Positions 1 through 64,000 of a stretch of DNA of 64,000 nucleotides are shown here, piece by piece. Source of the stretch: Candidatus Omnitrophota bacterium (GTDB taxonomy: Bacteria > Omnitrophota > Gorgyraeia > Zapsychrales > Fredricksoniimonadaceae). The DNA lies in the NCBI GenBank assembly GCA_030650275.1, contig JAUSEK010000012.1, positions 472 through 64,471 on the forward strand, in the 5' to 3' direction. Below the pieces are notes generated by a model that did not search any database, had not been told where the DNA came from, and saw nothing but the letters and a program-made list of their open reading frames with translations. How positions within the stretch are numbered: the first letter of the stretch is position 1; every line of letters begins with the position of its first letter. Made by a program: the position numbers and the translations under genes.

Positions 1-7
1 GCGACAT

Positions 8-994
8 TTACCATTTGACCACATTCGCCGCGCTGACCAGTCCCGCGCCAAAAGCCACCAAAACCACCTTACTGCCTTTTTTGATCCGTTTGGTCTTGAC
101 GGCCTCGTAAAGAGCAACGGCGATGGACGCGGCGGACATATTGCCGTATTTATCAATATTAACGAAAAATTTTTCCTTGGGGATGCCCAATTTCCTGGCC
201 ACCGCTGAAATGATACGGTCATTGGCCTGATGAGGAACAACGCAGTCCACGTCGCTTTTTTTCATTTTGGCTTTTTTAAGCACCTGCTCAACGGCCTCGG
301 CCATGGAATTGACCGCGACCTTGAACAATTCCTGGCCCTGCATGACCACATGCGGCAATTGGGTGTGCGTGGCTTTTTGAGGGTCGAACGGACTGCGCAT
401 CTCCTGGGCCACCACTTCCATCAAATGACCGTATTTTCCGAACGACCGGGTAAAATCGGCGATGATGCCACCGGAACGCGCCTTGCCCAGAACGCAGGCG
501 CCGGCCCCGTCCCCGAAAAGGATACAGGTGGAACGGTCTTTCCAATCAATCAGCCCGCTGATCCGCTCGGCCGCGATGACCAAAACGTTTTTTGCCGCGC
601 CTGTCCGGATGTATTGTTTCGCCGTGGTCAAGGCGTATAAAAACCCCGAGCAGGCCGCGGAAACGTCAAAAGCCGTGGCATTGAATGCCCCCAGGGTTTT
701 TTGCACCTTGCATGCCATGGACGGAAAATTGCTGTCCGGGCTGATCGTGGCCACGATGATGAGGTCTATTTTTTGCGCCGGGATCCCGGCGTCTTTGAGT
801 GCCCGCGCCGCGGCTTTAGCGGCAAGGTCGCTGGTCTTTTCTTTAATGCCGGCGATGCGCCGCTCAACAATGCCCGTGCGTGTGCGGATCCACTCATCGG
901 AGGTCGCGACCATTTTTTCCAGGTCAAAATTGGTGAGTTTTCTCGCGGGCAAATAAACGCCTAAACCAAGGATGCCGACATGGGGCATGGTCAT
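8..994 (-). CDS. fabH: 3-oxoacyl-ACP synthase III (KAS III)
   Basis: 328-aa ORF with thiolase-fold KAS III layout. It is the last gene of the conserved yceD-rpmF-plsX-fabH operon and overlaps the plsX stop by 4 nt. Confidence 0.9.
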   Translation of the reverse strand: MTMPHVGILGLGVYLPARKLTNFDLEKMVATSDEWIRTRTGIVERRIAGIKEKTSDLAAKAAARALKDAGIPAQKIDLIIVATISPDSNFPSMACKVQKTLGAFNATAFDVSAACSGFLYALTTAKQYIRTGAAKNVLVIAAERISGLIDWKDRSTCILFGDGAGACVLGKARSGGIIADFTRSFGKYGHLMEVVAQEMRSPFDPQKATHTQLPHVVMQGQELFKVAVNSMAEAVEQVLKKAKMKKSDVDCVVPHQANDRIISAVARKLGIPKEKFFVNIDKYGNMSAASIAVALYEAVKTKRIKKGSKVVLVAFGAGLVSAANVVKW

Positions 995-1977
995 TTGACC
1001 GCCTCTTCCTTGATCTTTGCCAAAACATCATGTTCCACTTCGCGGATGGCCGCGCGGATGGCGTTCCTGATGGCTTTAGGCGAAGAACGGCCGTGGCTGA
1101 TGAGTACCAGCCCATCCACCCCCAATAAAGGGGCGCCGCCGTATTCGGAATAATCAATGGATCTTCTGGCTTCGCTCAAACTGGATTTTAAAAGCAACGC
1201 GCCAAGGATGGCGATGGGATTCTTTTTGATCTCCCGCTTCATCAGTATACCGACGCTTTCCATCAAGCCCTCGGAAACCTTCAAAGCCACGTTGCCCACG
1301 TAACCGTCGCAGACAATGCAATGCGCCTTGCCGGTGAATATCTCATTGGCCTCAATATTGCCGATAAAATCGGGTTCCCTTTCTTCCAGTATTTTGTGGG
1401 CTTCTTTTTCCAACTCGGTGCCCTTGCCTTCCTCCGCGCCGATATTCAAAAGCCCCACACTCGGATGAGGGATCTCCAGGACGAGGCGCGCGTAGACCTT
1501 GGCCATTTTGGCATATTGCAATAAATGTTCGGGCTTGGCCGCGGTGTTGGCGCCCAGATCGATCATGAAAGAAAATTTCTTCAGGGTGGGGATGACGCAG
1601 CCGATGCCCGGGCGGTCTACACCAGGGATCATGCCCAGCACAACAGTGGAAGCGGCCACCACGGCACCGGTATTGCCGGCGCTGATAAAAGCGTCATAGC
1701 CGCCTTTTTTCAAAAGCCCGACACCGACGGTAATGGATGAATTTTTCTTCTGGCGGATGGAAGCGATGGCGTGATCATCCATGGCCACGATCTCCGGGGC
1801 ATGGACGATCTCAATAAGGCCTTGGGGGTATTTGTATTTTTTGAGCTCGGCCTCGACGCGTTGGGCAATGCCGACCAAGACCACCGGTACGCGGTAGGCG
1901 TTCACCGCGTCAACGGCCCCAGCAACTACATTTTCAGGGGCATGATCCCCGCCCATGGCATCGACAACGATCTTCAT
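991..1977 (-). CDS. plsX: phosphate acyltransferase PlsX
   Basis: 328-aa ORF with the N-terminal MKIVVDAMGGDHAP motif typical of PlsX. Position between rpmF and fabH matches the conserved operon. Confidence 0.9.
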   Translation of the reverse strand: MKIVVDAMGGDHAPENVVAGAVDAVNAYRVPVVLVGIAQRVEAELKKYKYPQGLIEIVHAPEIVAMDDHAIASIRQKKNSSITVGVGLLKKGGYDAFISAGNTGAVVAASTVVLGMIPGVDRPGIGCVIPTLKKFSFMIDLGANTAAKPEHLLQYAKMAKVYARLVLEIPHPSVGLLNIGAEEGKGTELEKEAHKILEEREPDFIGNIEANEIFTGKAHCIVCDGYVGNVALKVSEGLMESVGILMKREIKKNPIAILGALLLKSSLSEARRSIDYSEYGGAPLLGVDGLVLISHGRSSPKAIRNAIRAAIREVEHDVLAKIKEEAVK

Positions 1978-1984
1978 AGTATTA

Positions 1985-2176
1985 TTATTTTACGGCTTTG
2001 GCAGCCACTTCGACAATGTGCGTGCCTTTATAATACCCGCAGAACGGGCATATGCGATGGGGCAGCCCCGCTTTTTGGCATTGCGGACATTTGCGCAAAG
2101 CCGCGACAGTCACCTTCCAGTGGGTGCGGCGTTTACGCCCGCGGCTTTTTGAATGTTGTCTTTTCGGTAATGGCAT
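1985..2176 (-). CDS. rpmF: 50S ribosomal protein L32
   Basis: 63-aa basic ORF with a CxxC...CxxC zinc ribbon, located between yceD and plsX as in the conserved operon. Confidence 0.85.
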   Translation of the reverse strand: MPLPKRQHSKSRGRKRRTHWKVTVAALRKCPQCQKAGLPHRICPFCGYYKGTHIVEVAAKAVK

Positions 2177-2188
2177 GATAACTCTCCC

Positions 2189-2599
2189 TTATTTACATTT
2201 ACATTTTTCGGTATTAAGATTTGCCCCGCATTTCGCGCAAATCCCCTTGCAATCCTCCCTGCACAGGATCCGGGCGGGATTGCTCATGATCATTTCCTGC
2301 CGGATCTCCTCCCCTAGGTCCACATATTCAGCTTCGGGTTCCAAAGGAAAATTAAAATGGTATTCCTTAACCTCCAGGCGTTGAAAATTTTCCAGACAAC
2401 GGGAGCAGGTATATCCGTATTCCGTCTCCACCCGCGCTTCGGCCACAATGACATTGTCCACCTTGGCCAGATGCGCGTGGACCTTCAACGGCGAACGCAG
2501 GTCGATCTCTTCATCGGTCAGGCCGATCCCTTCCTTCGGGACGACCTGGTCGATCTCCTTGCCTTTAAACGTGATGTCCCGGATGGAAACCCTGATCAT
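2189..2599 (-). CDS. yceD: DUF177/YceD family protein (large-subunit rRNA/23S maturation accessory protein)
   Basis: 136-aa acidic ORF with C-terminal CxxC...CxxC, immediately upstream of rpmF. Confidence 0.8.
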   Translation of the reverse strand: MIRVSIRDITFKGKEIDQVVPKEGIGLTDEEIDLRSPLKVHAHLAKVDNVIVAEARVETEYGYTCSRCLENFQRLEVKEYHFNFPLEPEAEYVDLGEEIRQEMIMSNPARILCREDCKGICAKCGANLNTEKCKCK

Positions 2600-3084
2600 C
2601 GCTTCAGGCGCTCTTTCAACTTGCGTTCGACCGCCGCGGGGACCAGTGAAGAAACGTCCCCGTGGAGGGTCGCGACTTCCTTAAGCAAACTGGAAGAAAG
2701 GAAAGACACGTGCTCGGAAGGCATCAAAAACACCGTCTCAATGTCCTGGGCCAGGCGCCGGTTGGTCAACGCGATCTGGAACTCATAATCAAAATCAGAG
2801 GTCATGCGCAAACCGCGGATGAGGACATTGACCTGCTTGCGACGGGCATAATCAACGACCAGGCCGTCAAATGCTTCCACCTGGACATTGGGGATATCCG
2901 CTGTCACTTCCTTGAGCATGGCCACGCGTTCGGCAATGGTAAAGAACGCTTTTTTGCCGCTATTGTCCGCCGCCGCAACGATGACTTTGTCAAAAATACG
3001 CGCGGCCCGGTGGATAACGTCCAAATGACCGTTGGTCGCGGGGTCAAAACTGCCCGGATATATTGCGGTTTTGCCGTGTGCCAT
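2596..3084 (-). CDS. coaD: phosphopantetheine adenylyltransferase
   Basis: 162-aa ORF; the N-terminal AIYPGSFDPxTNGHLD motif is a PPAT signature. Confidence 0.9.
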   Translation of the reverse strand: MAHGKTAIYPGSFDPATNGHLDVIHRAARIFDKVIVAAADNSGKKAFFTIAERVAMLKEVTADIPNVQVEAFDGLVVDYARRKQVNVLIRGLRMTSDFDYEFQIALTNRRLAQDIETVFLMPSEHVSFLSSSLLKEVATLHGDVSSLVPAAVERKLKERLKR

Positions 3085-3091
3085 GAGTACC

Positions 3092-3646
3092 TTAGTCCGT
3101 AACCTTCTGTAAAATAGTCAGTTGGGAGGCCCCGTACCGGCGTTCGCTGACGACTTTCATATGTTCCGGTACGTCCACGCGCTCGGCCGGATCGTGCTGT
3201 ACGACGAGAAAACTGTGAGCGTGTAATATATCATTTACCCCCGGGCATTTCAAGGTTTTTTTGGCGAGGTTGCGGTCAAACGGGGGGTCAAAAAAGACGA
3301 TATCAAAGGTTTGGTCCTTTTGGGCCAATTTCTTAATTGAAGCAAAGACATCCGCCTCCAGGATCCGGTATTGTTCCCCCAGATCAATGCCTAAGATGCG
3401 GCAGTTTTCGCGTAGGATTTCGGCATTTTTGGGGTCTTTTTCTACCATGGTCACTTCCTTGGCCCCCCGGGATATGGCCTCCAGACCCACCGCCCCGCTT
3501 CCGGAAAAAAGGTCCAAAAATGTCAGCCCTTTAAAGTCATGCCCTAAAATGTCAAACACCGCGGCCCTTAAAACATTCTGGGTCGGCCTGATGCCGGAGG
3601 GCATGTAAAAATTGCGTCCTTTATATTTCCCGGAAAGTATTTTCAT
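3092..3646 (-). CDS. rsmD: 16S rRNA (guanine966-N2)-methyltransferase RsmD
   Basis: 184-aa ORF with the DLFSGSGAVGLEAISRG SAM-binding motif and a DPPF motif. coaD-rsmD adjacency is conserved. Confidence 0.85.
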   Translation of the reverse strand: MKILSGKYKGRNFYMPSGIRPTQNVLRAAVFDILGHDFKGLTFLDLFSGSGAVGLEAISRGAKEVTMVEKDPKNAEILRENCRILGIDLGEQYRILEADVFASIKKLAQKDQTFDIVFFDPPFDRNLAKKTLKCPGVNDILHAHSFLVVQHDPAERVDVPEHMKVVSERRYGASQLTILQKVTD

Positions 3647-3660
3647 AGATAATTCGGCAC

Positions 3661-5742
3661 TTATCCCGCCAGCACCGCGTCCAAATAATGCGGATACCTT
3701 TTCTTGATGACTGACCTGATCAAACGGTTTGCCGGACTCTTCAACGGCGGATCCTTACGTGTCAGCCCTATCGCTTCCTGGCGGGCTTTTTCCAAAATAT
3801 CCATTTGGGTCAAAGGGCCGGTTGTCCTCAATTCATCGGCCCCATGCTGATGACGGCCGAAATAATGCCCCGGCCCGCGGATCTGCAGGTCCTGTTGGGC
3901 GATCTTAAACCCGTCGGTGGTTTTGATAAAAATATCCAGGCGCGCCTTGGACTCCGGGGTCTTGGAGTCGGTGACCAGAATGCACACGCCGTCCTGCGGC
4001 CCGCGTCCGATCCGTCCGCGCATTTGGTGCAATTGGCTTAAACCAAATCTCTCGGCATGCTCAATGACCATGACATTGGCATTGGCCACGTCAATACCCA
4101 CCTCAAGGATGGTGGTGGCCACGAGGATGTCCAGCTCATGGTTCTTGAACTTGAGCATGGTCTCCTGGGCCTCCTTCCTGTCCATCTGCCCGTGGACCAA
4201 AGCCAGCCGCAGGCCTTTGAACTCAAACTGAATGAAATGCCTGAACATGTCCTTGGCCGCTTTGAGGTCCAGCGCTTCGCTTTCTTCCACCATGGGATAA
4301 ATGATATAGGCCTGCGTGCCTTTGTTCACCTGTTGACGCACCTGTTCATAAACAGCCGGAGCTTTGTCCATTGTGAAACGATAGGTTTGGACCTTTCCGC
4401 GCCCGGGCGGCATTTCATCGATCACAGACACGTCCAGGTCCCCATACAGGGTCAGGCACAAAGTCCTTGGAATAGGCGTCGCGGTCATGACCAAAACATC
4501 GGGGTTGCTCCCTTTGGCTGACAATAAAGCCCGCTGATCAACGCCGAATTTATGCTGTTCATCGATCACGACAAAGGTCAGCTTCTTAAAAGCAACGGTG
4601 TCCTGCAAAAGCGCGTGGGTGCCGATGACAAGATCAATGCCCCCCTCTTTCAAGCCACGCAACACCTGTTCCCTGTCTTTTTTAGACATGGAACTGGTCA
4701 AAAGCGCCGGACGCATGCCCTTAAAAACACCGCGGCCCATGAGCTTCTCAAAATGGACATAATGCTGTCTGGCCAAGATCTCCGTCGGTGCCATGAACGC
4801 GCTTTGACCGCCATTGTGGAACGCCGCGGCACAGCCGAAGAATGCCGCGGCTGTTTTGCCGCAGCCGACATCGCCCTGCAAAAGCCGCAGCATGGGACGG
4901 GGCTTGGCCATGTCTTCGGCCATCTCGGAGGCGACCCTCATCTGGGCCCGGGTGAGCGTAAAAGGGAACGACCGGACGTAATCCTCCATGAACGTCTTTT
5001 CAATGCGGTGAGCAACGCCCTCCTTGGTCGTAATGCTCAAACGCCTCAACAGCACGCAAACCTGAAAAAGAAAGAATTCTTCGAATGCCGCGCGGCGGCC
5101 CGCCTTTTCCTGCTCCCGGGCGCTGTCGGGAAAATGGATCTGCCGTATGCCCTCGGCCATGCACCCAAAACCCTGCCTGACCCGGACATCAGCCGGCACA
5201 ATGTCCCTCATTTGACCGCCGTACTTTTCCAATGCCGCATCAATGGCCTTGCGCAAGAAACGCTGGGTGATCCCCTTGGTCAAAGGATAGACCGGCACGA
5301 TCCGGCCCATGTTCAGCGACCTGTCCTCGGGGGTGATCAGTTCAAAATCCGGCATGATCATCTGCAGGCGTTTCTTAAAGACATCCACCCTGCCGTAAAA
5401 AACCGCCTCCTGCCCCGGCTTGAAATACTTGTCCAGCCACGGCCGGTTGAACCACACGCAGAAAACACGCCCGCTTTTGTCCCCCACCGATATCTCAAAG
5501 GTCTTGTGGCGGGAATAAAAATTGCGTTTGCCCACCGTCAAAACCTTGGCTGAAACGGTCTGTGTTTCGCCGGCTGAAAGCATGGCGATGGGCGTGAATT
5601 GAGAGCGGTCCTCATAACGAAAAGGAAAAAGGTACAGCAAATCCTCGACGCTGTAGATGCCGAGATCAGCCAAAAGTTTGGCCTTGCCCGGCCCAACGCC
5701 TTTGACGTATTGGACGGAAATATCGTTTAAGTGTTCAGGCAT
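3661..5742 (-). CDS. recG: ATP-dependent DNA helicase RecG
   Basis: 693-aa ORF with a wedge/OB N-terminal region, a GDVGCGKT Walker A motif, a DEQH box and helicase C-terminal motifs. Confidence 0.9.
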   Translation of the reverse strand: MPEHLNDISVQYVKGVGPGKAKLLADLGIYSVEDLLYLFPFRYEDRSQFTPIAMLSAGETQTVSAKVLTVGKRNFYSRHKTFEISVGDKSGRVFCVWFNRPWLDKYFKPGQEAVFYGRVDVFKKRLQMIMPDFELITPEDRSLNMGRIVPVYPLTKGITQRFLRKAIDAALEKYGGQMRDIVPADVRVRQGFGCMAEGIRQIHFPDSAREQEKAGRRAAFEEFFLFQVCVLLRRLSITTKEGVAHRIEKTFMEDYVRSFPFTLTRAQMRVASEMAEDMAKPRPMLRLLQGDVGCGKTAAAFFGCAAAFHNGGQSAFMAPTEILARQHYVHFEKLMGRGVFKGMRPALLTSSMSKKDREQVLRGLKEGGIDLVIGTHALLQDTVAFKKLTFVVIDEQHKFGVDQRALLSAKGSNPDVLVMTATPIPRTLCLTLYGDLDVSVIDEMPPGRGKVQTYRFTMDKAPAVYEQVRQQVNKGTQAYIIYPMVEESEALDLKAAKDMFRHFIQFEFKGLRLALVHGQMDRKEAQETMLKFKNHELDILVATTILEVGIDVANANVMVIEHAERFGLSQLHQMRGRIGRGPQDGVCILVTDSKTPESKARLDIFIKTTDGFKIAQQDLQIRGPGHYFGRHQHGADELRTTGPLTQMDILEKARQEAIGLTRKDPPLKSPANRLIRSVIKKRYPHYLDAVLAG

Positions 5743-5763
5743 GAAAAGGGGCGGGCTTGTGAA

Positions 5764-6159
5764 CTAAAAACGCATGGACTTAAGACGCCGGGCCAATTGC
5801 TTGCGGTAATTCTTATGGAACACCTCTTCAAAATCATAAGCGTTCTTGAAACTCTCGTAATTGTCATGGGCGTCTTTGGAAAGGATCTTATGCTCCACCA
5901 GATGATACACCATATTGCCGAAATCATCCGTGGTCTTCACCCCCCAGAAATTAAGGATGGTCAGGATCATGGGCCCGAATTTCTTGAGCAAAAGCGCCCT
6001 GATGCCCTCCAGGAGTTGGGCCCCGGTGACGTGCTTGGCTCTTTTGAACCTTTTCTGGCTGTAATGCAGGGCCTCCATGATGAATTCGTAGGCCTCGGGG
6101 TGATAGCGGGGATCCGTCGTACAGATCTTCGAAATGATGCTGTAGAACTCCTCATTCAT
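5764..6159 (-). CDS. conserved hypothetical protein (small alpha-helical; resembles a Planctomycetes/Verrucomicrobia-restricted family)
   Basis: 131-aa ORF with no recognisable catalytic motif. The family call is from memory only. Confidence 0.5.
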   Translation of the reverse strand: MNEEFYSIISKICTTDPRYHPEAYEFIMEALHYSQKRFKRAKHVTGAQLLEGIRALLLKKFGPMILTILNFWGVKTTDDFGNMVYHLVEHKILSKDAHDNYESFKNAYDFEEVFHKNYRKQLARRLKSMRF

Positions 6160-6202
6160 TGAGTTTATTTTAGCATCCCTAAAACGAAACTCAAAAGGAA
6201 TC

Positions 6203-6244
6203 TTAAGAAAATAAAAGGCCCCGCGATCAACGACCGCGGGGCCT
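6203..6244 (-). terminator. intrinsic terminator downstream of 5S rRNA
   Basis: GC-rich hairpin AGGCCCCGCG-N8-CGCGGGGCCU followed on the minus strand by a U-rich tract (plus-strand A tract at 6205-6215). Confidence 0.55.
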
Positions 6245-6249
6245 CAAAG

Positions 6250-6369
6250 AAACCGGTAACGTTCTACTCTCCCATGGCCATGTGACCACAGTACCATCGA
6301 CCTCGGTGGGCTTAACTTCCGTATTCGGAATGGGAACGGGTGTAACACCACCAGTAAAGTTACCGGAAG
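6250..6369 (-). rRNA. rrf: 5S ribosomal RNA
   Basis: The reverse complement matches the 5S consensus (CCGAAUACGGAAGUUAAGC and GAGAGUAG motifs). About 120 nt. Confidence 0.85.
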
Positions 6370-6424
6370 ATCAAATGACAATTGCGGAATAAAGGGAAGC
6401 ACAAAACCGTAAAAATTAAAAATG

Positions 6425-9400
<2,976 letters not shown>

Positions 9401-9542
9401 CAGGGCGCGAGAAACCCCCGGCCAAGAAAAAACACTCGGCATTGCACTACCCTTTATTCCACAATTGTCAAAGAGCTACTCTGCCGGAAGCCGTTGCCGC
9501 CGGCAGAAAAATATGCTCACAACCGATCGTCCGAGAAATATC

Positions 9543-9618
9543 TGGTGGAGCCGAGGAGGATCGAACTCCTGACCCCCTGCTTGCAAAGCAGGCGCTCTCC
9601 CAGCTGAGCTACGGCCCC
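9543..9618 (-). tRNA. tRNA-Ala (UGC)
   Basis: Reverse complement gives a canonical cloverleaf with the G3:U70 Ala identity pair and anticodon UGC. CCA is encoded. Sits in the 16S-23S spacer. Confidence 0.9.
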
Positions 9619-9633
9619 GAAGGGCTTATCGTA

Positions 9634-9710
9634 TGGTGGGCCCGAGGGGAGTCGAACCACTGACCTCGTCCTTATCAGGGACGCGCTCTAACCAACTGAG
9701 CTACGGGCCC
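9634..9710 (-). tRNA. tRNA-Ile (GAU)
   Basis: Reverse complement GGGCCCGUAGCUCAGUUGGUUAGAGCGCGUCCCUGAUAAGGACGAGGUCAGUGGUUCGACUCCCCUCGGGCCCACCA, anticodon GAU. Spacer tRNA. Confidence 0.9.
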
Positions 9711-9728
9711 ATAAAAGTCAGTGGTAGA

Positions 9729-9812
9729 AATTATGGGGACGTAAGACAAAGGTAGCACCTACCTTTTTATAAGAAGGTAGGTGCTACCTTTGTAGCCTTA
9801 GTCCCCATAATT
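9729..9812. repeat. near-perfect 84-nt palindromic hairpin in the 16S-tRNA spacer, with AATTATGGGGAC terminal inverted repeats
   Basis: A perfect 18-bp inner stem (ACAAAGGTAGCACCTACC / GGTAGGTGCTACCTTTGT) is flanked by an outer stem AATTATGGGGAC / GTCCCCATAATT. The same termini flank a second element at 24303-24374. Confidence 0.6.
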
Positions 9813-9922
9813 CTTACCAAATATAAAAAGCCAAGTCATTCTCAAAGAGAGATTCTGTCAATAAACTGCCATCCTCTCAAAGAAGGACTTACCACATTTT
9901 CTCTACCCTATCATAAGAATAG

Positions 9923-11466
<1,544 letters not shown>

Positions 11467-11517
11467 ATAACTTGGCTTTTTTGTAAACTTTGGCTAATTG
11501 AATTGAATCGGACAATC

Positions 11518-11600
11518 GATTGTCAAAGAACGTCTGCAAAAAATGTTTTATAAGATTAACAGATAAACGCTTGATGTCAAGAAAATTGTTTGACTATTTC
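11518..11600 (-). promoter_or_regulatory. putative rRNA operon promoter region (two TTGACA -35-like boxes on the minus strand)
   Basis: Reverse complements of TTGTCAA (11518-11524) and TTGATGTCAA (11566-11575) give TTGACA hexamers. The -10 elements are weak or ambiguous. Confidence 0.3.
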
Positions 11601-11634
11601 AATAAAGCCGCAAATGGCTTATTTTGCAAGGGTT

Positions 11635-12552
11635 TTAAGATGAAAAAGAACCCAGAAGGCGGGTCAAATTGCCCCCAAAAACCATGCCTCTTTCGCGGGA
11701 GGACAGGAGGGTTTGGCTGATGACCCCCAGGGAATCCGTAAAGTTCTGGTTGGCGGGAAAATCACTGCCCCAAAGGATATGGGCAATATCCGTCACTTCC
11801 AAAGCTCCTGATAAAGAGGCCGGCGACTTGGAGCCGCTGGTGTCAAAATATAAATTCCTGAAATACTCTCCCGGCGCTTTGCCCAAATCCTTGACAAAAT
11901 TGCGCTTGCGCAGCATCGCATACGTGGAATCAAAACGTTCTTTGACGATGGGCAAAACCCCGCCATAGTGGGCAAAAATAAAATTCACGCCGGGATGCCT
12001 TAAAAATACGCCGGACATCATCATTTTGCCGATGCACATGGACACGTCAAAAACATATTCCAAGACCGGGCTTAACAAGGGGTCGCGCACGCGCTGTTCG
12101 CCGATGGGGTCCATGATCTGGGGATGGACGTGGATGGGAAAATGTTTGGCGCGGGCGAACGCGTACACGTCTTCAAACAGAGCATCGTCGAGATAGGTCC
12201 CCTGATAACTGGACGCGAGGGAAATGGCTTTGAGCCCCAGGTCTTCCATGCGCTTTAATTCCCGGGCGATGGCTGATGGGGCGTCCACCGGAATAATGCC
12301 GGCACCAACGAAACGGTCCGAATATTTTTTCACAAGATCGGCAATGGAAGAATTATATACGGAACACAATTTCTCCCATCCGCCCATGTTCAGGTGCGCG
12401 TCGCTGGTGGGATAGACCAGCAAAGCCCGGTCCACATGATACTCGTCCATGAGACGCAGTTGTTTGTCCGCGTCCGACCAATGCTCCTTGAAGAACGCTG
12501 TTTTCTGCGCCACGTCGGGCGGCATATAATGGCTGTGCGCGTCAATGACCAT
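11635..12552 (-). CDS. amidohydrolase_2 family protein (ACMSD/LigW-like metal-dependent aromatic-acid decarboxylase or hydrolase)
   Basis: 305-aa ORF with an N-terminal IDAHSH metal-binding motif and a TIM-barrel amidohydrolase layout. It is the last gene of the co-directional biosynthetic block. Confidence 0.8.
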   Translation of the reverse strand: MVIDAHSHYMPPDVAQKTAFFKEHWSDADKQLRLMDEYHVDRALLVYPTSDAHLNMGGWEKLCSVYNSSIADLVKKYSDRFVGAGIIPVDAPSAIARELKRMEDLGLKAISLASSYQGTYLDDALFEDVYAFARAKHFPIHVHPQIMDPIGEQRVRDPLLSPVLEYVFDVSMCIGKMMMSGVFLRHPGVNFIFAHYGGVLPIVKERFDSTYAMLRKRNFVKDLGKAPGEYFRNLYFDTSGSKSPASLSGALEVTDIAHILWGSDFPANQNFTDSLGVISQTLLSSRERGMVFGGNLTRLLGSFSS

Positions 12553-12812
12553 CAGACCATCTTACTGTCTTTGAGGATCTTGTCCGCGGCCTGCAGGGCC
12601 TTCATGAGTTCCGGCAAAAGGTGGATGTTGATGGAAACGCCTTTGGCCGTCGGGACCATTTGGTCAGAGCCCTGGGTCAAGGTCCATATGCGCACATCAA
12701 CCAGGTCATTGCCCTTGAACTCACGGATGCCCACGCGGACTTCCTGGAACTTATTTTTGGGAAACACTGAAACGGTTTTGTCCATGATGTTCCTTTCAAC
12801 CGGCCTGCTCAC
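12552..12812 (-). CDS. PC4/YdbC-like single-strand nucleic-acid-binding family protein
   Basis: 86-aa ORF; the KFQEVRVGIREFKGNDLVDVRIW...KGVSI pattern resembles the PC4-like fold. Stop overlaps the next start. Confidence 0.55.
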   Translation of the reverse strand: MSRPVERNIMDKTVSVFPKNKFQEVRVGIREFKGNDLVDVRIWTLTQGSDQMVPTAKGVSINIHLLPELMKALQAADKILKDSKMV

Positions 12813-12861
12813 CGGCTCGCAGGCGCGCTAAGCGGTCCGGCTTATTCGCCGGACCAGCGCC

Positions 12862-12972
12862 CTACTTCGCCTGCGTCTGTTGATAGTCAATGATGGGTTT
12901 GGTCCATGTCGTCAATTGATTGATGACCGCCAACTCCAAAGGACAGGCAATATTCCCTATTCCTTCGACTGC
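12862..12972 (-). pseudogene. duplicated 3' fragment of the adjacent SDR gene (36 codons, ends in the same ...PLELAVINQLTTWTKPIIDYQQTQAK-stop)
   Basis: Imperfect direct repeat of about 85 bp, 12876-12956 versus 12993-13072. The reverse-complement translation reproduces the C-terminal 29 aa of the SDR exactly. Confidence 0.55.
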
Positions 12973-12978
12973 ATAGGT

Positions 12979-13788
12979 TTATTTTGCTTGAGTCTGTTGA
13001 TAGTCAATTATTGGCTTAGTCCATGTTGTTAACTGATTAATGACTGCTAATTCAAGGGGACATGCGTTTGCTGGTACTGACAATGCAAAGCTGACCATGT
13101 CTGCCACGGCCACCGGGTCCATCAAACGGTCGCGCTGTTCCTTGGCCACGTCTTTCAAATGATCGGTCAGATCTGACGCGACGACACCGGGCAACAATGA
13201 AGTGACCTTGATATTGTGTTCGCGCATTTCCCAGAACAGGCCTTTGAGGAACGAACGCAAACCCATTTTCAGGGAACTGTAGGCCAAAAATCCGCGCGGG
13301 ATGGGGTCCACCAGCGTCGAACCGGAAACCACGCTGATGATCTGCCCGCTCTTGCGCGCCACCATGTCGGGGATGACCAGGCGGATCAGGCGCACATAGC
13401 CCAAATAATTGACATGGGCGAGCATTTCAAAATCCTCAATGGGCTGTTGGTGGAATGGATGCTGGCTGGAAACGCCGGCCACGTTGACGAGAATATCAAT
13501 TTGTTTGAAATGTGCCTTGGCCTTTTCCACCAAATTCTTAAGGTCTTCCAGTTTGGCCACGTCGGTCGGAATGCCGACGGCCTCGATGTGATATTTGCTT
13601 TTTAATTCCTGCACAGCCGCATCCAAAGGCCCCTGCGTGCGCGCGGCCAGCACCACATTGGCCCCGTGCTCGGCCAAACGCGCGGCAATGGCACGGCCGA
13701 TGCCGCGGCTTGCCCCGGTGATAAGGGCTGTCTTGCCTTTGAGATCAACCAAAACATGTGCCATACATTTCCTTTCCTGAATGGTCAT
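12979..13788 (-). CDS. short-chain dehydrogenase/reductase (putative polyketide ketoreductase)
   Basis: 269-aa ORF with an N-terminal TGASRGIGRAIA Rossmann motif and a downstream YxxxK catalytic motif. Confidence 0.85.
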   Translation of the reverse strand: MTIQERKCMAHVLVDLKGKTALITGASRGIGRAIAARLAEHGANVVLAARTQGPLDAAVQELKSKYHIEAVGIPTDVAKLEDLKNLVEKAKAHFKQIDILVNVAGVSSQHPFHQQPIEDFEMLAHVNYLGYVRLIRLVIPDMVARKSGQIISVVSGSTLVDPIPRGFLAYSSLKMGLRSFLKGLFWEMREHNIKVTSLLPGVVASDLTDHLKDVAKEQRDRLMDPVAVADMVSFALSVPANACPLELAVINQLTTWTKPIIDYQQTQAK

Positions 13789-14981
13789 TCCCCGAATACA
13801 TCAGGGATGGACTTTTGCCGCAACGGCGTTGAAGGAATGATCTTCGGAACAAAAATGATCTGGGCCAGCATCAAACAACCGATCGCGAAAAACGTCAGGC
13901 CGAAATTCATCTGGATGAAATTGCCGCTCAAATAAAACCCTAAGCCGCCGCTGAAAAACCGCACCGAAGAATTCAACGCCGCCAGTTCCGGCCGGTACAT
14001 GTCCGAAAGATCCGTCAGCACCGTGGATATACCGTTGTGGGCAATGGTCCAGCCGACGGAGATCATGGAAAGCACCAGGGCCAAAAACGCCAGCGAATAA
14101 TGGCCGTATAAAGCCATGGTGGATAATCCTAAGATCGCGATCCCTATATAGCAGGAATTAACGCGGCCATATTTATCCGTGACCACCCCGCCGATGAGCT
14201 GTCCCGCCACAGAGGCAATGGCCGTTAAAATGATCAAAGAACTGATGGTCAACTGATCGTAATTGTAGACCTTATCCAGATAAACGCCATACCATTTGCA
14301 TACGCCGTGAAAGAACAAACTCATGAAAAAAATAAAGATCAGGATGCGACGCAAACCGGCCAGACGAAAAGCATCGCCATAATTGACCTTGACCCCGGTA
14401 TTGGCCTCCATGCCTTCCTCGGGACAGAACCATAAACCGAAAACAAGTACAAAGCCCAACAGCGCCGGGACCGCGAATAGCCAATGCCAGTCGGCAAAAG
14501 CGCTTAAGACCAGCCCCAGCAAGGCGCCAAAGAACGACGAACTGAAAAACAACCCCAGGACCCGGCCGCGGATGTCTTTTTCAAATATCTTGCCCAGCGT
14601 CATGATCGCCAGCGGTGTGACGGCCGCGGCACCGATGCCCGCGATGACCCGCCCCAAGAGGATCATATTGAGCGAATCCGTCCACAGGCACATCCAGTTG
14701 CCGAAACCGCACAGCGCAACAGCCGCGATCATCAAATTTTTGATGGAGAACCGCACGGCCAGCGGCGCGTAAAAAAGCGCGCATACGCCATAGGGAATGA
14801 TATAGAACGGGATGATGCCCGCCGCATCCCCCATTGGAACATTCAAAGAGCGGCTGACCGCCGGAATGACCGCGGTCAGGGCTGAAATGTTAAATGAAAC
14901 AAGAACGTTGGTACAGCAAAAGAAAAATAAGATCCAACGTCTGCTAACGGGCGATCGATCATCGCCCCTACTTACTGACAT
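13785..14981 (-). CDS. MFS transporter
   Basis: 398-aa ORF with 12 predicted TM segments and MFS loop motifs. Overlaps its neighbours (operon). Confidence 0.8.
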   Translation of the reverse strand: MSVSRGDDRSPVSRRWILFFFCCTNVLVSFNISALTAVIPAVSRSLNVPMGDAAGIIPFYIIPYGVCALFYAPLAVRFSIKNLMIAAVALCGFGNWMCLWTDSLNMILLGRVIAGIGAAAVTPLAIMTLGKIFEKDIRGRVLGLFFSSSFFGALLGLVLSAFADWHWLFAVPALLGFVLVFGLWFCPEEGMEANTGVKVNYGDAFRLAGLRRILIFIFFMSLFFHGVCKWYGVYLDKVYNYDQLTISSLIILTAIASVAGQLIGGVVTDKYGRVNSCYIGIAILGLSTMALYGHYSLAFLALVLSMISVGWTIAHNGISTVLTDLSDMYRPELAALNSSVRFFSGGLGFYLSGNFIQMNFGLTFFAIGCLMLAQIIFVPKIIPSTPLRQKSIPDVFGE

Positions 14982-15417
14982 GGGCTTCAGATTCGATCAC
15001 TTTCTTGAATATCTGCAGGTTATCCTGCGAATGCTTGTTGATGAACCCTTCGATCTGCTCGGCGGTGAATTTGGTGAATTTGGGGTCCATTTCAAAATCC
15101 TGGATCCATTTCATGGAAATGCCGCCTTGAACTTCGGTATAGAACCACACAATTTTCATATACAAAAATGGGAACAGCGGGTCCCAACGCTGGGCATAGG
15201 CGAATTTCAGGTCCTTGTATAACCAGCGTTTGGACACCCATGACTTGCCATCCTCATCGGTCAGGCGAAAGGTGATCTCGTTGCCCTTGTGCTCCAGCAC
15301 ATCAGCGCTGGCATATTCCTTGCCGAACAATTCAGTCCAGCGTTCAATCTTGTTGGAAATATCAAAAATCAACTCGTATGGCGCATTGATGATGATTGAA
15401 TTTACTGTATGTCCCAT
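14968..15417 (-). CDS. SRPBCC superfamily protein (polyketide cyclase/aromatase-like, Polyketide_cyc2 type)
   Basis: 149-aa ORF; helix-grip fold length and pattern resemble TcmN/SnoaL-associated cyclase/dehydratase. 14-nt overlap with the MFS gene. Confidence 0.65.
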   Translation of the reverse strand: MGHTVNSIIINAPYELIFDISNKIERWTELFGKEYASADVLEHKGNEITFRLTDEDGKSWVSKRWLYKDLKFAYAQRWDPLFPFLYMKIVWFYTEVQGGISMKWIQDFEMDPKFTKFTAEQIEGFINKHSQDNLQIFKKVIESEAHVSK

Positions 15418-15439
15418 ATCTGCCCTCCCTAAATAAATA

Positions 15440-15468
15440 TTGACTAATAATCAATAAATAATTATACT
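15440..15468 (+). promoter_or_regulatory. sigma70-type promoter (TTGACT-17 nt-TATACT) driving the tRNA-like gene
   Basis: Near-consensus -35 at 15440-15445, a 17-nt spacer, -10 at 15463-15468. The RNA gene starts 13 nt downstream. Confidence 0.65.
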
Positions 15469-15481
15469 TACATCAATTAGT

Positions 15482-15555
15482 GCCCCGGTGGTGTAATGGA
15501 TCAGCATGCAGCTCTGGCGATGTCTGAGGCGCGGGTTCGAATCCCGCCTGGGGTA
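15482..15555 (+). tRNA. tRNA-like gene with aberrant D/anticodon region (isotype undetermined, possible pseudo-tRNA or tRNA-like sRNA)
   Basis: 7-bp acceptor stem (GCCCCGG/CUGGGGU), a perfect T-arm GCGGG-UUCGAAU-CCCGC and a discriminator A. Positions 8-49 do not fold into canonical D and anticodon arms. Instead they form one 7-bp bulged hairpin with a 12-nt loop GCAGCUCUGGCG. Confidence 0.5.
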
Positions 15556-15558
15556 CTA

Positions 15559-15606
15559 AAGGCCTTAAAGATCGAGCCAGAGCGATTTTTAAGGCCATCT
15601 TTTTTC
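15559..15606 (+). terminator. intrinsic terminator after the tRNA-like gene
   Basis: Stem GGCCTTAAA / TTTAAGGCC with a 16-nt loop, followed by ATCTTTTTTCTT. Confidence 0.7.
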
Positions 15607-15681
15607 TTGCAAAGAACAGTTAAAAATGATATATTTTAATTAATCGATTTTCGCCAGAGCTGTATGTTATCCAGTTTCATT

Positions 15682-15713
15682 AGGCCGCGATCACTCGCGG
15701 CCTTTCTTTTTAT
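15682..15713 (+). terminator. second plus-strand intrinsic terminator
   Basis: AGGCCGCGA-TCAC-TCGCGGCCT hairpin followed by TTCTTTTTAT. Confidence 0.55.
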
Positions 15714-15909
15714 GTTTGCAACCACCCTTTTAACCTCATTCCGGACGCATGATAATTCTTGGCTGGCACCGATTCCCGATTCTCCACGGCGCGCTTCCCT
15801 TCTGCCCTTCTCTCGTTGGGCTGTCCCCCATTCCCAGGGTCAAGACTAGTTGGGCGTTCTAATTTAATGAATCGTGTCTTTTTTAAACTACAGCCAAGAT
15901 AAATTTAAT

Positions 15910-16749
15910 CTATAAAATAGCGACTACCCTGCTCCAACCCGCTCCCGCATTCCTTACTTTAACAGGTAAACAAGACACCGTAAACCCAAACGGTTTCGGG
16001 ATGGTGCCTAAATTACCCAAACGTTCCATGTGACAATACTCGCGCTCGCGTCCGAGGAAATGGCAGGGCCAGATCTTACTCTTGTCCTTGGTGGTCAAAA
16101 ATTCCTTGAACATCAAAAAACACGGGCGGTCAAGGCCGATGGTGTCAATGCCCATCATCTTGATGCCCGCATCCAGCAAATACTCCACGGCATCGGGCAT
16201 CATGCCCACATATTTGTTCACGTAATCGTCGGTCCCCAACAACTTGTCCCCACCCGTATAAATGAGCACAATGTCCATTGGCTTTAAAATATATTTGATC
16301 TTTTTCAGCGCGGCAATGACATGGTCCTTGGTGATGGCATCGGGGAATTTCAAATGGGTGAGATCCAAAACCACGCCGGGGCCATAACACCACTCCAGCG
16401 GCACGTCCATGATCTGTTTGGCCGGCTTGCCCTCGCACATACTTCCATAATGGAACGGCGCATCCACATGAGAGCCCATGTGCACCGACGAATGCACCAC
16501 TTCCAAAGACGGCATTTCGCCGCCGGGGATCTCCTCTGCCGTAGCAACACGCTCGCCTTTGTCAAAACGCTCCTGGCCCCCGGGCTGTTTGCTCATCACC
16601 ACCCAGTTGAAATGTTCAACACCCTGCGCATGCGTGATGCGGTCGATCTTGGCATCGTGCGTTTCGACAAGTGTGTCATCTATGGGTAAACTAAGGTCTA
16701 TAATTTTCATAATGCCTGGATTCCCGACAGAAACATTCGGGAATGACAA
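15910..16749 (-). CDS. cyclase-family protein (PF04199-like, kynurenine-formamidase fold; HxGxHxDxPxH metal motif)
   Basis: 279-aa ORF with a VHMGSHVDAPFHY motif. The first 13 codons (MSFPNVSVGNPGI) are encoded by a repeat element, so the true start is probably Met14 at 16710. Confidence 0.8.
   Translation of the reverse strand: MSFPNVSVGNPGIMKIIDLSLPIDDTLVETHDAKIDRITHAQGVEHFNWVVMSKQPGGQERFDKGERVATAEEIPGGEMPSLEVVHSSVHMGSHVDAPFHYGSMCEGKPAKQIMDVPLEWCYGPGVVLDLTHLKFPDAITKDHVIAALKKIKYILKPMDIVLIYTGGDKLLGTDDYVNKYVGMMPDAVEYLLDAGIKMMGIDTIGLDRPCFLMFKEFLTTKDKSKIWPCHFLGREREYCHMERLGNLGTIPKPFGFTVSCLPVKVRNAGAGWSRVVAIL
16716..16748. repeat. REP-like palindromic element, copy A (ATTCCCGAC-N9-TCGGGAAT core)
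   Basis: CTGGATTCCCGACAGAAACATTCGGGAATGACA. Related copies at 24765-24837 and 29840-29867. Sits at the ACP/cyclase gene junction. Confidence 0.6.
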
Positions 16750-16754
16750 TTGGA

Positions 16755-17039
16755 TTAATGCTCATGCCCACAGCCGCAGGAATGGCCGCCACTGGCCTGG
16801 GCCTTGGATCTTAGAATGCCGATGATCTCATTGAACGAATGCGTCTTTTTCAATTCATTGTCCTTAAGCGCGATGCCCAGTTCCTTTTTGATACCGACCG
16901 AGATCTCCACCATTTCCGTTGAGTCAATGTCCAAGGACTCGTCCAGTTTTGCGCCGGGGATGATCTCGCTGTCCTTGATATCCAGAACCTTTTTGAAGAT
17001 GGCTTTGACCTTGCTTTCGAGGTCTGTCTGGGTCTGCAT
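16755..17039 (-). CDS. acyl carrier protein (phosphopantetheine Ser in a DIDSTEMVEI motif) with a Cys/His-rich C-terminal tail
   Basis: 94-aa acidic ORF with an ACP four-helix pattern. The C-terminus is SGGHSCGCGHEH. Confidence 0.8.
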   Translation of the reverse strand: MQTQTDLESKVKAIFKKVLDIKDSEIIPGAKLDESLDIDSTEMVEISVGIKKELGIALKDNELKKTHSFNEIIGILRSKAQASGGHSCGCGHEH

Positions 17040-17060
17040 TTTTTTCTCCGTTTAATGTTT

Positions 17061-18293
17061 TTAAAGTTTCTGCAGGACTAAAACGCAGTTGATCCCGCCG
17101 CGTCCGCGGTTGATGATCAAAGCATTCTTGATAGTTTTTGCCTGCGCTTTGTTGGGGCAATAATCCAGGTCGCATTCCGGGTCCGGTGTCTGATAATTGA
17201 TGGTCGGCGGCACCATGCCGTGTTCCATGGCCAGCACCGTCGTGATGACGTCCAAAGCCCCGCAGGCGCCCAGCATATTGCCGAACACCGACTTAGGCGC
17301 GGACACCGGTACCTTCTTCGCGTAACCGTTAAAGGCCTGTTTGATGGCTTTTGTTTCGGTGATGTCGCCCAAAACTGTTGCAGCACCATCAGCGCAAATA
17401 TAATCAATGTCTTTGGGGGAAAGCCCGGCATCGTCCAGGGCTGATCTGATGGCACGGGCCAATTGTTTGGCATCCGGCGCCGGATCAATGCGGTTGACAG
17501 CATCGGTGGTGGACGCATAACCGATGATATTGGCATAGACATGGGCTTTACGCTTGATGGCCCGTGACTGCGGTTCCAGCGTCAAGACCCCGGCACCTTC
17601 GGCAATGGCCAAACCATCGCGGTTTTTGTCAAACGGCCGATACGCTTGGCGCGGGTCATCATTGCGTTTGGACAAAACCCCTGACGTGTTGCAGCACAAA
17701 AGCGCGTAGGGCGTCACCGGCGCTTCCATGCCCCCGGCCAAAATAAAATCGCATTTGTTACGGATGATGGTCCTGGCCGCGTAGCCGATGGCCATCAAAG
17801 AACTGGCCCTGTCCGCGACAATGGTCTTGGAAAAACCTTTGATGCCGTAATGAATGGATATCTGCCCCTGCGGTGCCGCGGGAAACCACGCGGAGGCCAT
17901 GAAAGGACTCACCCCTTCCCGGCCTTCCAGATACATATCGCGCAACTCGGTCTCGGCATACAGCCAACCGCCCAAGGCATTGCCCATAAAGATCCCGACG
18001 CGCTTTAAATCCTCGTCAGGCAGATTAATGCCCGCGTCATTCAGGCACATTTCAGAAGCCACCAAAGCCATATGCGAAAAAAGATCTATCTTCTTTAAAA
18101 GCCGCGATGAGACATTGCTATAAGCATCCAATTCTTTGACAGTCCCGGCAATGCGCGACGGATAAGCGCTGGCGTCGAAACGCTCGATCTTTTCAACCGC
18201 GCTCCTGCCATGGGCCACATTGGCCCAGAACACTTTTTTGTCCATCCCTGACGGGGATATGACGCCTAAACCGGTGATCGCAATGGGGTCCAT
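17061..18293 (-). CDS. ketosynthase-like chain-length-factor partner (KS-beta/CLF-like; catalytic triad replaced)
   Basis: 410-aa thiolase-fold KS homolog. The active-site Cys position reads ADRASS (Cys to Arg). Both catalytic His positions are changed (CADGAAT has Asp, FGNMLGA has Asn). 4-nt overlap with the upstream KS gene. Confidence 0.8.
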   Translation of the reverse strand: MDPIAITGLGVISPSGMDKKVFWANVAHGRSAVEKIERFDASAYPSRIAGTVKELDAYSNVSSRLLKKIDLFSHMALVASEMCLNDAGINLPDEDLKRVGIFMGNALGGWLYAETELRDMYLEGREGVSPFMASAWFPAAPQGQISIHYGIKGFSKTIVADRASSLMAIGYAARTIIRNKCDFILAGGMEAPVTPYALLCCNTSGVLSKRNDDPRQAYRPFDKNRDGLAIAEGAGVLTLEPQSRAIKRKAHVYANIIGYASTTDAVNRIDPAPDAKQLARAIRSALDDAGLSPKDIDYICADGAATVLGDITETKAIKQAFNGYAKKVPVSAPKSVFGNMLGACGALDVITTVLAMEHGMVPPTINYQTPDPECDLDYCPNKAQAKTIKNALIINRGRGGINCVLVLQKL

Positions 18294-19561
18294 TAGGAAT
18301 ACCTTTGCAAGGTCATGGCTGAGTGAATGCCGGAAAAACCACTGGATGTCTTAAGAATACAATTAACTTTCTTCTGTATCGCTTCGTTGGGAATGTAATA
18401 CAGATCACATAAGGGGTCCGGTTCCTGCTGATTGATGGTCGGCGGCAAAATGTTGCGCTCAAAGATCAGGGAACTCAAAGCCAGCTCTATTCCGTTGGCA
18501 CCGGCCAAAGGATGGCCGATCATGGACTTCACCGAACTGATGGGAACTTTATACGCGTACGGGCCCAAGGCCATCTTATAAGCGCTGGTCTCGAACACAT
18601 CGTTCTGGCGCGTCGAGGAACCATGGGCGTTGACATAATCAATGGTTTCGGGTTTGATGCCGGCATCTTCCAGGGCCAAGGTAATGCTGTCGGCCATGGC
18701 ATCGCCTTCCGGCGGCAGATCGGTCATGTGATAAGCATTGCAGGTGGTGCCGAAACCGGTGATCTCGCAATAAATGCGCGCCCCGCGTTTGAGGGCGTGC
18801 TCCAATTCTTCAACGACCAAAAGCCCGGCGCCTTCGGAAATGACAAAACCGTTGCGTTGATTGTCGAACGGCCGTGAGGCCCCGGCCGGATCATCATTGT
18901 GCACGGAAAGGACATTGACAGTGTCAAAAGCGCCGAACGTGATGGGGGTGACGGGCGCTTCACTGGCGCCGGTGAGCATGATGTCCGCGTCCCCGTCGCT
19001 GATGGCCTCAAAAGAAAACCCGACGGAGTCCGTGCCCGCGGTACAACCCGTAGAAATGGTATTGCAAACACCCTGAAGGCCATACTTGGCGGAAAGTTCA
19101 CTCGAAGGCGTGTTGAACATCGCGGCATCGTATAGGTCCGGACGGACAATAAGCGGATTGATGGGTTTCTTGCCGCTGTCCGTGACCAGGGCGAATTCTT
19201 CTTCCATGTATTTGGTGCCGCAAATGGCATTGGCCAAAGACACGCCCATGCGCTCTTTGTCCACTTTGAAGAGATCCAAACGGGAATCCTGCAAGGCCAT
19301 GCGGCCGGCCACCATGGCGAATTGGACATAACGGTCCATGCGTATGGCTTCTTCAAACGTAAGACCCAAAGCCACGGGGTCAAAATCACGCACCTGGGCC
19401 GCGATCTTGGTGTTAAAGAGCGACACATCAAATTCTGTGACCCGGCGCACAGCCGAAACGCCCTTGATCATGGCGCTGTAACAGGCATCATTGCCGATGC
19501 CGTTGGGCGCGATGATGCCGACGCCCGTGACAACCACCCTGCGTTTCTTATTCTTATTCAT
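18293..19561 (-). CDS. beta-ketoacyl synthase (KS-alpha type, intact Cys-His-His)
   Basis: About 422 aa. Active-site Cys in ISTGCTAGTDS, His in NAHGSST and MIGHPLAG. The ATG at 19559-19561 overlaps the stop of the preceding gene. Confidence 0.9.
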   Translation of the reverse strand: MNKNKKRRVVVTGVGIIAPNGIGNDACYSAMIKGVSAVRRVTEFDVSLFNTKIAAQVRDFDPVALGLTFEEAIRMDRYVQFAMVAGRMALQDSRLDLFKVDKERMGVSLANAICGTKYMEEEFALVTDSGKKPINPLIVRPDLYDAAMFNTPSSELSAKYGLQGVCNTISTGCTAGTDSVGFSFEAISDGDADIMLTGASEAPVTPITFGAFDTVNVLSVHNDDPAGASRPFDNQRNGFVISEGAGLLVVEELEHALKRGARIYCEITGFGTTCNAYHMTDLPPEGDAMADSITLALEDAGIKPETIDYVNAHGSSTRQNDVFETSAYKMALGPYAYKVPISSVKSMIGHPLAGANGIELALSSLIFERNILPPTINQQEPDPLCDLYYIPNEAIQKKVNCILKTSSGFSGIHSAMTLQRYS

Positions 19562-19989
19562 CAATGCCTCAACGTTTCGTCCATCAAATTGTTATGGCTG
19601 GCAATGACCTGCCAGCGGTCCTTACCTTTTTTCCACGTCATGGTGTAGCGGCGGATGACCCGCTTGCCGCCTTCCGCGTTGATCTCAACCGTAAAGATCA
19701 AATATTGCAAAATGGCGATGTCCCCGTGGAGTTTCATCTGAACAGGACGCAATTCGCAGATGGCGATATTCGTATTCTTGGTCCAGAACCCCACCCATTT
19801 CTCCAGCCACGGACGGTCAACGGGAATGGGGCTTTCATGGCCATAGCCGATCATGTCAGGATGAATGTATTTAATAAATTCATCCACACGCTTGTTGATC
19901 AAATGGTCCCAATGCGTTTCCACGCAACCCCACACCTCACGCTCTTTTTCCCCCCAATACTCTGGGATCCATGACGCTAATTGACTCAT
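19561..19989 (-). CDS. SnoaL-like/NTF2-superfamily protein (putative polyketide cyclase)
   Basis: 142-aa ORF with an alpha+beta cone-fold pattern. Translationally coupled to the KS gene. Confidence 0.65.
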   Translation of the reverse strand: MSQLASWIPEYWGEKEREVWGCVETHWDHLINKRVDEFIKYIHPDMIGYGHESPIPVDRPWLEKWVGFWTKNTNIAICELRPVQMKLHGDIAILQYLIFTVEINAEGGKRVIRRYTMTWKKGKDRWQVIASHNNLMDETLRH

Positions 19990-21002
19990 ATGGCCTCCGC
20001 TTTTAATTTTAAACCAAATGCGTTCTTCACATGTTCCACACTAAAGAATTTTCCCGTCCGCTCAACCTCATGCACCATATCCACGACGCGTTCGTTGAGC
20101 GGCGCATGGCCATGCAGACCTTTAGCCAAACGCACCGCTTCCCCGTTAATGAACTCTATTTCGCTCGTCTTGCCGCGCAGGATGCTCTGCAAAATAGAAC
20201 CGTACAACGGTTCTTTGCTCAAACCGGTCAGGGTTTTGTTGATGATCCCAGCACTTTGTTCAAGCGGCATATTGGCCAAACCTAAAATTCTTTCCTTCGG
20301 GAAATCCGGCATGGAAACCATCTCGATCTTCGCCTGCCGCACAATGTCCAGCCCTTCCTTGAGCAGCAGAATGCTCAAACGGCACAGGTCCAGATCAGCA
20401 AAGGTCTCCTGCATGGACTTGCCGACCAGCGCCGGGATGCAATTGTTGAAATTCACAAAAAGTTTCAGGTACTTCATCCCCATGATGTCGGGGCTCATCA
20501 CCACTTTAAACGCCTTGCCCAGGACCTCACCGGCCTTATGCGCGGCCGGGTCCAAAGGCGCCAAGGGACGGCCGATGATCCAATCGCCTTCAAAATTGAA
20601 AGTCACCTCGCCGGGTTTGACGTAAGTAGCGCCGAACATCACGATGCTTGACATTTGCCGGCCGCGGTCAAGATGGTTGCTCAATAAATGGTCCGCCTGT
20701 ACGCCGTTCTGGCTTGTCAAAACAAGGCCTGTTCCCAGATATTCACTATTTTGCTCAAAGGCCTTTTCCAGGTCTTGCGTCTTGACGGTAAAAATGACCA
20801 GGTCATAGGGTTTGTCCAGACGCAAGGCGGTGCGCACGCGAATATTCTCACTTCCCCGCACGCCCTTGATGGTCAGACCATTGGCCTTGATGGCCTTCAC
20901 CTGATCGGGCCGGCCCACTAAAAGCACGTCCTGCCCTGCCTTGGTCAAATAACCGGCGACAACACAACCGATGGCGCCGGCACCGATGACCGCGATCGTC
21001 AT
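19986..21002 (-). CDS. 2-dehydropantoate 2-reductase (ApbA/PanE) family NAD(P)H-dependent oxidoreductase
   Basis: 338-aa ORF with an N-terminal IAVIGAGAIG Rossmann motif and the KPR two-domain architecture. Confidence 0.8.
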   Translation of the reverse strand: MTIAVIGAGAIGCVVAGYLTKAGQDVLLVGRPDQVKAIKANGLTIKGVRGSENIRVRTALRLDKPYDLVIFTVKTQDLEKAFEQNSEYLGTGLVLTSQNGVQADHLLSNHLDRGRQMSSIVMFGATYVKPGEVTFNFEGDWIIGRPLAPLDPAAHKAGEVLGKAFKVVMSPDIMGMKYLKLFVNFNNCIPALVGKSMQETFADLDLCRLSILLLKEGLDIVRQAKIEMVSMPDFPKERILGLANMPLEQSAGIINKTLTGLSKEPLYGSILQSILRGKTSEIEFINGEAVRLAKGLHGHAPLNERVVDMVHEVERTGKFFSVEHVKNAFGLKLKAEAI

Positions 21003-21268
21003 GCCTGCCCCTTATAATGAAGACCAACCTCATCCATGATACGGATCATCAACGAATAGAAGGCCTTGGGCACTTCCGTCGTGAAAGCGGCCACAATGTC
21101 CTTTTCCTCAACCTGCGTCGAGGCGCGCTGCTGCGCGTTCTGTTCGGCCTTTTTATTCACCACTTCCTGCGCGATGCCGCGATGGAAAATGGGAATAAGA
21201 TTGAGCATCCTGTTGTATTTAGCCAGGGCCGTGGGCTCCCAGGCCATTGTCGTGTGAACGCTGACCAT
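20999..21268 (-). CDS. hypothetical small protein (89 aa) coupled to the radical-SAM gene
   Basis: Overlaps both neighbours by 4 nt. No confident motif; possibly a PCP_red-like accessory domain, as often found next to B12-binding radical-SAM enzymes. Confidence 0.45.
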   Translation of the reverse strand: MVSVHTTMAWEPTALAKYNRMLNLIPIFHRGIAQEVVNKKAEQNAQQRASTQVEEKDIVAAFTTEVPKAFYSLMIRIMDEVGLHYKGQA

Positions 21269-21272
21269 TATT

Positions 21273-22745
21273 TTACTTCGCCGCGGACACGCGCGAGTTC
21301 GCCTCCCATTTGGAAATGTTATTCATGAAATCCTTCACGCACAATTTCACCTTGATATGATAGTTGCTTTCCATGATCCGGTGGATGCGTTCCGGCTTGG
21401 AATAATATTCACGCATGCACCAGGCCCCCAAACGGCCGACCTCCTCGATGCTGAGATGATCGGTGGGGATGACCGGATGCTGGAAATCCCAGTCCTTGAG
21501 ATCGATCTTGTCCGGATCGAACCATCCTTTCTTGATCCCGTAACGCCAGTCCGGAGAATTGGGCACCGGCGTCAAATAATCCAGGGCAAAAATGTCCGAA
21601 TCGATCTCATCGGCAACGCGCAAACGTTCCTTGATCTTCGCTTCCGTGTCCTCTTTGAGGCCGATCAATACCGTCCCGACACTGCCGATATCATTTTCAC
21701 GCAAAATATCGACCGTCTTTCTGATCTGCGCGATGGTCACTCCTTTGCCGGTCTTGCTCAAGGTCATATCGTCCTCGACCTCCACACCCGTTAACGCCAA
21801 AAACAAGCCCGCTTTTTTCATCAACGGCAGGATCTCGTGCTGGGAGACCCATTGGTCGGCACGGCCCAAACACACCCAGTCGATCTTGTTGCCGCGCTTG
21901 AGTTTCTCCTCGCAGAATTCGATCATGGCGGCGGTGTCCGTATTGAACGCGTCATCCTGAAAAACAACCGTGTTGATCCCGTATTGCTTCTCTAAAATAT
22001 CCAGTTCATCAACGATGCGTTTGCCTTTCAGCCCCCGCCAGGACGTGAAATCTTTGGCGGCGGTGCGGCTGTCATAAAGCGCCCATTCATAACAAAAATG
22101 ACATTTGCCCGGACAACCGCGGGACGTCATCAATTCCGCGAACGGTTTCCAATAGGTGTGCCCGACATATTTGTCCATGGGGAACAGATCATAAGCCGGC
22201 ATGGGCAGGACGTTCAAATCAGGGATCAGATCACGGTGCGGCCCCACGACAATGGCCCCGTCTTTCTGACGGGACACCAGGCCCGGGATCTCCCGTTCAT
22301 TCCTGGGATCGCCCGCGGCCATATTATTGATCAGGTCCTCCATGGTCAATTCCGCCTCCCCGATCATGATGTAGTCAATGGTCGGGTTCAAGCGCATCTG
22401 GCGTTCGTAATCGCCGGAATACCATAACCCCCCGGCCACGGTCCTGACCTTAGGGCTAGCTTCTTTGATGATGCGAAGCCCCTCATTAAAATACCAGATG
22501 ACCGCGGCACCGCAGGTGGAATGCAGCAATTCCCCGACAAAAACAATGTCCGGCTTGCTGTTTTGAACGAATTTCAGCATCGCCTCCCAGTCCATGTCCA
22601 GCGCGCGGGAGTCGAGCACTTCCACCTGGGCTAGATTTCTTTCACGCAAATAGGCGGCCAGCTGCGCGTGCATCTGATTGGCGGCTTTGTGGTTGCCGTG
22701 TGAATCCCATGCTTTCAACGGCGGTGTCAAAAATAGAACTTTCAT
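21273..22745 (-). CDS. B12-binding radical SAM protein (class B rSAM, methyltransferase/BchE-like)
   Basis: 490-aa ORF with an N-terminal cobalamin-binding Rossmann-like domain and a CPGKCHFC (CxxxCxxC) radical-SAM cluster motif. An AGGAGA Shine-Dalgarno sequence lies upstream. Confidence 0.85.
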   Translation of the reverse strand: MKVLFLTPPLKAWDSHGNHKAANQMHAQLAAYLRERNLAQVEVLDSRALDMDWEAMLKFVQNSKPDIVFVGELLHSTCGAAVIWYFNEGLRIIKEASPKVRTVAGGLWYSGDYERQMRLNPTIDYIMIGEAELTMEDLINNMAAGDPRNEREIPGLVSRQKDGAIVVGPHRDLIPDLNVLPMPAYDLFPMDKYVGHTYWKPFAELMTSRGCPGKCHFCYEWALYDSRTAAKDFTSWRGLKGKRIVDELDILEKQYGINTVVFQDDAFNTDTAAMIEFCEEKLKRGNKIDWVCLGRADQWVSQHEILPLMKKAGLFLALTGVEVEDDMTLSKTGKGVTIAQIRKTVDILRENDIGSVGTVLIGLKEDTEAKIKERLRVADEIDSDIFALDYLTPVPNSPDWRYGIKKGWFDPDKIDLKDWDFQHPVIPTDHLSIEEVGRLGAWCMREYYSKPERIHRIMESNYHIKVKLCVKDFMNNISKWEANSRVSAAK

Positions 22746-22795
22746 AACGTTCTCCTGTTATTGTACGGGCGGGGTTACCCCGCCCCTACGTTCAT

Positions 22796-24298
22796 TTAAA
22801 ACCACGACGTGACCAGCGGCTTGCCTCCCGGCGTCTGGTCAGTGGTGACTGTTTTGATCTGTGTGTATTCATACAGCCCTTCTTTGCCCAATTCCCGTCC
22901 AAAACCGCTTTGTTTATACCCGCCGAACGGCACGGCATTGTCAAAAGCGCCATAGGTATTGATCCAGACCGTGCCGCAACGTAAACGTTTGGCCACACCA
23001 TTGGCCTTGGCCAGATCCTGCGTCCACACCATGGCCGCGAGACCATACTTGGTTTCATTGGCCAGATGAACCGCCTCATCAACGGATGTAAAAGGCATCA
23101 CGCACAATACCGGGCCAAAAATTTCTTCCTGCGCGATGGTCATGTTGTTGCGCACGTCAATAAAGATCGTGGGTTCAAGATAAGCCCCTTTAGGATTTGT
23201 CCCCGCCGGAACTTTACCGCCGCACACCAATTTTGCCCCTTCTTTCTTGCCCTGTTCGATCAAACGCAAAACAGCGTCGCGATGGGTAGTATTGACCAAA
23301 GGACCGAACTCGGTCTCAAAACTGTCCGCCGGGCCTATCGTTAATGTTTGGGCGCGTTTCACCAGTTGCCCGACGAATGTCTTATAAATTTTGTCCTCCA
23401 CCAAAAGCCGCGACCCGGCCGTGCACATCTGTCCCTGATTCATAAAAATGGAAGCCAAAGTCCCGCCCACCGCCGCTTCCATATTGCAATCGGCAAAAAC
23501 GATGTTGGGAGATTTGCCGCCCAATTCCAGCGTCAATTTCTTAATGCTCTTGGCGGCCTGGGCCATCACCGCTTTTCCGGTTTCTGTTGAGCCGGTAAAA
23601 GACACCATATCCACCTGGGAATGGGAAACCAGCTCGCTGCCGGCCTGGGCACGTGAAGAACTGATGATATTTAAAACACCTTTAGGTAATCCGGCCTGGG
23701 CGATGATCTTGCCTAAAGCCATGACCGCAACACAGGCGGTCGGCGATGGTTTTAAAACAACGGTATTGCCGGCCAGTAAAGCCGGAGCGATCTTCCACGC
23801 GGCCGTGATCAAAGGATAATTCCAGGGAATAATGGCCGCCACAACACCAACAGGTTCCCGGCTGACAAGACACAGATGAGGGGACGGTATTTCTATGGTC
23901 TCGTTATTTAACGGGGTCTCGAAATTTCCAAAATATTCAAACGTATCCGCGCAGGTCGGGACATCAATGAAGGTCGCGTGCTTGATGGTCTTACCGGTTG
24001 ACCAGCATTCCAGGTCCGCTAATTCTTTGGCATTCTCCCGGATCAGTTGGGCGATGCGCAATAAAAATTTTCCCCGTTCGGCCGTGGCCATTTGCGGCCA
24101 GCGGCCGTGGTCAAAAGCCAGGCGAGCGGCGTTGACAGCGATCTCAACGTCCACGGCATCAGCGTCCGCCAAGCGCGCGAACACCTCGCCGTTGGAAGGA
24201 TTAACGCAATCAAAATATTGACCGCTCAACGAAGGCGCTACCTTGCCTTCGAGCAACAAATCAAATTTCTCTATTTTTGATCCTATTATCATATTCAT
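22796..24298 (-). CDS. NAD(P)-dependent aldehyde dehydrogenase
   Basis: 500-aa ORF with a catalytic Cys in a QGQMCTAGSR context, plus ELGGKSP and FTGSTETG motifs. Confidence 0.9.
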   Translation of the reverse strand: MNMIIGSKIEKFDLLLEGKVAPSLSGQYFDCVNPSNGEVFARLADADAVDVEIAVNAARLAFDHGRWPQMATAERGKFLLRIAQLIRENAKELADLECWSTGKTIKHATFIDVPTCADTFEYFGNFETPLNNETIEIPSPHLCLVSREPVGVVAAIIPWNYPLITAAWKIAPALLAGNTVVLKPSPTACVAVMALGKIIAQAGLPKGVLNIISSSRAQAGSELVSHSQVDMVSFTGSTETGKAVMAQAAKSIKKLTLELGGKSPNIVFADCNMEAAVGGTLASIFMNQGQMCTAGSRLLVEDKIYKTFVGQLVKRAQTLTIGPADSFETEFGPLVNTTHRDAVLRLIEQGKKEGAKLVCGGKVPAGTNPKGAYLEPTIFIDVRNNMTIAQEEIFGPVLCVMPFTSVDEAVHLANETKYGLAAMVWTQDLAKANGVAKRLRCGTVWINTYGAFDNAVPFGGYKQSGFGRELGKEGLYEYTQIKTVTTDQTPGGKPLVTSWF

Positions 24299-24302
24299 AC
24301 GG

Positions 24303-24374
24303 AATTATGGGGACACAATACTTAATTCCTAATGCTTGTCAAACGGTTGAATTAAATATTGTGTCCCTATAATT
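24303..24374. repeat. 72-bp palindromic element with AATTATGGGGAC termini (second copy of the ITS element family)
   Basis: AATTATGGGGACACAATA ... TATTGTGTCCCTATAATT with an 18-bp stem. Intergenic between the ALDH and aldolase genes. Confidence 0.55.
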
Positions 24375-24376
24375 CA

Positions 24377-25426
24377 TTATTCCACCGGTACATTCGTCCA
24401 TAATTGAAAAATACGGCTGCAAGGCGCGTACCATTTGGAAATGCGCGCGAAATCGCCTTTTAAGAACATTTTCTTCTGCGTCGTGGCCACGAACGGGTCT
24501 ATTTGCCGGCTGAACACCGCCCGCCACACCGCTTCCGGCGCGTTGATGACAAATTCCGCGTCCGCGTCCTGCGCGACCTGCGTGATACGGCCGTTCTCAA
24601 ATGTAAACCGGTGGGCCTGCCCTGTCTCATCCAAAATGACCGCGAGGGCCATGTTCATCGCGGTCTTGTTGCCCAATTCCTGCATCTGCGCGTCGGCATT
24701 GACTAGGCGCACGATCTCTTCGATCTGTTCTTTGGAAAATAATTTGTATTTTTTATTTTTGTCACCCCCGAATGTTTCTGTCGGGGGTCCAGAAATAGAC
24801 GTGTCTGGATTCCCGACAAAAGCATTCGGGAATGACATTTTTTTATAATGAACGTCGACCAGATCCATTTTTACTTGTTCTTCCAATTCCTGAATAAGCA
24901 CAAATGCATTGAATAGATCGTCCCCCACCGCGACAACGCCGTGGTTCTTAAGCACTACGATATTGTTTATTTTCAACGCTTCCACCACTGGCGCGGGGTC
25001 AGTCACTGATGGGGTTGTTTGGGCAATGGCTTTCACTTCACCCAGATAAAATTGCGCTTCAAATGTTTTAGGCGTGAAGCGGTCGTTGGATAAAAAGAAA
25101 CCATTGGTGTAGGTTGTATGCGTATGCAAAACGCATTGGACCTTCGGCATCGCTTTGTAGATTGCCGTGTGCATCAGCCGCTCGCTGGATGCCTTACCTT
25201 TCCCGATAACCGCGCCCTTAAGGTCCATCGTGAGAATGTCTTTGTCCGTCAAATGTCCCAGACATGTTCCCGTGGCTGTTATCAAAACAGTATCGGCATC
25301 CAGGCGATGGGAAATGTTACCGTTAAAACCAAACACCAGCCCCTTGTCCCACAACAGACGTCCGGTCCGGATCATTTCTTCTTTTATTTGTTTCTCATTC
25401 ATATCAGGTATTTCTTCGGGACCCAT
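24377..25426 (-). CDS. class II aldolase/adducin-family protein (MtnB/Ald2-like) fused to a C-terminal SCP2-like domain
   Basis: 349-aa ORF. Residues 1 to about 205 are aldolase_II (GFNGNISHR, HTH motifs). Residues about 235-349 resemble an SCP2 sterol-carrier domain (FLKGDFARISKW). A 26-aa linker, MSFPNAFVGNPDTSISGPPTETFGGD, is encoded by REP-like copy B. Confidence 0.75.
   Translation of the reverse strand: MGPEEIPDMNEKQIKEEMIRTGRLLWDKGLVFGFNGNISHRLDADTVLITATGTCLGHLTDKDILTMDLKGAVIGKGKASSERLMHTAIYKAMPKVQCVLHTHTTYTNGFFLSNDRFTPKTFEAQFYLGEVKAIAQTTPSVTDPAPVVEALKINNIVVLKNHGVVAVGDDLFNAFVLIQELEEQVKMDLVDVHYKKMSFPNAFVGNPDTSISGPPTETFGGDKNKKYKLFSKEQIEEIVRLVNADAQMQELGNKTAMNMALAVILDETGQAHRFTFENGRITQVAQDADAEFVINAPEAVWRAVFSRQIDPFVATTQKKMFLKGDFARISKWYAPCSRIFQLWTNVPVE
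24765..24837. repeat. REP-like palindromic element, copy B (three consecutive hairpins) embedded in-frame in the aldolase ORF
   Basis: Hairpins CCCCCGAATGTTTCTGTCGGGGG, TCCAGAAATAGACGTGTCTGGA and ATTCCCGACAAAAGCATTCGGGAAT, followed by a T7 tract at 24838-24847. Confidence 0.6.
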
Positions 25427-25872
25427 TCCACCAAAGGCACATAACCATGAACACCTTTGGGCGCTGTTCTTTTGCCTTCAAAAGACAAAATATCCTCGGG
25501 GTTACCCAAAAACCGCGCCTTATGTTCGGCCGGTGCTAATTGAACCGGTACGTTATGGCGTTTGGCCAAAACCGCCAGGACCAACCCTCCCATATCGCAC
25601 AAAGCCCCGCTTTTATCCGCGAATTGGCAGGCCAAAACCACTTGCTTGACCAACCCCTTAAAGAACAGGAACCCGGCCATATTGTCGCAAATCACCGTCG
25701 GAACAATGCCTTTCCTGACCAGGGCCGCGCTGTTGCCTTTGCCCGCGCTAAGGTCCGGCCTACCCTCCAGAACAAAAACAGAGGCCGTCTTTGCCGGTTT
25801 AAAGGTCTTGAAAAAACCATCGGCACAAACGCCCTGTAAAAGAACAATGGATCCCGTTTTATAATCCCGCAT
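25399..25872 (-). CDS. truncated eIF-2B/MtnA-family paralog (C-terminal Rossmann-like half only)
   Basis: The ORF is open to 26025, but the probable start is the ATG at 25870-25872 (157 aa), overlapping the MtnA stop by 14 nt. Sequence parallels the MtnA C-terminal half (VICDNMAG vs VVPDNTVG; AVLAKRHNVP vs AVLAKEFGIP). Confidence 0.55.
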   Translation of the reverse strand: MRDYKTGSIVLLQGVCADGFFKTFKPAKTASVFVLEGRPDLSAGKGNSAALVRKGIVPTVICDNMAGFLFFKGLVKQVVLACQFADKSGALCDMGGLVLAVLAKRHNVPVQLAPAEHKARFLGNPEDILSFEGKRTAPKGVHGYVPLVEWVPKKYLI

Positions 25873-26824
25873 GGATGGCGATCGCTTCCGTGATATAGGT
25901 GTTGGGCACAACGTCAAACCCCGGATAAAAACCCCGCGCCTTGGGGCCAAAGACCTTTTTATTGTTAAAGACCAAAAGTTCATCGGCATCGCGCATTTCA
26001 ATGGGCATGTCATGGCCTGTGGCAACGCCTTTGGACGGCTGGGTCAAAACGATCAGCGGAATGCCGAACTCCTTGGCCAGCACCGCGATCTGGTAAGAGC
26101 CCACTTTATTGGCCACATCTCCATTGGCCGCCGAACGGTCGGAACCGATGATGATCTTGTTGACCAGCCCCTCGGCCATCAAAGCGCCGACGGTATTATC
26201 CGGGACCACGGTCACATGCGCTCCGGCTTTTTGCAGCTCCCATGCCGTCAATTTTGCGCCCTGCATGTAAGGCCGGGTTTCCGTCGCGTAAAATTTCACG
26301 CGCCTGCCTTCTTTTAAAGCGAGGAACGCGGCCATGGCCAGCTCTCCGCTGACATTGCAATGGGTCAAAATAGGATCGCCATCGGCCATATGAGCGGCGA
26401 TCCGGCGCACACGCTCAAGACGGCGATGGCGGATGCTCTCCAGAAAACCTTCCACCGTGCGTACAACGGCCTTGCAGACATCGGCATTCTCATGGGCGGC
26501 TTTGCGCGCGACACCCGTGACAATGCCCGTCACTTCCGCGAAAGGAAAGGTCGGACGGGAATTGTTCAAGGCCAGGGCAATGGCTTCTATATCTTTGACC
26601 TTTGACTTTTGGCCTTTGGCCTCCAACAAAAAAGTATTCAAAACAACCAGAAATTGTCCAAAAGCGCGGGTTTTCATGTCCCGGATCACAGCAACCGCCC
26701 CCTTAACATTACGCACAGGGATATACTTGGTCTTTAAGGGGAGCAGGGTCTCATCAAGGACATAAAGCGTATTGCCCTTGATGTGCGCCGGCCAAAATAG
26801 TGGCGATTCGAACATATTATCCAT
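25859..26824 (-). CDS. mtnA: S-methyl-5-thioribose-1-phosphate / 5-deoxyribose-1-phosphate isomerase (MtnA, eIF-2B alpha/beta/delta family)
   Basis: 321-aa ORF with eIF-2B-related family motifs, including GSDRSAANGDVANKVGSY containing the catalytic Asp region. Confidence 0.85.
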   Translation of the reverse strand: MDNMFESPLFWPAHIKGNTLYVLDETLLPLKTKYIPVRNVKGAVAVIRDMKTRAFGQFLVVLNTFLLEAKGQKSKVKDIEAIALALNNSRPTFPFAEVTGIVTGVARKAAHENADVCKAVVRTVEGFLESIRHRRLERVRRIAAHMADGDPILTHCNVSGELAMAAFLALKEGRRVKFYATETRPYMQGAKLTAWELQKAGAHVTVVPDNTVGALMAEGLVNKIIIGSDRSAANGDVANKVGSYQIAVLAKEFGIPLIVLTQPSKGVATGHDMPIEMRDADELLVFNNKKVFGPKARGFYPGFDVVPNTYITEAIAIHAGL

Positions 26825-26909
26825 GAGCGGGTCCTGTCTTCGGTTTCCCCCACCGTGCTCGTTCCTGCGCGCGGTGGGGGTCCCCCTACCGAAGCCACCC
26901 GCTGCCAGT

Positions 26910-27677
26910 TTATCTGTTCTCTTTTTGTTTAATAAGATTCAACGCAATGTTGATGAGCGCGCCTTCGGCCATGTAATAATCCGCGTTCATGAAACCCATT
27001 TCGCCCGTGATCAGATTATCGCTGACCGCCAGAATGGACACGGCCGGGATCTTATACAATTGGGCCAATGTCAAAAATACGGAACTGACCATGTCCACGG
27101 CAATGCAGTCCCGGTCAATGGCCTTGTTCACATGTTCTTTCGTTTCACGCAAAATAGCATCGGTGGACCAGACCTTGCCCTCATGGACGGCCAGCCCGGA
27201 GGCCTTGGCCGCGGCGATCAACTGGGTGTTAAGACCGGCGTCCGGCAAGGTCACGAGCGCGTCATCCACATAATACGGGGACACCCCGTCCCCGCGCACG
27301 CAACCCGTGGCCACGATCAGATCGCCGACCTTGATCGCGCTGGACAAAGCCCCGCAGCTGCCGATGCGGATCAGACAGCCCGTTTGACCGTTGCATAAGA
27401 TCTCCGTCGTGATCGCGGTATCCGCGGCAAAACGGCCGCCGTTGATGGTGGTCACCTTGACGTCTTCATAAGTCCCCGTGAACATGGTGTATTCCATGAA
27501 CGCGAATTTCTTGACGGGATTTTTCAATTTTTTCATGACGCTTTCCATGCGCTCGCGGGGGCCCGGCACAATGGCGTATTTGCCGAAATCCATCGGCAAC
27601 AACTGCACCATTCCCATCAGGTCCTTGCCGGCCAAATGAATATCCCGGGTCATTCTTTCTTTTTCTACGATGGGCAT
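26910..27677 (-). CDS. nucleoside phosphorylase, PNP_UDP_1 family (putative MTA/5'-deoxyadenosine phosphorylase)
   Basis: 255-aa ORF with the IRIGSCGAL...VGDLIVATGCVR core typical of DeoD/Udp/MtnN-fold enzymes. Confidence 0.75.
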   Translation of the reverse strand: MPIVEKERMTRDIHLAGKDLMGMVQLLPMDFGKYAIVPGPRERMESVMKKLKNPVKKFAFMEYTMFTGTYEDVKVTTINGGRFAADTAITTEILCNGQTGCLIRIGSCGALSSAIKVGDLIVATGCVRGDGVSPYYVDDALVTLPDAGLNTQLIAAAKASGLAVHEGKVWSTDAILRETKEHVNKAIDRDCIAVDMVSSVFLTLAQLYKIPAVSILAVSDNLITGEMGFMNADYYMAEGALINIALNLIKQKENR

Positions 27678-29179
27678 ACGATCTCCTGTTTTAACAATTC
27701 CTTGTCGATCTTTCCTGTCCTGTTTTTAGGCAGGCCTTCTCTTATTTCAACGGTCTGCGGCACCTTGAAATTCGCCAAATGTTCACGGGCAAAATGACGC
27801 ACGTCCTGCGGTGTCAATGCGGCACCGGCTTTAAGCACCACAAAGGCCTTGAGCGCTTCGCCTTTGAGGGCATCCGATATTCCTATGACAGCCGCCTCCA
27901 GAATTCCCTCGTGCTTGCATAGGGCGCTTTCCACTTCCGGCGCGTAGACGATCTGCCCGGCCACCTTGATCATTTCTTTCTTGCGCCCGACGATATACAA
28001 AAATCCGTCCGTATCAAAACGCCCCAGATCGCCGGTATGGAACCACCCGTTGCGTTTGGCTAAAGCCGTGCTTTCAGGGTCTTTGTAATATTCCTGCATC
28101 ACCACCCAGCCGCGGATGACGATCTCGCCGATATCACCGTCGTGCAGGATATTATCTTCATCATCCACGATCCGGATCTCACAATTCGGCGCCGGCTTGC
28201 CGACGCTTTCGATCTTCGGGTCATTCAAAGGCGTGACCGTATTGGGCGGGCATGTCTCGGTCATGCCCCAGCCGTTGAGGAGCTTGGCGTTGGGGCAATA
28301 CTTATGGAAACGTTCCAAAATATCCGGCGAAGAGGGCGCCCCAAAAACCACCACCCAGCGCAGGGATGAAAGGTCAAATTGTTCAATATTTTTTAAGGTC
28401 AGCAGGGCCGTGTACATAGGCGGGACAATGTGAAAACACGTGACCTTGTGCCGGGCCACGTTCCTTAAAAATTCCAGCGGCTGGAAACGGTCCATCAACA
28501 CCAGGGTGATGCCGAACAGGATGCAATTCTGGATATAAATGAAACCGCCGATGTGACTTAAAGGAAGGGCGCACAATTTCACGTCGCGCTCGTTTAAGTC
28601 CACGAAATGTTTCATCGCTTCCGGCGACCCGTCCAGATGGCGGTAATTCAACAAAATGCCTTTAGGATTGCCGGTCGTTCCGGACGTGTACATGATCAGC
28701 GCCGGGTCCCCTTCCTTGACTTCGGCCGGCGGCGTGCTCCCGCTACCTAAAAGCGAGGCCCACGGCTGTTCCCACGCCAGTCCGAGCGGCTGTCCCACAA
28801 CAATAACGGTCTTAAGCAACGGCAGGGCCGCTTTTAAGACCTGAATGTCCACATCCGGCCTGTATAAAGCGATCAAAACTTCGGTCTCCGAATGCCCCAA
28901 ACAGGAGACCAATTCCTCTGTTTTGAGCATATGGTCCAGGGGCACGACCGTGGCCCCCAGATAAAACAAGGACAGATACCCGTAAACATACTCCGGGCAA
29001 TTGGGAAGATAAATGGCGACTTTAGAGGACTTGCGCACACCGGCACAGGACAGCCCTTTGGCCAATTGAAAAACCATGGCCTTAAGGTCATTAAAAGAAA
29101 CCGGCTGGTCCTTAAAGATCAGGGCCGGCTTTGTCCCAAAACGATTTGCTGAAGATTGTAAGATATTGGTAATATTCAT
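27665..29179 (-). CDS. AMP-dependent synthetase/ligase (acyl- or aryl-CoA ligase, ANL superfamily)
   Basis: 504-aa ORF with a YTSGTTGNPKG adenylation motif, a GWGMTE motif and a C-terminal Lys motif. First gene of the co-directional block. Confidence 0.85.
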   Translation of the reverse strand: MNITNILQSSANRFGTKPALIFKDQPVSFNDLKAMVFQLAKGLSCAGVRKSSKVAIYLPNCPEYVYGYLSLFYLGATVVPLDHMLKTEELVSCLGHSETEVLIALYRPDVDIQVLKAALPLLKTVIVVGQPLGLAWEQPWASLLGSGSTPPAEVKEGDPALIMYTSGTTGNPKGILLNYRHLDGSPEAMKHFVDLNERDVKLCALPLSHIGGFIYIQNCILFGITLVLMDRFQPLEFLRNVARHKVTCFHIVPPMYTALLTLKNIEQFDLSSLRWVVVFGAPSSPDILERFHKYCPNAKLLNGWGMTETCPPNTVTPLNDPKIESVGKPAPNCEIRIVDDEDNILHDGDIGEIVIRGWVVMQEYYKDPESTALAKRNGWFHTGDLGRFDTDGFLYIVGRKKEMIKVAGQIVYAPEVESALCKHEGILEAAVIGISDALKGEALKAFVVLKAGAALTPQDVRHFAREHLANFKVPQTVEIREGLPKNRTGKIDKELLKQEIVCPS

Positions 29180-29279
29180 AGTATAGAATAGTAAAATTTT
29201 ACTATATAATGATTAAAAGTCAAGAAATACGTATAGGCGGGAATAAAAAAATTACTTTAGGTAGGCGGACTTTGAAAAA

Positions 29280-29516
29280 CTAGACCGGCTGATGCTGAAT
29301 GTGCTCGGCCACTGAAACCTTGATGACAGACTGCCGGGTGACCCCCAGGCGCTGGGCTTCTTTATCCAATCGATGCACCATCCACACCGGAAAGTCCACA
29401 TTGACCCGTTTTTGTTCCTGCTTTAAACGGCGGGATTTGCCTTTATTAAGGAATTTGGCCACGCTCCCGCCTTCGTCAAAAATCCTGTCGAACTCTTTAG
29501 CTTTCATATAACTCAA
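29280..29516 (-). CDS. brnA: BrnA antitoxin (RHH/CopG-like, type II TA)
   Basis: 78-aa ORF overlapping the upstream toxin gene by 20 nt. BrnA-like pattern with a C-terminal RHH. Confidence 0.75.
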   Translation of the reverse strand: MSYMKAKEFDRIFDEGGSVAKFLNKGKSRRLKQEQKRVNVDFPVWMVHRLDKEAQRLGVTRQSVIKVSVAEHIQHQPV

Positions 29517-29778
29517 CCTCCTCTTTGCGGGACCGCCTGACCGAAATGATCCTGATCTTTGCGTCCCTGTATGTAATGACGGCAGAATAACATTCGCCTT
29601 CTTTACGCCCTATGACCAGATAGCGCGGTTCATCCTTTGTTCTGGCCGGGATCTCCAATACATCAGGGTCTTCCCAGATGGCCTGCGCTTCAATGAAATT
29701 GATCCCGTGCTTTTGCTTGTTGAGAGCGCTCTTATGCTCATCGAACTCAAATTCTTCCATATATAGAAAATATACCAT
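29497..29778 (-). CDS. brnT: BrnT toxin (DUF497 ribonuclease toxin)
   Basis: 93-aa ORF MVYFLYMEEFEFDEHKSALNKQKHGINFIEA..., characteristic of the BrnT/DUF497 family. Toxin-first order matches BrnTA. Confidence 0.8.
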   Translation of the reverse strand: MVYFLYMEEFEFDEHKSALNKQKHGINFIEAQAIWEDPDVLEIPARTKDEPRYLVIGRKEGECYSAVITYRDAKIRIISVRRSRKEEVELYES

Positions 29779-29800
29779 TTCTATACTCTTATTTCAAGGT

Positions 29801-29826
29801 AAATTTGATGCGAATTTGATGCGAAT
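29801..29826. promoter_or_regulatory. tandem 11-bp direct repeats (AATTTGATGCG x2) in the brnTA upstream region; candidate operator
   Basis: GTAAATTTGATGCGAATTTGATGCGAATC. The adjacent palindrome TATAGAAAATATACCATTTCTATA (29761-29790) is also in this region. Confidence 0.4.
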
Positions 29827-29839
29827 CTTAAAACCTTCC

Positions 29840-29867
29840 TGCCATTCCCGCGAAAGCGGGAATCCAG
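29840..29867. repeat. REP-like palindromic element, copy C (ATTCCCGC-GAAA-GCGGGAAT)
   Basis: TGCCATTCCCGCGAAAGCGGGAATCCAG, in opposite orientation to copies A and B. Confidence 0.55.
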
Positions 29868-29911
29868 AAACAGTCTGTTACGACGCTTGAGCCATTGACC
29901 CCACCCCTAAA

Positions 29912-30751
29912 TTAAACCACCTGCAACGAGAGTTTCGGGGCGTTTTGGTTTAAGTTTTCCTGTTCACATTGCCTCAAGAATTCCTCAGGCGTTTTGTAAT
30001 CCAATGAGCTGTGCGGCCTGAAGGTATTATACTCGATCCGCCATTCTTCGATCTTGTTTTTTGCCTCCTGCATGTCCGAAAAGTAATTCTCGTTTAAACA
30101 TTCATCGCGGAAGCGCCCATGGAACGATTCGACATAGGCGTTCTCAACTGGCTTGCCCGGACGGATGAAGTCCAGTTTGACCCCATGGCGATACGCCCAT
30201 TCATCCAGGACCTTGGAGATGAACTCCGGACCGTTATCCACACGGATCGAATTTGGGAAGCCTTTAAGATCGACCAGCCGCTCCAGGATCCTGACGGCCC
30301 TGAACCCCGGCAACGATGTATCGGATTCAACGGTCATGCATTCCCGGGTGTATGTGTCGACAATGGACAATGTCCTGAACTTACGCCCGCTCCAGAGTGA
30401 ATCCTGGATAAAGTCCATGGCCCAGCGCTCGTTGGGTCTGGTTGCTGACGGCAGAGGACTGCGCACAACAGCCGCGAACTTGCAACGCCGACGGATCCTC
30501 AAAGATAAGCCCTCCTGACGGTAAATCCTCTCGGTTCTTTTATGGTTAATGACCAGTCCTTCACGCCGGATGAGCACATAAAGCCTGATGTGTCCGTAAC
30601 GCCTGTGCTTCTCGGCCAGTTCTTTGAGCCGTTGCCTGATCCTATCATTAAGATCATTTGGCTTAGGGTCATAGTGCATCACCGTCCGGGACACCAACAC
30701 CAGGGTGCAGGCCCTCCGCTGGGAGAGACCGTGACGTTCGATCATGTGCAA
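29912..30751 (-). CDS. IS3-family transposase OrfB (DDE integrase core)
   Basis: 279-aa ORF with an rve/integrase core domain pattern (WAMDF...IVDTYTREC...). Confidence 0.85.
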   Translation of the reverse strand: MHMIERHGLSQRRACTLVLVSRTVMHYDPKPNDLNDRIRQRLKELAEKHRRYGHIRLYVLIRREGLVINHKRTERIYRQEGLSLRIRRRCKFAAVVRSPLPSATRPNERWAMDFIQDSLWSGRKFRTLSIVDTYTRECMTVESDTSLPGFRAVRILERLVDLKGFPNSIRVDNGPEFISKVLDEWAYRHGVKLDFIRPGKPVENAYVESFHGRFRDECLNENYFSDMQEAKNKIEEWRIEYNTFRPHSSLDYKTPEEFLRQCEQENLNQNAPKLSLQVV

Positions 30752-30777
30752 CGCCGCGTTCTTCCTGGCTTTGGGCC

Positions 30778-31041
30778 TTAGAAGTTTTTTGAGAGCACGT
30801 CCTTCAAGGCCCGGTTGTCCAAAGACAAGTCGGCCACAATGTGCTTGAGCTTGCTGTTCTCTTCCTCAAGCGCCTTCATCTTCCTCAAATCAGAGACCTC
30901 AAGACCTGAATACTTGGCCTTCCACTTGTAAAACGTGGCATCCGATATGCCGTGTTGCCGGCAAAGCTCGCCTGTTTTGGTCCCAGCTTGGGCATCCTTG
31001 AGCACTGCGATGATCTGTTCTTCGGTGTAGCGTTTTGCCAT
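30778..31041 (-). CDS. IS3-family transposase OrfA (HTH plus leucine-zipper)
   Basis: 87-aa ORF MAKRYTEEQIIAVLK...GISDATFYKWKAKY, typical of IS3 OrfA. Confidence 0.85.
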   Translation of the reverse strand: MAKRYTEEQIIAVLKDAQAGTKTGELCRQHGISDATFYKWKAKYSGLEVSDLRKMKALEEENSKLKHIVADLSLDNRALKDVLSKNF

Positions 31042-31247
31042 GTGAAGCCTCCTTGTTGGGTTAGTTTACCCTAGGAAACTCTACATGCAAATGGCTTTAA
31101 TTGGTGGGGTGGGGTCAATGGTAAAACTGACGATGACCACACTGCAGATCAGCTGTCGGAAAAGGGGGTTCATTAGTAAAAATATATACTATATTTGGCA
31201 AAAAACAAGAGGTTGACGCGGTTTTTTGGAAAGCGTTTTCCAAAAAA

Positions 31248-31760
31248 TTACAGACGCTGGATGAGATTAACTGTGGAAGCGATCTCGGCATCAACAAGGT
31301 CAAGATCATGTTGAAGGATCAGCCGGATGGATTCCGACTTTTGGGGGGATTTTTCTCTCAATTGGGCCAGTTGGCGGCTGATCTTCCTTAAAAGCGTGAT
31401 CCTGGCCTTCAAGCGTCGTTTGGCCATGTCTTTGTCCACCAAAGGCAGAAAATACAAAGACAGGTCCATCTGAAAGAACGGGCGCTCCAAAGATAAAAAA
31501 CTGGACTGAACGAGCCGGTCAAATTTCTTTTTGCCCTTGACGGTGATGCGGTAAACGTGTTTTTCCGGACGGCGACCCTCCCTGCCGGTCTGTTTTTCAA
31601 TGAAACCCTCTTCTTCCATTTTCTGCAGAGGATAATAAATGGATTTGATCTTGATCCCGATATTGGGAGCCACGTCCGCTTCGATCTGGCGTTTGATCTC
31701 GTAGCCGTGTTTGGGGCCCGACGCTAAAAGACCTAAAAATAAAAGTTCGTGTTCGATCAT
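31248..31760 (-). CDS. PadR-family transcriptional regulator
   Basis: 170-aa ORF with a winged-helix GYEIKRQIE...IYYPLQKMEEEGFI PadR signature. Confidence 0.85.
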   Translation of the reverse strand: MIEHELLFLGLLASGPKHGYEIKRQIEADVAPNIGIKIKSIYYPLQKMEEEGFIEKQTGREGRRPEKHVYRITVKGKKKFDRLVQSSFLSLERPFFQMDLSLYFLPLVDKDMAKRRLKARITLLRKISRQLAQLREKSPQKSESIRLILQHDLDLVDAEIASTVNLIQRL

Positions 31761-32176
31761 GGAGCGGTCAAAGCCTTGTCCAGGTCCTTGAACAGGGCCT
31801 TGGCAACGGCGCGTTTGGCGTTGGTGCTCAAAGAGGAAAGTTCAATGCGGACCTCATTGTCAGATATCTCAACGAAAAAGATCCCGACCTCTGTCGTATT
31901 GATGTAGCCGGGGATGCCCATAACGACCACATGGCCCCTCACCTCGTCTTTTTGGAATATCAGATAGTGGTTCTCTTCAACGGCCTTCAGCACGGCCTCC
32001 ATGCATTCCCAGTATCCTTTGGGATACGTCCTGGTGATGGCGTCCACGCGCCTTTTTTCCATTTCCCGGGTGGAAGAGCCCCAGAAGGTCTTGCCGACCT
32101 CAGCCACCGACGCGCACCCGGCCAGGGCAAGAGATAAAATAACGACGGCAAAAACCCTCATTTCCCGATGTTTCAT
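31757..32176 (-). CDS. hypothetical lipoprotein
   Basis: 139-aa ORF with a signal peptide and an LAGC lipobox. 4-nt overlaps link it into the PadR operon. Confidence 0.55.
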   Translation of the reverse strand: MKHREMRVFAVVILSLALAGCASVAEVGKTFWGSSTREMEKRRVDAITRTYPKGYWECMEAVLKAVEENHYLIFQKDEVRGHVVVMGIPGYINTTEVGIFFVEISDNEVRIELSSLSTNAKRAVAKALFKDLDKALTAP

Positions 32177-32988
32177 GGCCCCTCCGGCTGCCCTTCGGGC
32201 AGAAGTTTGGATTTTTCCAAAGCCACGAGCTTGGAACGGGTTTTTTCCAATTCAAATTGGGACAATTTCTCGCGTTTGGTGAACTCTTGATTCTGTTTTT
32301 CCATCTCCCGCAAAACCTCCTCCAGACGGTTCTTCGTCGCCTGCAGTTCGATCTGGTCCTTCTCCATGGCCGCCACGCGGCCCAGGGCCTGCTCCAACTG
32401 GACCTTATAATTATCGCACATGCGTTCAAATCCCGAGGCCTGCGCCCGGTGTTTGGTGATCTCGTTGTGCAGGGCCTCGGTCTCTTCAACGGACGCCGGC
32501 CCCGCCGATGGCGGGGCGGCTTTCAACGCGGTGATCTGGGCATTGGCCGCCAGCAGTTCATCCCCCATGTGTTTGCGTACAGCGGCGATCTCATCCTGCA
32601 GTTCTTTGATCTTCGCCTGTCCTGCCTCCAACTGCTTCTGTAACGAAGAATTGTCCTCGCGCAAGCGATCCAAAGACTGCTGGGTCTCGGCCATCCTGGC
32701 CTTGTTCCCCTGTTGCGTCTCTGTCTTTAATTTTTCATTTTCTTTAGTCAGGGCATCGATCTTCGTCATGGCTTCCTGGGCCTGGGTCACCGCTTTCTCG
32801 GACATGAGACGCATTTCCTCTTCCAGGTCTTCAATATGTTTTTGAAGTCCCGGATCCTTCATTGCGGAGGGCATGATCGGCTGGATGGATATGGGCTGGA
32901 CGGATTCTTTGCGCAGCATACTGAACAAAAATCCCAGGAGAGCGCCCGCAAAGAACATGATCCCGACGATCATATAAAAAGTCATCAT
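32173..32988 (-). CDS. membrane-anchored coiled-coil protein
   Basis: 271-aa ORF with an N-terminal TM helix and a long heptad-repeat region rich in E/K/Q/L. Confidence 0.55.
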   Translation of the reverse strand: MMTFYMIVGIMFFAGALLGFLFSMLRKESVQPISIQPIMPSAMKDPGLQKHIEDLEEEMRLMSEKAVTQAQEAMTKIDALTKENEKLKTETQQGNKARMAETQQSLDRLREDNSSLQKQLEAGQAKIKELQDEIAAVRKHMGDELLAANAQITALKAAPPSAGPASVEETEALHNEITKHRAQASGFERMCDNYKVQLEQALGRVAAMEKDQIELQATKNRLEEVLREMEKQNQEFTKREKLSQFELEKTRSKLVALEKSKLLPEGQPEGP

Positions 32989-32997
32989 AAGCGCTCC

Positions 32998-33969
32998 TTA
33001 TAAAATACTTTTGTTTTTAAGATACCCGCAATAATCACGGACACCATCTTCCAAAGACAAAAACGGTTTCACATACCCGGCCCGGCGCAATTTGCTGATA
33101 TCAGCTTGTGTAAAATATTGGTAACGCGTCTTTAAGATCTCCGGCATTTCACTATATTCAACGTGGACCGGTTTGCCCACGGCGGAAAAAAGCGCGGCGG
33201 CCAGATCATTCCACGTGCGGGCATGGCCCATCCCCAGATTAAAGATCCCGTTAACGTCCTTATGGTCCATAAAGAACAAAAGCGCGTCAACGGCGTCTTT
33301 GACATAAATGAAATCCCGCATCTGTTCTCCGTCTTTATACTGGGGGTTATAGGATCTAAAAAGCGCCATTTTCCCGTCGGAGACGACCCTGTCATAGGCC
33401 TTGGCGACAACACTTTGCATGTCCCCCTTGTGGTATTCATTGGGACCGAACACGTTAAAGAACTTCACCCCCACCATGCGGTCCTGATAGCCATGGGCCA
33501 AGACCCACTCATCAAATTTTTGTTTGGATCCGCCATAGAGATTCAGCGGTTTTAGCCGGGAAATTTTTGTTTCATCGTCACTGTAGCCCCGACTGCCGTC
33601 GCCGTAGGTCGCGGCGGACGAAGCATAGATCAAACGGGCCTTGAACTTGACGGCCCAATCGGCAACATGGCAGGAATATTCAAAATTATTGGTCTGAAAA
33701 TACGCGGCATCCTGCAAAATGGTGGAACTGCACGCGCCCATGTGAAAAATACAGTCAACGTTGAAATCAAAATGGCCGCGGCGGATGAGTTTTAAGAACT
33801 CGGCCTTGTCAAAATAACGCACATATTTCTTTCCGGCCAAATTCTTCTTTTTAGGATCATCGTCGCCGTCATAATGGTCCACGGCGATGATGTCCTGACG
33901 CTTCAATTCATTGAGCTTCGCGACTAAGCAGCTGCCGATAAACCCCGCGGCTCCGGTGACGACGATCAT
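32998..33969 (-). CDS. hldD: ADP-L-glycero-D-manno-heptose-6-epimerase
   Basis: 323-aa ORF with a VTGAAGFIGS Rossmann motif, a YxxxK motif and the HldD/RfaD length and pattern. Confidence 0.8.
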   Translation of the reverse strand: MIVVTGAAGFIGSCLVAKLNELKRQDIIAVDHYDGDDDPKKKNLAGKKYVRYFDKAEFLKLIRRGHFDFNVDCIFHMGACSSTILQDAAYFQTNNFEYSCHVADWAVKFKARLIYASSAATYGDGSRGYSDDETKISRLKPLNLYGGSKQKFDEWVLAHGYQDRMVGVKFFNVFGPNEYHKGDMQSVVAKAYDRVVSDGKMALFRSYNPQYKDGEQMRDFIYVKDAVDALLFFMDHKDVNGIFNLGMGHARTWNDLAAALFSAVGKPVHVEYSEMPEILKTRYQYFTQADISKLRRAGYVKPFLSLEDGVRDYCGYLKNKSIL

Positions 33970-34010
33970 ATTCCCCCTGTGCCTGTACGGGCGCGGCTGC
34001 CGCCGTGCCC

Positions 34011-34610
34011 CTACCTTGTTTGCGCGGCAATTTTCTCCCCCAAGGCCTCTCCTAAGGCACCGGCGGCCTGGAAAACATCCTTAAAATCACCCAAATGCGC
34101 ATAACCGGCAAACGTCAGGACTTTGGCCCCCGTTGAGGACAGCCAGATCTCCCCTGATATGGCCAGGCGTCCTTTCTCCCGGCGTAAAACCAAACGTTTT
34201 AAACGGCTATTTTGTAAAAGTTCCTCGATATATCCTTGAAAAACCAGGTTCGGTTCATCCTCCGGCGCGGCGATGATCAAAGATGTCCGGCTTTGCGCGA
34301 TCCGGTCCGCCATACCCTTGATGATCATCAATGAAACGCGGTCCGATTGTTCATCAGCCGATGCCCGGGCCCCGGCCTTTAAAGGGGTGAACGCTATTTT
34401 TCCGCCGGACTTAAGAGCCGCGGCATCAACAAGAGTGATAGCAACATTGAGGGGTTTTTCAGACGGCTTGACCTGCGCCTGCCCCCCGCCAAGGCGGGGC
34501 GAGGCGTGCCAAAAACAGCCGCTGAAGGCGAATACGAAGGCCGCGCACATCAAAGGAAGAATGGACATCATTACGGGATAAATCTTAGCATAGACCGGGC
34601 AGGGGCTCAA
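34011..34610 (-). CDS. hypothetical lipoprotein
   Basis: 199-aa ORF with a signal peptide and a Cys lipobox (FSGC). Confidence 0.5.
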   Translation of the reverse strand: MSPCPVYAKIYPVMMSILPLMCAAFVFAFSGCFWHASPRLGGGQAQVKPSEKPLNVAITLVDAAALKSGGKIAFTPLKAGARASADEQSDRVSLMIIKGMADRIAQSRTSLIIAAPEDEPNLVFQGYIEELLQNSRLKRLVLRREKGRLAISGEIWLSSTGAKVLTFAGYAHLGDFKDVFQAAGALGEALGEKIAAQTR

Positions 34611-34627
34611 CCATAAAGCGGTTATTG

Positions 34628-35821
34628 TTAATGGGTAATGACGGACATGGCTTTAAGGTCAACGTTCGGGGTCGGCCGGCACAGATAATAACCCTGACCG
34701 GCGTCCACGCCCAATTCGATGAGCATATCAAGGTCCTGTTTGTCTTCAATGCCTTCCGCAACGCAGATCACATTATTTTCCCGGCAAAAAGAAGCGATCA
34801 ATTTGACGATGCTTTTTTTCACGCAGTCGTAAGCCAGGCCGGACACGATGTGCCGGTCGAGTTTGATGACTTCCGGACGTGTTTCAACGATGGACTCCAG
34901 GCTGGCAAAACCGCCGCCCACGTCGTCAATGGCGATCTTGAACCCTTCCCGGCGGTAATCCAAAAGGCGGTCAAAAAATATCTTGTATTGGCTGATGGCG
35001 GAACGTTCCGTGATCTCCAAAAATACTTTCTGACTGGGCATTCCCCAGTCGCTGAACATGTCTTTGACCACAACGAACTTGTCGCTTTCAACCAGATAGG
35101 GGTCGCAATTCAAGAACAAATGCTCCTGATCAAAGAGCCGTGTCGCGATCGCCAATGCCTTTCTCCAGACCACCATTTCCAACTGATAATACAGGCCGAA
35201 ACGCAAGGCGGCTTTGAACATCTCCTCCGGGTTGGATAAAATCCCCTTGGTCTGGGGACGGCTCAAGACCTCAAGGCCGAACAAACGCATGGGTTTTAAG
35301 AAATAAATGGGCTGGAAATACGGAATGATCCGTTCATGCTTGATGATCTGCCGCAATTCATGCATCACCGCGTACTGCTGCTGTGAGTGCTCGTGGTCGA
35401 CTGTATGATTGCTGCGCCTCAGCACGGCTTCAATGCGGGCGAACAATTCTTCGGGCTCAAAGGGCTTGGCCAGATAATCATCCACTCCGAGATGAAAACT
35501 TTCGATCTTGTCACGGCTCTGGGTATTGGCGCTGATAATGATGATGGGGATATTTTGGGTCCGGGCATTGCTTTTTAAAAGCCGGCAGACCTTAAAGCCC
35601 TGTTGGTCCGGTAAGAGAAGATCAAGAAGGATGAGGTCCACATCGCCATTGACTTTTTCCAGGGCCTCACGGCCGTTTTTAACGGCCGTGGCCTTATACC
35701 CGTGTGTGCCCAGAAGCAATAAAAGAAGCTGGGAGATCGCGGGTTCATCATCGACGACCAAAATCCTTTGATTGTTGAGCGTACCGCTGTCCATCGCCAG
35801 GGTTTTCCTTTCGAGGTGCAA
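34628..35821 (-). CDS. response regulator with receiver and EAL (c-di-GMP phosphodiesterase) domains
   Basis: 397-aa ORF. REC domain has a DD...D...K pattern. The C-terminal EAL domain carries an EVLSRP motif and DDxGxG. Confidence 0.8.
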   Translation of the reverse strand: MHLERKTLAMDSGTLNNQRILVVDDEPAISQLLLLLLGTHGYKATAVKNGREALEKVNGDVDLILLDLLLPDQQGFKVCRLLKSNARTQNIPIIIISANTQSRDKIESFHLGVDDYLAKPFEPEELFARIEAVLRRSNHTVDHEHSQQQYAVMHELRQIIKHERIIPYFQPIYFLKPMRLFGLEVLSRPQTKGILSNPEEMFKAALRFGLYYQLEMVVWRKALAIATRLFDQEHLFLNCDPYLVESDKFVVVKDMFSDWGMPSQKVFLEITERSAISQYKIFFDRLLDYRREGFKIAIDDVGGGFASLESIVETRPEVIKLDRHIVSGLAYDCVKKSIVKLIASFCRENNVICVAEGIEDKQDLDMLIELGVDAGQGYYLCRPTPNVDLKAMSVITH

Positions 35822-36001
35822 AGCGGGCTTTAATCTTTACTTAAAGTATAGTCTAACGCCGGAAGGAATCGATGGCTGTAAAGCGAAATCATTAGATTCT
35901 TTCGTCTGGCCTATCTTTTTATCCTTAAGGGGAATAAGCGGTTAGATAAAAAAACGTCTTTTTAAGAAAATGCTTTCCCAAAAACCAGAAAAACAGCGGG
36001 A

Positions 36002-36535
36002 TTATTGACCTAAAACAGAAAATTCGGCAAAACAATACGATGGGCCGGATCCGGAGGAAACAGGGGTGCGGCGGACTTCTTTAAAGCGGTTTGGAATGGA
36101 TGGGAAGAAAACGTCACAAGCAAGATCACCCGCAACAAACGTTACAAACAAACGTTGGCATAGAGGATGATGAAGGGCGTATGTATAAATTTGAGCGCCG
36201 CCAATCACAAAAATATTTTCTATTTTAGGATCTTTCTCTAACACCTCCATCGCTCTTTCAAGGGTCGGTTCGACCAAGGCCCCCTGCGCTTTAAAACCGG
36301 CACTCCGGCTCAAGACCACATTCAAACGGTTAGGCAAAGGCCTGAATTTCTCGGGTAGAGATTCCCAGGTTTTGCGTCCCATAATGACGGCATTTTTTTG
36401 AGACGGGCCAGAGGTCCTGGTCGTCATGTCCTTAAAATGTTTTAAGTCCTCGGGAAGATGCCACGGCAGGGCACCGTTCTTGCCGATCCCCCTGCGATCA
36501 TCCATGGCAACAATAATGGAAAACATTTTGGCCAT
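36002..36535 (-). CDS. folA: dihydrofolate reductase
   Basis: FSIIVAMDDRRGIGKNGALPWHLPEDLKHFK signature. The ORF track extends to 36598, but the probable start is MAKM at 36535. Confidence 0.85.
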   Translation of the reverse strand: MAKMFSIIVAMDDRRGIGKNGALPWHLPEDLKHFKDMTTRTSGPSQKNAVIMGRKTWESLPEKFRPLPNRLNVVLSRSAGFKAQGALVEPTLERAMEVLEKDPKIENIFVIGGAQIYTYALHHPLCQRLFVTFVAGDLACDVFFPSIPNRFKEVRRTPVSSGSGPSYCFAEFSVLGQ

Positions 36536-36607
36536 TTTGTGGTGAGTCCTTCGACTTCGCTCAGGATGCTTCGAAGGATGCTGAGCCCGTCGAAGCACCT
36601 GTCCATA

Positions 36608-37423
36608 TCATACTGCAATAGGAAATTTGATGAAGGCGGCCGGCTGATAGCCGATCAATTTAATGTCTTCAAAGCGGTAGTCCAGGACATTTTTCTTTGC
36701 CAATTCCAGACGGGGTAATGGCCCGGGCGCGCGTTCCAGCTGGATCTTGAGCCCGTCGATGTGGTTGAGATAAATATGAGCGTCCCCCAGGGTGTGGACG
36801 AAGATCCCCGGGGTAAGGCCGCATTCGGCAGCGGCCATGCTCATCAGAAGCGCGTAACTGGCGATATTGAACGGCACACCCAAAGCCACATCCGCCGAGC
36901 GCTGATACATTTGGCAATCCAGACGTCCATTGGCAACGTAAAACTGGATCAAAGCGTGGCAGGGCGGCAAAGCCATGCGCCCGATATCAGCGACATTCCA
37001 GGTGCTGACAATGATGCGCCGGGAGCCCGGATCTGTCTTGATGAGGTCCAGGGCCTGGCGGATCTGGTCCACATGCTCTTTGCGATAGGCCTTTGCCTTT
37101 TCATCCCATACGAATCTTTCCCATTTGCGCCACTGATACCCGTAAATAGGCCCTAACTCCCCGTCGGCATCAGCCCAGGCGTTCCAAATAGGTGTATGGG
37201 CTTTGAGATCATCGTTGATGTTGGTGGCCCCGCGCAAGAACCACAACAATTCATGGACCACGGCATCAAAAAGGACTTTCTTGGTGGTTAAAATAGGGAA
37301 ACCGTGGCGCAGGTCATATTTCGTCTGGTAGCCGAAAACAGAGATCGTCCCGGTGCCGGTGCGGTCTTCTTTTTTCTCGCCGTGCTCCAGGATATGGCGC
37401 ACCAGGTCCAAATATTGCCTCAT
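36608..37423 (-). CDS. thyA: thymidylate synthase
   Basis: Catalytic PPCH motif and ThyA-wide similarity. Probable start MRQYLDL at 37423 overlaps the glgP stop. The ORF track N-extension to 37501 is unlikely. Confidence 0.9.
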
Positions 37424-39420
37424 CCCTTCTTCTCCCACATCTTCAAACGGTATTCTTCCACCATGCGCTGGGTATTGAAAAAAGCCCCCCGGCGCACGCA
37501 ATGGATCATCTTGTCAACCCAGGGACTGCGCGCATCCACGCTTCCCTTGCGGTTGGTCTGGTAATACAGCGTCATGACCTCTTTCAATACCCGGCACAGG
37601 GCTGCCGAGTCCTCGTCGAGACGAAGATTGGATTCGCTGCCGATCTCACGGCCGTGATGTTCATATCCGAAGATCCATCCGATATTGTCCCTGGCCGCCT
37701 CCACCACCCACCCGTCGAGGGTGGACAGTTGGACCACCCCGTTGAGAATGGCTTTCATGCCGCTGGTGCCGGAGGCCTCGAAGGGCGGCAGAGGATTATT
37801 GAGCCACACATCCACGGAATTGCTCAACAATTTTCCGAAATACGTATCGTAATTCTCTAGGATCAAGACCTTGATCAGGTCATACTGCGCGTTGAGCTTG
37901 TCGATATGGCTTAAAATATCCTGGATGTGGGCGGCGCCGATATTGTCATTGGGGTGCGCTTTGCCGGCCAGCACGATCTGGATGGGGCCTATCTTGCGCG
38001 CCAGATCCAGGACCTCATCAATGCGATGGAACAATAATGAAGGCCGTTTATACCCTGTGATGCGCCGCGCCCAGCCGATGGTCAGGACGTTTTCGTCCAA
38101 TTTCCACGGCTTGACCACGGCAAGGAAGTTGCGCTTATTGGCCTGATGCGCTTCAAAGATATCTTTACGGAAATGGTCGTCGCGCATCAATTTTGACACG
38201 TGTTCCAGGTTCTTCGGCTCCCGTCTCCAGTCGCCGAAAACATGGGGATAGCGGTCAAAGAGCGCGGCAAAAGATTCCGAAACCCAGGTGTGGATGTGCA
38301 CGCCGTTGGTGATGGCATCAATGCGTTTCGCGTACGCGGGAAACTGCAGGCGCATGATCTCCCCGTGTTTTTGCGCCACGGCATTGACCTGACGGCAATT
38401 GTCCAGGCAGATATGGGTCAGGCTGATGTCCTGGGAATCCGGCCCTTCCTTGCCGAATTTTTTGGCGGCCTGCACGTATTCGTCGGGAAAGATCTCTTCA
38501 ATATCGCGGATGCCGAAACGGTCGTGCCCCGCCGCCACCGGCGTATGGCAGGTGAAAACGAACTTCTTTTTTTCTTCATCCATGCGGTTCTTGTCTGTGA
38601 GCCCGATGTATTTCTCGAGAATGGCGAACGCCGCGTGGCCTTCATTGAGATGATAACAGCCGATCTTCAGATCCAGCTTCCCGACGGCTTTCATGCCGCC
38701 GATGCCCAGGATGGAGCGCTGGAAAATACGCCATGACACGTGATCGCTGCGATAAAGCTGGTCGGTGAGTTTACGGAAATGCTCGCTGTTCTGGGGAACA
38801 TTGGAATCCAGCAGGACCAGCGGACAGACATGCTTTTTGTCGTAACTGAACACATAATATTTCCACAGCCGCAAATGAAGATCCCCGTTCTTGGTGGACA
38901 TGATCACGCGGTGTTTTAAAGGGATCAGCCCCGGATAGGTGCACGGGTCCCAGGAAAGTTCCTCGGGTACCTGGCCGTGTTTATACCAGAAATTCTGTTT
39001 GAAATACCCCTTGTTCCATAAGATCCCGAAAGCCACGGACACAACGCCCAGATCCGCCATGGTTTTGACCGTGTCCCCGGCGAGAACACCCAAACCCCCG
39101 CTGTAAATGGGGATATCGAGCATCTTGTTGATATCGATCTTAAAAACGTAATCGGACAGCCAGTAATTGGAGAAAACCTCGTGCTTAAAGAACTGGTTCT
39201 TTGCGCTCATGGGGCCGCTCAAGCGAAAGGAATTGTAAATGCTGGGTGCCAGGCCATATTCCATGGAAAAATACGCCACGGACCTGTGTCCCTCTTCGGC
39301 CAATTTCTTTTCCGCGTCCAGGATCGGCTGCAGGGGAAAACCAAAATAGGACTCCGGCGTGATGTCTTTGGCGTAATGGGAAAAATCTTCTATGGCGGAA
39401 ATGAATTCGTCGTAATTCAT
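37420..39420 (-). CDS. glgP: alpha-glucan phosphorylase (GT35 family, GlgP-like)
   Basis: 666-aa ORF with a GGLGVLAGD motif, a pyridoxal-phosphate Lys region and the architecture of the DUF3417-type bacterial alpha-glucan phosphorylases. Confidence 0.85.
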
Positions 39421-39929
39421 GATTTTTTCATTATAGCATGCAGCGCCCTGGCGCCGGCGTCAATGATAAAAAAAGCATTGTGGGCCTTGGCGATGTGATA
39501 CCTGCCCCCGTCGAAACGGATGTCCCCTGATGCCAAAAGCCGTTTGAGCCGCAGATCCAAAATGGCCTTGCTGTCGTATGTCCGGCTGATCTCGGCCATG
39601 GTTTTGCCTTGCGGCGCCTCCAATTCGCTGATCAGGCGCAGGCGTATGGACGTGGCGTAAGGGCCGAAAATACAAAGCACATAAACAAAACCTGCCAGAC
39701 CGTACACGCACAAAGAAAAAATAAAAACCAGGAATTTATCCGTCACACTCAACCCGGGCAAAAATGAAACAGCCGCCGTCAGGACCAAAATCCCGAAATA
39801 AAAGAGCTTTTGAACAGCATCCAAAATGCCCGCAGCCGGCATACAGCGCAGGACCATGACGTGCGCCAGGACAAAAACAATGAACGCGCCCATGCCGCAC
39901 GCGACGATGATCTGATCCAAACCGGACAT
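39417..39929 (-). CDS. hypothetical membrane protein (paralog of next gene)
   Basis: 170-aa ORF with an N-terminal TM bundle and a soluble C-terminus that aligns with the product of 39931-40419. Confidence 0.5.
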   Translation of the reverse strand: MSGLDQIIVACGMGAFIVFVLAHVMVLRCMPAAGILDAVQKLFYFGILVLTAAVSFLPGLSVTDKFLVFIFSLCVYGLAGFVYVLCIFGPYATSIRLRLISELEAPQGKTMAEISRTYDSKAILDLRLKRLLASGDIRFDGGRYHIAKAHNAFFIIDAGARALHAIMKKS

Positions 39930-39930
39930 G

Positions 39931-40419
39931 CTATCCCCCGGGGCCCTGCCCCAAAACCTTCTGATATATTTTTAAGACCCGCGCGATGTTCCGGCCCGAC
40001 GGGGTCAGGACGAATTTTTCTCCCGAACGCCCGACACAGCCGCTGTCCTGTAACTCACCCAAACGCAAAGAAATAAAATTCTCCCTCTCCAGCGCCTGCA
40101 GGATCATTTCATACGTCGCCCCCCGGTCTTCCTGGACAACGCGAAGGATATTTTTTGACGGGCTCATCAGCAGGGTGCTCACGTAAAATATCAAATACAC
40201 GGGGATCGCCAGAACATATAAAAAGACGGCTGTGAACGGCAGTCCCCTATCGGAAGGCGTCAGGAATAAAAAGCAAATGATCATAATGGTCCCGTTGGCC
40301 AAAGCGGTCAGGATAAAGGCCTTGGCCTGCAGGCCGGCCAAAGATGCTTTCCGGCAATAGCCAATATGAATGACGACGGACAAAACAAGAAAAATGAAAA
40401 CGATCATGAGATGGTTCAT
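39931..40419 (-). CDS. hypothetical membrane protein (paralog of previous gene)
   Basis: 162-aa ORF with the same TM + C-domain layout. Coupled to the GT2 gene. Confidence 0.5.
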   Translation of the reverse strand: MNHLMIVFIFLVLSVVIHIGYCRKASLAGLQAKAFILTALANGTIMIICFLFLTPSDRGLPFTAVFLYVLAIPVYLIFYVSTLLMSPSKNILRVVQEDRGATYEMILQALERENFISLRLGELQDSGCVGRSGEKFVLTPSGRNIARVLKIYQKVLGQGPGG

Positions 40420-41123
40420 GCGGAGTCCCGGGGCGGGAAATAAATATCTTTGATCAGGATACCGATGGTTTTAGCCACGGCCCTGATGCTCTTGAAACGA
40501 AAGGCCTTGGACTGCTCATGCCGGCGTCCGGCATGTTCAAAATAAACCGTCCGGTAGGGGGTCCCTTTCTTCAAAAGCCGCACCAGGCATTCGGCCAGAG
40601 CCGCCAGGCCGGTGGACTTGATGGGGATGGACCGCAGCAACTGTGTCTTGCAGATGAACGCGCCGTTGTAATACTGCAAACGCAGGCCAAAAAGCATGTT
40701 CATCATCCCGACGAACGATCGTGACACCGCCCGGCGGAACAGAGAACGGTGCTTGGTCTTTTGCATATACGAAATGACCAGGTCCGAGGACCCGCGGGAA
40801 GCGATCAGGTCCTTGAGAGAACTCATGGCCATGTCATTGTCGCCCGGAAAAACAGTCACATAGTCCTTGGACGCCATCTTGACCCCGCGGGCGAACGAAT
40901 AACCGAACCCCTCATTGGTCGCGTTGAGGGCCACCCGTATGCCGGGATTGCTTTCAGCCCTCAAACGCGCGAACTCTCCGGTCCGGTCCGGACTGCCGTC
41001 GTCCACGACGATGATCTCATAATCCGTGCCCGCGCCCTGGGCCGCGGCCACCGCGCTGTCAATGGCGGCTTCAATATTGCCTTCCTCTTTGTAAGCGGGA
41101 ATGATGATGGTCACACTGCTCAT
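40416..41123 (-). CDS. family-2 glycosyltransferase (polyprenyl-phosphate sugar synthase-like)
   Basis: 235-aa ORF with IIIPAYKEEGNI...VVDDGSPD GT-A motifs and a DxD motif. Confidence 0.8.
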   Translation of the reverse strand: MSSVTIIIPAYKEEGNIEAAIDSAVAAAQGAGTDYEIIVVDDGSPDRTGEFARLRAESNPGIRVALNATNEGFGYSFARGVKMASKDYVTVFPGDNDMAMSSLKDLIASRGSSDLVISYMQKTKHRSLFRRAVSRSFVGMMNMLFGLRLQYYNGAFICKTQLLRSIPIKSTGLAALAECLVRLLKKGTPYRTVYFEHAGRRHEQSKAFRFKSIRAVAKTIGILIKDIYFPPRDSA

Positions 41124-41147
41124 ATATCCTGATTCATTAGATCTGTT

Positions 41148-42902
41148 TCAGCTATTGGATACCGTCATGATTTTTGCTATTTCATCGAAAGGCAATTTAG
41201 GGTTCAGGTCCTCAAGACCGGAACCGAATTTGAGCATGGGCTCAATGGTCTGGTCAGGGTCTATCATCACGTCGCACACCACAGGCCCCTGAACGGCGAG
41301 CACCCGGGCCATGGTTTTGTCCAACTCGCCGTGATCACGGATACGGAAAGCCGGCAAGCCGAAGGCCTCGGCGGTCTTGACGAAATCCGGGAAACTCAAA
41401 CCTGTGGCTTCATTGACCGCGGCATAATTGGAATTCAGCCACGTATCAATGGTCTGTTTTTGGATGGCGTGGCCTCCGTTATTGAAAATGAACACTTTAA
41501 CGTTCAAGCGATACCGCCGGATGGTGGCCAATTCCTCGATGTTCATCATCAATCCCCCGTCGCCGGTGAGGCATAAAATCCGGCCGGGGCAGGCGAACGC
41601 GGCCCCGATGCTCGCCGACAATGCGTAACCCATCGGCGTATGGTTCCACGCGGAGAACATACGCTGGCCCTGCTTCATCTCAATAGCCTGCAGGGTCCAG
41701 GAAATATTGGCCCCGGTATCGGTGATGAACACGTCATTGTCAAGCGCGGCCTTGGAAACGGCCTTCACAAAAACATGGCCGTCAACATGCTTTGTCCGTT
41801 CATATTTATCAACCGGACAAACCGGATATTTTTTTGCCCACGCCTTGATCTGCTCCCTCCATTCTTTAAAGTGGTCCCGGTCAGGAGCGTGGACGCGCAT
41901 ATGCTCAAAGAAATGGTTAAGGTCTGCCTCAACATCCATATCCAGAGAAAAATCATTCTTGGTAAATTTGTTCAACTCGTTGGGATCAATATCCACCATG
42001 ACTTTCTTGGCCCTGGGCGCGAATAAAGTCGTTTTACCGCCGGTGATCATTTGCGACAAACGGGTGCCGACGGCAATGATCAAGTCCGCGTTCTGCGCCG
42101 CAAAATTGCCGGCCCTTGGGCCCACAACACCCAAACCCCCCATGTTCAAAGGATCGTCAAACGCCATCAGGTCTTTGCCGCCCCAGGTCAAAAGCACAGG
42201 GATATGGGAACGCCGCGCGAAGTCCAAAGCCGCGTCCATGGCACCGGCGATGCGGATGCCTGCCCCGTAAATGAGAACAGGCCGTTTGGCAGACGTGATC
42301 CAGGATGATAATGTTCCCGTCTGCTTCTTGATGTCCTTGGGTTGCGTCCCTACGGGGATGAACGTCTTCAAACGGCTGACGTCAATGTCCATCCTCTGCA
42401 GATCGTCGGGAATGTCCAGGGCCACGGGCCCCGGCCTGCCTTCTTTGGCGAGATAAACGGCTTTTTGCAATTCATATTGAATGTCATACGGGTCCATGAC
42501 ACGCGCAACGTATTTGGTGATGGACTTGAACAAAGAAACAATGTCCGTTTCCTGAAACCCTTTCTGGCGTAAATTTTCGTTGGGCCGCAGGCGCGGGGTC
42601 GTGACCTGCCCGCAGATGAACAAGACGGGGATAGAATCAAAATACGCGTTGCAGATGCTGGTGGTGAGATTGGTGGCGCCGGGGCCCGAGGTGACCATGG
42701 CTGTGCCCAAAGCAGGGCCTATGCGCGAATACGCGTCCGCGGCAGCACCGGCGGCCTGTTCATGGGCCACGCAAACATAGGACATCTCGGGATGGCGCGC
42801 CACGGAATCAACAGAATGGATGATGGCCCCACCCGAGACCACGAACACGTGTTTGATCCCCTGCCCGTATAAGAACTGCGCGATGAAATCCGATAATTTC
42901 AT
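41148..42902 (-). CDS. thiamine-pyrophosphate-dependent enzyme (acetolactate synthase large-subunit family)
   Basis: TPP N-terminal, central and C-terminal domains with GDGG and Mg-binding motifs. Probable start MKLSDF (42902); the ORF track extends to 42941. Confidence 0.8.
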   Translation of the reverse strand: MKLSDFIAQFLYGQGIKHVFVVSGGAIIHSVDSVARHPEMSYVCVAHEQAAGAAADAYSRIGPALGTAMVTSGPGATNLTTSICNAYFDSIPVLFICGQVTTPRLRPNENLRQKGFQETDIVSLFKSITKYVARVMDPYDIQYELQKAVYLAKEGRPGPVALDIPDDLQRMDIDVSRLKTFIPVGTQPKDIKKQTGTLSSWITSAKRPVLIYGAGIRIAGAMDAALDFARRSHIPVLLTWGGKDLMAFDDPLNMGGLGVVGPRAGNFAAQNADLIIAVGTRLSQMITGGKTTLFAPRAKKVMVDIDPNELNKFTKNDFSLDMDVEADLNHFFEHMRVHAPDRDHFKEWREQIKAWAKKYPVCPVDKYERTKHVDGHVFVKAVSKAALDNDVFITDTGANISWTLQAIEMKQGQRMFSAWNHTPMGYALSASIGAAFACPGRILCLTGDGGLMMNIEELATIRRYRLNVKVFIFNNGGHAIQKQTIDTWLNSNYAAVNEATGLSFPDFVKTAEAFGLPAFRIRDHGELDKTMARVLAVQGPVVCDVMIDPDQTIEPMLKFGSGLEDLNPKLPFDEIAKIMTVSNS

Positions 42903-43603
42903 TATTTTGATCCAACGCCCATGCCAAAAATATAATGGCACATCGCCGGGTATCCGGTATGCAGGACCTCATCGTTCATGCCGAACATAAAAACACGCTT
43001 GAAATATTTTTCCATCAATGTCCTGAGCGATCCCTGGCTGTGCAAATTGATGTGCTGAACGCGGCTGCGCTGGGAAGCGTATTCATTGGCCGTGACATTG
43101 GGCGTGCCGATGATACAGACCCCGTCTTTTTTAAGGATGCCCGCCTGACCGGCGACAAAAGGACCGTTCAAGTGACGATCCAGATGCTCGATCACATCGA
43201 TGGAGTATGCCCCGCAAAAAGAGGCCCTGGGCAATTTGAGGTCCTGGATGGTGCCTTGACGAAAATCGATGTTCTTGATCTTGGCCAGACGTTTTTTATT
43301 GCCGGCAATGTGCCTGGCATCCGGCTCTATGGCCGTAACTTTTTTGACATGCTGGGCAACGATGGGCGTCCCGAAGGCGTCCCCACAGCCAACCTCGATC
43401 ACACGGTCCATCCCATCCAGCATTTTGGCGCAAAATTTGTAACGGGCCAGCACGAATCCCATGTGCTTGGGGTCGTTCAATAAACTGTAGGACGTCCACG
43501 GGCCTAATGCAACGGGATCAATGAATTGATGGTCCGTGCCTATCCGATACGCCTGCTGTTGTGTCAATTTCTTAACCATAACGCCTTTCCATTGACTAGC
43601 CAA
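42902..43603 (-). CDS. class I SAM-dependent methyltransferase
   Basis: 233-aa ORF with a VIEVGCGDAFGT motif I and the methyltransferase fold pattern. Confidence 0.75.
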   Translation of the reverse strand: MASQWKGVMVKKLTQQQAYRIGTDHQFIDPVALGPWTSYSLLNDPKHMGFVLARYKFCAKMLDGMDRVIEVGCGDAFGTPIVAQHVKKVTAIEPDARHIAGNKKRLAKIKNIDFRQGTIQDLKLPRASFCGAYSIDVIEHLDRHLNGPFVAGQAGILKKDGVCIIGTPNVTANEYASQRSRVQHINLHSQGSLRTLMEKYFKRVFMFGMNDEVLHTGYPAMCHYIFGMGVGSK

Positions 43604-44408
43604 AACTGTTTTTATTACGTCTTAACTTATACATATCCGGATCGGTTTTGAGCGCTTTCTTTAATTTCTCTCTCTTGCCCTCACGCCACGGGTCGTAAAC
43701 CACGGAAAAATTACGGCCGCCGGCGACGGGCTTGCCCTGTTCGCACAGCCAGTCAACGCATTCATAAATGTCATCCAGAGATGTCCCGTTCTTGTTCTTC
43801 AAAAAATCCCGCGTTTCCAGGACCTTGGCTTTGGCGGTGCGCTTGTCGGATAAGATGGTCTTGTGGATCTTTGTCCTTGTCCACCCCGGACCGATGATGA
43901 ACACGTTAAGGTCTTTGTTCTCCGCATCCAGGAATTCACACATTTTAGCCAGCATGATCTTGGAGATCGTATAGGCCGAAAAATTAACAACACTCCCGTT
44001 CATGCCGCCGCCGGCAAAAAAAATCACGTCCGCTTTCCTGCGGTTGCGATAAGGGTGCAGCATGTGCAAGGCGCGTAACTGTTCAATGGCATTAACGCCA
44101 ACGGAACCCTTCCACTCGTCAAAATCACAATCAAAGAACGGTATCACCGGCAAAGGATAGCCGACGCAGGATATCAAAATATCCCACTTCAACTTCTTGC
44201 TCCTGATCTGCCTGACAAAACGATCCAGATCCGCGCGCTTGCCAAGGTCGCATTTGAACAAAAGGCAATCAGGCAAACCTTGGAGGTCCTGGACGTGAAT
44301 TTTGGTCCGATAAGTACCAACGACCGTAAAACCACGACGCAAATATTTCCTGGCCAAATGCGCGCCGATATCACTGCTAATAGATAAAATAACAACGATT
44401 TTCTTCAT
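43596..44408 (-). CDS. SDR-family NAD(P)-dependent oxidoreductase
   Basis: Rossmann-like N-terminus and a YTISK (YxxxK) motif. Probable start MKKIVVIL; the ORF track extends to 44438. Confidence 0.65.
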   Translation of the reverse strand: MKKIVVILSISSDIGAHLARKYLRRGFTVVGTYRTKIHVQDLQGLPDCLLFKCDLGKRADLDRFVRQIRSKKLKWDILISCVGYPLPVIPFFDCDFDEWKGSVGVNAIEQLRALHMLHPYRNRRKADVIFFAGGGMNGSVVNFSAYTISKIMLAKMCEFLDAENKDLNVFIIGPGWTRTKIHKTILSDKRTAKAKVLETRDFLKNKNGTSLDDIYECVDWLCEQGKPVAGGRNFSVVYDPWREGKREKLKKALKTDPDMYKLRRNKNSFG

Positions 44409-44434
44409 ACGTGTGTCCGCATAATTCCCGGTAT

Positions 44435-45358
44435 TCATTTTTTGAGGCCCGCGGGGAACAGCAAAGAAGTTATGATGGAAATAAAAATAGTGACCGCGAT
44501 AAAACCAAGGGCCAGGACGATGGGGATCTCCACAAAATGTCCGATCAGCATTTTGATGCCGACAAAGATCAGGATCACGCCCAGACCGTAATGCAAATGA
44601 TGAAAGAGCCCCATGACCCCGGCGAGCGCGAAATACATGGCCCTTAAGCCCAGAATGGCAAAGATATTGGACGAATACGCGATGAACGGGTCCTTGGTGA
44701 CCGCCAGAATGGCCGGGATGGAATCAATGGCAAAAATAATGTCCGCGGTCTCGATGGCGATCAGGACAACCAGCAAAGGTGTCGCATGCCAGACGCCGTT
44801 GATCACTGTCCCGAAGGCCCCGCCGATATAACCCTTTGTCACCGGGAAAAAACGGCGGAACAGGCGCAGGACAAAACTCTTTTCGGGGTCCACCTCTTTT
44901 TCTTTTTCAAAAAACAATTTAAATCCGGAAAAAGCCAGAAAACCGCCAAAGACATACATCAGCCAGTGGAATTGTTTTAAAAGCGCGATACCGGCAAGAA
45001 TAAAAACAGCGCGCATGACCTGCGCCCCGATGATCCCCCACAGAAGCACCCGGTGCTGATAGGCCGGCGGCACTTTAAAATAGGAAAAAATGAGCAGAAA
45101 AACGAACAGATTATCAACGCTTAAGGACTGTTCGATCACATACCCGGTCAAAAATTCCAACGCCCTTTGGGAGCCCAGCCAGAAATAAATGCCGATGTTA
45201 AAAAAAACGGCCAGCAGGACCCAGACCCCGGTCAAGGCCATGGCCTTGCGGATCTTGATCTCCCTGTCCCGTGGACTTAGAACGCAGGCATCGAAGACCA
45301 GCAAAAGGACCACAAAAACGTTAAAAACAACCCAAAGCACGGGCGACGATGTTGTCAT
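44435..45358 (-). CDS. TerC-family integral membrane protein
   Basis: 307-aa polytopic ORF with TerC-like repeated helices and a conserved acidic pattern. Confidence 0.75.
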   Translation of the reverse strand: MTTSSPVLWVVFNVFVVLLLVFDACVLSPRDREIKIRKAMALTGVWVLLAVFFNIGIYFWLGSQRALEFLTGYVIEQSLSVDNLFVFLLIFSYFKVPPAYQHRVLLWGIIGAQVMRAVFILAGIALLKQFHWLMYVFGGFLAFSGFKLFFEKEKEVDPEKSFVLRLFRRFFPVTKGYIGGAFGTVINGVWHATPLLVVLIAIETADIIFAIDSIPAILAVTKDPFIAYSSNIFAILGLRAMYFALAGVMGLFHHLHYGLGVILIFVGIKMLIGHFVEIPIVLALGFIAVTIFISIITSLLFPAGLKK

Positions 45359-45825
45359 GTTTTACCCCGGTCAAAGTTACCGCTTTTACCGCCGCTTTTA
45401 TGCATCAAACGGATCCCGGAAATGACCATGTCCTGCCCCGCCCATTTCATCATGTCATAAATGGTCAGGCAGGCAACGGACACCGCAGCCAGAGCTTCCA
45501 TTTCAACCCCGGTTTTTCCCGAACACAAAACCTCGGCTGTCACAAGGACCGCGTGTTTGCTCTTTTGAGGCAGACATTCGACTTTGATTTTTTCCAGGAC
45601 CAGCGGATGGCACAAAGGAATGAGGGCCGGTGTGGATTTCGCGGCCATGATGCCGGCGATCCTTGCTGTCTCTAAAACATCGCCTTTGGGCGACCGGCCG
45701 GTGATCAGGGCCTTGAACGCGGCGGGTGATAAAGTTATAACGCCTTGTGCCACAGCCCGGCGGACCGTAACATCTTTGGAACTGATGTCCACCATTCCCG
45801 CGCGCGATCTTTTATTCAAAGGCAT
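45355..45825 (-). CDS. moaC: cyclic pyranopterin monophosphate synthase accessory protein MoaC
   Basis: 156-aa ORF; the MVDISSKDVTVRRAVA...LIPLCHPL motif is a MoaC signature. Confidence 0.85.
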   Translation of the reverse strand: MPLNKRSRAGMVDISSKDVTVRRAVAQGVITLSPAAFKALITGRSPKGDVLETARIAGIMAAKSTPALIPLCHPLVLEKIKVECLPQKSKHAVLVTAEVLCSGKTGVEMEALAAVSVACLTIYDMMKWAGQDMVISGIRLMHKSGGKSGNFDRGKT

Positions 45826-46162
45826 TTTTTTTCCGCTGTTGTTTTTTTTGCGCGTGCTTCTTTTTTTCTTCCAGCATGCGCTCCTTGGCCGCCCGCGAAC
45901 GCTGACGGTCCTGACGGCGTTTTTTCGCCCGGGCCTGCCTTAACTGCTGATATTCCTGCTCAAATTTTTTTTCAACGGCACGCGCCAGCAAGCCCCAGGC
46001 CTCCTGCCGGTTGAGATGCTGGAAACGGTATTTCTGGCATTTGACCCTGATCCCCGTCGGCCGGTGCCATAACTGCACACAGGTGGCGACCTTGTTGACG
46101 TTCTGCCCGCCGGGCCCGGAAGAACGGACAAACGTTTCAACAACATCTTCCTTGCGGACCAT
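45812..46162 (-). CDS. arfB: peptidyl-tRNA hydrolase ArfB-like (GGQ release-factor domain with basic tail)
   Basis: 116-aa ORF with SSGPGGQNVNKV and a highly basic C-terminal tail. Confidence 0.7.
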   Translation of the reverse strand: MVRKEDVVETFVRSSGPGGQNVNKVATCVQLWHRPTGIRVKCQKYRFQHLNRQEAWGLLARAVEKKFEQEYQQLRQARAKKRRQDRQRSRAAKERMLEEKKKHAQKKQQRKKNAFE

Positions 46163-46170
46163 GTTCCCTC

Positions 46171-47805
46171 TTAACGCGTGAATTTGATCAGGGACGGGGC
46201 ATAATCTCCGGGGGCCTCATACCCCAGTAAATTCAATAAGGTGGCGGCGACATTGGCCAATCCCTGTTGAGATAATTGCGCCATTTCATATTCGCCGTTA
46301 TATTGGGCATCCACGATGGCGCATGGCACGGGGTTGAGCGAATGCGCTGTGCTCACCTGTTTTTTGCCGTCCTTGACAATGAACATCTCATCCGCGTTGC
46401 CGTGGTCCGCCAAAACCACGGCAATACCGTTCAATTCCTTAATAACAGCCAAAAGTTCGGCCAACCCCTGGTCCACCGCCTCAACGGCGATGATGATGGC
46501 CTGGGGCACACCCGTATGGCCGACCATGTCGCCGTTTGGAAAATTGATGCGGCCGAACCTGTATTGACCGGACCGGAGCAATTCAATGGTCTTTTCAGTG
46601 ATCTGGGCCGCTTTCATCTTCGGCGCCTGGTCAAAACGGACCTTGTCCGAAAGGATCTCAACGTAGGTTTCAAGCTTGTTATCCACATAACCGCTTTTAT
46701 TGCCGTTCCAGAAATAGGTCACGTGGCCGTATTTTTGCGTTTCGGAAAGGGCGAATGAGGTGATGCCGTTGGCGCACATATAAACGCCGACGGGGCCTTC
46801 GATCTGCGGCGGATCAACGAGAAAATTCTTCGGGATATGCAGGTCCCCATCATATTGCATCATGCCGGCAAAAAGCACGTCCGGCACGCGCACACGGTCA
46901 AACTTATTGAAATCCTTTTGCTCGAACGCCATGGACAGTTCAATGGCCCTGTCCCCGCGGAAGTTAAAAAATACGACCGAATCGCCGTCCTCAATGGTCC
47001 CGACCGGAGAGCCGTCGTCCTCAATGACGAAAGGATCCAGATACTGGTCGGTGATGGCCGGGTCTTCGTTATAGCAGGTCTGCACGGCCTCGGCCGCGGA
47101 AGCGAAACGCCGGCCTTTGCCCAACACATGCGCTTTCCAGCCGCGCTCAACGATCGCCCAATCGGCATTGTAGCGGTCCATGGTGGTGACCATGCGCCCC
47201 CCGCCGGAAGCGATGCGATAATCATAGCCCTTGGAAGTATTATTGACCTCTTTGAGAACGGCCTCGGCCTTTTCAATATAGGTCAAAGCGCTTTTCTCAT
47301 AAACATCGCGCCCGTCTAAAAGCGCGTGGATCCGCAGGCGTTTGACGCCGTCCTGGGCACAGCGGCGGACCATGGCCAACAACTGGTCAATATGCGCGTG
47401 CACGTTGCCGTCGGACAAAAGCCCTATCAAATGGAATATCTTGTTCTCGCCCTTGACCCGTTCAACCAGGTCTTTCCACAATTTGGTCTGGAAAACAGCG
47501 CCGCTGTCAATGGACTTTTGGACGAGTTTGGCGCCCTGGTCAAAAACGCGGCCAGCGCCCAGGGCATTATGCCCCACCTCGCTGTTGCCCATATCGTCAT
47601 CGGAAGGCATGCCGACGGCAGTGCCGTGGGCTTTCAATTGCGTGTACAATTTGGACTGCATCAGTTCATCCAAACACGGCGTTTTTGCCAAAAAAACACC
47701 ATCGCTGTCGTCGTGTTTACCGATGCCGATCCCGTCCATGATGACCAGCAGCAAAGGCCCCGGGCGTCCGGAAAAGCCAGACAATTTTTTTAATTCATAA
47801 GACAT
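46171..47805 (-). CDS. gpmI: 2,3-bisphosphoglycerate-independent phosphoglycerate mutase
   Basis: iPGM N-terminal LLVIMDGIG motif and full-length similarity. Probable start MSYELKK; the ORF track extends to 47877. Confidence 0.85.
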   Translation of the reverse strand: MSYELKKLSGFSGRPGPLLLVIMDGIGIGKHDDSDGVFLAKTPCLDELMQSKLYTQLKAHGTAVGMPSDDDMGNSEVGHNALGAGRVFDQGAKLVQKSIDSGAVFQTKLWKDLVERVKGENKIFHLIGLLSDGNVHAHIDQLLAMVRRCAQDGVKRLRIHALLDGRDVYEKSALTYIEKAEAVLKEVNNTSKGYDYRIASGGGRMVTTMDRYNADWAIVERGWKAHVLGKGRRFASAAEAVQTCYNEDPAITDQYLDPFVIEDDGSPVGTIEDGDSVVFFNFRGDRAIELSMAFEQKDFNKFDRVRVPDVLFAGMMQYDGDLHIPKNFLVDPPQIEGPVGVYMCANGITSFALSETQKYGHVTYFWNGNKSGYVDNKLETYVEILSDKVRFDQAPKMKAAQITEKTIELLRSGQYRFGRINFPNGDMVGHTGVPQAIIIAVEAVDQGLAELLAVIKELNGIAVVLADHGNADEMFIVKDGKKQVSTAHSLNPVPCAIVDAQYNGEYEMAQLSQQGLANVAATLLNLLGYEAPGDYAPSLIKFTR

Positions 47806-47812
47806 AAAGGTT

Positions 47813-48028
47813 CTATTTCGATCTTTTCCCTGCGGTTTTTGGGTGGGACATGTGATACGCGACCCATGCCGCGGCATGGTTTTTCAGCCAGTCCTCCGCG
47901 GCGGCCTCAAAGCCGATGTCATAGCCGGCAATCTCGCTTTCCAGCCATTTGTGACGGCCGATCTCTTCGATCACCCTCTTGTTGCGCAAGAGCTTCTTCG
48001 GGTCAATGGGTAATTTATTTTTGAACAT
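47813..48028 (-). CDS. hypothetical small protein
   Basis: 71-aa ORF, basic N-terminus. No motif recognised. Confidence 0.4.
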   Translation of the reverse strand: MFKNKLPIDPKKLLRNKRVIEEIGRHKWLESEIAGYDIGFEAAAEDWLKNHAAAWVAYHMSHPKTAGKRSK

Positions 48029-48087
48029 TTCGTTGTTATTTTAACCGCTAACCCCTTTTTTTGCAAGGATTTAACTTCCCTCAAACA

Positions 48088-48125
48088 AAAAAATCCCATC
48101 AGGAATTTCTGAAGGGATCTTTATG
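48088..48125 (-). terminator. putative intrinsic terminator
   Basis: Imperfect hairpin ATCCCaTCAG-N6-CTGAaGGGAT preceded on the plus strand by A7, which is U7 after the hairpin on the minus strand. Confidence 0.45.
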
Positions 48126-48146
48126 CCGTCATTTTGACGTAAGGGC

Positions 48147-48461
48147 CTAATTGGAAAGGGTCTGCAAAACCAACTGTTCCGCGGCCAGCCAATCCTGGAA
48201 ATCATTGCCATTCTGACAGCCCCGCTGCATATAAAGCTCGTAGGCTTTCAGGCGGATGGCGTCCTGGATCTGATCGGGAGCCAATTGTGCGCCGGGGGTT
48301 GTTTTTTGCGTTTCAAATTCCTGTTTGGCAATGGCTTTGCTGACGGCCTTTCTGCTGCTTGTTTTTCTGCCAAGTCTCATACTGCACCTCCTTCCATCAA
48401 TGGTGATGGGGTCATTATTATCACCTCTGACAAAAACTGTCAATAGATTTTTAAGCCCCAA
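48147..48461 (-). CDS. hypothetical protein
   Basis: 104-aa ORF with no recognisable motif. Confidence 0.45.
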   Translation of the reverse strand: MGLKNLLTVFVRGDNNDPITIDGRRCSMRLGRKTSSRKAVSKAIAKQEFETQKTTPGAQLAPDQIQDAIRLKAYELYMQRGCQNGNDFQDWLAAEQLVLQTLSN

Positions 48462-48483
48462 AGCAGGAAAAGCAAATTAATAA

Positions 48484-49680
48484 ATGCAAAAAGAATTAAT
48501 TGCTATAGAATTATTTTGTATGTTATCCAAGATCAAACGCTCCGCCCCCATCCTTTTTATTAGCCTGCTCTTTGCGACCGCTTCTTTCTATTTACTCGTC
48601 TCTCTGCCTTTTCTAAACATCATCCATAGACAATCCTACGATGCCCTCTTTAAAATAGAATATAAGTTAAGGCCTCCTCCTTTAGCGATCAATGATATCC
48701 TACTTGTGGTCATTGACAACGCTACGCTCAAGAACATGCCCCAGCGCTGGCCATATTCACGTGCCACGTTCGCGACAGTCATCAAAAACCTTAAAAAGGC
48801 CGAAGCAAAGACCATTGCGTTTGATTTTGTGTTCTGGGGCAAAACAGATCCTCAAGAAGATGCCACCCTTATCCAGGCGGTGGATGAAGGAAAGGTCATT
48901 CTCCCCTGCCTGATCAATGAAGATGGAATGATAGAATTCTCTGACCTGCCGGGTCCAACCACGGCGTTTTATTCCGGTGTTGTCACAAAAATTCAAGATA
49001 GAAACGGCGTCATACGCAGGAACCTCACCTACATTGTGAATAAAAATGAACCGCTCAAGGGGATCCTTTCATGGGAGATGCAGATCCTTAAAGCCGTAAG
49101 ATCGATCGACCTCTCAACCTTAGTCAGCAACGGGGACATTGTTTCGTTTCAAAACGATGCCGGCGAAAAATGGATGATCCCCGTAGAGCCCTCTACAAAA
49201 GCTTTTCCCATTCATTTTCGCGCGCACGCGGCGGATTTTAACCGGATCTCTTTTATTAATGTGCTCAAGGGAAATTTTGATCCTGATAAAGTAAAGGGTA
49301 AAATTATTATCCTGGGAACTCTTTCTTCTTTGTTTGGCGATCTATACCCTACCCCCATTGGTTGGCTGCCCGGCATTGCGATCAATGCAAACGCCTTCTT
49401 GGATCTCTATACACATGATTTTCTGAAAAATATACCAGCACCCATAGAGCTTTGTGTTATACTTCTAACTGTAATTATTTCCGGGCTGTTGGTCGTGCTG
49501 TTCAAAACCAAAAAAGCGATTTTACTGATCTCCTTGGAAATATCTCTTATTTTAACAATGACTTACGCGCTGCTGATCCACGGTTACCTTTGGAACTATT
49601 TTCTTATTGCTGTTTTAACAATGGTCTGTCCGTTCGCGGCCAAGAAGGTTTGTCTGAACTGGAGGACATATGAACAATAA
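48484..49680 (+). CDS. CHASE2 sensor-domain membrane protein without an output domain
   Basis: 398-aa ORF with a periplasmic CHASE2-like region after an N-terminal TM helix and three C-terminal TM helices. Confidence 0.65.
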   Translation: MQKELIAIELFCMLSKIKRSAPILFISLLFATASFYLLVSLPFLNIIHRQSYDALFKIEYKLRPPPLAINDILLVVIDNATLKNMPQRWPYSRATFATVIKNLKKAEAKTIAFDFVFWGKTDPQEDATLIQAVDEGKVILPCLINEDGMIEFSDLPGPTTAFYSGVVTKIQDRNGVIRRNLTYIVNKNEPLKGILSWEMQILKAVRSIDLSTLVSNGDIVSFQNDAGEKWMIPVEPSTKAFPIHFRAHAADFNRISFINVLKGNFDPDKVKGKIIILGTLSSLFGDLYPTPIGWLPGIAINANAFLDLYTHDFLKNIPAPIELCVILLTVIISGLLVVLFKTKKAILLISLEISLILTMTYALLIHGYLWNYFLIAVLTMVCPFAAKKVCLNWRTYEQ

Positions 49681-50086
49681 AAACAAAAACCGCATTTGGG
49701 CTGTATTTATTATTTGCTTTGCGCTATTGGGTTGCTCAAAAATGGACAGCAAGGTCCATATAACCGATATAAAGATAGCAACCGCGGTGGATGAGAATAT
49801 AGTCCCTGTCAAAGTGACGAATATCTTTCCTAAAGGCACAACCGGGGTATTCTGCTGGTTCAAATGGCAGGACAGCGAGATCAACACGCCAATTGTGGCA
49901 AAATGGGATTATGAAACTGACAATATCCACGTACTTGATTATACTTTTTCCATACCCAGAAGGAACGGAAGGGGCAGCGTCTCGCTTTCTATGCCTGAAG
50001 GCAAGCCCATGCCTTCCGGATCGTATCGGATAACTCTTGCGCTTGGAAAACAGGATCTAAAATCGCTTACTTTTGAAATACAATAA
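49670..50086 (+). CDS. hypothetical lipoprotein
   Basis: 138-aa ORF with a signal peptide and an LLGC lipobox. Start overlaps the CHASE2 gene stop. Confidence 0.55.
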   Translation: MNNKNKNRIWAVFIICFALLGCSKMDSKVHITDIKIATAVDENIVPVKVTNIFPKGTTGVFCWFKWQDSEINTPIVAKWDYETDNIHVLDYTFSIPRRNGRGSVSLSMPEGKPMPSGSYRITLALGKQDLKSLTFEIQ

Positions 50087-50095
50087 GACCGGATC

Positions 50096-53000
50096 TTATT
50101 TTTTGTCCTCACCCTCTTCAATCCGCGGTTCCATCAAAGATTTATCCGCGCCCGTGGGAACTCCCAATCCATAGGTTGGAACAATTTTCTGCCCTCCCGG
50201 GAACGCCGCTTGAAATTCTACATTAGAGATCATCTTATCAAAGATCACCGGCAGCAATGCCCGTGATTGAATTCCTGTAAATACTTGCTTATTGACGGCC
50301 TGGGGCAGGGTCTGCGAAGCAGTGATCCCACCAAAGTCCTGTACTTTGACAACAGGAGCTAAGACCCCGATACTGCGGATTCCCTCAAATGATGGTTGAA
50401 CCGGCAGCAATGCCCGTGATTGGACCCCGGTGAATACCTGCTTATTGACGGCCTGATGCGAAGCGGTGATCCCGCTAAAGTCCTGTGCTTTGATCACAGG
50501 AGCTAAGATCCCGATACTGCGAATTCCCTCAAATGATGGTTGAACCGGCAGCAATGCCCGTGATTGGATCCCGGTAAATACCTGCTTATTGATGGTCTGG
50601 GGCAGGGTACGCGACGGCGGTATTGGCGCCTTAGGCATGATCATCGGAACTACTGGTGCCGCAGGCATGATCATCGGAACTACTGGCGCCGCGGGCATCA
50701 TCATCGGAGCCATGGATACCCCGGGCATGATCATCGGCATTCTACCCGCACCAACGATCATCATTGGCATGCTTGGAGCAAATCTGATTCCGCCGCCGCC
50801 AAAAGTTGACGGCAAGGCCGGCCTAAACGAAACACTCTCCCCTTGTTTGATCGTGGCCCTGATATTTGCCTGGCCCACGCTTTCCTCAACACGATTATTG
50901 ATAATCACAAAACCCGGGATCGGCTCCTGAAAGAGGCCGGACCCACTTCCAGTAAGGGCGATGGAAACCATATCTTTCATTCCGCCGGCAGATATGGTCA
51001 ATGTGCCTGTAATATCTATGTTGATAGGACGGGCTGTCGTTCCTATGTAACCACTAACAGTCAGCGTGGCATTCGTCCCTTGTATTGTACCGGACGAGTT
51101 TGCCGTAAGATTTCCTGCTACAGTCAGCGTTTTGCCCCCCATTGATAATGTCGTACCGCTATTAATTGTCAAATTACCGACACTCACATTACTGGACAAT
51201 GTCGGCTTTGTCGCAGTGTCGGGAATGACCACATCCGTGGCGCTTGTCGGCACGCTGCCAGTATCCCAATTTGAAGGATTGTCCCAGTCCGTTGAGACAG
51301 CACCGGTCCAAGTGGCAACCTTAGCACTACTACTAAAATTCCAATTAGTATTATTGCCATTATCCATCACATTGTTGGAAGCATCAACGGCACTGCCGCC
51401 TGAAGCATTGGAATTAGCCACATTAACATAGGAAACATTAGATGTGCCGTTGATGGTCAAATTCCACTGATCCGTCCCAGACCCGCCGGAACGGCCCAAG
51501 GTGATATTATTCCCTAAAGTGCCGGTTATCGTAAAAGCTCCCCCGATGGTTTGAGTTGAAGCGGAGTCAAAGTTGATCGTCTTACCCGCCGCTGTGCTGG
51601 TAAGATTATTGAAGGTCGTGTTCCCGGAGATCACAGACGTTCCGGCGCCTGTGAATTCAACGGTCCCTGTACCCGCAGTAAAGGTACCTGAATTAGACCA
51701 GTTGCCGCCTACTTTGATCGTAGAGCTGTTGGCTGTAATGGTCCCCGCAGAGATCGTCAAGTCGCCGCCTAAGGTCACAGTATTGTTGAGAGAGAGCGTT
51801 CCTGCGCCTGCCTTGGTCAGAGCAAAGGTGTCACCCGAGATGGCACCACCGACCGTCAAGGTGCTGGCAGAGGCAGTGACTTGACGGCTAGCGCTGAGTG
51901 TCACGGCACCGGTGCCAAGATTCAAGGCATTAGTACCGGTAAAGGTAAAGTTCCCGTTCCAGCTTTGCGGATAGTTAAGGGTTGTGATGCTGCTGCCTGA
52001 GGTATTATCAATAGTGCCGGTTGTGATAGTGAAGGTGCCAGCCACCGTGCCTAAGGCCTGGGCATTATTGATATTGAGTGTACCGGCACTTAAAGTGGTA
52101 CCGCCAGTAAAGGTATTGACACCGGATAAAGTCAGCGTTCCTGTTCCGGCCTTGGTCAGAGCAAAGGTGTCACCCGAGATGGCACCACCGACCGTCAAGG
52201 TGCTGGCAGAGGCAGTGACTTGACGGCTAGCGCTGAGTGTCACTGCCCCTGTGCCTAGATTTAAGGCATTGGTACCGGTAAATGTAAAATTCCCATTCCA
52301 GTTCTGGGCATTGTTGTTGGATAAAGTGATGGAACCGCCCGAGGTGTTGTTGATCGTACCGGCTGTAATGGTAAATGTGCCGGTGCTGAGCGCAGTGGCG
52401 TTATTGATGTTCAAGATCCCTGCCGTCAAGGTCGTAGTCCCGCTATAGAGGTTGGCACCGGAGAGGGTCAACGTCCCAGAGCTCCCAACGTTAATCACAT
52501 TGGTTACATTGGCACCGATGACCGCGCTGATTATCGCGGTAGAGAAGTCGTTGTGGGTCACGGTGCCGATGTTGTTGATGCTGTTGGTGGAAAACGTGAT
52601 TGTGCTCAAGCTATGGGTGAGAATCGTCAGGTTGTTGGTGCCGGTCACACCCCCGCTGTAGGTTGACGATGTGGAGCATGAAATCTGCAGCGCACCGGCG
52701 GTGGCGTTCGTGGCCAACACGATCGGATTCGTAATCGTCAACGCGGCGGTCGATCTAAGCTCGACGGCGGCTGTTCCGCTGGTATCGCCCAGCGTGACCG
52801 TGCCGGCACCAAAGGCCGCGCTGACGCTGCCAAACACCTTGCCGGCCTTGAGGGTCAACCCGCTGCCGGTGAAAGTGTTCGCACCGCTTAAGTTCAAAAC
52901 CGAAGTGGTGGTGTTTTGAATCACATTGGTCACGTTGGTGCCGATGATGGCGCTGATCGTCGCGGTGCCGGTGCCGGTACCCGAGTTGGTCACGGTGCCG

Positions 53001-56000
53001 GTGTTGTTGAGGCTGGTTGTTGAGACCGTAATGCCGGCAGCGGTCGAGCTGTTGTTTTTAGTCACCACGTCGCCCGTGCCGGTCACACCGCCTGAGACAG
53101 TGAGCACCTTAGTTCCACTGCTGTTGGTCAACGTGGTGGCGGCAGCGTTGACCGTTATGGCACCGCTGACCGTCAGGGCCGAGGTCGTGCTGTTTAAAGT
53201 GATGCCGGTGACATTCGCGCCCACGGCCGCGCTGATCGTCGTGGTGCCGGTGCCGGCGCCAGTGTTGGTCACGGTGCCGGTATTATTGACGCTGGTCGTG
53301 GACAGAGTGATGGTACCGCTGGTGGCGTTGCTCTTGATCGTCAGGTTGTTCGTACCGGTCACGCCGCCGCTGAAGGTCGTTGAGATGGCAGTGCCGCTAT
53401 TGCCGATGGTCAAAGTACCGGTGGTAGTGGAAGCCAGCACGATCGCGTTGCTATACGTCAGGCCGGTGGTGCCGACCAACAGGGTCGCGGCAACGCTCCC
53501 GCCGGCACTGTCCCCTATCGTGATCGTGCCGGTACCAAAGGCGTTGGCGGCTGAAGATGTGCCTAACATCGTGCCCGCATTGATGGTCACAGCACCACTG
53601 AAGGTGTTGGCCCCGGAGAGCGTCAGGGTGCCTGTGCCGGTGGACATGGTCAGTCCGCCGGTGCCGGAGATGACGCCGCTCATGTTGAGTGTGCCCGCGT
53701 TGTTCACGGTGATCAAAAGGCCCCCATTGTCAATTGTGCCGGCGATGGTCAATGTCGTAGAAGCAGTGGTAGCGATCGTCGGTGCGGAGGTACTAAAGGT
53801 AATATTATTGTTGATCGTGCTGGTACCGACGGTATTGCTGATCGCTGACGACCCGCCGGCCAAGGTTAAAGCGTTACCGCCCAGAGTGAACCCGGTCGCT
53901 TGAATGGTAATTGACGCAAAGGTGCCGCCGGAAATATCATTATTAGGGGTCAGACGTGTTGTACCGTCAAAAACAAGCGCGTCGGTACTAACACCTGTAG
54001 GCGCGGTGCCGCCCCAATTGGCACCGGTTGACCAATTATCATCTCCACCGCCTCCATTCCACGTGAACGTAGCATCCCAGCCAATATTGATCTCCGCCCG
54101 AATATATTCATGACCGGCAAGAATGGGTACTAAAGGACCATAAGCGTGGCCGTAGTTGACGATGATATAATCCAAACTAGGATTCCCCAACCCATCACTG
54201 ATGGCATTGATGTACATCCCAAATTCATTGCCCTTGGCGGCAATAGAGGACTCAAGCGTAATATAATTAGGATAATTGGGGTATCCACCACCTTCTGCTC
54301 CCCTGATCGTCAAGGTGCCTTCAACGGTGGTCAGCGTATTGGCCTCGAATACCATCGTTTTACCCGGTGTAATGGAAGTTAAATTGTAAAAAGTGTTATT
54401 TCCTGAGACCAGGGAAACCCTGGAGGCATCTGTGAAGGTCACTGTCGAGGTTCCCGGTTCAAAAACGCCTCCCTGATTAGCCCAATCCTTGGCTATAAAA
54501 TATTGCGTATCTCCTGCTTTTAACGTAACCCCTTCGTTGATATCAATCGAGTCCCGGACGCTGACTATGGAACCCGGATATTGAATAAAGGTGACGGGGG
54601 CATCTGCTTGTTTTAAGATGAGGCTTCCCTGGGATTCGATATTGCCCAAGGTCAGTTCACCTGAAGATCGAATGGTGATGTCCCCTGCGGCGTACAAGTT
54701 AAGTGTGGTTGGATGAGAATCTGTATTGGTTGTGAGGCTGATGCTGCCGTTTAATGCGGAAAGACTAAGATCGGTATCGCGGTTGTAGAGAATGGCACCA
54801 AAAGAGGTGTCGTCCGGAGGGCCGCGAAACAATACATTTGAACCGATACCGGTGGCTTCCAAAATATTGATGTCGCCCTGGGATTTTTGAATGAAAATGG
54901 TGTTGGCCATAAGATTAAGAGGTTGAAGATAGAAACCAAACTTCTGGGCAACGACCTTTAACTGCTGGGCCTGGATGACCACTCCCGGCAAGGTGTTCAC
55001 CGCCGCGTTAGAGTTCAGGGTCAAATTACTGTTCTGAAGATAAGTAACGTCCACCCCATCCCCTTGAAGGGTGATCAAATCATCATGGACTGTGGCGCCG
55101 GTCAGATCGAGGTCCCCCAAGGTCTTATACAGTTGATTGGTAGCGGCATTGGAACTAATAACAAACCCTCCGGCAATGAGGGTGAGATCATCGACTGCCA
55201 AAGGTGTGCCAGTGGTGTCTTTGATGACCCCGTTGGGGGCCTCCAGGGTCAAAGCGCCGGAAGGATTGTAACGCAACTGGTCCCCCCGCTTAGTCGTCAA
55301 AACATTTCCGTCTTTGGCAGTGATCTCAAAATCGCCCTGGGTGTGCACATAATGGGGATTGCCTTCCATAGAGCTGGGGGGGCGGATAGCCCCCACCTGG
55401 ATGGTGCCGAATTCGGTTGATATGGTCCCGTTGAGCGTCATGACGCCTGATCCATCCACAGACACCGAACCATCCTTGGTGGTGGCAATGGTCCCTTTGG
55501 TCTGGCTAAAACTTCCCTGGCCATCACCATCTGAATCCGCCATGAGATTAATATCTTGTTTGGTGGTGGAAATATCTGAACTGACCTCAAGGTCAGCGGT
55601 GGTGGAAATATCAACTTTTGAATTTTGGGCTATGACAGGGCCGTCGATCTTGACCTGATCGTTGGCCACGATCTTAATGGTCCCGCTTTCTTGCACTAAA
55701 GACGCGGATTGGACCACACCGGTTTGATTAACGGCATTTTCAAAGATGTCCTGCGCTGTATTGACCGTCATAGCCACCTGTCTGGCTTCAATAGTGCCGG
55801 AATTGGCAATAGCATCTTTGGCCTCGGTCCCATCTTGTTTTAAAACCTTTTCACTGGTGGCTATGGAAACTTCCACCTGGATCAAACCAGAGTTATCAAA
55901 GCTGACCGTAGTTTTGTTGCCCGAAGCCAAAGCAATACTGCCCACCTTGGCCTGGATGATCCCGGAATTATCAATGCTGTTGGAGATCAAAGCGATGTTA

Positions 56001-56581
56001 TCCGCGAGGATGGCGCCCTGATTAACAATCTGCGCGGGGTCCGTGCCTTGCTGACGTTCAAATACATAATTGTGGTTAACGAAATTATTGGTGGAAATGG
56101 CCAACGTGGAAGCAACCAGGGTAGCAACATTCACCTGACTGGCGCTGCCAAAAGTGATCCCATTGGGGTTCACCAAAAACAACGCGCCATTGGCAAAAAT
56201 CTTGCCTGATATGTTGCTGGACTGATTTCCCGTGACACGGCTTAACAGTGTGGCGGAAACGGAGGGCTGGATGAAGTTGACGGTTTCAGTGGTGCCTATA
56301 TTAAAGGAGTCAAAATTGATGACGGTATTGTTGTCCGCTGTGATATTGAGGGTGCTGGCGTCCGGCTGGTCAAAAGAAGCTGTACCTACCTCAACACTTT
56401 GACCTTGCGGCAGGGCAAAAACAGGAGCGCATATCATGGCTCCTAAAACGAACGAAAGAATCGTAAACCCTATAGAAGACAGGCACTTAAAACTGTGTTT
56501 AACTGGGTGATTTAATTCCGGAAATGTATAAAAAGAAGCGGTGGGCGGGTAGATCTTATGCGGGGGACGAATGCTCCACAC
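50096..56581 (-). CDS. two-partner-secretion exoprotein (TpsA/filamentous-haemagglutinin family) with a beta-helical repeat shaft
   Basis: 2161-aa ORF. The N-terminal TPS domain carries the LFLVNPNGITFG motif. Hundreds of G/T/S/N-rich beta-strand repeats follow. The C-terminus is unusual: a Met/Pro-rich tract and three tandem 48-aa repeats. Confidence 0.85.
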   Translation of the reverse strand: MWSIRPPHKIYPPTASFYTFPELNHPVKHSFKCLSSIGFTILSFVLGAMICAPVFALPQGQSVEVGTASFDQPDASTLNITADNNTVINFDSFNIGTTETVNFIQPSVSATLLSRVTGNQSSNISGKIFANGALFLVNPNGITFGSASQVNVATLVASTLAISTNNFVNHNYVFERQQGTDPAQIVNQGAILADNIALISNSIDNSGIIQAKVGSIALASGNKTTVSFDNSGLIQVEVSIATSEKVLKQDGTEAKDAIANSGTIEARQVAMTVNTAQDIFENAVNQTGVVQSASLVQESGTIKIVANDQVKIDGPVIAQNSKVDISTTADLEVSSDISTTKQDINLMADSDGDGQGSFSQTKGTIATTKDGSVSVDGSGVMTLNGTISTEFGTIQVGAIRPPSSMEGNPHYVHTQGDFEITAKDGNVLTTKRGDQLRYNPSGALTLEAPNGVIKDTTGTPLAVDDLTLIAGGFVISSNAATNQLYKTLGDLDLTGATVHDDLITLQGDGVDVTYLQNSNLTLNSNAAVNTLPGVVIQAQQLKVVAQKFGFYLQPLNLMANTIFIQKSQGDINILEATGIGSNVLFRGPPDDTSFGAILYNRDTDLSLSALNGSISLTTNTDSHPTTLNLYAAGDITIRSSGELTLGNIESQGSLILKQADAPVTFIQYPGSIVSVRDSIDINEGVTLKAGDTQYFIAKDWANQGGVFEPGTSTVTFTDASRVSLVSGNNTFYNLTSITPGKTMVFEANTLTTVEGTLTIRGAEGGGYPNYPNYITLESSIAAKGNEFGMYINAISDGLGNPSLDYIIVNYGHAYGPLVPILAGHEYIRAEINIGWDATFTWNGGGGDDNWSTGANWGGTAPTGVSTDALVFDGTTRLTPNNDISGGTFASITIQATGFTLGGNALTLAGGSSAISNTVGTSTINNNITFSTSAPTIATTASTTLTIAGTIDNGGLLITVNNAGTLNMSGVISGTGGLTMSTGTGTLTLSGANTFSGAVTINAGTMLGTSSAANAFGTGTITIGDSAGGSVAATLLVGTTGLTYSNAIVLASTTTGTLTIGNSGTAISTTFSGGVTGTNNLTIKSNATSGTITLSTTSVNNTGTVTNTGAGTGTTTISAAVGANVTGITLNSTTSALTVSGAITVNAAATTLTNSSGTKVLTVSGGVTGTGDVVTKNNSSTAAGITVSTTSLNNTGTVTNSGTGTGTATISAIIGTNVTNVIQNTTTSVLNLSGANTFTGSGLTLKAGKVFGSVSAAFGAGTVTLGDTSGTAAVELRSTAALTITNPIVLATNATAGALQISCSTSSTYSGGVTGTNNLTILTHSLSTITFSTNSINNIGTVTHNDFSTAIISAVIGANVTNVINVGSSGTLTLSGANLYSGTTTLTAGILNINNATALSTGTFTITAGTINNTSGGSITLSNNNAQNWNGNFTFTGTNALNLGTGAVTLSASRQVTASASTLTVGGAISGDTFALTKAGTGTLTLSGVNTFTGGTTLSAGTLNINNAQALGTVAGTFTITTGTIDNTSGSSITTLNYPQSWNGNFTFTGTNALNLGTGAVTLSASRQVTASASTLTVGGAISGDTFALTKAGAGTLSLNNTVTLGGDLTISAGTITANSSTIKVGGNWSNSGTFTAGTGTVEFTGAGTSVISGNTTFNNLTSTAAGKTINFDSASTQTIGGAFTITGTLGNNITLGRSGGSGTDQWNLTINGTSNVSYVNVANSNASGGSAVDASNNVMDNGNNTNWNFSSSAKVATWTGAVSTDWDNPSNWDTGSVPTSATDVVIPDTATKPTLSSNVSVGNLTINSGTTLSMGGKTLTVAGNLTANSSGTIQGTNATLTVSGYIGTTARPINIDITGTLTISAGGMKDMVSIALTGSGSGLFQEPIPGFVIINNRVEESVGQANIRATIKQGESVSFRPALPSTFGGGGIRFAPSMPMMIVGAGRMPMIMPGVSMAPMMMPAAPVVPMIMPAAPVVPMIMPKAPIPPSRTLPQTINKQVFTGIQSRALLPVQPSFEGIRSIGILAPVIKAQDFSGITASHQAVNKQVFTGVQSRALLPVQPSFEGIRSIGVLAPVVKVQDFGGITASQTLPQAVNKQVFTGIQSRALLPVIFDKMISNVEFQAAFPGGQKIVPTYGLGVPTGADKSLMEPRIEEGEDKK
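50240..50620. repeat. tandem 144-bp repeats (about 2.6 copies) encoding the 48-aa C-terminal repeats of TpsA
   Basis: Repeated CGGCAGCAATGCCCGTGATTG... units. The protein repeat is AVNKQVFTG(I/V)QSRALLPVQPSFEGIRSIG. Confidence 0.7.
51565..52245. repeat. exact about 339-bp tandem duplication inside tpsA
   Basis: The identical block ...GTCAGAGCAAAGGTGTCACCCGAGATGGCACCACCGACCGTCAAGGTGCTGGCAGAGGCAGTGAC... occurs twice, giving two identical 53-aa protein stretches. Confidence 0.75.
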
Positions 56582-56717
56582 GATGACGGTTTCCTTTAAA
56601 TCTTACCGGTGCAATTCTTGACTCTTTTGAAAATATCATAAACTCTAGTGATCCCCTTTTCCTACTTCAAGTATATATTCTTATACTTGGGCTGTCAAAC
56701 CAAATGACGAACTTTTA

Positions 56718-58442
56718 TTACCATATTTGGCACTGCAGTGTCAGGCTCAATGTTGAATTTCCAGAACCCGCGGTGGGCTTGTTTCCCACCGCCTGGGCCC
56801 AGTCCATCCTCAGGTAAGTATGATCGGTCAAACGCAGCCGCACCCCTCCACCAACCCCTATTAACGTTTTTTCACGCTTTTCGCCGGGAAGAGTTTTCTT
56901 CAACCAGCCGCCGCCGGCATCAAAAAAGATCACCGGTTCTATCTGGGAGCGCAAGGTTTTTCCGGATTTGAGCATCTTCCAGTCCTCCGGGATAAAATAG
57001 GCCGGAAAATACCAATCTAAATTGACAAAGCCTCCCTCATCCGCAAGATAATCTCCTTCCGGATAACCCCGGATGGAATCCGCTCCTCCTAATTGCAGCT
57101 GCTCGGAAGACGTCAAGGTATGAGAAGCGGCCTGACCATGCGAACGTATCGAAAGGACCCCCACCGGCATTCTTTGCGTACGGTTCAACCCCTGATCATA
57201 TTTAAAAAAACCTCCGCCGGTTTTAGCGCGGCTGGCCGAGGGATGGTTCTCGGAGGATGCCCCCAAAAAATTGCTGGTCCCGAACGTAAAGCGCGGACTA
57301 AATTCCGTTTTACCCTGCCAGGGATCGATCTTGGTAAAATTAAAACCGAAATAAGGAAGCCGCAATTGATCATCCGATGTGGTTGTGCCCAAGGTTTTCT
57401 TTTTGATGGATTTGATCTCGATCCCGCTCTGGGCGCTGGCCTGAAAATCCTCACGCAACGCCAGTTCCCACGAAAAATGCGGATCGTAAATCTGCGAATG
57501 CCCGGTGATGTCCAGCGATTTAAAGTCCTTGCCTAACTTCATATCAAAATCAACAATGCTCATACCAAACTTGGTGCCGTAGGTGCCGACAGGGGTCTCA
57601 TAACTGATCATCTTACCCGACGATAAGGAACTGAAAATGGTGTACACGTAAAGAGAATCAAGGCGGCCGGTGATATTGGCATTCCCCCACCAGACTGATT
57701 CACGGTATTTCCCTGTCAGGCGTGTCCCCTGATTATCAAAACCGATGCCCAAATGGTCAGGCCGTTTTTCTTCGATCTTTAACGTGACATCCGAGGTCTG
57801 CGGCTGCCGGCCGGCGCCAATAACTGCCCTCACAGCCAGGATAGAATTCTTGCTGAGCCGTAACAGGTCCCTCTGCATTGTCTTAAAATTCAAAAGCTCA
57901 TTTTTCTTTATATGAAAATAGCGTTCAAACAGCCCCCGAGAAACCGATTTATTTCCTTCTATCGTTAAATCTCCCATCTTACCTTCAAAAACCCGGATCT
58001 CAAGTTTTCCGTTCTGGATATTCTGTTCGGGCAGTCGCACGATCGTGGTCAAATAACCTTTTTTCTTATACGCCTCCTTGATCCTGTCGATCACGGCATT
58101 GATTTCCTTGGCGGTCACTGTTTGATCAAGATAGGCCTTATAAGCAGAAAGAAAAACTTGCGGTTTAAAAAGCGTCATTCCGGTAATGTTCACTTCTTTG
58201 AGCACAAAAACAACGCCTGCCCCCTGCAAAGCCCCCTGCTCTTTTTCCTCCTGGATCGGCGGCATCTTGATCACTGCTTTTTCCAGTTGTTTTTTTCTCT
58301 TTTGACTTTCTTCCTGGACACGCTCCACCTGGGCCCCCGGTTCCTGTCCTGAAGGAGGATCATCAGCCCAAATCCTCTGGCTGGGAAAAAGAAGATAAAA
58401 AATTAAGAATGCTGTCGCGTATTTATATATAAATTTGACCAT
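56718..58442 (-). CDS. TpsB transporter (ShlB/FhaC/HecB family, POTRA plus 16-strand barrel)
   Basis: 574-aa ORF with a signal peptide, POTRA-like region and C-terminal barrel ending in an aromatic residue. Lies immediately upstream of tpsA on the same strand. Confidence 0.85.
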   Translation of the reverse strand: MVKFIYKYATAFLIFYLLFPSQRIWADDPPSGQEPGAQVERVQEESQKRKKQLEKAVIKMPPIQEEKEQGALQGAGVVFVLKEVNITGMTLFKPQVFLSAYKAYLDQTVTAKEINAVIDRIKEAYKKKGYLTTIVRLPEQNIQNGKLEIRVFEGKMGDLTIEGNKSVSRGLFERYFHIKKNELLNFKTMQRDLLRLSKNSILAVRAVIGAGRQPQTSDVTLKIEEKRPDHLGIGFDNQGTRLTGKYRESVWWGNANITGRLDSLYVYTIFSSLSSGKMISYETPVGTYGTKFGMSIVDFDMKLGKDFKSLDITGHSQIYDPHFSWELALREDFQASAQSGIEIKSIKKKTLGTTTSDDQLRLPYFGFNFTKIDPWQGKTEFSPRFTFGTSNFLGASSENHPSASRAKTGGGFFKYDQGLNRTQRMPVGVLSIRSHGQAASHTLTSSEQLQLGGADSIRGYPEGDYLADEGGFVNLDWYFPAYFIPEDWKMLKSGKTLRSQIEPVIFFDAGGGWLKKTLPGEKREKTLIGVGGGVRLRLTDHTYLRMDWAQAVGNKPTAGSGNSTLSLTLQCQIW

Positions 58443-58525
58443 AATATTTCAGCTAAGATTTTCGTTTCAATATTCTAAAGTATTTAAAGGGATTATAGAA
58501 CAAAACACATTTACTGACAAGCATT

Positions 58526-59776
58526 CTACAGCTTATCTCGAAGCTCCTCGGGCGGTTTGATCTTTCTAAAATCCCGGAACAGCAATAGATCATAAACGAT
58601 CTTTAACCCGCCGGCCAGGATAATAGGCACGCTGACAAGCGCCGGGTTGGCCAATAGCGGCCCTGCCAAAAGCGGTGCCGCGGATGTCCCCAGCGTGCGC
58701 GCGACATTGGCGATCCCGCCCGCGGCCGAGCGCTCCGAAGGCGTCACAACCGCCATCACATACGCCTGGCGCGTCGGCACATCCATCTGGGAAATGGTGC
58801 AGCGTAAAAGAAAAACGACCGCCGCCCAGGTCAAATTCGGCATGAACACCATCAGGATCAACAAAACATTGGAGGGCAAATGCGTGAAAACCATCGTATT
58901 AATAAGTCCAAAGCGTTTGGCCAGCCGCACGGCTAAAAGTGAAGAGATCCCGGCCAAAAGGTTGGCGCCAAAAAATATCCCGCCCAAAACCATCATATCA
59001 GCGCCAAAACGCACATGAAACCAATACGCCAGCAAGCTCTGCAGGATAAAGCCGCCTCCAAAGGCATCCAGCGCAAAAAGTGCCGATAACCGCAAGACCA
59101 TTGCCCGGGACTGATGGATCCCCAAACGGCTGTTAACAAGCGAGGCTAAATTCAAAGACGGCGGAATTGAGCTGACTTCCACTTTATTGGAGACCCGACC
59201 GAACAAAAACCACAATGCCAGCCCCGTCAACGCATAGATCACCAGAATGATCTTATAACCAACCAGAGGGCTGATCCCAACGGCAGTCAGTATTTTAAAT
59301 AAGGCCCCGACGGATAATGCTCCCAGGGCAGTGGCGCCAAAGCCCGCTAAATTGTACCAGGCAAAAACACCGGTCCGTTTGTCATCGGCAACAATATCGG
59401 ACAAAGACGCCTGCTCAATGGCCAAAAACGGCCCCACCTCATTACCACTGGGGCTGATCACTCCAACGATCGCGGCCAAAAGTAAAAAAACAAAATTGTC
59501 GGTGAAAGCGAACAAGATGCCGGCAAACATCATCAACAATGCCCCCACACGGAGCATGCGGCGCCGGCCCACGGAATCGGCGATCAGCGATATCCCCAAA
59601 GAGATCACCGCGTCGCCGATCAGGGTCAATGCCAAAAGCCAGCCGATCTGCTGCTGACTCAAGCCAAGGGACGCCAGATAAATAACAAGGATGACAGACA
59701 CGGCCCCGTAACCGAATAGCCGCAGGATGCGGGTCAAAAATAAAAGCCGGCCGTCTGGGGTCAATTTAGCCATCAC
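58526..59776 (-). CDS. MFS transporter
   Basis: 416-aa, 12-TM ORF with MFS signature loops. Confidence 0.8.
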   Translation of the reverse strand: MMAKLTPDGRLLFLTRILRLFGYGAVSVILVIYLASLGLSQQQIGWLLALTLIGDAVISLGISLIADSVGRRRMLRVGALLMMFAGILFAFTDNFVFLLLAAIVGVISPSGNEVGPFLAIEQASLSDIVADDKRTGVFAWYNLAGFGATALGALSVGALFKILTAVGISPLVGYKIILVIYALTGLALWFLFGRVSNKVEVSSIPPSLNLASLVNSRLGIHQSRAMVLRLSALFALDAFGGGFILQSLLAYWFHVRFGADMMVLGGIFFGANLLAGISSLLAVRLAKRFGLINTMVFTHLPSNVLLILMVFMPNLTWAAVVFLLRCTISQMDVPTRQAYVMAVVTPSERSAAGGIANVARTLGTSAAPLLAGPLLANPALVSVPIILAGGLKIVYDLLLFRDFRKIKPPEELRDKL

Positions 59777-60213
59777 TTGCGATGAACGGTTCCGCCGATC
59801 ACGATCGCAGCACTGATGATGAGCAGATTCTTGACAATATACTGCCCTTCCATCGTTAAAATAAAGGGGACTTTTTGAAAACAGACATCAGGCAGGATCA
59901 CCAACGGCAGGAACGTGCCACCGATCTGCAGGAACAAAAGGAACAAAGCGGCCCGGATCAAACGATGGAATAAAAAGCATACCCCGATCAAGGCCTCCCA
60001 CCAGCCCAAAACAGGGATGAAGACCGCCGGATCAAACCAGTAAACCGTCCGCGCCACCAAGTCATTGACAGGACTATGGCCAAATACCTTGAGCAGTCCG
60101 AACCAAACAAAGATGATCCCCATGGAGATGCGCAGGAACAGAGGACCGTGACGGTCCATCCATCCGGCGATGATGGGGTCAATAGTGTTAAAAATACGAT
60201 GTATCTTGGTCAT
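59773..60213 (-). CDS. small integral membrane protein (DUF417/YkgB-like)
   Basis: 146-aa, 4-TM ORF. 4-nt overlap with the MFS gene. Confidence 0.5.
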   Translation of the reverse strand: MTKIHRIFNTIDPIIAGWMDRHGPLFLRISMGIIFVWFGLLKVFGHSPVNDLVARTVYWFDPAVFIPVLGWWEALIGVCFLFHRLIRAALFLLFLQIGGTFLPLVILPDVCFQKVPFILTMEGQYIVKNLLIISAAIVIGGTVHRK

Positions 60214-60353
60214 GCCGCACTCATTTCCATAGTAATGCCCAGAACGGTGATCGGTCGCTTATTTTTATATAATAGCCCACTGACCCTTTTATGTCCAACT
60301 GATTGCTAAAATCACCGAGTATGATATACTTCAATTAAATCAATGGAGGACAT

Positions 60354-60566
60354 ATGACCATAAAAAGCATAGAAAAAAATATTTTGCAATTACCGCCGAA
60401 GGAACGTATCCATATCGTTGAGCATGTATTGGCCAGCTTAAATACCCCTGATCAAAAAATAGAAAAATTATGGGTTGCTGAATCTGAAAAAAGATATGCT
60501 GCCTATAAATCCGGAAAAATTAAACCCATCAGCCTGCAAAGCATTAAAAAACGCTTCGCGCGATGA
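60354..60566 (+). CDS. type II antitoxin (putative addiction-module component family paired with RelE/ParE toxins)
   Basis: 70-aa ORF with LPPKERIHIVEHVLASL...KLWVAESEKRYAAYKSGK, matching the short antitoxins that precede ParE/RelE toxins. 4-nt overlap with the toxin gene. Confidence 0.7.
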   Translation: MTIKSIEKNILQLPPKERIHIVEHVLASLNTPDQKIEKLWVAESEKRYAAYKSGKIKPISLQSIKKRFAR

Positions 60567-60853
60567 ATATTATTTTTCTTCCCCCCTCTGATCAAGAGCT
60601 CCTTGAGGCCATTGAATTCTACGAACTTCAACTTCCTGGGCTTGGGTATGCTTTCACTGAAGAATTCTTTGAAACATTGGAATTCATTCGGAAATTCCCA
60701 AACGGATGGCAAAAAGTCAGTCGCCATACCCATAAATGTCCATTGCGTAGGTTCCCTTATCTAATTCTTTACGCTGTCGAAGAAATTCAAATAGTCATCA
60801 CCGCTGTTGCCCATCAACACAGACGCCCATCTTCCTACCTTGACCGTAAATAA
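60563..60853 (+). CDS. RelE/ParE-family toxin
   Basis: 96-aa ORF with a RelE/ParE-fold pattern and C-terminal basic residues. AT-rich coding sequence. Confidence 0.75.
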   Translation: MNIIFLPPSDQELLEAIEFYELQLPGLGYAFTEEFFETLEFIRKFPNGWQKVSRHTHKCPLRRFPYLILYAVEEIQIVITAVAHQHRRPSSYLDRK

Positions 60854-60880
60854 AAACGGGGGAGTTTTTTCAACAAAAAA

Positions 60881-60917
60881 GCCCCGAACTAAAAAAGTTC
60901 AGGGCTTTCTCTAATAA
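60881..60917 (+). terminator. intrinsic terminator with nested inverted repeats
   Basis: GCCCCGAAC-TAAAAAA-GTTCAGGGC followed by TTTCTCT, nested inside the outer inverted repeat GGGGGAGTTTTTT / AAAAAACTCCCC. Confidence 0.5.
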
Positions 60918-60972
60918 AAAACTCCCCGGGGTTGACACAAAACGCATAGTACGCAAGCTGGCGCAACATAAT

Positions 60973-61371
60973 GTGGTTCAACTACTTGTGAAAATGTATA
61001 AATATCCGGGAAGAGGCACAACCATCGTTTTTGACCAACCTTTGGCCGCCCGTAAACTCCCTCCGCCAAAAACACTCAAGAATCTTATCACGGAAGCGAT
61101 GAAATTTCACGATTATTTAGCCGAAGATACTCAAAGAACATTTTTTGATGCCAGCCGCGAATTCAAGGTCACTCGGTCTTGGATATCCCAGCTGATGAAG
61201 ATAGCCAATGCCCTGCCAACCAACTTCCTCAAAGACATGAAATCCTGCACCGATCAAACTACCATCAAACGCTTTTCCGGCAAGACCCTAATGCACATCG
61301 CGAAACTCAAAACCCCTCAAGAACGGCAAACCACTATCAATAACTTATTAAGCGACTCCGCTTCAATATGA
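60973..61371 (+). CDS. hypothetical protein with a ParB/KorB-like HTH (lacks the N-terminal ParB/Srx domain)
   Basis: 132-aa ORF; FKVTRSWISQLMKIANALP resembles the ParB HTH. Low GC. Confidence 0.4.
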   Translation: MVQLLVKMYKYPGRGTTIVFDQPLAARKLPPPKTLKNLITEAMKFHDYLAEDTQRTFFDASREFKVTRSWISQLMKIANALPTNFLKDMKSCTDQTTIKRFSGKTLMHIAKLKTPQERQTTINNLLSDSASI

Positions 61372-61498
61372 GTCCGACTTAAGACTTGGGTATAATCTTC
61401 TGACCACCCTATCTGACCACCTGCCTGATCTTTCAAGACCGTGCTTTTTCAACCCATAGCTAATCGTGCCATAATCATGCCACAATCGCGCCTTTATA

Positions 61499-61531
61499 CC
61501 TGACGCAAATCTGACGCAAATCTGACGCAAG
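61499..61531. repeat. three tandem 11-bp direct repeats (CTGACGCAAAT)
   Basis: CTGACGCAAATCTGACGCAAATCTGACGCAAG. Nearby duplicated TCTGACCACC motifs at 61411-61434. Confidence 0.6.
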
Positions 61532-61534
61532 CTT

Positions 61535-62908
61535 TTAGCTGTTTTTTAAAATATAATGCGTAGTTTTCCCTACACCCTGTTTTTTGATAATCTTTAAACC
61601 TATCAACCGCTTTAATAATTGATTAGCAGTTTCACGGGTTATCTTAAACATCTTTTGAATCTCTCCGCTACCAATCTGTTTATTAGCAACTATATGCTCG
61701 ATAACCTTACTTTCTCTCTCAGTTAAACTAAATTGTGTTAGATATCCTTCTGTGATCTTTGTCTTTCGTAACGTAACGACAATGCTACTTCCAGCGTATT
61801 CAAATTCCGGCTCTGGCAATCCCCATTCCTTACACCATGAAATTATTTTATTAGTTCCTGTTCCAACCTCTTCAGCATATCCAATCCGGAAAAATGCTGT
61901 GGCAATTGAAGGATTTACCGGTTTTGATTCATGCGTTTGTTTTAATGTTGCCGTAGTCCAACCTTGCGGCAGATGTCCCGGATTCCAGAACTCCATACGG
62001 TCATCAAATATCCTGATCTGTACTTTTGAAGTGGTTCTATAGTCTCGGTGTGCCAAAGCATTTGATAATATTTCTCTAATAGCTTTGGGCGGATACAGCC
62101 ATTTTTCCTGCCGTTCTAATTTTCCCGATTCAATCCATGCACGCATTGGAATATGATCAAAAATAAATTTTTCTGCTTCCTTTACAAGTCTGATGACATC
62201 TGCGTTGACTGGCTTTAAATCTATCATTTCCCCCGCTACATCCACTCCTTTAAACCTGATGCATTTTACTTCCAACTGTTCAAAAAACTTTTCTGGATTT
62301 TTTCCAAACAAAAGAACCGCACCATTAGTCAGCTTACCGTTATTAAGCAACTTAAGCTGTGTTAATATCGCTTTCAGCGATCCATTCTCGTCAACATCAA
62401 GGTCACGTTTCTTTTTGGCAGACAATACAAAATTCTTAACTTTTGTAATATCAATATCTGTTAACGACGATCCTTTGCAAATTTCATTATCAAAATGATG
62501 CGATTCTTTGTATTTTTCCAGAATCAACCCTTCGTATTCATCCTTGCCCATCTGCCGGGTTGAGGGCCCCACACGCTTATACGGCCTACCATCCGCCAAG
62601 ACCAATTTATCTTTGGACTGTTTAACCTCAATGACAATTATTTGTTTACCTTTAATCTTTTTCACAGTGATCTTCGGCTGGATTCTTGGATCCGTGTGCT
62701 GGGCAATACGATTGACTAAATCTTCAACAGTGCCTTTGCCGATCTGAACACCCTGAACCTCTCCAGTCTTTGATACGCCCACAAGCAACCGCCCACCCTC
62801 GGTATTAGCGAAGGCCGTTATACTTTCAACGATCTCATGAATTTGAGACAGTGACGGCTTCCATTCAATTATCGTTGATTCACTAGAACCAATTAATTTT
62901 AATGACAT
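61535..62908 (-). CDS. AlbA_2 (Schlafen-like) / HATPase_c_4 / C-terminal HTH protein (often mis-annotated as a RecG-like or ATP-dependent DNA helicase-related transcriptional regulator)
   Basis: 457-aa ORF with an N-terminal ESxxxEWK...AFANTxGGxLxxGV AlbA_2 signature, a central ATPase-like region and a C-terminal winged HTH. AT-rich. Confidence 0.7.
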   Translation of the reverse strand: MSLKLIGSSESTIIEWKPSLSQIHEIVESITAFANTEGGRLLVGVSKTGEVQGVQIGKGTVEDLVNRIAQHTDPRIQPKITVKKIKGKQIIVIEVKQSKDKLVLADGRPYKRVGPSTRQMGKDEYEGLILEKYKESHHFDNEICKGSSLTDIDITKVKNFVLSAKKKRDLDVDENGSLKAILTQLKLLNNGKLTNGAVLLFGKNPEKFFEQLEVKCIRFKGVDVAGEMIDLKPVNADVIRLVKEAEKFIFDHIPMRAWIESGKLERQEKWLYPPKAIREILSNALAHRDYRTTSKVQIRIFDDRMEFWNPGHLPQGWTTATLKQTHESKPVNPSIATAFFRIGYAEEVGTGTNKIISWCKEWGLPEPEFEYAGSSIVVTLRKTKITEGYLTQFSLTERESKVIEHIVANKQIGSGEIQKMFKITRETANQLLKRLIGLKIIKKQGVGKTTHYILKNS

Positions 62909-63031
62909 TATGCCCCCTACCCGCTTTAACCTCGGCGGTGAATTTCTTGAATTCGATTGTTTCGGATTCTTTATGCATTAGATTTCCTAATTTACCCGTA
63001 AATTATGTTACACGTCTATGATCATATTTTA

Positions 63032-63868
63032 TTACTTTTTTGTTCGAAGAACTAAAATGCTATCATCCATAAGAACTACACCTGCTGGCTCTCCACGCAT
63101 AACTGCAATCTTATTCCATATCCACTTATCTTCAATGCCTGCAATCTTTTTCTTTCCCTTCATTCGAATTCCATAAACAGTCCATCCTGCATCTTTTAGA
63201 ACTTCGAGCGTTTTTGAAATACCCACTACTGATCGCATTTGATCAGGAACCTCTATATCATCCCAAATATCACCCAAATCACGCAATTCTTGAATAAAAC
63301 CGCCCACAAGATCAATTTCTAAATCGCTATTTGGTTCATCATTAAAAAAATACGAAAAATGACAACCGATTACAACGTCAACAATTTCTCTACCAGTGGT
63401 TAATCGAGGCATTACGACCATCCGCTTCTGCCATGCTTCCAGTATTCCGGGCTTAATTACTTCGATCAGTTTGGGCACAACAATATTAATACCATCTTCC
63501 CATTTACAAGCTATCCGATCCGCTAAAATATGCGAAGAAGATCGGACATTCTTTTCATCAATCCCAACCCAAACAGGAAGAATGACTTTCTCTCCGTTCA
63601 CTTCTTTTTGCGCCAATCCGTCTAATTCAAGATTTGTATAATGTTTATCAAAGAAAGCTGTTGATAAAATCACTATGCCATACCGGCTTTTATTCAAGCC
63701 ATCGTCTATCTTACGACGAAGACTATCTCCAATCTTTAGATCAAACTGATCAAACCATACACTTATACCCAAAGAAGACAACAGCTGAGCAAGCGGCTTT
63801 GCAACCGTTTCTCGATCTTCTGATGCATAAGAAATAAAAACATCTTTCTCAACTATTGATGAATTCAT
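63032..63868 (-). CDS. TIR-domain protein with an uncharacterised C-terminal domain of about 140 aa
   Basis: 278-aa ORF. The N-terminal DVFISYASEDRE...WFD TIR signature is followed by ILSTAFFDKHYTNLELDGL. About 38% GC. Confidence 0.8.
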   Translation of the reverse strand: MNSSIVEKDVFISYASEDRETVAKPLAQLLSSLGISVWFDQFDLKIGDSLRRKIDDGLNKSRYGIVILSTAFFDKHYTNLELDGLAQKEVNGEKVILPVWVGIDEKNVRSSSHILADRIACKWEDGINIVVPKLIEVIKPGILEAWQKRMVVMPRLTTGREIVDVVIGCHFSYFFNDEPNSDLEIDLVGGFIQELRDLGDIWDDIEVPDQMRSVVGISKTLEVLKDAGWTVYGIRMKGKKKIAGIEDKWIWNKIAVMRGEPAGVVLMDDSILVLRTKK

Positions 63869-64000
63869 AGTTTGCGACTTCAGTTTTCTTATTTGTTAAT
63901 GTCGCAAGAAATCTAATCGTACTCGTGACATGATTAAAAATTAAAAGGCTCTCATTATAATTTAATACCGGATTATCATGAGCCAAACTTTGATTATTTC

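Follow-up and report, generated by a model that had tools for sequence, protein, structure and literature searches.

A putative nucleoside-to-acid gene set related to the DHAP shunt inside a conserved type II polyketide cluster of Omnitrophota

The window analysed here, i.e. the whole 64,000-nt stretch of Candidatus Omnitrophota DNA, carries on its minus strand a module region (21273-27677) that forms the centre of a 17.5-kb operon (11635-29179) comprising an acyl ligase, the module, a radical-SAM (rSAM) gene and a type II polyketide synthase (PKS) with ketosynthase (KS), CLF, ACP and cyclases. In the direction of transcription, the gene for an AMP-forming acyl ligase (27665-29179, 504 aa; AMP-binding E 6e-89) overlaps the PNP_UDP_1 phosphorylase gene (26910-27677; Pfam E 1.4e-30) by 13 nt and is part of the module's transcription unit. 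The phosphorylase gene is followed by an IF-2B/MtnA-like gene for an MtnA-type isomerase (25859-26824, 321 aa; IF-2B E 1.9e-46), a short IF-2B paralogue (25399-25872, 157 aa by homology; mechanical ORF 25399-26025), an aldolase::SCP2 gene (24377-25426; Aldolase_II E 1.2e-40), an aldehyde dehydrogenase (ALDH) gene (22796-24298, 500 aa; Aldedh E 5e-175) and a gene for a B12-binding radical-SAM protein (21273-22745, 490 aa; B12-binding and Radical_SAM domains). The junctions between the module genes are overlaps or gaps of at most 85 nt, and they therefore form a single operon. An earlier note on this DNA had described these genes as contiguous and co-directional with the B12-rSAM gene, which is confirmed by the Pfam domains and the junctions.

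Downstream of the rSAM gene lie genes for a conserved 89-aa protein (20999-21268; weak PCP_red and DUF2621 matches only), an ApbA/PanE-family NAD(P)H oxidoreductase (19986-21002; ApbA E 1.2e-32, ApbA_C) and a SnoaL-like/DUF4440 protein (19561-19989; DUF4440 E 5e-8), the latter being accessory (14/49 loci). The PKS genes, of type II, span 16755-19564. The KS-alpha (18293-19564) has the actinorhodin KS 1tqy_A as best PDB match (386 bits), followed by AntD 6smo, and possesses the Cys-His-His residues. In the CLF-like partner (17061-18293), alignment to B. subtilis FabF (4ls5) showed none of the three catalytic residues to remain: Cys is replaced by Arg and the two His by Asp and Asn, the Arg being kept among orthologues. 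As this CLF is catalytically dead, the PKS cannot self-prime through malonyl-ACP decarboxylation, and the cluster genes covered by the scan include neither a KSIII nor an acyltransferase. The ACP (16755-17039, 94 aa) carries a DST motif and a Cys/His-rich tail; it is 40% identical to the ACP of locus L086, and the gene in the same position is PP-binding in L001, L003 and L086. Next come a PF04199 'putative cyclase' with a metal-dependent hydrolase fold (15910-16749; Cyclase E 1.2e-28), which is 72-95% identical between loci, and an SRPBCC protein resembling polyketide cyclases/dehydrases (14968-15417), whose orthologues in L086 and L087 (60-62% identity) match Polyketide_cyc2 and Polyketide_cyc. 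The cluster tail encodes, by Pfam, an MFS transporter (13785-14981), an SDR (12979-13788) and an Amidohydro_2 protein (11635-12552). At the other end, a PadR-family regulator gene (31248-31760, minus strand; Pfam PadR E 7e-14) is separated from the ligase gene by an IS3 element in the source contig; in relatives (L001, L003, L086) it immediately precedes the ligase gene, and the two adjoin in 50/83 loci. A 2161-aa protein encoded further upstream is no PKS but a two-partner-secretion exoprotein.

All 49 loci of species-representative Omnitrophota genomes that span the ligase to the KS are colinear in this operon, and the same order recurs in each of 23 metagenome loci with 10 kb of upstream sequence, for which the CLF gene was the sole selection criterion. 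Such a constant order (49/49 and 23/23) is not due to chance: a predicted five-gene nucleoside-to-acid set holds a constant position inside a conserved aromatic-polyketide cluster of this uncultured phylum. The association with polyketide genes noted earlier is thus complete within the CLF clade, tested in both directions. In the rearranged version L087/L088 (KS-CLF-ACP-cyclases-SDR-rSAM-Amidohydro_2-PNP-PPTase-MtnA-short IF-2B-aldolase::SCP2-ALDH) the gene set is unchanged and a phosphopantetheinyl transferase (PPTase) gene stands between two module genes. The SDR and Amidohydro_2 orthologues lie inside this cluster as well (L087; 59% and 48% identity), and also occur downstream in the CLF-selected loci. 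The phosphorylase, isomerase and aldolase genes remain neighbours across 32-100% sequence divergence and rearrangements. Together with the short IF-2B gene they make up a four-gene core that is autonomous and self-contained: it is found alone, without any rSAM gene, in a Syntrophaceae MAG, and with only an rSAM and an ALDH gene, without PKS, in L089. Comparing L086 with L089 and the Syntrophaceae core, we saw the ligase only in module versions accompanied by a PKS. L084 and L085 contain a distant aldolase::SCP2 gene but neither a phosphorylase nor an isomerase gene; in L084 it lies beside an ApbA reductase gene whose product is 46% identical to the cluster ApbA.

None of the proteins searched reached a curated family cut-off, so that every activity given below is extrapolated. 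The phosphorylase (255 aa, hexameric NP-I type) constitutes a separate clade, intermediate between DeoD and Udp, and scores 92.5 bits with the Udp and 88 bits with the DeoD model (cut-offs 232-280). Models of MTA phosphorylase (MTAP) gave no match to it in the curated family model search, and given its DeoD/Udp-like character an assignment as MtnP was rejected; the HpnG model reached only 45 bits. Equivalents of the phosphate ligands Arg24, Arg87 and Ser90 are kept, as is the DeoD-type 'VSD' aspartate (Asp204 equivalent), and residue comparison found the Udp-specific insertion to be absent. The N-terminal His, which in DeoD and Udp is a ligand of the ribose 5'-OH, is likewise conserved, arguing against a strictly 5'-deoxy substrate, and the ribose-binding motif EME has become DM(V/I). 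Moreover, in L089 a genuine MTAP gene (278 bits, on the cut-off) is located about 3 kb from the module, so that the module phosphorylase may act on another nucleoside.

The isomerase, a predicted MtnA-type enzyme converting an aldose-1-phosphate into a ketose-1-phosphate, scores 195-206 bits with MtnA models (cut-offs 271-279) and 128 bits with ribose-1,5-bisphosphate isomerase. T. maritima MtnA is its best PDB match (140 bits), and its THCN and GSDR motifs align with the catalytic Cys and Asp of MtnA. The short IF-2B paralogue (E 1.1e-11, profile positions 128-267) holds only the C-terminal Rossmann half and is devoid of the catalytic Cys and Asp, the GADR motif being changed into ACQF. It had been called a truncated MtnA paralogue; instead, it is a conserved gene encoding 149-172 aa in relatives, present in 79/83 loci and, in distant versions, in L087, L089 and L090. 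Because of this conserved length we rejected a decayed copy, and presume the protein to be a non-catalytic partner of the isomerase.

In the aldolase protein, a disordered linker joins a class II (Zn) domain (residues 1 to about 200) to an SCP2 domain (222-349; 22.8 bits, cut-off 21.3), and all aldolases of the family carry this lipid-carrier domain at their C-terminus. Intact active-site residues are the three Zn histidines, those of the phosphate pocket and the equivalent of Glu73, with equivalents of FucA N29, T43/G44, S71, E73, H92, H94 and H155 kept. In the AlphaFold model (pLDDT 88.8) the N-terminal part matches FucA, YgbL and DrdA, and the C-terminal domain (pLDDT 95) matches T. thermophilus SCP2 (TM 0.82-0.85) and also UbiJ-SCP2. 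The top family model is archaeal FucA (117 bits), followed by OtnC (109 bits), with MtnB (80 bits, N-terminal part only), ribulose-1-phosphate aldolase (58 bits) and decarboxylases such as NovR among the other matches. Membership of the DrdA group was rejected, the protein being equidistant from FucA, OtnC/YgbL, aq_1979 and DrdA.

The ALDH is predicted from its sequence to be a hydrolytic NAD(P)+ aldehyde dehydrogenase: it is betaine-aldehyde-dehydrogenase-like (556 bits, under cut-off) and the active-site motifs ELGGKSP (Glu) and GQMCTAGSR (Cys) are present. Two ALDH lineages, only 35% identical, are each found 3' of the aldolase gene, which fits an aldehyde product. The ligase, a candidate for activating the acid product of the ALDH, scores best with the fatty-acid-CoA ligase model PRK06187 (435 bits, cut-off 476), has FadD5, 4CL, oxalyl-CoA synthetase and MenE as PDB neighbours and contains the adenylation motifs. 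The rSAM protein contains CPGKCHFC, and its best models, BchE (179 bits) and HpnJ (133 bits), both remain far under their cut-offs. One rSAM subfamily (39-55% identity) adjoins the module in three architectures (L086, L087, L089), so the B12-rSAM association first noticed in the window is real and recurrent. The rSAM gene is missing, with the module kept, in 6/58 species-representative loci and 2 metagenome loci; the gene for the 89-aa protein is present in 49/49 spanning loci, rSAM-less ones included.

From this gene content, these catalytic motifs and their conservation and co-occurrence we infer the following route. The phosphorylase would split an adenosine-derived nucleoside into purine (adenine) and a pentose-1-phosphate, the isomerase would turn the latter into a pentulose-1-phosphate, and the Zn-dependent aldolase would cleave this into DHAP and an aldehyde made of ribose C4'-C5' and the C5' substituent, which the ALDH would oxidize to a carboxylic acid. 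In this way the module would use up 5'-deoxyadenosine released by the neighbouring B12-rSAM subfamily, the most economical reason for the repeated pairing. We read it as a hitherto undescribed version of the DHAP shunt, the known route for radical-SAM waste. The oxidized aldehyde is probably handed over to the ligase, which would activate it as PKS starter unit, and with that hand-over disposal and building-block supply, offered as separate options in the earlier note, would be one process. To this combined reading, a DHAP-shunt-type module acting on an adenosine-derived nucleoside with its acid activated as starter of the presumed polyketide, we assign a probability of roughly 45%. Against this combined reading speak the phosphorylase, which is not MtnP-like, and its 5'-OH His and DM(V/I) motif. 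With 5'-deoxyadenosine as substrate the acid would be acetate, and for so small a product a ligase of FadD/4CL type and an SCP2 domain seem too large; the SCP2 fusion itself finds no explanation in this model, and the rSAM gene is absent from about 10% of the clusters. These rSAM-less clusters, together with the rSAM-free core, weaken the idea of disposal for this particular rSAM enzyme.

A further objection is that ligase-like proteins of other non-actinobacterial type II PKS clusters, such as AntG of Photorhabdus, have roles other than starter loading. In a first alternative, the ligase could be an AntG-like accessory or load an unrelated starter, and the module with its ALDH might purely recycle 5'-deoxyadenosine or MTA into adenine, DHAP and acetate or methylthioacetate. 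Its place in the PKS operon would then serve joint regulation with an rSAM enzyme of high flux, and it would give no nucleoside atoms to the polyketide. The solitary Syntrophaceae core and the PKS-free L089 point to a function independent of polyketide synthesis, the rSAM adjacency recurs and the chemistry is a published disposal route (PMC6079011). However, the module is never absent in the CLF clade and outlasts the loss of the rSAM gene, a PPTase gene sits between module genes in L087, the ligase occurs only together with a PKS, and a CLF unable to prime needs a dedicated starter supply. We consider pure salvage a serious contender, albeit unlikely.

More improbable is that the rSAM enzyme makes the module's substrate by modifying C5' of adenosine or SAM, after which the module would trim the ribose to an acid starter. 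This might proceed by a C-methylation at the hydroxymethyl carbon, of the kind that GenK and Fom3 perform on their own substrates, or by joining the 5'-deoxyadenosyl radical and a hydrophobic acceptor in the manner of HpnH and MqnE, giving a two-carbon-extended aldehyde, e.g. lactaldehyde or R-CH2-CHO. It would account for the same rSAM subfamily in three architectures, one of them PKS-free, for the lipid-carrier domain on every aldolase, the fatty-acid-ligase-like ligase, the 5'-OH-binding His, which suits a substrate retaining its 5'-OH, and the top match to archaeal FucA, a lactaldehyde producer; moreover, the PNP_UDP_1 enzymes HpnG (hopanoid) and MqnB (futalosine) remove the base after radical adenosylation. 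Conversely, rSAM-less clusters keep the whole module, the core exists without rSAM, the HpnG score is low, and we know of no B12-rSAM enzyme that adenosylates a substrate or methylates a nucleoside C5'.

Slightly less plausible still is catabolism of adenosine, inosine or guanosine via ribose-1-phosphate and ribulose-1-phosphate to DHAP and glycolaldehyde, and on to glycolate, a short-cut of the haloarchaeal ribulose-1-phosphate aldolase route that might feed a glycolyl starter. The DeoD/Udp-like phosphorylase with its 5'-OH-binding His and purine-type Asp, the separate MTAP in L089 and the ribulose-1-phosphate aldolase match agree with it, but the isomerase prefers MtnA over ribose-1,5-bisphosphate isomerase models, to our knowledge direct isomerisation of ribose-1-phosphate by MtnA-type enzymes is not established, and the recurrent rSAM adjacency and the SCP2 domain are left unexplained. 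Finally, the shunt likeness might be coincidental and the 'aldolase' an MtnB-like dehydratase, a decarboxylase/oxygenase or an epimerase whose substrate is a sugar phosphate or an aromatic polyketide-pathway acid. This would suit the diversity of the class II aldolase/adducin superfamily (OtnC, MtnB and NovR-type matches) and the lone genes of L084 and L085, but is very improbable given the phosphate-pocket and Glu73-equivalent residues of a true aldolase, the lasting adjacency of three module genes and the ALDH following the aldolase in two lineages.

The first interpretation is thus partly supported, the observation itself confirmed. The gene order fits phosphorylase, isomerase, aldolase and ALDH with residues intact, although the phosphorylase is not MtnP; a canonical DHAP shunt does not hold, as the phosphorylase is DeoD/Udp-like, the aldolase falls outside the DrdA group and family scores lie far below cut-offs. 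Affinity to FucA and uridine phosphorylase, named beforehand as the sign of an unrelated sugar pathway, is literally what the top models show, but by trivial margins (117 against 109 bits for the aldolase, 92.5 against 88 bits for the phosphorylase) and with residues pointing the opposite way, and an MtnA-type isomerase gene between the phosphorylase and aldolase genes would be out of place in a pathway for fucose or uridine. For 5-deoxyribose, a phosphorylase/kinase-isomerase-aldolase route is published as a disposal route (PMC6079011), and the module follows the same logic as this salvage of 5'-deoxyadenosine and MTA, differing in its phosphorylase. With the ALDH added, that logic is also the one of fluoroacetate biosynthesis, in which a 5'-FDA phosphorylase, an isomerase, an aldolase and an aldehyde dehydrogenase act in turn (PMC3999930).

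The window belongs to a metagenome-assembled genome of Candidatus Omnitrophota, and its aldolase shows 100% identity to an NCBI protein under that name. From 29179 down to 11635 every long ORF of the window lies on the minus strand in close packing. Gene order, assigned with Pfam and NCBIfam, starts with an AMP-forming ligase carrying the usual adenylation motifs (27665-29179), a PNP_UDP_1 phosphorylase (26910-27677), an MtnA-like IF-2B protein (25859-26824), a short IF-2B protein (25399-25872), a class II aldolase with a C-terminal SCP2 domain (aldolase::SCP2; 24377-25426), an aldehyde dehydrogenase (ALDH) with the hydrolytic Glu and Cys motifs (22796-24298) and a B12-binding radical-SAM enzyme (rSAM; 21273-22745). 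After the rSAM gene come s89, a conserved 89-aa protein (20999-21268), an ApbA/PanE-type reductase, a DUF4440/SnoaL-like protein, two ketosynthase-family proteins (KS and its inactive partner CLF; 17061-19564), a discrete acyl carrier protein gene (ACP; 16755-17039), a PF04199 cyclase, an SRPBCC protein, an MFS transporter, an SDR and an Amidohydro_2 protein. The earlier note had described a DHAP-shunt module beside the rSAM gene in 21273-27677, which could serve by-product disposal or supply a building block to a polyketide pathway. Its coordinates and gene calls agree with this order and the observation itself stands; its interpretation holds in part, the phosphorylase not being of the MTA type.

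Upstream of the ligase gene lies a PadR regulator gene, with an IS3-family insertion sequence between the two (29892-31121; transposase ORFs 29912-30751 and 30778-31041; perfect 16-nt inverted repeats). Because PadR and ligase genes are only ~110 nt apart in related genomes, the insertion may have cut the operon of the window off from its promoter or regulator. The neighbourhood upstream of PadR (31757-37501: small ORFs, a coiled-coil protein, an NAD-epimerase, a response regulator-EAL protein, DHFR and ThyA) is syntenic among distant Omnitrophota too, as in the homologous locus L003 (1-6188), and the cluster therefore looks like vertically inherited core genome and not like a mobile island. 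Between the cyclase and SRPBCC genes, an ORF-free gap of ~490 nt (15418-15909) contains a tRNA-like element on the opposite, plus strand (15482-15555). It scores 46 bits with the Rfam tRNA model, which exceeds the gathering score, and is an odd or decayed tRNA, ARAGORN assigning it a 4-base anticodon (ggcg); when a decayed gene was sought in this gap, only this element was found. Directly downstream of the cluster, a complete rRNA operon on the minus strand (6251-11467; 16S, tRNA-Ile, tRNA-Ala, 23S, 5S) offers a 16S gene usable for placing the organism. Elsewhere in the window, also on the minus strand, 50096-58442 carries two genes for two-partner secretion. One encodes a ShlB/FhaC-type transporter; the other is the 2161-aa ORF, which was rejected as the polyketide synthase (PKS) because its product is a TPS-domain exoprotein containing PATR repeats. 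A region of low GC content (38-42%; 61535-63868, minus strand), in which a Schlafen/AlbA_2-HATPase protein is encoded alongside one with a TIR domain, may be a small defence island.

As the active sites are intact and the gene order fits, we propose that the module, consisting of phosphorylase, isomerase, short IF-2B protein and aldolase::SCP2, follows established shunt chemistry, in which a phosphorylase, an isomerase and an aldolase together cleave the nucleoside to DHAP and an aldehyde (PMC6079011). In the fluoroacetate pathway, the same steps act on 5'-fluoro-5'-deoxyadenosine (PMC3999930). Phosphorolysis of a nucleoside would be followed by isomerisation of the pentose-1-phosphate and by aldol cleavage to DHAP and an aldehyde, which the ALDH would oxidise to an acid; the ligase would then activate this acid to prime a PKS that is unable to prime itself. 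Our main reading, with a probability of roughly 0.45, is that the module takes a general adenosyl by-product (such as 5'-deoxyadenosine or MTA) and that, in PKS clusters, the resulting acid primes the PKS via the ligase.

The KS, CLF, ACP and cyclase set is that of a type II PKS. The nearest matches of the KS, which retains the Cys-His-His triad, are the actinorhodin KS (386 bits) and Photorhabdus AntD; besides the ACP, the cluster encodes SRPBCC and PF04199 cyclases. In the CLF (17061-18293), the catalytic Cys is replaced by Arg and the two His by Asp and Asn, and the canonical Gln is lacking. The CLF being catalytically dead, the PKS should therefore be unable to prime itself by decarboxylation of malonyl-ACP. 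At its end the ACP has a tail rich in Cys and His, GGHSCGCGHEH, which resembles a metal-binding motif and is unusual in ACPs.

With aldolase::SCP2 as bait against one genome per species, 147 relatives were retrieved, and 80 loci titled Omnitrophota or bearing the crude label 'uncultured Planctomycetales' were kept. KS identity ranges from 62 to 97% across the cluster loci of these species-representative genomes. All 49 loci reaching from the ligase to the KS gene are colinear and carry the isomerase, short IF-2B, aldolase::SCP2, ALDH, s89 and ApbA genes; 48 of them have the phosphorylase and 44 the rSAM. In the reverse test, the CLF served as bait on metagenome contigs, and each of the loci with 10 kb of upstream sequence carried the module (23/23), with SRPBCC, SDR and Amidohydro_2 genes downstream. 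When 1.84 billion representative proteins were searched, the aldolase::SCP2 fusion could be followed down to ~32% identity. Among the distant relatives, L086 (50% identity) has the gene order of the window, and L087 and L088 (37%) share its gene set but arrange it differently, PKS first, with a phosphopantetheinyl transferase gene between those of phosphorylase and isomerase. L089 (41%) lacks PKS and ligase and is confined to the rSAM, phosphorylase, isomerase, short IF-2B, aldolase::SCP2 and ALDH genes; a bona fide MTAP gene lies ~3 kb from the module. The flanks of this operon (203-3438 and 13961-14746 of L089) encode a second ALDH, a 137-aa protein, a class III aminotransferase and the canonical MTAP (TIGR01694), so that two different nucleoside phosphorylases occur within 6 kb. 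Between L087 and L089 the ALDHs share 56% identity, but either shares only 35% with that of the Omnitrophota. L090 (39%), from a Syntrophaceae MAG, has the four-gene core alone, preceded by an LpxL-like acyltransferase gene; a gap of 3 nt separates this LpxL/lipid-A-type gene from the core (6667-10987 of L090).

On the basis of these conservation and distant-context patterns, the data support the phosphorylase, isomerase, short IF-2B protein and aldolase::SCP2 as an autonomous functional unit, with one B12-rSAM subfamily and an ALDH as frequent companions. They equally support the type II PKS and ligase as a lineage-specific addition, never parted from the module once joined. The PKS-free modules speak for pure salvage, with no flow into polyketide, and the unbroken linkage elsewhere speaks against it; we consider it unlikely, if a serious contender. 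Two further loci hold less than the core: in L085 the fusion stands alone, and in L084 (38%; 10001-12264) it is paired only with an ApbA reductase 46% identical to that of the window, which suggests a functional tie between aldolase::SCP2 and ApbA that is independent of phosphorylase or isomerase.

The rSAM combines a B12-binding domain (PF02310, E 1.4e-10) with a radical-SAM domain (PF04055, E 9e-14), its CPGKCHFC motif fits CxxxCxxC, and by these features it belongs to the class B (cobalamin-binding) radical-SAM enzymes. Its best models are BchE (179 bits, cut-off 481) and HpnJ (133 bits), no curated family cut-off being reached, and its best PDB match is AprD4 (59 bits). Co-occurrence of rSAM and module, proposed as a check in the earlier note, is frequent: a single rSAM subfamily recurs in L086, L087 and L089 (55, 53 and 39% full-length identity to that of the window) as in the majority of the spanning loci, and it is missing from others. 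In L018, s89 directly follows the ALDH gene, with the same gene order in L027, and in L077 and L082 the place of the rSAM is taken by a ~310-aa membrane protein, SPFH/band-7-like in sequence appearance. Masked sequence was ruled out as the cause, as these four loci contain no runs of N. These patterns support a module that is independent of an rSAM gene in cis. As s89 is kept in clusters without rSAM, its role is not just that of a partner to this enzyme; it shows weak likeness to PCP_red (protochlorophyllide reductase subunit B) and DUF2621.

We regard it as improbable that an rSAM-made 5'-modified adenosine is the true substrate. There is likewise only an outside chance that rSAM and module build carbon skeletons from SAM by a hitherto unknown route, a 'C2 homologation by adenosine'. 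Here, the rSAM would methylate C5' of the adenosyl group or join C5' to a hydrophobic acceptor held by SCP2; phosphorylase, isomerase and aldolase would trim ribose C1'-C3' as DHAP, and the two-carbon-extended aldehyde left would be oxidised and prime the type II PKS. The futalosine route is comparable, but the C2 homologation would end in a thioester starter. A halogenase-type origin of the nucleoside was rejected: a SAM hydroxide adenosyltransferase/fluorinase domain is absent from ten conserved unknown ORFs of the window and related loci (Pfam, E up to 1), of which s89 gives its two weak matches and the others SRPBCC, DUF4440 or no match.

Returning to the by-product reading and its enzymes, the isomerase aligns over its full length with solved MtnA structures. 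The catalytic Cys (THCN) and Asp (G(A/S)DR; here GSDR) anticipated for an MtnA-type enzyme are both kept and match the motifs of the T. maritima, P. horikoshii and 4ldq MtnA proteins; MtnA models score best (206 bits versus 128 bits for ribose-1,5-bisphosphate isomerase), below the curated MtnA cut-off of 271. The short IF-2B protein (157 aa) is the C-terminal Rossmann half alone, from which both catalytic residues are gone. It had been called a truncated paralog; a pseudogene is rejected, as 79 of the 83 loci keep the gene, the distant versions do so too, and it is conserved, not decayed.

The phosphorylase scores 92.5 bits with the Udp and 88 bits with the DeoD NCBIfam models (cut-offs 232-280), and no MTAP model matches it at E<1e-5; the true MTAP of L089 reaches 278 bits (TIGR01694). 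By these scores it is not an MTA phosphorylase, but a hexameric DeoD/Udp-type enzyme of another clade than MtnP. An HpnG/MqnB-type identity is unsupported, HpnG giving 45 bits and the futalosine-hydrolase models no match. Aligned to E. coli DeoD and Udp, it appears to retain the phosphate ligands, to place 'VSDN' opposite the DeoD 'VSDH' (catalytic Asp204) and to have no Udp-specific insertion (uracil ligands, E. coli Gln166/Arg168). Membership of the uridine phosphorylases, which the earlier note had associated with an unrelated sugar pathway, is thus not borne out, the Udp insertion being absent and the DeoD-type Asp present. The N-terminal His that is a 5'-OH ligand in DeoD and Udp is likewise retained in this alignment, and the ribose-binding EME motif has become DM(V/I), with loss of the ribose-binding glutamate. 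Ordinary nucleoside catabolism to glycolaldehyde seems quite improbable.

The aldolase domain has conserved equivalents of the three zinc histidines of FucA, of its Glu73 and of its phosphate-pocket residues. In sequence and predicted fold it is about equidistant (19-30% identity) from FucA, YgbL/OtnC, Aquifex aq_1979 and DrdA, a 5-deoxyribulose-1-phosphate aldolase. DrdA (6btd) scores 44 bits and is no nearer than FucA, YgbL (PDB entry 6VOQ, a Foldseek match to the aldolase model) or aq_1979. Unrelated chemistry of the class II aldolase superfamily is very improbable in view of the retained residues. An MtnB dehydratase identity was rejected, as a full-length match to equivalog models is absent (PRK09220 80 bits, residues 9-105 only; TIGR03328 71 bits, cut-off 137). 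The C-terminal 128 residues, with a Pfam SCP2 match of 22.8 bits (cut-off 21.3) and a predicted model at pLDDT 95, are modelled as an alpha/beta SCP2 fold: the model matches T. thermophilus SCP2 (TM 0.82-0.85, E 7e-9 to 4e-8) and also UbiJ-SCP2 and the alkyl-binding C-terminal domains of alkylsulfatases. Within the Omnitrophota, the SCP2 sequence is better conserved than the aldolase domain. The SCP2 domain and the LpxL-like neighbour in L090 hint at a lipid connection.

The universal SCP2 fusion, the non-catalytic half-IF-2B protein, the retained His and lost Glu of the phosphorylase and the MTAP in L089 leave 5'-deoxyadenosine and MTA as no more than candidates for the nucleoside and are the chief reason why our confidence in the main reading is limited. 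The system of the window is best described, as far as sequence comparison reaches, as a probable variant of a known pathway in an unusual, strongly conserved setting. If true, uncultured anaerobes possess a second, structurally distinct form of the 5'-deoxynucleoside/DHAP shunt, with a DeoD-like phosphorylase, an MtnA accompanied by a non-catalytic half-subunit, and an aldolase fused to SCP2, parts that current annotation names 'phosphorylase', 'eIF-2B' and 'fuculose aldolase'. Moreover, radical-SAM by-product salvage would be wired into a polyketide pathway, SAM ribose possibly feeding the PKS starter. The type II PKS cluster provides enzymes to test and a handle on a natural product in the Omnitrophota, a phylum without a characterised one, which makes the finding of interest for both SAM salvage and the natural products of uncultured phyla. 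Omnitrophica is among the phyla catalogued with KS-CLF pairs (PMC10132072); our literature search found no description of the cluster or of the aldolase::SCP2 fusion, the catalogue naming Omnitrophica only.

Among known systems, the DHAP shunt proceeds via MtnP, or MtnN and MtnK, then MtnA and Ald2 in Rhodospirillum rubrum and ExPEC E. coli, and via DrdK-DrdI-DrdA in Bacillus thuringiensis (PMC6079011, PMC10986504). It shares with the window a pentose-1-phosphate, MtnA-type isomerisation, a class II aldolase yielding DHAP and an aldehyde, clustered genes and, in our reading, the rationale of removing radical-SAM and SAM by-products. It differs in using MtnP where the window has a hexameric DeoD/Udp-type phosphorylase, and in an aldolase that is neither SCP2-fused nor, as in the window, outside the DrdA group. 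The window has, in addition, the non-catalytic half-IF-2B subunit and a dedicated ALDH and acyl ligase, and the shunt is a free-standing catabolic three-gene cluster, whereas the window module lies inside a type II PKS operon.

In the fluoroacetate pathway, the same four downstream steps, ALDH included, yield an X-CH2-COOH acid from a 5'-deoxyadenosine substituted at 5', an established use of this chemistry in biosynthesis and not in salvage. Its upstream enzyme is of the fluorinase/chlorinase type instead of a B12-rSAM, and its genes for aldolase and ALDH lie outside the cluster of the other genes, unlike those of the window. In salinosporamide biosynthesis, 5'-chloro-5'-deoxyadenosine gives the PKS building block chloroethylmalonyl-CoA (cited in PMC6302742). 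The route is alike in its SAM-derived 5'-modified adenosine, nucleoside phosphorylase and polyketide building block, and continues through a phosphatase, a dehydrogenase and a dehydratase to a type I PKS extender, without isomerase/aldolase cleavage.

The futalosine (MqnE/MqnB) and hopanoid side-chain (HpnH/HpnG/HpnJ) pathways start with radical adenosylation followed by base removal. They likewise combine a radical-SAM enzyme with a PNP_UDP_1-family enzyme; the ribose carbons reach the product, and there is no isomerase/aldolase step. HpnJ is a B12-binding rSAM and the second-best model for that of the window, but an HpnH- or MqnE-type enzyme is absent from the window and the HpnG score of the phosphorylase is low. 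With regard to the PKS, type II systems outside the Actinobacteria, such as that of the Photorhabdus anthraquinone (AntD/E/F, PDB 6smo), likewise have KS-alpha and CLF, a discrete ACP and a ligase, and SRPBCC and other small cyclases occur in the window cluster too. Ligase-primed type II PKSs exist, e.g. that of enterocin with EncN, and have their AMP-ligase in the cluster as in the window. The usual type II CLF has a Gln, whereas that of the window has lost all three catalytic residues to Arg, Asp and Asn, and, unlike these systems, the window cluster includes a nucleoside-degrading module and a B12-rSAM.

Follow-up and report, generated by a model that had tools for sequence, protein, structure and literature searches.

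The minus-strand gene at 24377 to 25402 very probably encodes a genuine aldolase-SCP2 enzyme, into whose pre-existing, disordered linker a 78-bp palindromic doublet of a dispersed repeat family was inserted with the reading frame kept. All positions refer to the 64-kb window, i.e., the whole stretch of Omnitrophota DNA that was analyzed. In our model, a metal-dependent class II aldolase would be tethered to an SCP2 domain by a disordered and fast-evolving linker, and two inverted hairpin units of ~31 to 34 nt, which together make up the doublet, would have been inserted into this linker in the present lineage. The protein would have survived the insertion because the element has a length divisible by three, because either orientation has one open frame that is rich in Gly, Pro, Asn, and Ser and tolerable in a linker, and because the site lies in an unstructured tether that connects two domains folding independently of each other.

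The gene and its two domains

The minus-strand open reading frame at 24377 to 25426 is present and has 349 amino acids if opened mechanically at the ATG at 25426. The deposited protein (MDO8675196.1) has 341 amino acids and is an exact sequence match to the gene read from the ATG at 25402. The latter ATG is likely the true start of the gene; it overlaps, as ATGA, with the stop codon (TGA) of the short IF-2B gene upstream. The preliminary description had read the 349-residue frame as an aldolase_II domain followed by a C-terminal SCP2-like domain, and Pfam, structure prediction, and Foldseek all agree with this reading. The product contains the stretch MSFPNAFVGNPDTSISGPPTETFGGDK.

The class II aldolase domain is encoded at 24839 to 25381 on the minus strand (residues 16 to 196 of the 349-residue frame), as delimited by PF00596, AF2, and Foldseek. 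The Pfam match (Aldolase_II, PF00596) covers residues 16 to 187 with an E value of 1.2e-40 and 139.8 bits, compared to a cutoff of 22.2, and the AF2 model is confident for the aldolase part from residue 11 to residue 196. With the full-length model as the query, Foldseek placed YgbL, FucA, and DrdA at the top, with target-normalized TM scores (TMt) of 0.77 to 0.88 and E values of 1e-13 to 1e-16; the matches in this search were mostly aldolases, and it carries no information on the SCP2 part. Residues E73, H92, H94, and H155 of Escherichia coli FucA, the catalytic Glu and the metal-binding His triad (the names of mutants in the PDB fit this numbering), align with E74, H93, H95, and H154 in the numbering of the 341-residue protein. 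The catalytic Glu and the three His residues are invariant across 32 homologs. As to specific enzymes of the family (FucA, MtnB, Ald2/DrdA, or RU1P aldolase) in the NCBIfam equivalog models, the aldolase stays below every cutoff, the best being FucA_Meth with 117 bits versus 250; MtnB gave 71 bits versus 137.

The SCP2-fold domain is encoded at 24380 to 24760 on the minus strand (residues 223 to 349) and was recognized by a marginal Pfam match, AF2, and Foldseek. Pfam SCP2 (PF02036) covers residues 261 to 327 with 22.8 bits, just above the gathering cutoff of 21.3, and a search of the PDB by sequence alone gave weak matches for the C-terminal domain (E = 0.05 with the single sequence and 0.4 with a profile). 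In the full AF2 model, residues 227 to 349 are confident, and the C-terminal domain modeled alone has a pLDDT of 91.6. Foldseek matched this domain to the SCP2 protein of Thermus thermophilus (2cx7) with a TM score of 0.84 and an E value of 3e-8, and the alpha/beta fold of SCP2 was found; UbiJ-SCP2 and the C-terminal SCP2-like domains of alkylsulfatases ranked below 2cx7, and nearly all of the 42 PDB matches at E ≤ 0.001 were SCP2 or SCP2-like. With the conserved Glu and His residues on one side and this modeled fold on the other, both domains look functional. The C-terminal domain may bind a lipid or another hydrophobic ligand.

The palindromic element and the turnover of the linker

The two domains are joined by a REPIN-like palindromic doublet of 78 nt (24760 to 24837) that starts and ends with TGTCA...TGACA and encodes residues ~197 to 223 of the linker, (M)SFPNAFVGNPDTSISGPPTETFGGD(K). 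Its arms (24760 to 24793 and 24804 to 24837) have 34 nt each, are 82% complementary, and are separated by a spacer of 10 nt; each arm holds a perfect 8-bp hairpin of its own. Unit 1 (TGTCATTCCCGAATGCTTTTGTCGGGAATCCAGA; 24804 to 24837, minus strand) is read as SFPNAFVGNP, and the inverted unit 2 (TGTCACCCCCGAATGTTTCTGTCGGGGGTCCAGA on the plus strand; 24760 to 24793) is read as SGPPTETFGGD on the coding strand. The 5' flank of the insertion is a run of seven A's on the coding strand (T7 on the plus strand, 24838 to 24844), which provides the codons of K195 and K196 plus the first base of the Met codon, and the 3' flank is an A-rich stretch (24749 to 24759; AAAATAAAAAA on the coding strand) that encodes KNKK. 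The preliminary description had equated the linker with a repeat copy at 24765 to 24837 and had placed the T7 at 24838 to 24847. The in-frame palindromic repeat and the T7 at the domain boundary are both there; the true span of the repeat is the 78 nt given above, and the run ends at 24844, the remainder being ATA.

Residues 200 to 223, which are encoded by the element, are the only segment of the AF2 model with low confidence (pLDDT <50). Of the six frames of a single unit, five are open. In the doublet, the open frames of the two strands mirror each other and encode SFPNAFVGNPDTSISGPPTETFGGD and SPPNVSVGGPEIDVSGFPTKAFGND, both of which are rich in Gly, Pro, Asn, and Ser. Excision of the 78 nt in silico leaves an in-frame protein of 323 amino acids with only KKKNK between the domains. 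Since the shortest linker in the family (81 species) has 14 amino acids, the element now makes up almost the whole linker. It is at least tolerated in this position, and co-option as the tether is probable.

The 64-kb window contains just 1.5 copies of the family, i.e., the doublet and a solitary unit on the minus strand at 16718 to 16749 (3 mismatches in 32 nt, with 0 chance matches expected), which lies between the stop codon of the ACP gene and the ATG of the cyclase gene at 16710. This unit had been credited with an N-terminal extension of the cyclase (MSFPNVSVGNPGI), which turned out to be an artifact of an open reading frame opened at a TTG: the deposited cyclase has 266 amino acids and starts at the ATG at 16710 (MKIIDL), and most members of its cluster have 266 to 267 amino acids. 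Because the cyclase starts there, the copy at 16718 to 16749 is intergenic and sits in the 45-bp spacer between the ACP and cyclase genes. For annotation, the motifs SFPNxxVGNP or GxPxxxFGxD in metagenomic proteins may serve as flags for repeat-derived segments and spurious N-terminal extensions. One transposase-like open reading frame was noticed in the window, and it belongs to the IS3 family (rve).

Outside the linker, further copies were found at other Omnitrophota loci, namely, a doublet at 4346 to 4424 and a unit at 5892 to 5922 of L002, a unit at 3647 to 3683 and a doublet at 5905 to 5985 of L004, a unit at 877 to 907 of L012, and a unit at 11948 to 11977 of L055. When metagenomes were scanned with the pattern TGTCAYYCCCGA-N9-TCGGGRRTCC of the unit, at least 142 units in at least 120 stretches were found. 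If a unit is called internal when at least 60 codons of the open reading frame lie on either side, 19 of 142 units (~13%) among the matches listed are internal to long open reading frames; most metagenome units lie in short open reading frames and are therefore probably intergenic. Judged by these matches, the family is dispersed, mostly intergenic, and widespread in Omnitrophota and metagenomes. Among the hosts with in-frame copies is a ValRS, in which a doublet sits between the catalytic and the anticodon-binding domains; others are a BioB-like radical-SAM protein, a FolC/Mur-ligase protein, and a GH1 glycosidase. Furthermore, the AMP-ligase of L012, which is encoded in the same operon as the aldolase-SCP2 protein, has an in-frame unit in a variable loop.

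The copies inside genes differ from the others in their frames. Among the matches listed, the frames giving SFPN or GFPT are used by 16 of 19 units internal to open reading frames, compared to 56 of the 123 others (Fisher p = 0.002). Doublets in open reading frames have 66, 69, 78, 93, and 93 nt, all of them multiples of three, and intergenic doublets occur in any phase; an exception to the rule of three is L182, with 77 nt and the second unit in another frame. In the homolog P0003, each hairpin loop has taken up a further small palindromic insert, and these nested inserts have 36 and 21 nt, i.e., multiples of three as well. The frame bias, the lengths, and the nested inserts form the pattern that selection for an intact frame would produce. 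A comparison of 17 doublets across loci with respect to phase, ends, and target sites revealed neither a target-site duplication nor a consensus of the insertion site in these doublets. Since no transposase, target-site duplication, or other signature of mobilization was found for the family, the term "mobile" is derived solely from its dispersal, and the mobilization may be REPIN/RAYT-like or MITE-like.

A locus scan for the aldolase-SCP2 gene was done with one genome per GTDB species, 80 loci were kept for examination, and linkers were extracted from the orthologs by alignment. In these 80 loci, the linker has 14 to 59 amino acids, is hypervariable, and is predicted to be disordered; most of the fusion loci are without the present element. 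Members of the SFPN family are found in the linkers of L001, L004, L010, and L011, at nearly the same position as in the window, and their arms are 88 to 100% identical between species. A GC-rich palindrome is present in the linkers of L003, L012, and L022. This second palindromic family has a copy in the window, too, at 26825 to 26909, intergenic between the stop codon of the phosphorylase gene and the start of the MtnA-like gene, and one of its arms is 88.6% identical to the linker of L012/L022. The linker of L020 contains a 90-nt repeat that occurs twice more within the same locus, the linkers of many homologs contain the peptides "PTRGHV..SPSTLP..LNVKAPQGN" and "VILSEAKDL..QNDG", and distant orthologs have the 7-nt tandem repeat AAGTCAC, which is read as an SQVTSHK heptad. 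The recurrent occupation of one interdomain linker by several repeat families is the noteworthy part of our data. Across ~150 species, one and the same linker is either free of repeats or occupied by the present repeat, by other or nested ones, or by 7-nt microsatellites, always with the frame kept. The linker can be viewed as a natural experiment, which gives direct evidence on where proteins tolerate selfish DNA and on how linkers turn over. A wider proposal, which we put forward only tentatively, is that in Omnitrophota, and probably in further uncultivated lineages, short REPIN-like palindromes whose open frames are symmetric and suited to linkers may be a renewable source of interdomain linkers and surface loops, with the aldolase-SCP2 tether as a "safe harbor" for at least four families plus nested inserts and the present element co-opted as the functional tether and not just tolerated.

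The SFPN linkers might also go back to a single ancient insertion that was inherited vertically and later decayed or was replaced, without any hotspot. We regard this as rather unlikely, although the nearly identical position in the window and in four further loci and the high identity of the arms are in its favor, and pairwise arm identities together with a neighbor-joining (NJ) protein tree fit one as well as several insertions. However, the SFPN linkers are scattered over the protein tree, and three linker types occur within the clade that is >84% identical to the protein of the window. Furthermore, at least three other families (the GC-rich palindrome, the L020 element, and the 7-nt tandem repeats) occupy the same linker, and the nested inserts of P0003 also speak against a single event.

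An improbable alternative to selection on the peptide is that the element is kept for a function of its RNA or DNA, such as a translational pause between the domains, a site of mRNA processing or stability, or an antisense terminator, and that the peptide is incidental. The RNA of the doublet does fold to −49.7 kcal/mol (z = −10.3 versus dinucleotide shuffles; 0 of 200 shuffles equal), the T7 follows directly on the plus strand, and a predicted mRNA hairpin of this strength, some −50 kcal/mol, could in principle affect translation. However, a scan for terminator and promoter consensus sequences gave nothing above shuffles and does not call the site, and the intragenic frame bias points to selection on the peptide. 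The strength of folding also differs widely between orthologs. With mononucleotide shuffles, the z value of the linker DNA is −11.8 in this window and −13.0 in L026, lies between −6.0 and −6.9 in L001, L004, L009, L017, and L067, is ~−5.3 in L028, L044, and L080, and is near 0 in most distant orthologs. Since most ortholog linkers are unstructured by this measure, no RNA function is required by the family.

Age and reality of the fusion

The fusion is a genuine, old, and conserved enzyme of Omnitrophota. A search of 5.8 billion proteins yielded 703 matches, the best 120 of which are all full-length fusions of 322 to 384 amino acids; those with a name are all from Omnitrophota MAGs. At the genome level, the fusion is encoded in 147 species-level Omnitrophota genomes. 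The open reading frame runs uninterrupted through the junction in 80 of 80 loci, with the flanks ..VHY and KKYKLFSKEQI kept on either side of the linker, and the comparison of orthologous loci for separate aldolase and SCP2 genes thus found a continuous fusion each time. The C-terminal domain leads to the same picture. A profile of this domain retrieved only 81 clusters at 50% identity from 1.84 billion representatives, and the full-length members of these clusters have 318 to 342 amino acids with the domain at residues ~200 to 335. Because the full-length members carry the domain C-terminally, this SCP2 subfamily exists essentially as a fusion only.

It could be argued that the repeat itself created the fusion by a recent bridging of separate genes, since the element makes up nearly the whole linker in the present genome. 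This is very improbable. Fusions with unrelated linkers are found in P0005, P0009, and P0012, which are 82 to 86% identical to the protein of the window, and in distant relatives (55 to 60%), and the SCP2 subfamily occurs almost only as the C terminus of proteins of 318 to 342 amino acids. Among the close relatives, the linker of P0002 (90% identical) differs from that of the window only in two substitutions, and both P0005 and L202 are orthologs without the element. The recent in-frame capture proposed in the preliminary description therefore has to be modified: a dispersed repeat is indeed present in frame, but it entered a pre-existing linker, and the fusion is ancient.

The second proposal in the preliminary description, two separate genes that were joined artificially by a length error in the A7/T7 run, is hardly credible, for although the homopolymer abuts the element and MAG assemblies may have indel errors, the locus of P0003 (L201) from the independent MAG GCA_016196515.1 has the identical A7 junction (TATAAAAAAATGTCA / GTTCATTATAAAAAAATGTCATTCCCGAATG), the same insertion, and the same 3' flank, and the 80 loci and the best 120 proteins are continuous. 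Simulated A6 and A8 runs gave aldolase open reading frames of 240 and 221 amino acids, respectively, with the stop codon in or after the element, and left KKYKLFSKEQ, the conserved N terminus of the SCP2 domain, without a start codon. An error in homopolymer length was rejected on the basis of this simulation and of the identical A7 in the independent assembly. The suspicion of an assembly or annotation error is thereby removed, and the 341-residue fusion is real.

Possible role and comparison with known systems

The aldolase-SCP2 gene is part of a minus-strand operon. It encodes, in this order, an AMP-ligase, a PNP-type phosphorylase, an MtnA-like isomerase, a short IF-2B-like protein, and the aldolase-SCP2 protein; the latter is followed by an aldehyde dehydrogenase, a B12-binding radical-SAM protein, an ApbA-type reductase, a DUF4440 protein, two FabF-like ketosynthases, an ACP, and the cyclase. 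The operon is kept in 52 to 75 of 80 loci, and the adjacent PNP_UDP_1, IF-2B/MtnA-like, and Aldolase_II genes are kept in 68 to 75 of 80. A phosphorylase, MtnA, and a class II aldolase make up the arrangement of the DHAP shunt for the salvage of 5'-deoxynucleosides (PMC10986504, PMC12632272). From this gene context, a DHAP shunt-like role of the aldolase-SCP2 protein may be guessed at, with low confidence. The aldolase would cleave a 5-substituted ribulose-1-phosphate to DHAP and an aldehyde, the neighboring aldehyde dehydrogenase would oxidize the aldehyde, and the SCP2 domain would hold the hydrophobic moiety of the substrate. A hydrophobic nature of the substituent is suggested by three features, namely, the SCP2 domain, the enzyme resembling acyl-CoA ligases, and the KS/ACP genes.

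The similarity to the Ald2/DrdA aldolases of the DHAP shunt (6btd; PMC10986504, PMC12632272) comprises the position of the aldolase gene beside genes for a phosphorylase, an MtnA-type isomerase, and a radical-SAM protein as well as the match to the fold of DrdA. Unlike the DHAP shunt, the system described here has an extra SCP2 domain, a second, short IF-2B-like subunit, KS/ACP/AMP-ligase surroundings, and no equivalog match. With the NCBIfam models, MtnA gave 195 to 206 bits versus cutoffs of 271 to 279, and the generic FabF model was the only equivalog whose cutoff was reached in the operon. The conserved operon stands for an uncharacterized pathway that is typical of Omnitrophota and worth study.

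Enzymes fused to SCP2 are known from peroxisomal SCPx, a thiolase-SCP2 fusion, from MFE-2 (1ikt), and from the alkylsulfatases SdsA1 and Pisa1 (2cfu, 2yhe), and the C-terminal SCP2 domain of such fusions is thought to bind or deliver the hydrophobic substrate. As in SCPx, MFE-2, and SdsA1/Pisa1, a catalytic domain is followed by a C-terminal SCP2 fold in the protein of the window, and such fusions are among its Foldseek neighbors. Unlike in these proteins, the catalytic partner is a class II aldolase, and we know of no description of an aldolase-SCP2 architecture.

The element in the linker resembles REP sequences and REPINs (PMC8049555, PMC5581495, PMC3733652) in that hairpin singlets and inverted doublets, the latter giving a long hairpin, are dispersed and mostly intergenic. 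REPINs are extragenic by definition and are mobilized by RAYT transposases (PMC8049555, PMC5581495, PMC3733652), whereas the present copy and ~13% of the metagenome copies listed lie inside open reading frames. Neither a GTAG nor a CGTC tag is visible at the ends of the units, and no RAYT (IS200/IS605-like) gene was identified within the 64-kb window. Compared to a MITE, the termini are inverted (TGTCA...TGACA), and a duplication is not evident in the 17 doublets. Literature searches of limited breadth found no paper on the peptides of the element (SFPNASVGNP and similar) and nothing relevant on Omnitrophota together with palindromic repeats.

To our knowledge, there is no known sequence relationship between the element and the Rickettsia palindromic elements (RPEs). 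Membership in the RPEs is unlikely because size and phylum, as described for RPEs, differ, and we treat the element as an analog. RPEs, as summarized in PMC10969869, are selfish palindromes that are inserted in frame into unrelated genes (Ogata et al. 2000 Science 290:347; 2002 Genome Res 12:808). Like RPEs, the element is a dispersed palindrome that is found in intergenic regions as well as in frame in unrelated housekeeping genes, that encodes a conserved peptide, that leaves the open reading frame of the host intact, and that proteins tolerate on their surface or in loops. Its copies are both intergenic and internal to open reading frames, and an in-frame insertion stands next to orthologs without the element. 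Unlike RPEs, which measure ~100 to 150 bp, it belongs to the phylum Omnitrophota and has units of 31 to 34 nt and doublets of 66 to 93 nt. In sum, the element is not a demonstrated member of the RPE or the REPIN class and is, by analogy, of a known kind in its behavior, which documents protein-coding selfish palindromic repeats outside Rickettsia; what sets it apart from RPEs is that several repeat families share one interdomain linker across orthologs.

Repeats filling the aldolase-SCP2 linker in orthologues

The linker between the aldolase and SCP2-fold domains is built from different repeats in different orthologues. At the P0003 locus (L201, positions 2812-3891), which derives from an independent MAG, the window's 78-nt element of the main hairpin family occupies the same linker site, but each of its two hairpin loops holds a further short palindrome, one 36 nt long and the other 21 nt, both lengths being divisible by three. 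A second, GC-rich palindromic family is represented in the window at 26825-26909 (RNA fold of -44.4 kcal/mol), where it fills the spacer from the phosphorylase stop to the start of the MtnA-like gene. Over 35 nt, one arm of this repeat shares 88.6% identity with the in-frame linkers of the orthologous loci L012 and L022, and a 27-nt match was found in L003.

In the distant orthologues L032, L035, L036, L057, and L063, the linkers are built by the 7-nt tandem repeat AAGTCAC, which is read through three phases to give the heptad SQVTSHK and is a heptanucleotide microsatellite held in frame within a coding region. The 90-nt sequence that forms the linker of L020 is also present there as two inverted copies (11670-11758 and 12269-12358) separated by about 500 bp, and this pair may mark the termini of a different small mobile element.

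Main-family units in frame in other genes

In the orthologous operon of L012, a single unit (877-907) is in frame in the AMP-ligase gene and is read as GSPIKAFGDD, in a variable loop just ahead of the YTSGTTG motif. Units or doublets in frame were also found on metagenome contigs (L149, 2381-2446; L082, 737-767; L182, 919-995 and 10433-10762; L200, 1667-1697), with ValRS, a BioB-like radical-SAM protein, a FolC-like ligase, and a GH1 glycosidase as hosts. The copy in ValRS is placed between the catalytic and anticodon domains. In L200, the unit adjoins the peptide VIPAEAGIQ, which seems to be encoded by a different family of hairpin repeats.

Gene starts and operon context

The stop codon of the short IF-2B-like gene overlaps the aldolase ATG at 25402 as ATGA (25399-25402), and this overlap suggests translational coupling of the two genes and a product of 341 aa rather than the 349 aa of the preliminary description. 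A single main-family unit lies within the 45-bp spacer from the ACP stop to the cyclase ATG (16710-16757); the 279-aa cyclase ORF opened at TTG is an over-extension, and the deposited cyclase has 266 aa.

These genes belong to a conserved Omnitrophota operon on the minus strand (15910-29179), which was found in 52-75 of the 80 species loci. Its order is AMP-ligase, PNP-type phosphorylase, MtnA-like isomerase with the short IF-2B-like protein, aldolase-SCP2, ALDH, B12-radical-SAM, ApbA reductase, DUF4440, two FabF-like KS, ACP, and cyclase. An IS3-family transposase ORF (HTH_21, rve, rve_3; 29912-30751) is located just upstream of the AMP-ligase gene. Within this lipid/polyketide-like cluster sits a trio of genes resembling a DHAP shunt.

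Follow-up and report, generated by a model that had tools for sequence, protein, structure and literature searches.

An AT-rich islet on a Candidatus Omnitrophota chromosome as a probable mosaic of independent defense and addiction modules

General features of the islet

The AT-rich end of the window (the whole 64,000-nt stretch analyzed) was most probably a mosaic defense/addiction islet of independent modules on a Candidatus Omnitrophota chromosome, in which the neighboring TIR and AlbA_2 genes were not partners; we give this reading a probability of about 0.7. The putative modules (Table 1) were ordered as follows: ParE-type toxin-antitoxin (TA) pair plus terminator, orf132, AlbA_2 gene plus 3′ repeat array, TIR gene (TIR-X), AbiJ-type HEPN RNase gene, and AAA_13 gene, and the TIR and AlbA_2 genes would have come to lie side by side through island assembly. 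All these modules would be separately mobile and separately functional, and their role in defense is suggested by domain families and neighbors.

Table 1. Features of the islet, numbered from the first letter of the window
Feature	Position	Strand	Remarks
AT-rich horizontally acquired islet	60230..64000	.	GC and tetranucleotide distance
Antitoxin gene, 70 aa	60354..60566	+	Unstab_antitox PF09720 (E 4.7e-14); TIGR02574 (3.4e-11)
ParE/RelE-superfamily toxin gene, 96 aa	60563..60853	+	ParE_toxin PF05016 (27.4 bits, cutoff 23)
Nested inverted repeat, a GC stem inside a 12-bp outer stem	60859..60927	.	Between ParE gene and orf132
orf132, 132 aa, small conserved protein with HTH-like segment	60973..61371	+	Homologs only
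Two 10-nt copies of TCTGACCACC (GGTGGTCAGA on AlbA_2 strand)	61399..61421	+	Exact
Three tandem 11-nt units: TTGCGTCAGAT, TTGCGTCAGAT, TTGCGTCAGGT	61498..61530	-	Starts 4 nt past AlbA_2 stop
AlbA_2–HATPase_c_4–C-terminal wHTH protein gene, 457 aa	61535..62908	-	Pfam
31-codon ORF (MHKESETIEFKKFTAEVKA...)	62883..62978	-	Like N-terminus of different AlbA_2 subclade
TIR gene (TIR-X)	63032..63868	-	TIR_2 (E 9.8e-22) at residues 10–105, then ~140 unannotated residues
Domain X of TIR-X, residues 140–278	63035..63451	-	Alpha/beta, confidently predicted
TIR domain of TIR-X, residues about 8–138	63455..63847	-	AbTir/TcpB-type
3′ end of AbiJ-type HEPN gene (Abi_C, 263 aa)	63849..64000	-	Whole gene: window-equivalent 63849–64640, L002 515–1306

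Foreign composition and extent

The GC content dropped at ~60.23 kb, from 51.6% at positions 1–60229 to 39.5% at positions 60230–64000 (same-size windows elsewhere in the stretch had a standard deviation of 1.6% and a minimum of 46.8%), and the tetranucleotide L1 distance of the AT-rich end was 0.42 compared to 0.18 ± 0.06. The GC drop had been pointed out in a sequence-only reading of this DNA and was borne out, and its description of a compositionally foreign accessory island with candidate defense genes and a ParE-type TA pair was supported; the TA pair, the nested hairpin, the three 11-nt and two 10-nt repeats, and the TIR and AlbA_2 genes were all found where it had placed them. The left boundary of the islet adjoined a DoxX-like/MFS/ShlB chromosomal block. 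At the other side the islet ran at least 1155 nt past the window in Logan contig L002 (37.7% GC in the added part), which confirmed the suggested continuation beyond the window edge.

TA pair and orf132

The TA pair had the organization of ParDE-like type II systems: a small antitoxin gene overlapped the gene of a ParE/RelE-fold toxin (4 nt shared between antitoxin stop and toxin start), and both products had Pfam matches above cutoff. The nested inverted repeat behind it had 32-nt arms with 78% complementarity, and the segment 60850–60935 gave an RNA fold with a dG of -35.9 kcal/mol (z -6.0) and only sub-threshold matches to Rfam; this hairpin was probably the terminator of the TA operon.

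The product of orf132 had homologs (1e-19 to 1e-22) in L083–L086 and L088, and it had no match in Pfam, NCBIfam, PDB, or 72,556 plasmids. The "ParB-like HTH" ascribed to it earlier was a resemblance seen by eye. At the closest TIR-X loci, an orf132 homolog was located directly convergent to the TIR-X gene.

AlbA_2 gene and its 3′ repeats

The AlbA_2 protein displayed the domains of its class in canonical order and above cutoff, SLFN_AlbA_2 (E 3.9e-24; 85.9 bits, cutoff 25.3) and HATPase_c_4 (E 1.2e-23; 83.4 bits, cutoff 26), plus a weak wHTH match at its C-terminus. It was a full-length member of a family with 1264 homologs at E ≤ 1e-10, some being 55–85% identical; one homolog (85% identity) was solitary beside a glutamyl-tRNA-synthetase-family (tRNA-synt_1c) gene, and another (71% identity) was solitary within a polysaccharide cluster. 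Judged by these homologs, the AlbA_2–HATPase_c_4–wHTH gene is of a stand-alone, widely distributed type.

Two kinds of short repeats lay on the 3′ side of this gene and had a GTCAGA core in common: (i) the 10-nt TCTGACCACC, with two exact copies versus 0.05 expected, and (ii) the triple array, whose CTGACGCAAAT-type 11-mer occurred six times in the window when up to one mismatch was allowed, versus 1.2 expected, and which gave no significant RNA fold (z -1.3). An equivalent triple array was present after AlbA_2 homologs in L169 (TTGCGTCAGGT three times) and L177/L178 (TTTACGTCAGA three times). The array trailed the stop codon of close AlbA_2 homologs in two unrelated genomic contexts, and it was therefore assigned to the AlbA_2 gene itself; on this comparison of loci it is a gene-linked 3′ element and not a replicon iteron. 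The array could also be a site for the wHTH of the AlbA_2 protein, a suggestion that we put forward tentatively and hold to be on the unlikely side.

Under a different explanation, the islet would be what is left of a plasmid or ICE that had integrated, with the repeats as iterons or centromere-like sites, orf132 as a ParB-like partition or regulatory gene, and the ParE pair as an addiction module. It would fit with the presence of the TA pair, the foreign composition, the HTH-like segment seen by eye in orf132, and the 11-nt direct repeats, which stand in tandem with helical spacing and resemble parC- or iteron-type arrays. However, Rep, ParA, relaxase, and integrase genes were absent from the visible part of the islet, and profile searches of the window genes detected no Rep, ParA, or ParB families; the contig of the islet carried a full 5S-23S-16S rRNA operon (positions 6251–11467) together with tRNA-Ile/Ala, and the islet is therefore chromosomal rather than plasmid-like; moreover, orf132 was without plasmid, Pfam, or PDB matches, and the repeat array was kept behind AlbA_2 homologs in unrelated, non-plasmid chromosomal contexts. 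The earlier "plasmid-like" and "iteron-like" labels had to be dropped on these points, and a plasmid or ICE origin was the least probable of the explanations considered here.

Independent occurrence of TIR-X and the AlbA_2 gene

The TIR-X and AlbA_2 genes were co-directional on the minus strand, and what had been described as a "convergent two-gene unit" was convergent only relative to orf132. They were separated by a 123-nt spacer, in which neither a terminator nor a sigma-70-like promoter was detected, and they may be co-transcribed in this islet. The sequence-only reading had proposed a new abortive-infection system of these two genes, in which the TIR protein would generate a signal or act as an NADase and the AlbA_2 protein would be its nucleic-acid-targeting partner. 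Such a system would agree with this adjacency and the lack of a predicted terminator, with the occurrence of both domain types in defense systems (PADLOC matches), and with one protein (P0411) that fused AlbA_2 to domain X, a faint functional link. It would further agree with the 31-codon ORF of the spacer, which had no Pfam match and shared 72% identity over 18 aa with the N-terminus of P0156 (E 0.03 in a 120-sequence set); this ORF might possibly, on this faint similarity, be the remnant of a replaced AlbA_2 gene, in which case an AlbA_2-type gene would have adjoined TIR-X before the present allele.

Co-occurrence argued against this proposal. The sampled contexts comprised ~22 full-length TIR-X, two independent AlbA_2, and four Abi_C genes, a sample rather than a census of ~4800 family members. 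At none of the 21 other full-length TIR-X loci did the retrieved flanking sequence (6–8 kb at most) contain an AlbA_2 gene; these loci displayed instead OLD plus UvrD, HNH, ResIII helicase, phage tape-measure, AbiJ_NTD3, or HEPN_LA2681 neighbors, or no co-directional gene upstream. An AlbA_2 homolog was found by phmmer at a single one of the 166 loci with TIR relatives; it lay on the other strand, divergent to a TIR-only relative and at a distance of 2 kb. Close AlbA_2 homologs were solitary among housekeeping genes, and nucleotide identity ended at the gene borders (75–78% for the TIR gene; 82% for the AlbA_2 gene plus 73 nt of its 3′ flank). In addition, the orf132 homolog came directly after TIR-X in the closest relatives, and the AlbA_2 gene thus looked like an insertion between them. 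The sequence-only reading had itself named independent occurrence in unrelated neighborhoods as the finding that would count against a TIR plus AlbA_2 module; because the genes occurred in just that way, the new module was not supported, and we consider it highly improbable. The pairing, which that reading had not recognized as a named system, matched no catalogued PADLOC system, and the TIR matches covered the TIR domain only and were unaccompanied by ThsA.

TIR-X and the genes upstream

TIR-X had the fold of catalytic TIR NADases of the AbTir type. Its residues E81, G47, and S49 aligned with AbTir E208, G174, and S176 (catalytic Glu and BB-loop Gly/Ser), Y77 supplied an aromatic residue at the position of AbTir W204, four upstream of the catalytic Glu, and E81 and G47 were invariant among 86 homologs; the N-terminal part is a predicted AbTir-like NADase domain. 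Domain X had no match in Pfam, PADLOC, PDB, or BFVD, and was confidently predicted to be an alpha/beta domain. It was found elsewhere behind HNH nuclease, Xre-HTH, Pycsar-type TIR, and AlbA_2 domains, and fusions of AbiJ_NTD3 or AbiJ_NTD4 to TIR-X were observed as well.

The HEPN gene upstream, most of which lay past the window edge and out of sight of the sequence-only reading, had a Pfam Abi_C match (3.4e-13; 50 bits, cutoff 24), and its product contained RNNQSLAH, an Rx6H form of the Rx4-6H motif, with R214 and H221 invariant; residues 1–175 had no Pfam match, AbiJ-NTD1–5 included. A PrrC/RloC-like AAA_13 ATPase gene (PADLOC PDC-S06-like) was present farther upstream on L002.

The last 20 nt of the HEPN gene overlapped the TIR-X start, and these two genes might accordingly be read as a translationally coupled module, TIR-X being more generally an add-on executioner at the 3′ end of defense operons. 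Similar arrangements elsewhere were consistent with this: the closest TIR-X homologs were the third gene after a Gabija-like OLD plus UvrD pair and overlapped the UvrD/GajB-like stop by 8 nt (three distinct proteins, six contigs), TIR-X overlapped an HNH gene by 16 nt in L009 and lay 11 nt past a ResIII helicase gene in L012, an AbiJ_NTD3 protein was encoded upstream in L090, and the AbiJ_NTD3/NTD4 fusions had parallels in published AbiJ-NTD–TIR fusions (PMC3710099). But TIR-X had no co-directional upstream partner in L004, L007, L091, and L174, a TIR neighbor stood beside none of the examined Abi_C homologs, and gene overlap is common in compact islands without functional dependence. Moreover, phmmer found no Abi_C homolog at the 166 loci with TIR relatives, and Abi_C homologs at 58–72% identity had different neighbors, the closest one (72%) being followed by a DUF7662 gene. 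A dedicated HEPN plus TIR-X module was thus judged doubtful.

We also propose, with low confidence, that TIR-X would be a portable NADase executioner with X as a new sensor/assembly module. If true, translational coupling would repeatedly have added TIR-X at the 3′ end of defense operons unrelated to one another (hosts: AbiJ-like HEPN here, Gabija-like OLD plus UvrD in the closest relatives, and HNH elsewhere), where it would act as a second-layer effector.

In the mosaic islet of independent modules, TIR-X would be co-expressed with the upstream HEPN gene, and X would serve as a sensor or assembly domain; an infection cue would act through X to drive TIR oligomerization, the resulting composite active sites would hydrolyze NAD+, and NAD+ depletion of the cell would abort infection. 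Signaling by TIR-X to a ThsA-like receptor was less likely because none was encoded nearby.

Comparison with known systems

The AlbA_2/Schlafen–HATPase_c_4–wHTH proteins, annotated as "ATP-dependent DNA helicase RecG", are COG2865-type, and the copy in the window differed from them only by its position. AbTir has an N-terminal coiled-coil region, whereas TIR-X had its TIR domain N-terminal followed by domain X, with an NADase activity predicted from sequence; the TIR domain aligned over 119 residues (E 4.7e-38) with AbTir/TcpB/PdTir-type NADases (PDB 7UWG, 8G83, 4LQC, and 3H16).

With regard to Thoeris, the TIR part alone matched the ThsB profile PDLC00417 (4.1e-32), and no ThsA (SIR2/SLOG or Macro-TM) was present in the islet or in the annotated neighborhoods of close homologs. 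Among the PADLOC profiles, PDC-S66 scored highest, with 171 bits over the TIR domain, but only its positions 147–262 of 282 aligned, to TIR-X residues 6–121, short of a full-length match; PDC-S66 had the opposite architecture (N-terminal domain, then TIR) and probably represented DUF1883-TIR proteins common on plasmids, and plasmid DUF1883 proteins covered ≤59% of the TIR-X query. The Gabija genes gajA (OLD ATPase-TOPRIM) and gajB (UvrD) were absent from the visible islet and occurred only beside TIR-X homologs elsewhere; a Gabija plus TIR trio was not found in a literature search.

AbiJ-NTD domains are fused interchangeably to HEPN or TIR (PMC3710099). The upstream gene resembled AbiJ, of the lactococcal HEPN abortive-infection family, in being Abi_C/HEPN with Rx6H, but the N-terminal 175 residues of its product matched no AbiJ-NTD model and the gene was separate from TIR.

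In Bacillus subtilis, the abortive-infection protein SpbK is a TIR NADase encoded by a single gene, and it interacts with YonE of phage SPbeta (PMC12847820). TIR-X differed from SpbK in having no sequence relation to it beyond the TIR domain and in being coupled here to the HEPN gene; like SpbK, many TIR-X genes stand alone.

Composition and chromosomal setting of the islet

The islet (60230-64000) displayed a GC content of 39.5% vs. 51.6% in the remainder of the window (same-size windows elsewhere: sd 1.6%, minimum 46.8%) and a tetranucleotide distance to background of 0.42 vs. 0.18 +/- 0.06, and hence the GC drop claimed in the sequence-only reading was a real compositional break. The toxin-antitoxin (TA) pair, hairpin, repeats, and TIR and AlbA_2 genes named in that reading were likewise all in place, and the islet continued past the window edge as had been proposed: L002, a Logan contig identical to the window (window = 65155 - L002 coordinate), added 1155 nt with a GC content of 37.7%. 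Rfam searches (gathering and E-value modes) gave rRNA and tRNA only, besides sub-threshold matches at the hairpin.

Features of the islet in window coordinates
Feature	Position	Strand	Remark
Unstab_antitox gene	60354-60566		4-nt overlap with ParE_toxin gene
ParE_toxin gene	60563-60853
Nested hairpin	60859-60927		dG -35.9 kcal/mol, z -6.0
orf132 (132-aa ORF)	60973-61371	+
Two TCTGACCACC copies	61399-61421		0.05 expected
Three tandem 11-mers	61498-61530
AlbA_2 + HATPase_c_4 + wHTH gene	61535-62908	-
TIR_2 gene	63032-63868	-

The window contained a complete 5S-23S-tRNA-Ala/Ile-16S operon (6251-11467), and therefore the replicon was a chromosome; the islet was bordered by MFS, DoxX-like, and ShlB/FhaC genes of ordinary kind. 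This operon, together with the failure to find Rep, ParA, relaxase, or integrase in the visible part of the islet, spoke against the plasmid-like island proposed from sequence alone; a plasmid or ICE remnant, every defining gene of which was absent from that visible part, was very improbable. The locus was an ordinary mosaic defense islet, in which AlbA_2-HATPase_c_4-wHTH, the AAA_13 ATPase (see below), and the ParE pair were separate modules. On the chromosomal side, the gene of a ShlB/FhaC-type two-partner-secretion transporter (56718-58442, minus strand) adjoined a gene (L002 8574-12941) whose product, at least 1456 aa long, was probably the exoprotein cargo of this transporter. An ARAGORN tRNA call at 15482-15556 (plus strand; Rfam tRNA score 46 bits) had an unassigned four-base anticodon (ggcg) and could be unusual or miscalled.

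TIR-X and its C-terminal domain

TIR-X, the TIR protein of the islet, belonged to a family of two-domain proteins (4825 matches, ~280 aa; full-length to about 42% identity). E81 of TIR-X aligned with AbTir E208, G47/S49 with G174/S176, and Y77 with W204; in AbTir, E208 is catalytic and W204 is the aromatic residue required for cyclization (10.1101/2022.05.07.491051). E81 and G47 were invariant across 86 homologs, and TIR-X was therefore predicted to be an active NADase.

The C-terminal domain X was a confidently folded domain with no Pfam model and no match in any library searched, and it was found in 334 clusters at 50% identity in an exhaustive HMMER search. Among 142 scanned X-domain matches (P0361-P0502), Xre-type HTH was present in 38 and HNH_2 nuclease domain in 34, each located N-terminal to X in the individually examined members (Xre-HTH-X about 220 aa; HNH_2-X about 250 aa), and there were three single fusions: Pycsar-type TIR PCTIR-X (P0488), DUF2513-TIR-X (P0384), and AlbA_2-X (P0411). 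With such varied heads, X therefore had the character of a C-terminal module on effector or DNA-binding heads, as would suit a domain for sensing or assembly. TIR-X relatives also carried fused AbiJ_NTD3, AbiJ_NTD4, or DUF2513, in agreement with the known ability of HEPN and TIR domains to replace one another after an AbiJ N-terminal domain (PMC3710099). Domain X was a candidate new sensor/assembly module for single-protein abortive-infection effectors, in a widespread family (about 4800 matches) whose TIR was AbTir-like.

Independent occurrence of TIR-X and AlbA_2

The loci of TIR relatives (n = 166) were collected from genome and metagenome collections plus exact look-up, and all were searched by profile and phmmer. 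An AlbA_2 homolog was present at only one of them (L109), beside a TIR-only relative, on the other strand and 2 kb off; neighbors were heterogeneous among the 21 loci, not counting the window, at which the TIR-X homolog was full-length. The two close AlbA_2 homologs were solitary: that of 85% identity was flanked by glutamyl-tRNA-synthetase-family (tRNA-synt_1c) and SEC-C-domain genes, and that of 71% identity lay within a polysaccharide cluster. Nucleotide identity to relatives did not extend past the gene borders: it was 75-78% over the TIR gene and 82% over the AlbA_2 gene with 73 nt of its 3' flank, as expected of independently shuffled cassettes. Scans of viral contigs gave one locus for Abi_C (see below), none for AlbA_2, and only TIR-domain-level loci for TIR-X, with no added context and no sign of TIR-X as phage-borne.

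The sequence-only reading had proposed TIR and AlbA_2 as a possible new two-gene system. In favor of it, the two genes were co-directional, one AlbA_2-X fusion existed, and the spacer held a weak candidate for what is left of an earlier AlbA_2 N-terminus; against it, the two genes occurred independently, the outcome that this reading had itself named as its refutation, and were not a conserved pair across the 166 loci, which left such a system very unlikely. The observations of that reading stood, while its interpretation held in part only. The main value of the result was negative, namely the removal of a tempting but false two-gene system.

The spacer between the two genes contained a 31-codon ORF (62883-62978, minus strand) starting MHKESETIEFKKFTAEVKA, without Pfam match; it was like the N-terminus of another AlbA_2 subclade (e.g., P0156) and may have been left behind by an AlbA_2 gene that the present one replaced.

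Triple repeat behind AlbA_2

The 3 x 11-nt array began 4 nt past the AlbA_2 stop codon, and it recurred at the same position behind both close AlbA_2 homologs, as TTGCGTCAGGT x3 in L169 (7388-7418) and TTTACGTCAGA x3 in L177/L178 (L177 about 7413-7445), which with the window made up three unrelated genomic contexts; it was missing behind a distant AlbA_2 homolog. The repeat variants were uniform inside each locus (TTGCGTCAGA/G, TTGCGTCAGG, and TTTACGTCAGA). Its conservation marked the array as a 3' element belonging to this AlbA_2 subclade rather than to a replicon, so that the "iteron-like" label was abandoned. The 11-nt spacing would place three sites on a single DNA face, and binding by the wHTH domain of the AlbA_2 protein itself was a reasonable prediction. 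The TCTGACCACC pair and the triple repeat had a GTCAGA core in common on the same strand. A structured RNA or terminator in the AlbA_2 3' flank was not supported (no significant fold, z -1.3). A second repeat, 2x GCAYGATTA, followed the array in the window and in L169.

Upstream genes and nearest relatives of TIR-X

L002 disclosed two further genes: (i) that of an Abi_C/HEPN protein (263 aa; Pfam 50 bits, cutoff 24; motif RNNQSLAH = Rx6H), with its stop 20 nt within the TIR ORF, and (ii) upstream of it, the C-terminus of an AAA_13 ATPase, which matched PADLOC candidate PDC-S06; hence the TIR gene was not the first in its unit. The minus-strand order was AAA_13, Abi_C, TIR, 123-nt gap, and AlbA_2; orf132 and the TA pair ran toward this array from the opposite side. 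The neighbors of Abi_C homologs (58-72% identity) were unrelated: the nearest homolog (72% identity; L179 2034-2708, L180 1040-1786) was followed by a DUF7662 gene, overlapping in L180, and the neighboring products (DUF7662; 134- and 223-aa proteins) had no relation to TIR-X, X, or Abi_C in profile searches. Downstream partners of the HEPN gene may therefore be variable in this Abi_C family. Most AbiJ-type HEPN homologs (alignment of P0241-P0360) had an acidic C-terminal tail closing D-(D/E)-I-P-F, which we take to resemble the bacterial SSB C-terminal tip; the window's copy, 3'-overlapped by the TIR gene, ended ...ANYEFINS without this tail.

The genes of the three nearest TIR-X proteins (70-74% identity; six contigs, L083-L088) closed a three-gene array that spanned 2135-6846 in L083; ahead of TIR-X came the genes of an OLD/GajA-like ATPase-TOPRIM protein (638-641 aa) and a UvrD/GajB-like helicase (648 aa), and the TIR-X start overlapped the helicase stop by 8 nt. 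In the literature search, this Gabija-like trio with TIR was not found described, and "PDC-S66" was found in genome-survey papers only. The trio would be a testable case of defense systems gaining an extra NAD+-depleting layer in related bacteria.

An orf132 homolog (1e-19 to 1e-22) was next to the trio and convergent in five of the six contigs (L083-L086 and L088; not L087), and therefore the AlbA_2 gene of the window sat between two genes adjacent elsewhere. These homologs (L083 6876-7259; L088 6859-7248) showed 28-33% identity immediately downstream of TIR-X genes 72-74% identical; the adjacency was retained although orf132 diverged much faster than TIR-X. The ParB-like HTH ascribed to orf132 was not substantiated: searches of Pfam, NCBIfam, PDB (sequence and profile), and 72,556 plasmids gave no match to the protein other than a single profile match, to ribosomal uS15, which was spurious.

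The most serious alternative was that Abi_C and TIR-X form a functional pair, or that TIR-X is an add-on to varied defense operons. Recurrent start/stop overlaps argued for it; no Abi_C homolog was present among all ORFs of the 166 TIR-relative loci (profile and phmmer), and this alternative was considered unlikely. What remained new was the unannotated domain X, carried by a widespread family of TIR proteins, together with the OLD+UvrD+TIR-X arrangement of the relatives and the triple repeat linked to the AlbA_2 gene.

Proposed action of TIR-X and comparison with known systems

The established parts of the mechanism were fold, catalytic residues, architecture, and neighborhood variability. 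TIR-X would be a self-contained sensor-effector, which upon infection would oligomerize and deplete NAD+, thereby aborting the infection; in this islet its translation was probably coupled to that of the AbiJ-type HEPN RNase. Because no ThsA-type receptor was present nearby, the proposed action was unlike that of Thoeris, and TIR-X was instead likened to SpbK, a single-protein TIR defense (PMC12847820).

Follow-up and report, generated by a model that had tools for sequence, protein, structure and literature searches.

[quoted passage not shown] For sensor domains such as SAVED, STING and CARF, combination with a set of alternative partners comprising TIR, HNH, TM and HTH domains is the typical pattern. 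Among the TIR enzymes, AbTir uses E208 as the catalytic residue and requires W204 for cyclization of ADPR; the diphosphate is bound by K202 and S143 and the adenine by W227, two residues of the BB loop, G174 and S176, are indispensable, and 2'cADPR is the product of both AbTir and BtTir (bioRxiv 10.1101/2022.05.07.491051). Catalysis by TIR domains of the AbTir class, as well as by that of SpbK, needs head-to-tail clustering of the TIR domains (bioRxiv 10.1101/2022.05.07.491051; PMC12847820). SpbK itself is a single-gene TIR NADase which is activated when its non-TIR domain docks on the phage portal (PMC12847820). Furthermore, architectures in which AbiJ N-terminal domains are combined with HEPN, TIR or REase domains, including TIR fusions, have already been described, and the AbiJ N-terminal domains were proposed to serve as heads for phage sensing or as antitoxins (Anantharaman et al. 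2013, PMC3710099).

Here we analyzed a stretch of 64,000 nucleotides from a contig of Candidatus Omnitrophota (the window), which contains at its end a gene for a TIR protein of a different layout. Proteins of the AbTir/TcpB class begin with a coiled coil and have the TIR domain at the C-terminus, whereas in the protein studied here, TIR-X, the TIR domain is N-terminal and is followed by an unrelated domain that we call X. With its TIR half, TIR-X falls within the usual range of the AbTir/TcpB class; the novelty resides in the X domain and in its modular reuse.

The gene and its upstream region

In the initial annotation the TIR-X gene had been placed as an ATG-initiated ORF of 278 aa on the minus strand, and its coordinates proved to be exact. 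The gene and the features directly upstream of it are the following.

63032..63868, minus strand: TIR-X gene, 278 aa, ATG start; TIR domain, linker helix and X domain
63849..64000, minus strand: 3' end (50 codons) of the AbiJ-like HEPN gene located upstream, which leaves the window (L090:515-1306 in the public contig locus described below)
63872..63907: inverted repeat TTGCGAC-N22-GTCGCAA, with arms at 63907-63901 and 63878-63872

A protein 100% identical to TIR-X has been deposited from a Candidatus Omnitrophota MAG (P0001). More than 90 full-length homologues were found with 41-78% identity across many phyla, and near-full-length ones of about 280 aa numbered more than 100, the hosts belonging to the Omnitrophota, Desulfobacterota, Bacteroidota, Latescibacterota, Gemmatimonadota/Longimicrobiales, Chloroflexota and others. 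Cultured strains with homologues, detected by an alignment-based scan, are Geobacter hydrogenophilus DSM 13691, Hymenobacter aranciens and H. ginsengisoli; a scan of GTDB genomes with the single TIR-X protein gave no match. As judged from these sequence comparisons, TIR-X is a real, conserved and horizontally spread gene.

Over 10,969 nt the public contig locus L090 has the same sequence as the window, and it continues for another 1,154 nt past the window. The upstream gene encodes a HEPN protein of 263 aa with a C-terminal Pfam Abi_C domain (E 3.4e-13) and the R-x6-H motif RNNQSLAH, the N-terminal part of about 175 aa being unannotated. Upstream of this gene, the C-terminal end of an AAA_13 / PADLOC PDC-S06 protein is encoded (L090:2-454). 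The HEPN coding sequence and the start of TIR-X overlap by 20 nt. This overlap suggests that TIR-X is co-transcribed with the HEPN gene, and transcription of TIR-X most likely enters from upstream.

The inverted repeat had previously been reported as TGCGAC-N22-GTCGCA at 63876-63909 and assigned to the promoter region of TIR-X. The repeat does exist, with coordinates differing by about 3 nt, but its placement in a promoter region could not be upheld, as it is located within the HEPN coding sequence and not in an intergenic region. Inverted repeats of at least 7 bp also turned up when the upstream stretch of 132 nt was shuffled (35% of the shuffles) and in 27% of the 132-nt tiles covering the window, and the z-score of the RNA fold is -1.0. 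Since such a repeat is expected by chance and this one is part of a coding sequence, we rejected it as a promoter element, operator or terminator.

TIR domain

The following positions are relevant for the N-terminal half of the protein.

63455..63847, minus strand: TIR domain of the AbTir/BtTir/PdTIR/TcpB class, aa 8-138
63626-63628, minus strand: codon of the predicted catalytic glutamate E81
63638-63640, minus strand: codon of the aromatic residue Y77

That the protein begins with a bacterial TIR domain, as had been read from its N-terminus, was confirmed by family, profile and structure searches. Pfam TIR_2 matches aa 10-105 with an E-value of 1e-21. When a profile of 93 homologues was searched against the PDB, the TIR domain of AbTir (7UWG, 8G83) was found with a best E-value of 1e-54 and 50% identity, and BtTir (7UXR), TcpB/BtpA (4LZP, 4C7M, 4LQC) and PdTIR (3H16) were likewise found in the range of 1e-47 to 1e-54. 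A Foldseek search with the AlphaFold2 model of the full-length protein (mean pLDDT 85.7) resulted in target-normalized TM scores of 0.82-0.90 and identities of 40-50% to PdTIR 3H16, AbTir 8G83, BtTir 7UXR and TcpB 4C7M.

The functionally important residues of AbTir were mapped onto TIR-X as follows: E208 corresponds to E81, W204 to Y77, K202 to K75, S143 to S13, G174 and S176 to G47 and S49, and W227 to W100. Among the 93 homologues no variation was seen at E81, G47, D48, S69 and W100; K75 and S13 are conserved to at least 90%, while Y77 and S49 match the family consensus only (HY and GDSL, respectively). The catalytic Glu in helix alphaC, the aromatic residue at position -4 from it, the Gly and Ser of the BB loop and the adenine-binding Trp are common to TIR-X and AbTir, BtTir, PdTIR and TcpB. 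Because TIR-X combines the TIR fold with the active-site residues of AbTir, its TIR domain is assigned to the enzymatic class that produces cADPR isomers, with an activity predicted from this assignment. The whole protein is probably an NAD-degrading TIR immune enzyme of the AbTir type, with a putative NADase activity and a presumed function in defense.

The PADLOC model PDC-S66, which describes coiled-coil-TIR proteins, matches only aa 6-121 of TIR-X, at profile positions 147-262 of 282. TIR-X was not regarded as a member of this family, as the order of the domains is reversed and the remainder of the protein is X.

The TIR domain is 40-42% identical to that of TcpB/BtpA, and on this ground TIR-X might be viewed as a host-directed virulence factor which, like TcpB/BtpA/TcpC, interferes with eukaryotic TLR signaling. 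We consider this extremely improbable, since TIR-X occurs in lineages that live freely in the environment (Omnitrophota, Geobacter, Hymenobacter, Latescibacterota), a secretion signal was not noticed and the genomic context of TIR-X is that of defense islands.

It also seems very unlikely that TIR-X acts like ThsB and generates a signal, either a cADPR isomer or some other derivative of ADPR, for an unlinked effector. Such a role would be in line with the 2'cADPR made by the AbTir/BtTir class, with the aromatic residue kept at the cyclization position (Y77) and with the PADLOC ThsB models, which match the TIR domain with an E-value of 4e-32. However, NCBIfam Thoeris models stay far below their cutoffs (24 bits for ThcB4 compared to a cutoff of 220), and no conserved receptor gene, whether ThsA-like, SLOG, Macro or of another type, was found near any of the 16 loci analyzed. 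A ThsA-type effector gene (SIR2/SLOG or Macro/TM) was found neither in the window nor in L090 or the 15 other loci. Based on the score of the ThcB4 model and the lack of a ThsA-type gene nearby, TIR-X was not classified as a Thoeris ThsB.

Two further system types were considered and rejected. For a CBASS or Pycsar effector, Pfam and PADLOC match the TIR part only and the alignment of the full-length model with TIR-STING (6WT7) has an rmsd of 18 Å; in the annotated neighborhoods of TIR-X no CD-NTase, pyrimidine cyclase, Cas10 or other cyclase was found. For SPARTA, which consists of TIR-APAZ and a short pAgo, PADLOC Aga_TIR and the SPARTA chains align through the TIR domain only, and there is no pAgo gene.

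A C-terminal domain without a name

The second half of the protein is occupied by a single domain.

63044..63421, minus strand: X domain, aa ~150-275, about 125 residues, following the linker helix; unnamed alpha/beta domain

The AlphaFold2 model of X alone has a pLDDT of 92.8 and a pTM of 0.84. In this model a strand-helix-strand unit is followed by a long two-helix hairpin and by a four-stranded antiparallel sheet, which opens with a long beta-hairpin. From 248 sequences the signature residues R155, G159, D177, E184, F191, Q193, D197, D200, W202, D204, G228, G233, W249 and R258 were derived. Among these, the polar set R155, D177, E184, Q193, D197, D200, D204 and R258 is kept in the 248 X domains whatever head domain they are joined to, and structural Gly, Phe and Trp residues are conserved beside it.

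The initial annotation had recognized no motif in the C-terminal half, and none was found by us in the libraries searched. Neither single sequences nor any member of the alignment gave a match in Pfam, PADLOC, NCBIfam or PHROGs. The best hit of the X profile among the PDB sequences was farnesyltransferase alpha with an E-value of 0.25, i.e. noise. Foldseek searches with the X-only model returned nothing from the PDB at E<0.05 or TM>0.4 and nothing from the viral structures of BFVD, and a literature search for a named equivalent of X found none. The C-terminal half was also checked for a match to a known partner domain of TIR systems, e.g. STING, SAVED or ThsA-type domains, with a negative outcome. 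X was rejected as a STING, SAVED, CARF, APAZ or cNMP-binding domain, as it matched none of these by sequence or by Foldseek. The best Foldseek rows were SpoVS structures with E-values of 0.06-0.09, TM scores of 0.32-0.37 and an rmsd above 10 Å. These are not evidence of homology and were rejected as such; at most they might be a weak lead to an Alba-like strand-helix-strand-helix-hairpin order. X is an autonomous, conserved and confidently folding domain that has no name in the family and structure libraries searched.

Combination of X with other head domains

An X profile was searched against 1.84 billion cluster representatives (clusters at 50% identity), which gave 970 matches at E<=1e-3 and 567 at E<=1e-10. 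For the best 150 of the about 970 X representatives, the N-terminal partners were counted.

HNH nuclease: 60, plus 2 divergent
XRE-type helix-turn-helix: 34
TIR: 20
Short N-terminus or fragment: 27
Single TM helix: 2
Schlafen AlbA_2: 1 (P0208)

According to PADLOC, the HNH heads are of the Cap5 / SAVED-HNH effector type. The combinatorial logic of X and its heads is the same as that of TIR-SAVED, TIR-STING, Cap5 (HNH-SAVED), TM-SAVED/STING and HTH-CARF. Since X is joined to alternative output domains, the sequence data argue that X serves in regulation, sensing or assembly rather than as a second effector. The C-terminal region had initially been suggested to be a distinct sensor or effector domain. 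Its distinctness was retained, and the HNH, TM, HTH and AlbA_2 heads favor the sensor over the effector. X appears to be a new module of anti-phage defense, of a plug-in type and with a regulatory or sensor function.

In some TIR-X proteins an AbiJ_NTD3, AbiJ_NTD4 or DUF2513 domain is added at the N-terminus, and in these members X need not be the sensor. TIR-X of the window has no AbiJ-NTD, and its relation to the AbiJ family consists in the AbiJ-NTD heads of these relatives and in the AbiJ-type HEPN (Abi_C) gene directly upstream. The X domain is not described in the work on AbiJ architectures, and DUF2513 is likewise outside that paper (Anantharaman et al. 2013, PMC3710099).

An assembly role in its simplest form would make X a constitutive dimerization or oligomerization scaffold, i.e. 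a C-terminal replacement of the coiled coil of AbTir/TcpB that also serves HNH and HTH domains, with regulation taking place via e.g. expression or substrate level. HTH and HNH domains function as dimers or oligomers, as do TIR domains, and the closest TIR relatives (AbTir, TcpB and the PDC-S66 model) consist of a coiled coil plus TIR, compared to TIR plus X. The long helical hairpin and the long beta-hairpin in the model of X would also suit a scaffold. However, a plain dimerizer would not need a polar set (R155, D177, E184, Q193, D197, D200, R258) that is common to the X domains fused to TIR, HNH and HTH, and a permanently assembled TIR domain of the AbTir class would be toxic. In addition, the TM-X and AlbA_2-X architectures are better suited to a sensor. 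We regard the scaffold as a possible but doubtful explanation.

By tblastn, three X domains had no match in the plasmids of PLSDB and the X domain of the window had none in the phages of INPHARED, and in IMG/VR TIR-only relatives were present but no full-length TIR-X. One HNH-X gene was found in mobile surroundings with ArdC, ParA and AbiE.

Proposed mode of action

The reading that we prefer, tentatively and with nearly balanced confidence, is that TIR-X may be a self-contained single-gene abortive-infection NADase in which X controls the clustering of the TIR domains. The N-terminal TIR domain of the AbTir class would be the output domain, and X would be the control module that holds the protein inactive, probably as a dimer. 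When X meets an infection cue, which could be a phage protein or a small molecule, higher-order head-to-tail clustering of the TIR domains would follow. The clustered TIR domains would jointly build composite active sites, in which NAD+ would be consumed. The aromatic residue at position -4 from the catalytic Glu would fit a cyclic ADPR product, so that the outcome may be depletion of NAD+ and/or a product of the cADPR type. This reading is favored by the class of the TIR domain, by the autonomous fold of X and its reuse with other heads, by the lack of a partner gene, by the defense context and the extra sensor-type heads, and by the precedent of SpbK. Counted against it are the loci with no obvious defense neighbors and the negative searches for X among plasmids and phages and for full-length TIR-X in IMG/VR.

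As a model for this mechanism we propose SpbK, where a phage trigger acting on the non-TIR domain would cluster the TIR domains. Like TIR-X, SpbK from ICEBs1 of B. subtilis is a single polypeptide that combines TIR with a small non-TIR domain, has no partner gene and is located on a mobile or defense element. In SpbK, however, the sensor is N-terminal and made up of four helices and the TIR domain is C-terminal, while the X domain of TIR-X is C-terminal and of alpha/beta type. TIR-X was not assigned to the SpbK family, given the opposite order of the domains, the absence of SpbK from the results of the PDB profile search and the lack of a detected sequence or fold relation to X. The likeness between the two proteins is, by analogy, a functional one only.

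If this proposal is correct, X would add another control module to those known for bacterial TIR immunity, a compact one with about 970 clusters and four or five output domains. Once its trigger is defined, it would show how infection is sensed by a large set of so far unannotated single-gene TIR and HNH proteins. In the engineering of NADases or nucleases, X may also be of use as a new switch. As homologues are present in cultured strains, the function of X is directly testable.

Genomic context

Around TIR-X the order of genes is AAA_13 (PDC-S06), AbiJ-like HEPN, TIR-X, a Schlafen-like ATPase and a ParE toxin-antitoxin pair. The two downstream features are located as follows.

61535..62908, minus strand: Schlafen AlbA_2 + HATPase_c_4 + winged-helix protein (Pfam), 457 aa, 123 nt downstream of TIR-X
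60354-60853, plus strand: type II toxin-antitoxin pair, Unstab_antitox antitoxin of 70 aa overlapping a ParE-family toxin of 96 aa

The GC content is 36-42% over 60-64 kb compared to about 50% in the adjacent sequence (about 48-59% in the preceding 10 kb). This low-GC region at the end of the contig is consistent with a horizontally acquired defense island.

The AlbA_2 domain of the Schlafen-like protein is 35% identical to that of P0208, the sole AlbA_2-X fusion found. As a partner of TIR-X the Schlafen-like gene was rejected, because it is not conserved beside TIR-X elsewhere. Between the two genes a 31-codon ORF (MHKESETIEFKKFTAEV...) is present at 62883-62978 on the minus strand, which resembles the start of an AlbA_2 domain; the same is true for the real start of the Schlafen-like gene (ESTIIEWK). 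The short ORF may be the remnant of a recombined or duplicated 5' end. An ORF of 132 aa at 60973-61371 (plus strand), located between the toxin-antitoxin pair and the Schlafen-like gene, gave no match in Pfam, PADLOC or NCBIfam.

An all-against-all BLAST of the neighboring genes from 16 TIR-X loci revealed no conserved partner gene. Usually TIR-X is located in defense islands, and often it is tightly appended to another defense gene. In two relatives (74% and 70% identical, on six contigs) it directly follows GajA-GajB and overlaps the GajB stop by 8 nt. At L014 it overlaps the preceding HNH gene by 16 nt, and at L017 it starts 11 nt after a type III Res gene. Other relatives are found after a TPR-HEPN gene or between a phage tape-measure gene and a resolvase, and the loci L002, L004, L005-7 and L008 have no obvious defense neighbors. 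In the Gabija loci (L001:4144-8846 and L097-L101), TIR-X is the last gene of the cassette, and a conserved hypothetical gene of 172-175 aa precedes GajA.

The tight spacing, with overlaps of 20 nt in the window, 8 nt behind GajB and 16 nt in L014, and a gap of 11 nt in L017, could mean that TIR-X is a non-autonomous second-line effector of the preceding defense gene, i.e. of the AbiJ-like HEPN RNase in the window and of Gabija in the relatives. X would then sense the activity of that system or its nucleic-acid breakdown products. This explanation would also accommodate a gene at L055, in which the N-terminal domain of the HEPN protein is encoded 60 nt upstream of an AbTir-like TIR gene, and two HTH-X genes that adjoin PD-(D/E)xK nucleases. 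On the other hand, the upstream partners are mutually unrelated and several loci have none, dense packing of genes is common in defense islands, and the linkage to Gabija may reflect a single inherited arrangement. Thus, we consider such a dependence unlikely.

A broader proposal, which we hold to be rather unlikely, is that X is a so far unrecognized infection-sensing domain with a role like that of SAVED, STING or CARF. Combined with TIR, Cap5-type HNH, TM and HTH outputs, it would need no dedicated cyclase and would detect a phage-derived molecule or by-products of neighboring nuclease-based defenses. Such by-products would be nucleic acids or nucleotides from HEPN, Gabija, type III R-M and PD-(D/E)xK defenses, and TIR-X would be a second-line effector that monitors other immune systems at work.

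The L055 locus (Verrucomicrobia MAG) shows a further arrangement. The first 82 aa of the gene product of L055:971-1831 are 51% identical to the N-terminus of the upstream HEPN protein of the window. Its C-terminal half differs and appears restriction-endonuclease-like by eye, with no Pfam or PADLOC match. The gene 60 nt downstream (L055:1892-2929) codes for another AbTir-like TIR protein with a different unannotated C-terminal domain. A fusion of the HEPN N-terminal domain to TIR was considered for this locus and rejected, as these are actually two adjacent genes. The N-terminal domain of the HEPN protein plus a nuclease beside a TIR gene may be a recurring pairing.

XRE-HTH-X genes were observed beside PD-(D/E)xK nucleases at two loci, L091:6001-8185 and L119:2635-5693. 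In one of them a PDDEXK_4 gene lies downstream, and in the other a divergent gene encodes a 728-aa Mrr_cat/NA-iREase1 protein. These arrangements may represent regulator-nuclease pairs.

The defense island of the window is bordered by a region at 50096-58442 (minus strand) in which a ShlB/POTRA_2 transporter of 574 aa (Pfam) is encoded downstream of a 2161-aa ORF. We read these two genes as a two-partner-secretion-like pair, in which the large ORF would, judging from the gene arrangement, encode a putative exoprotein.
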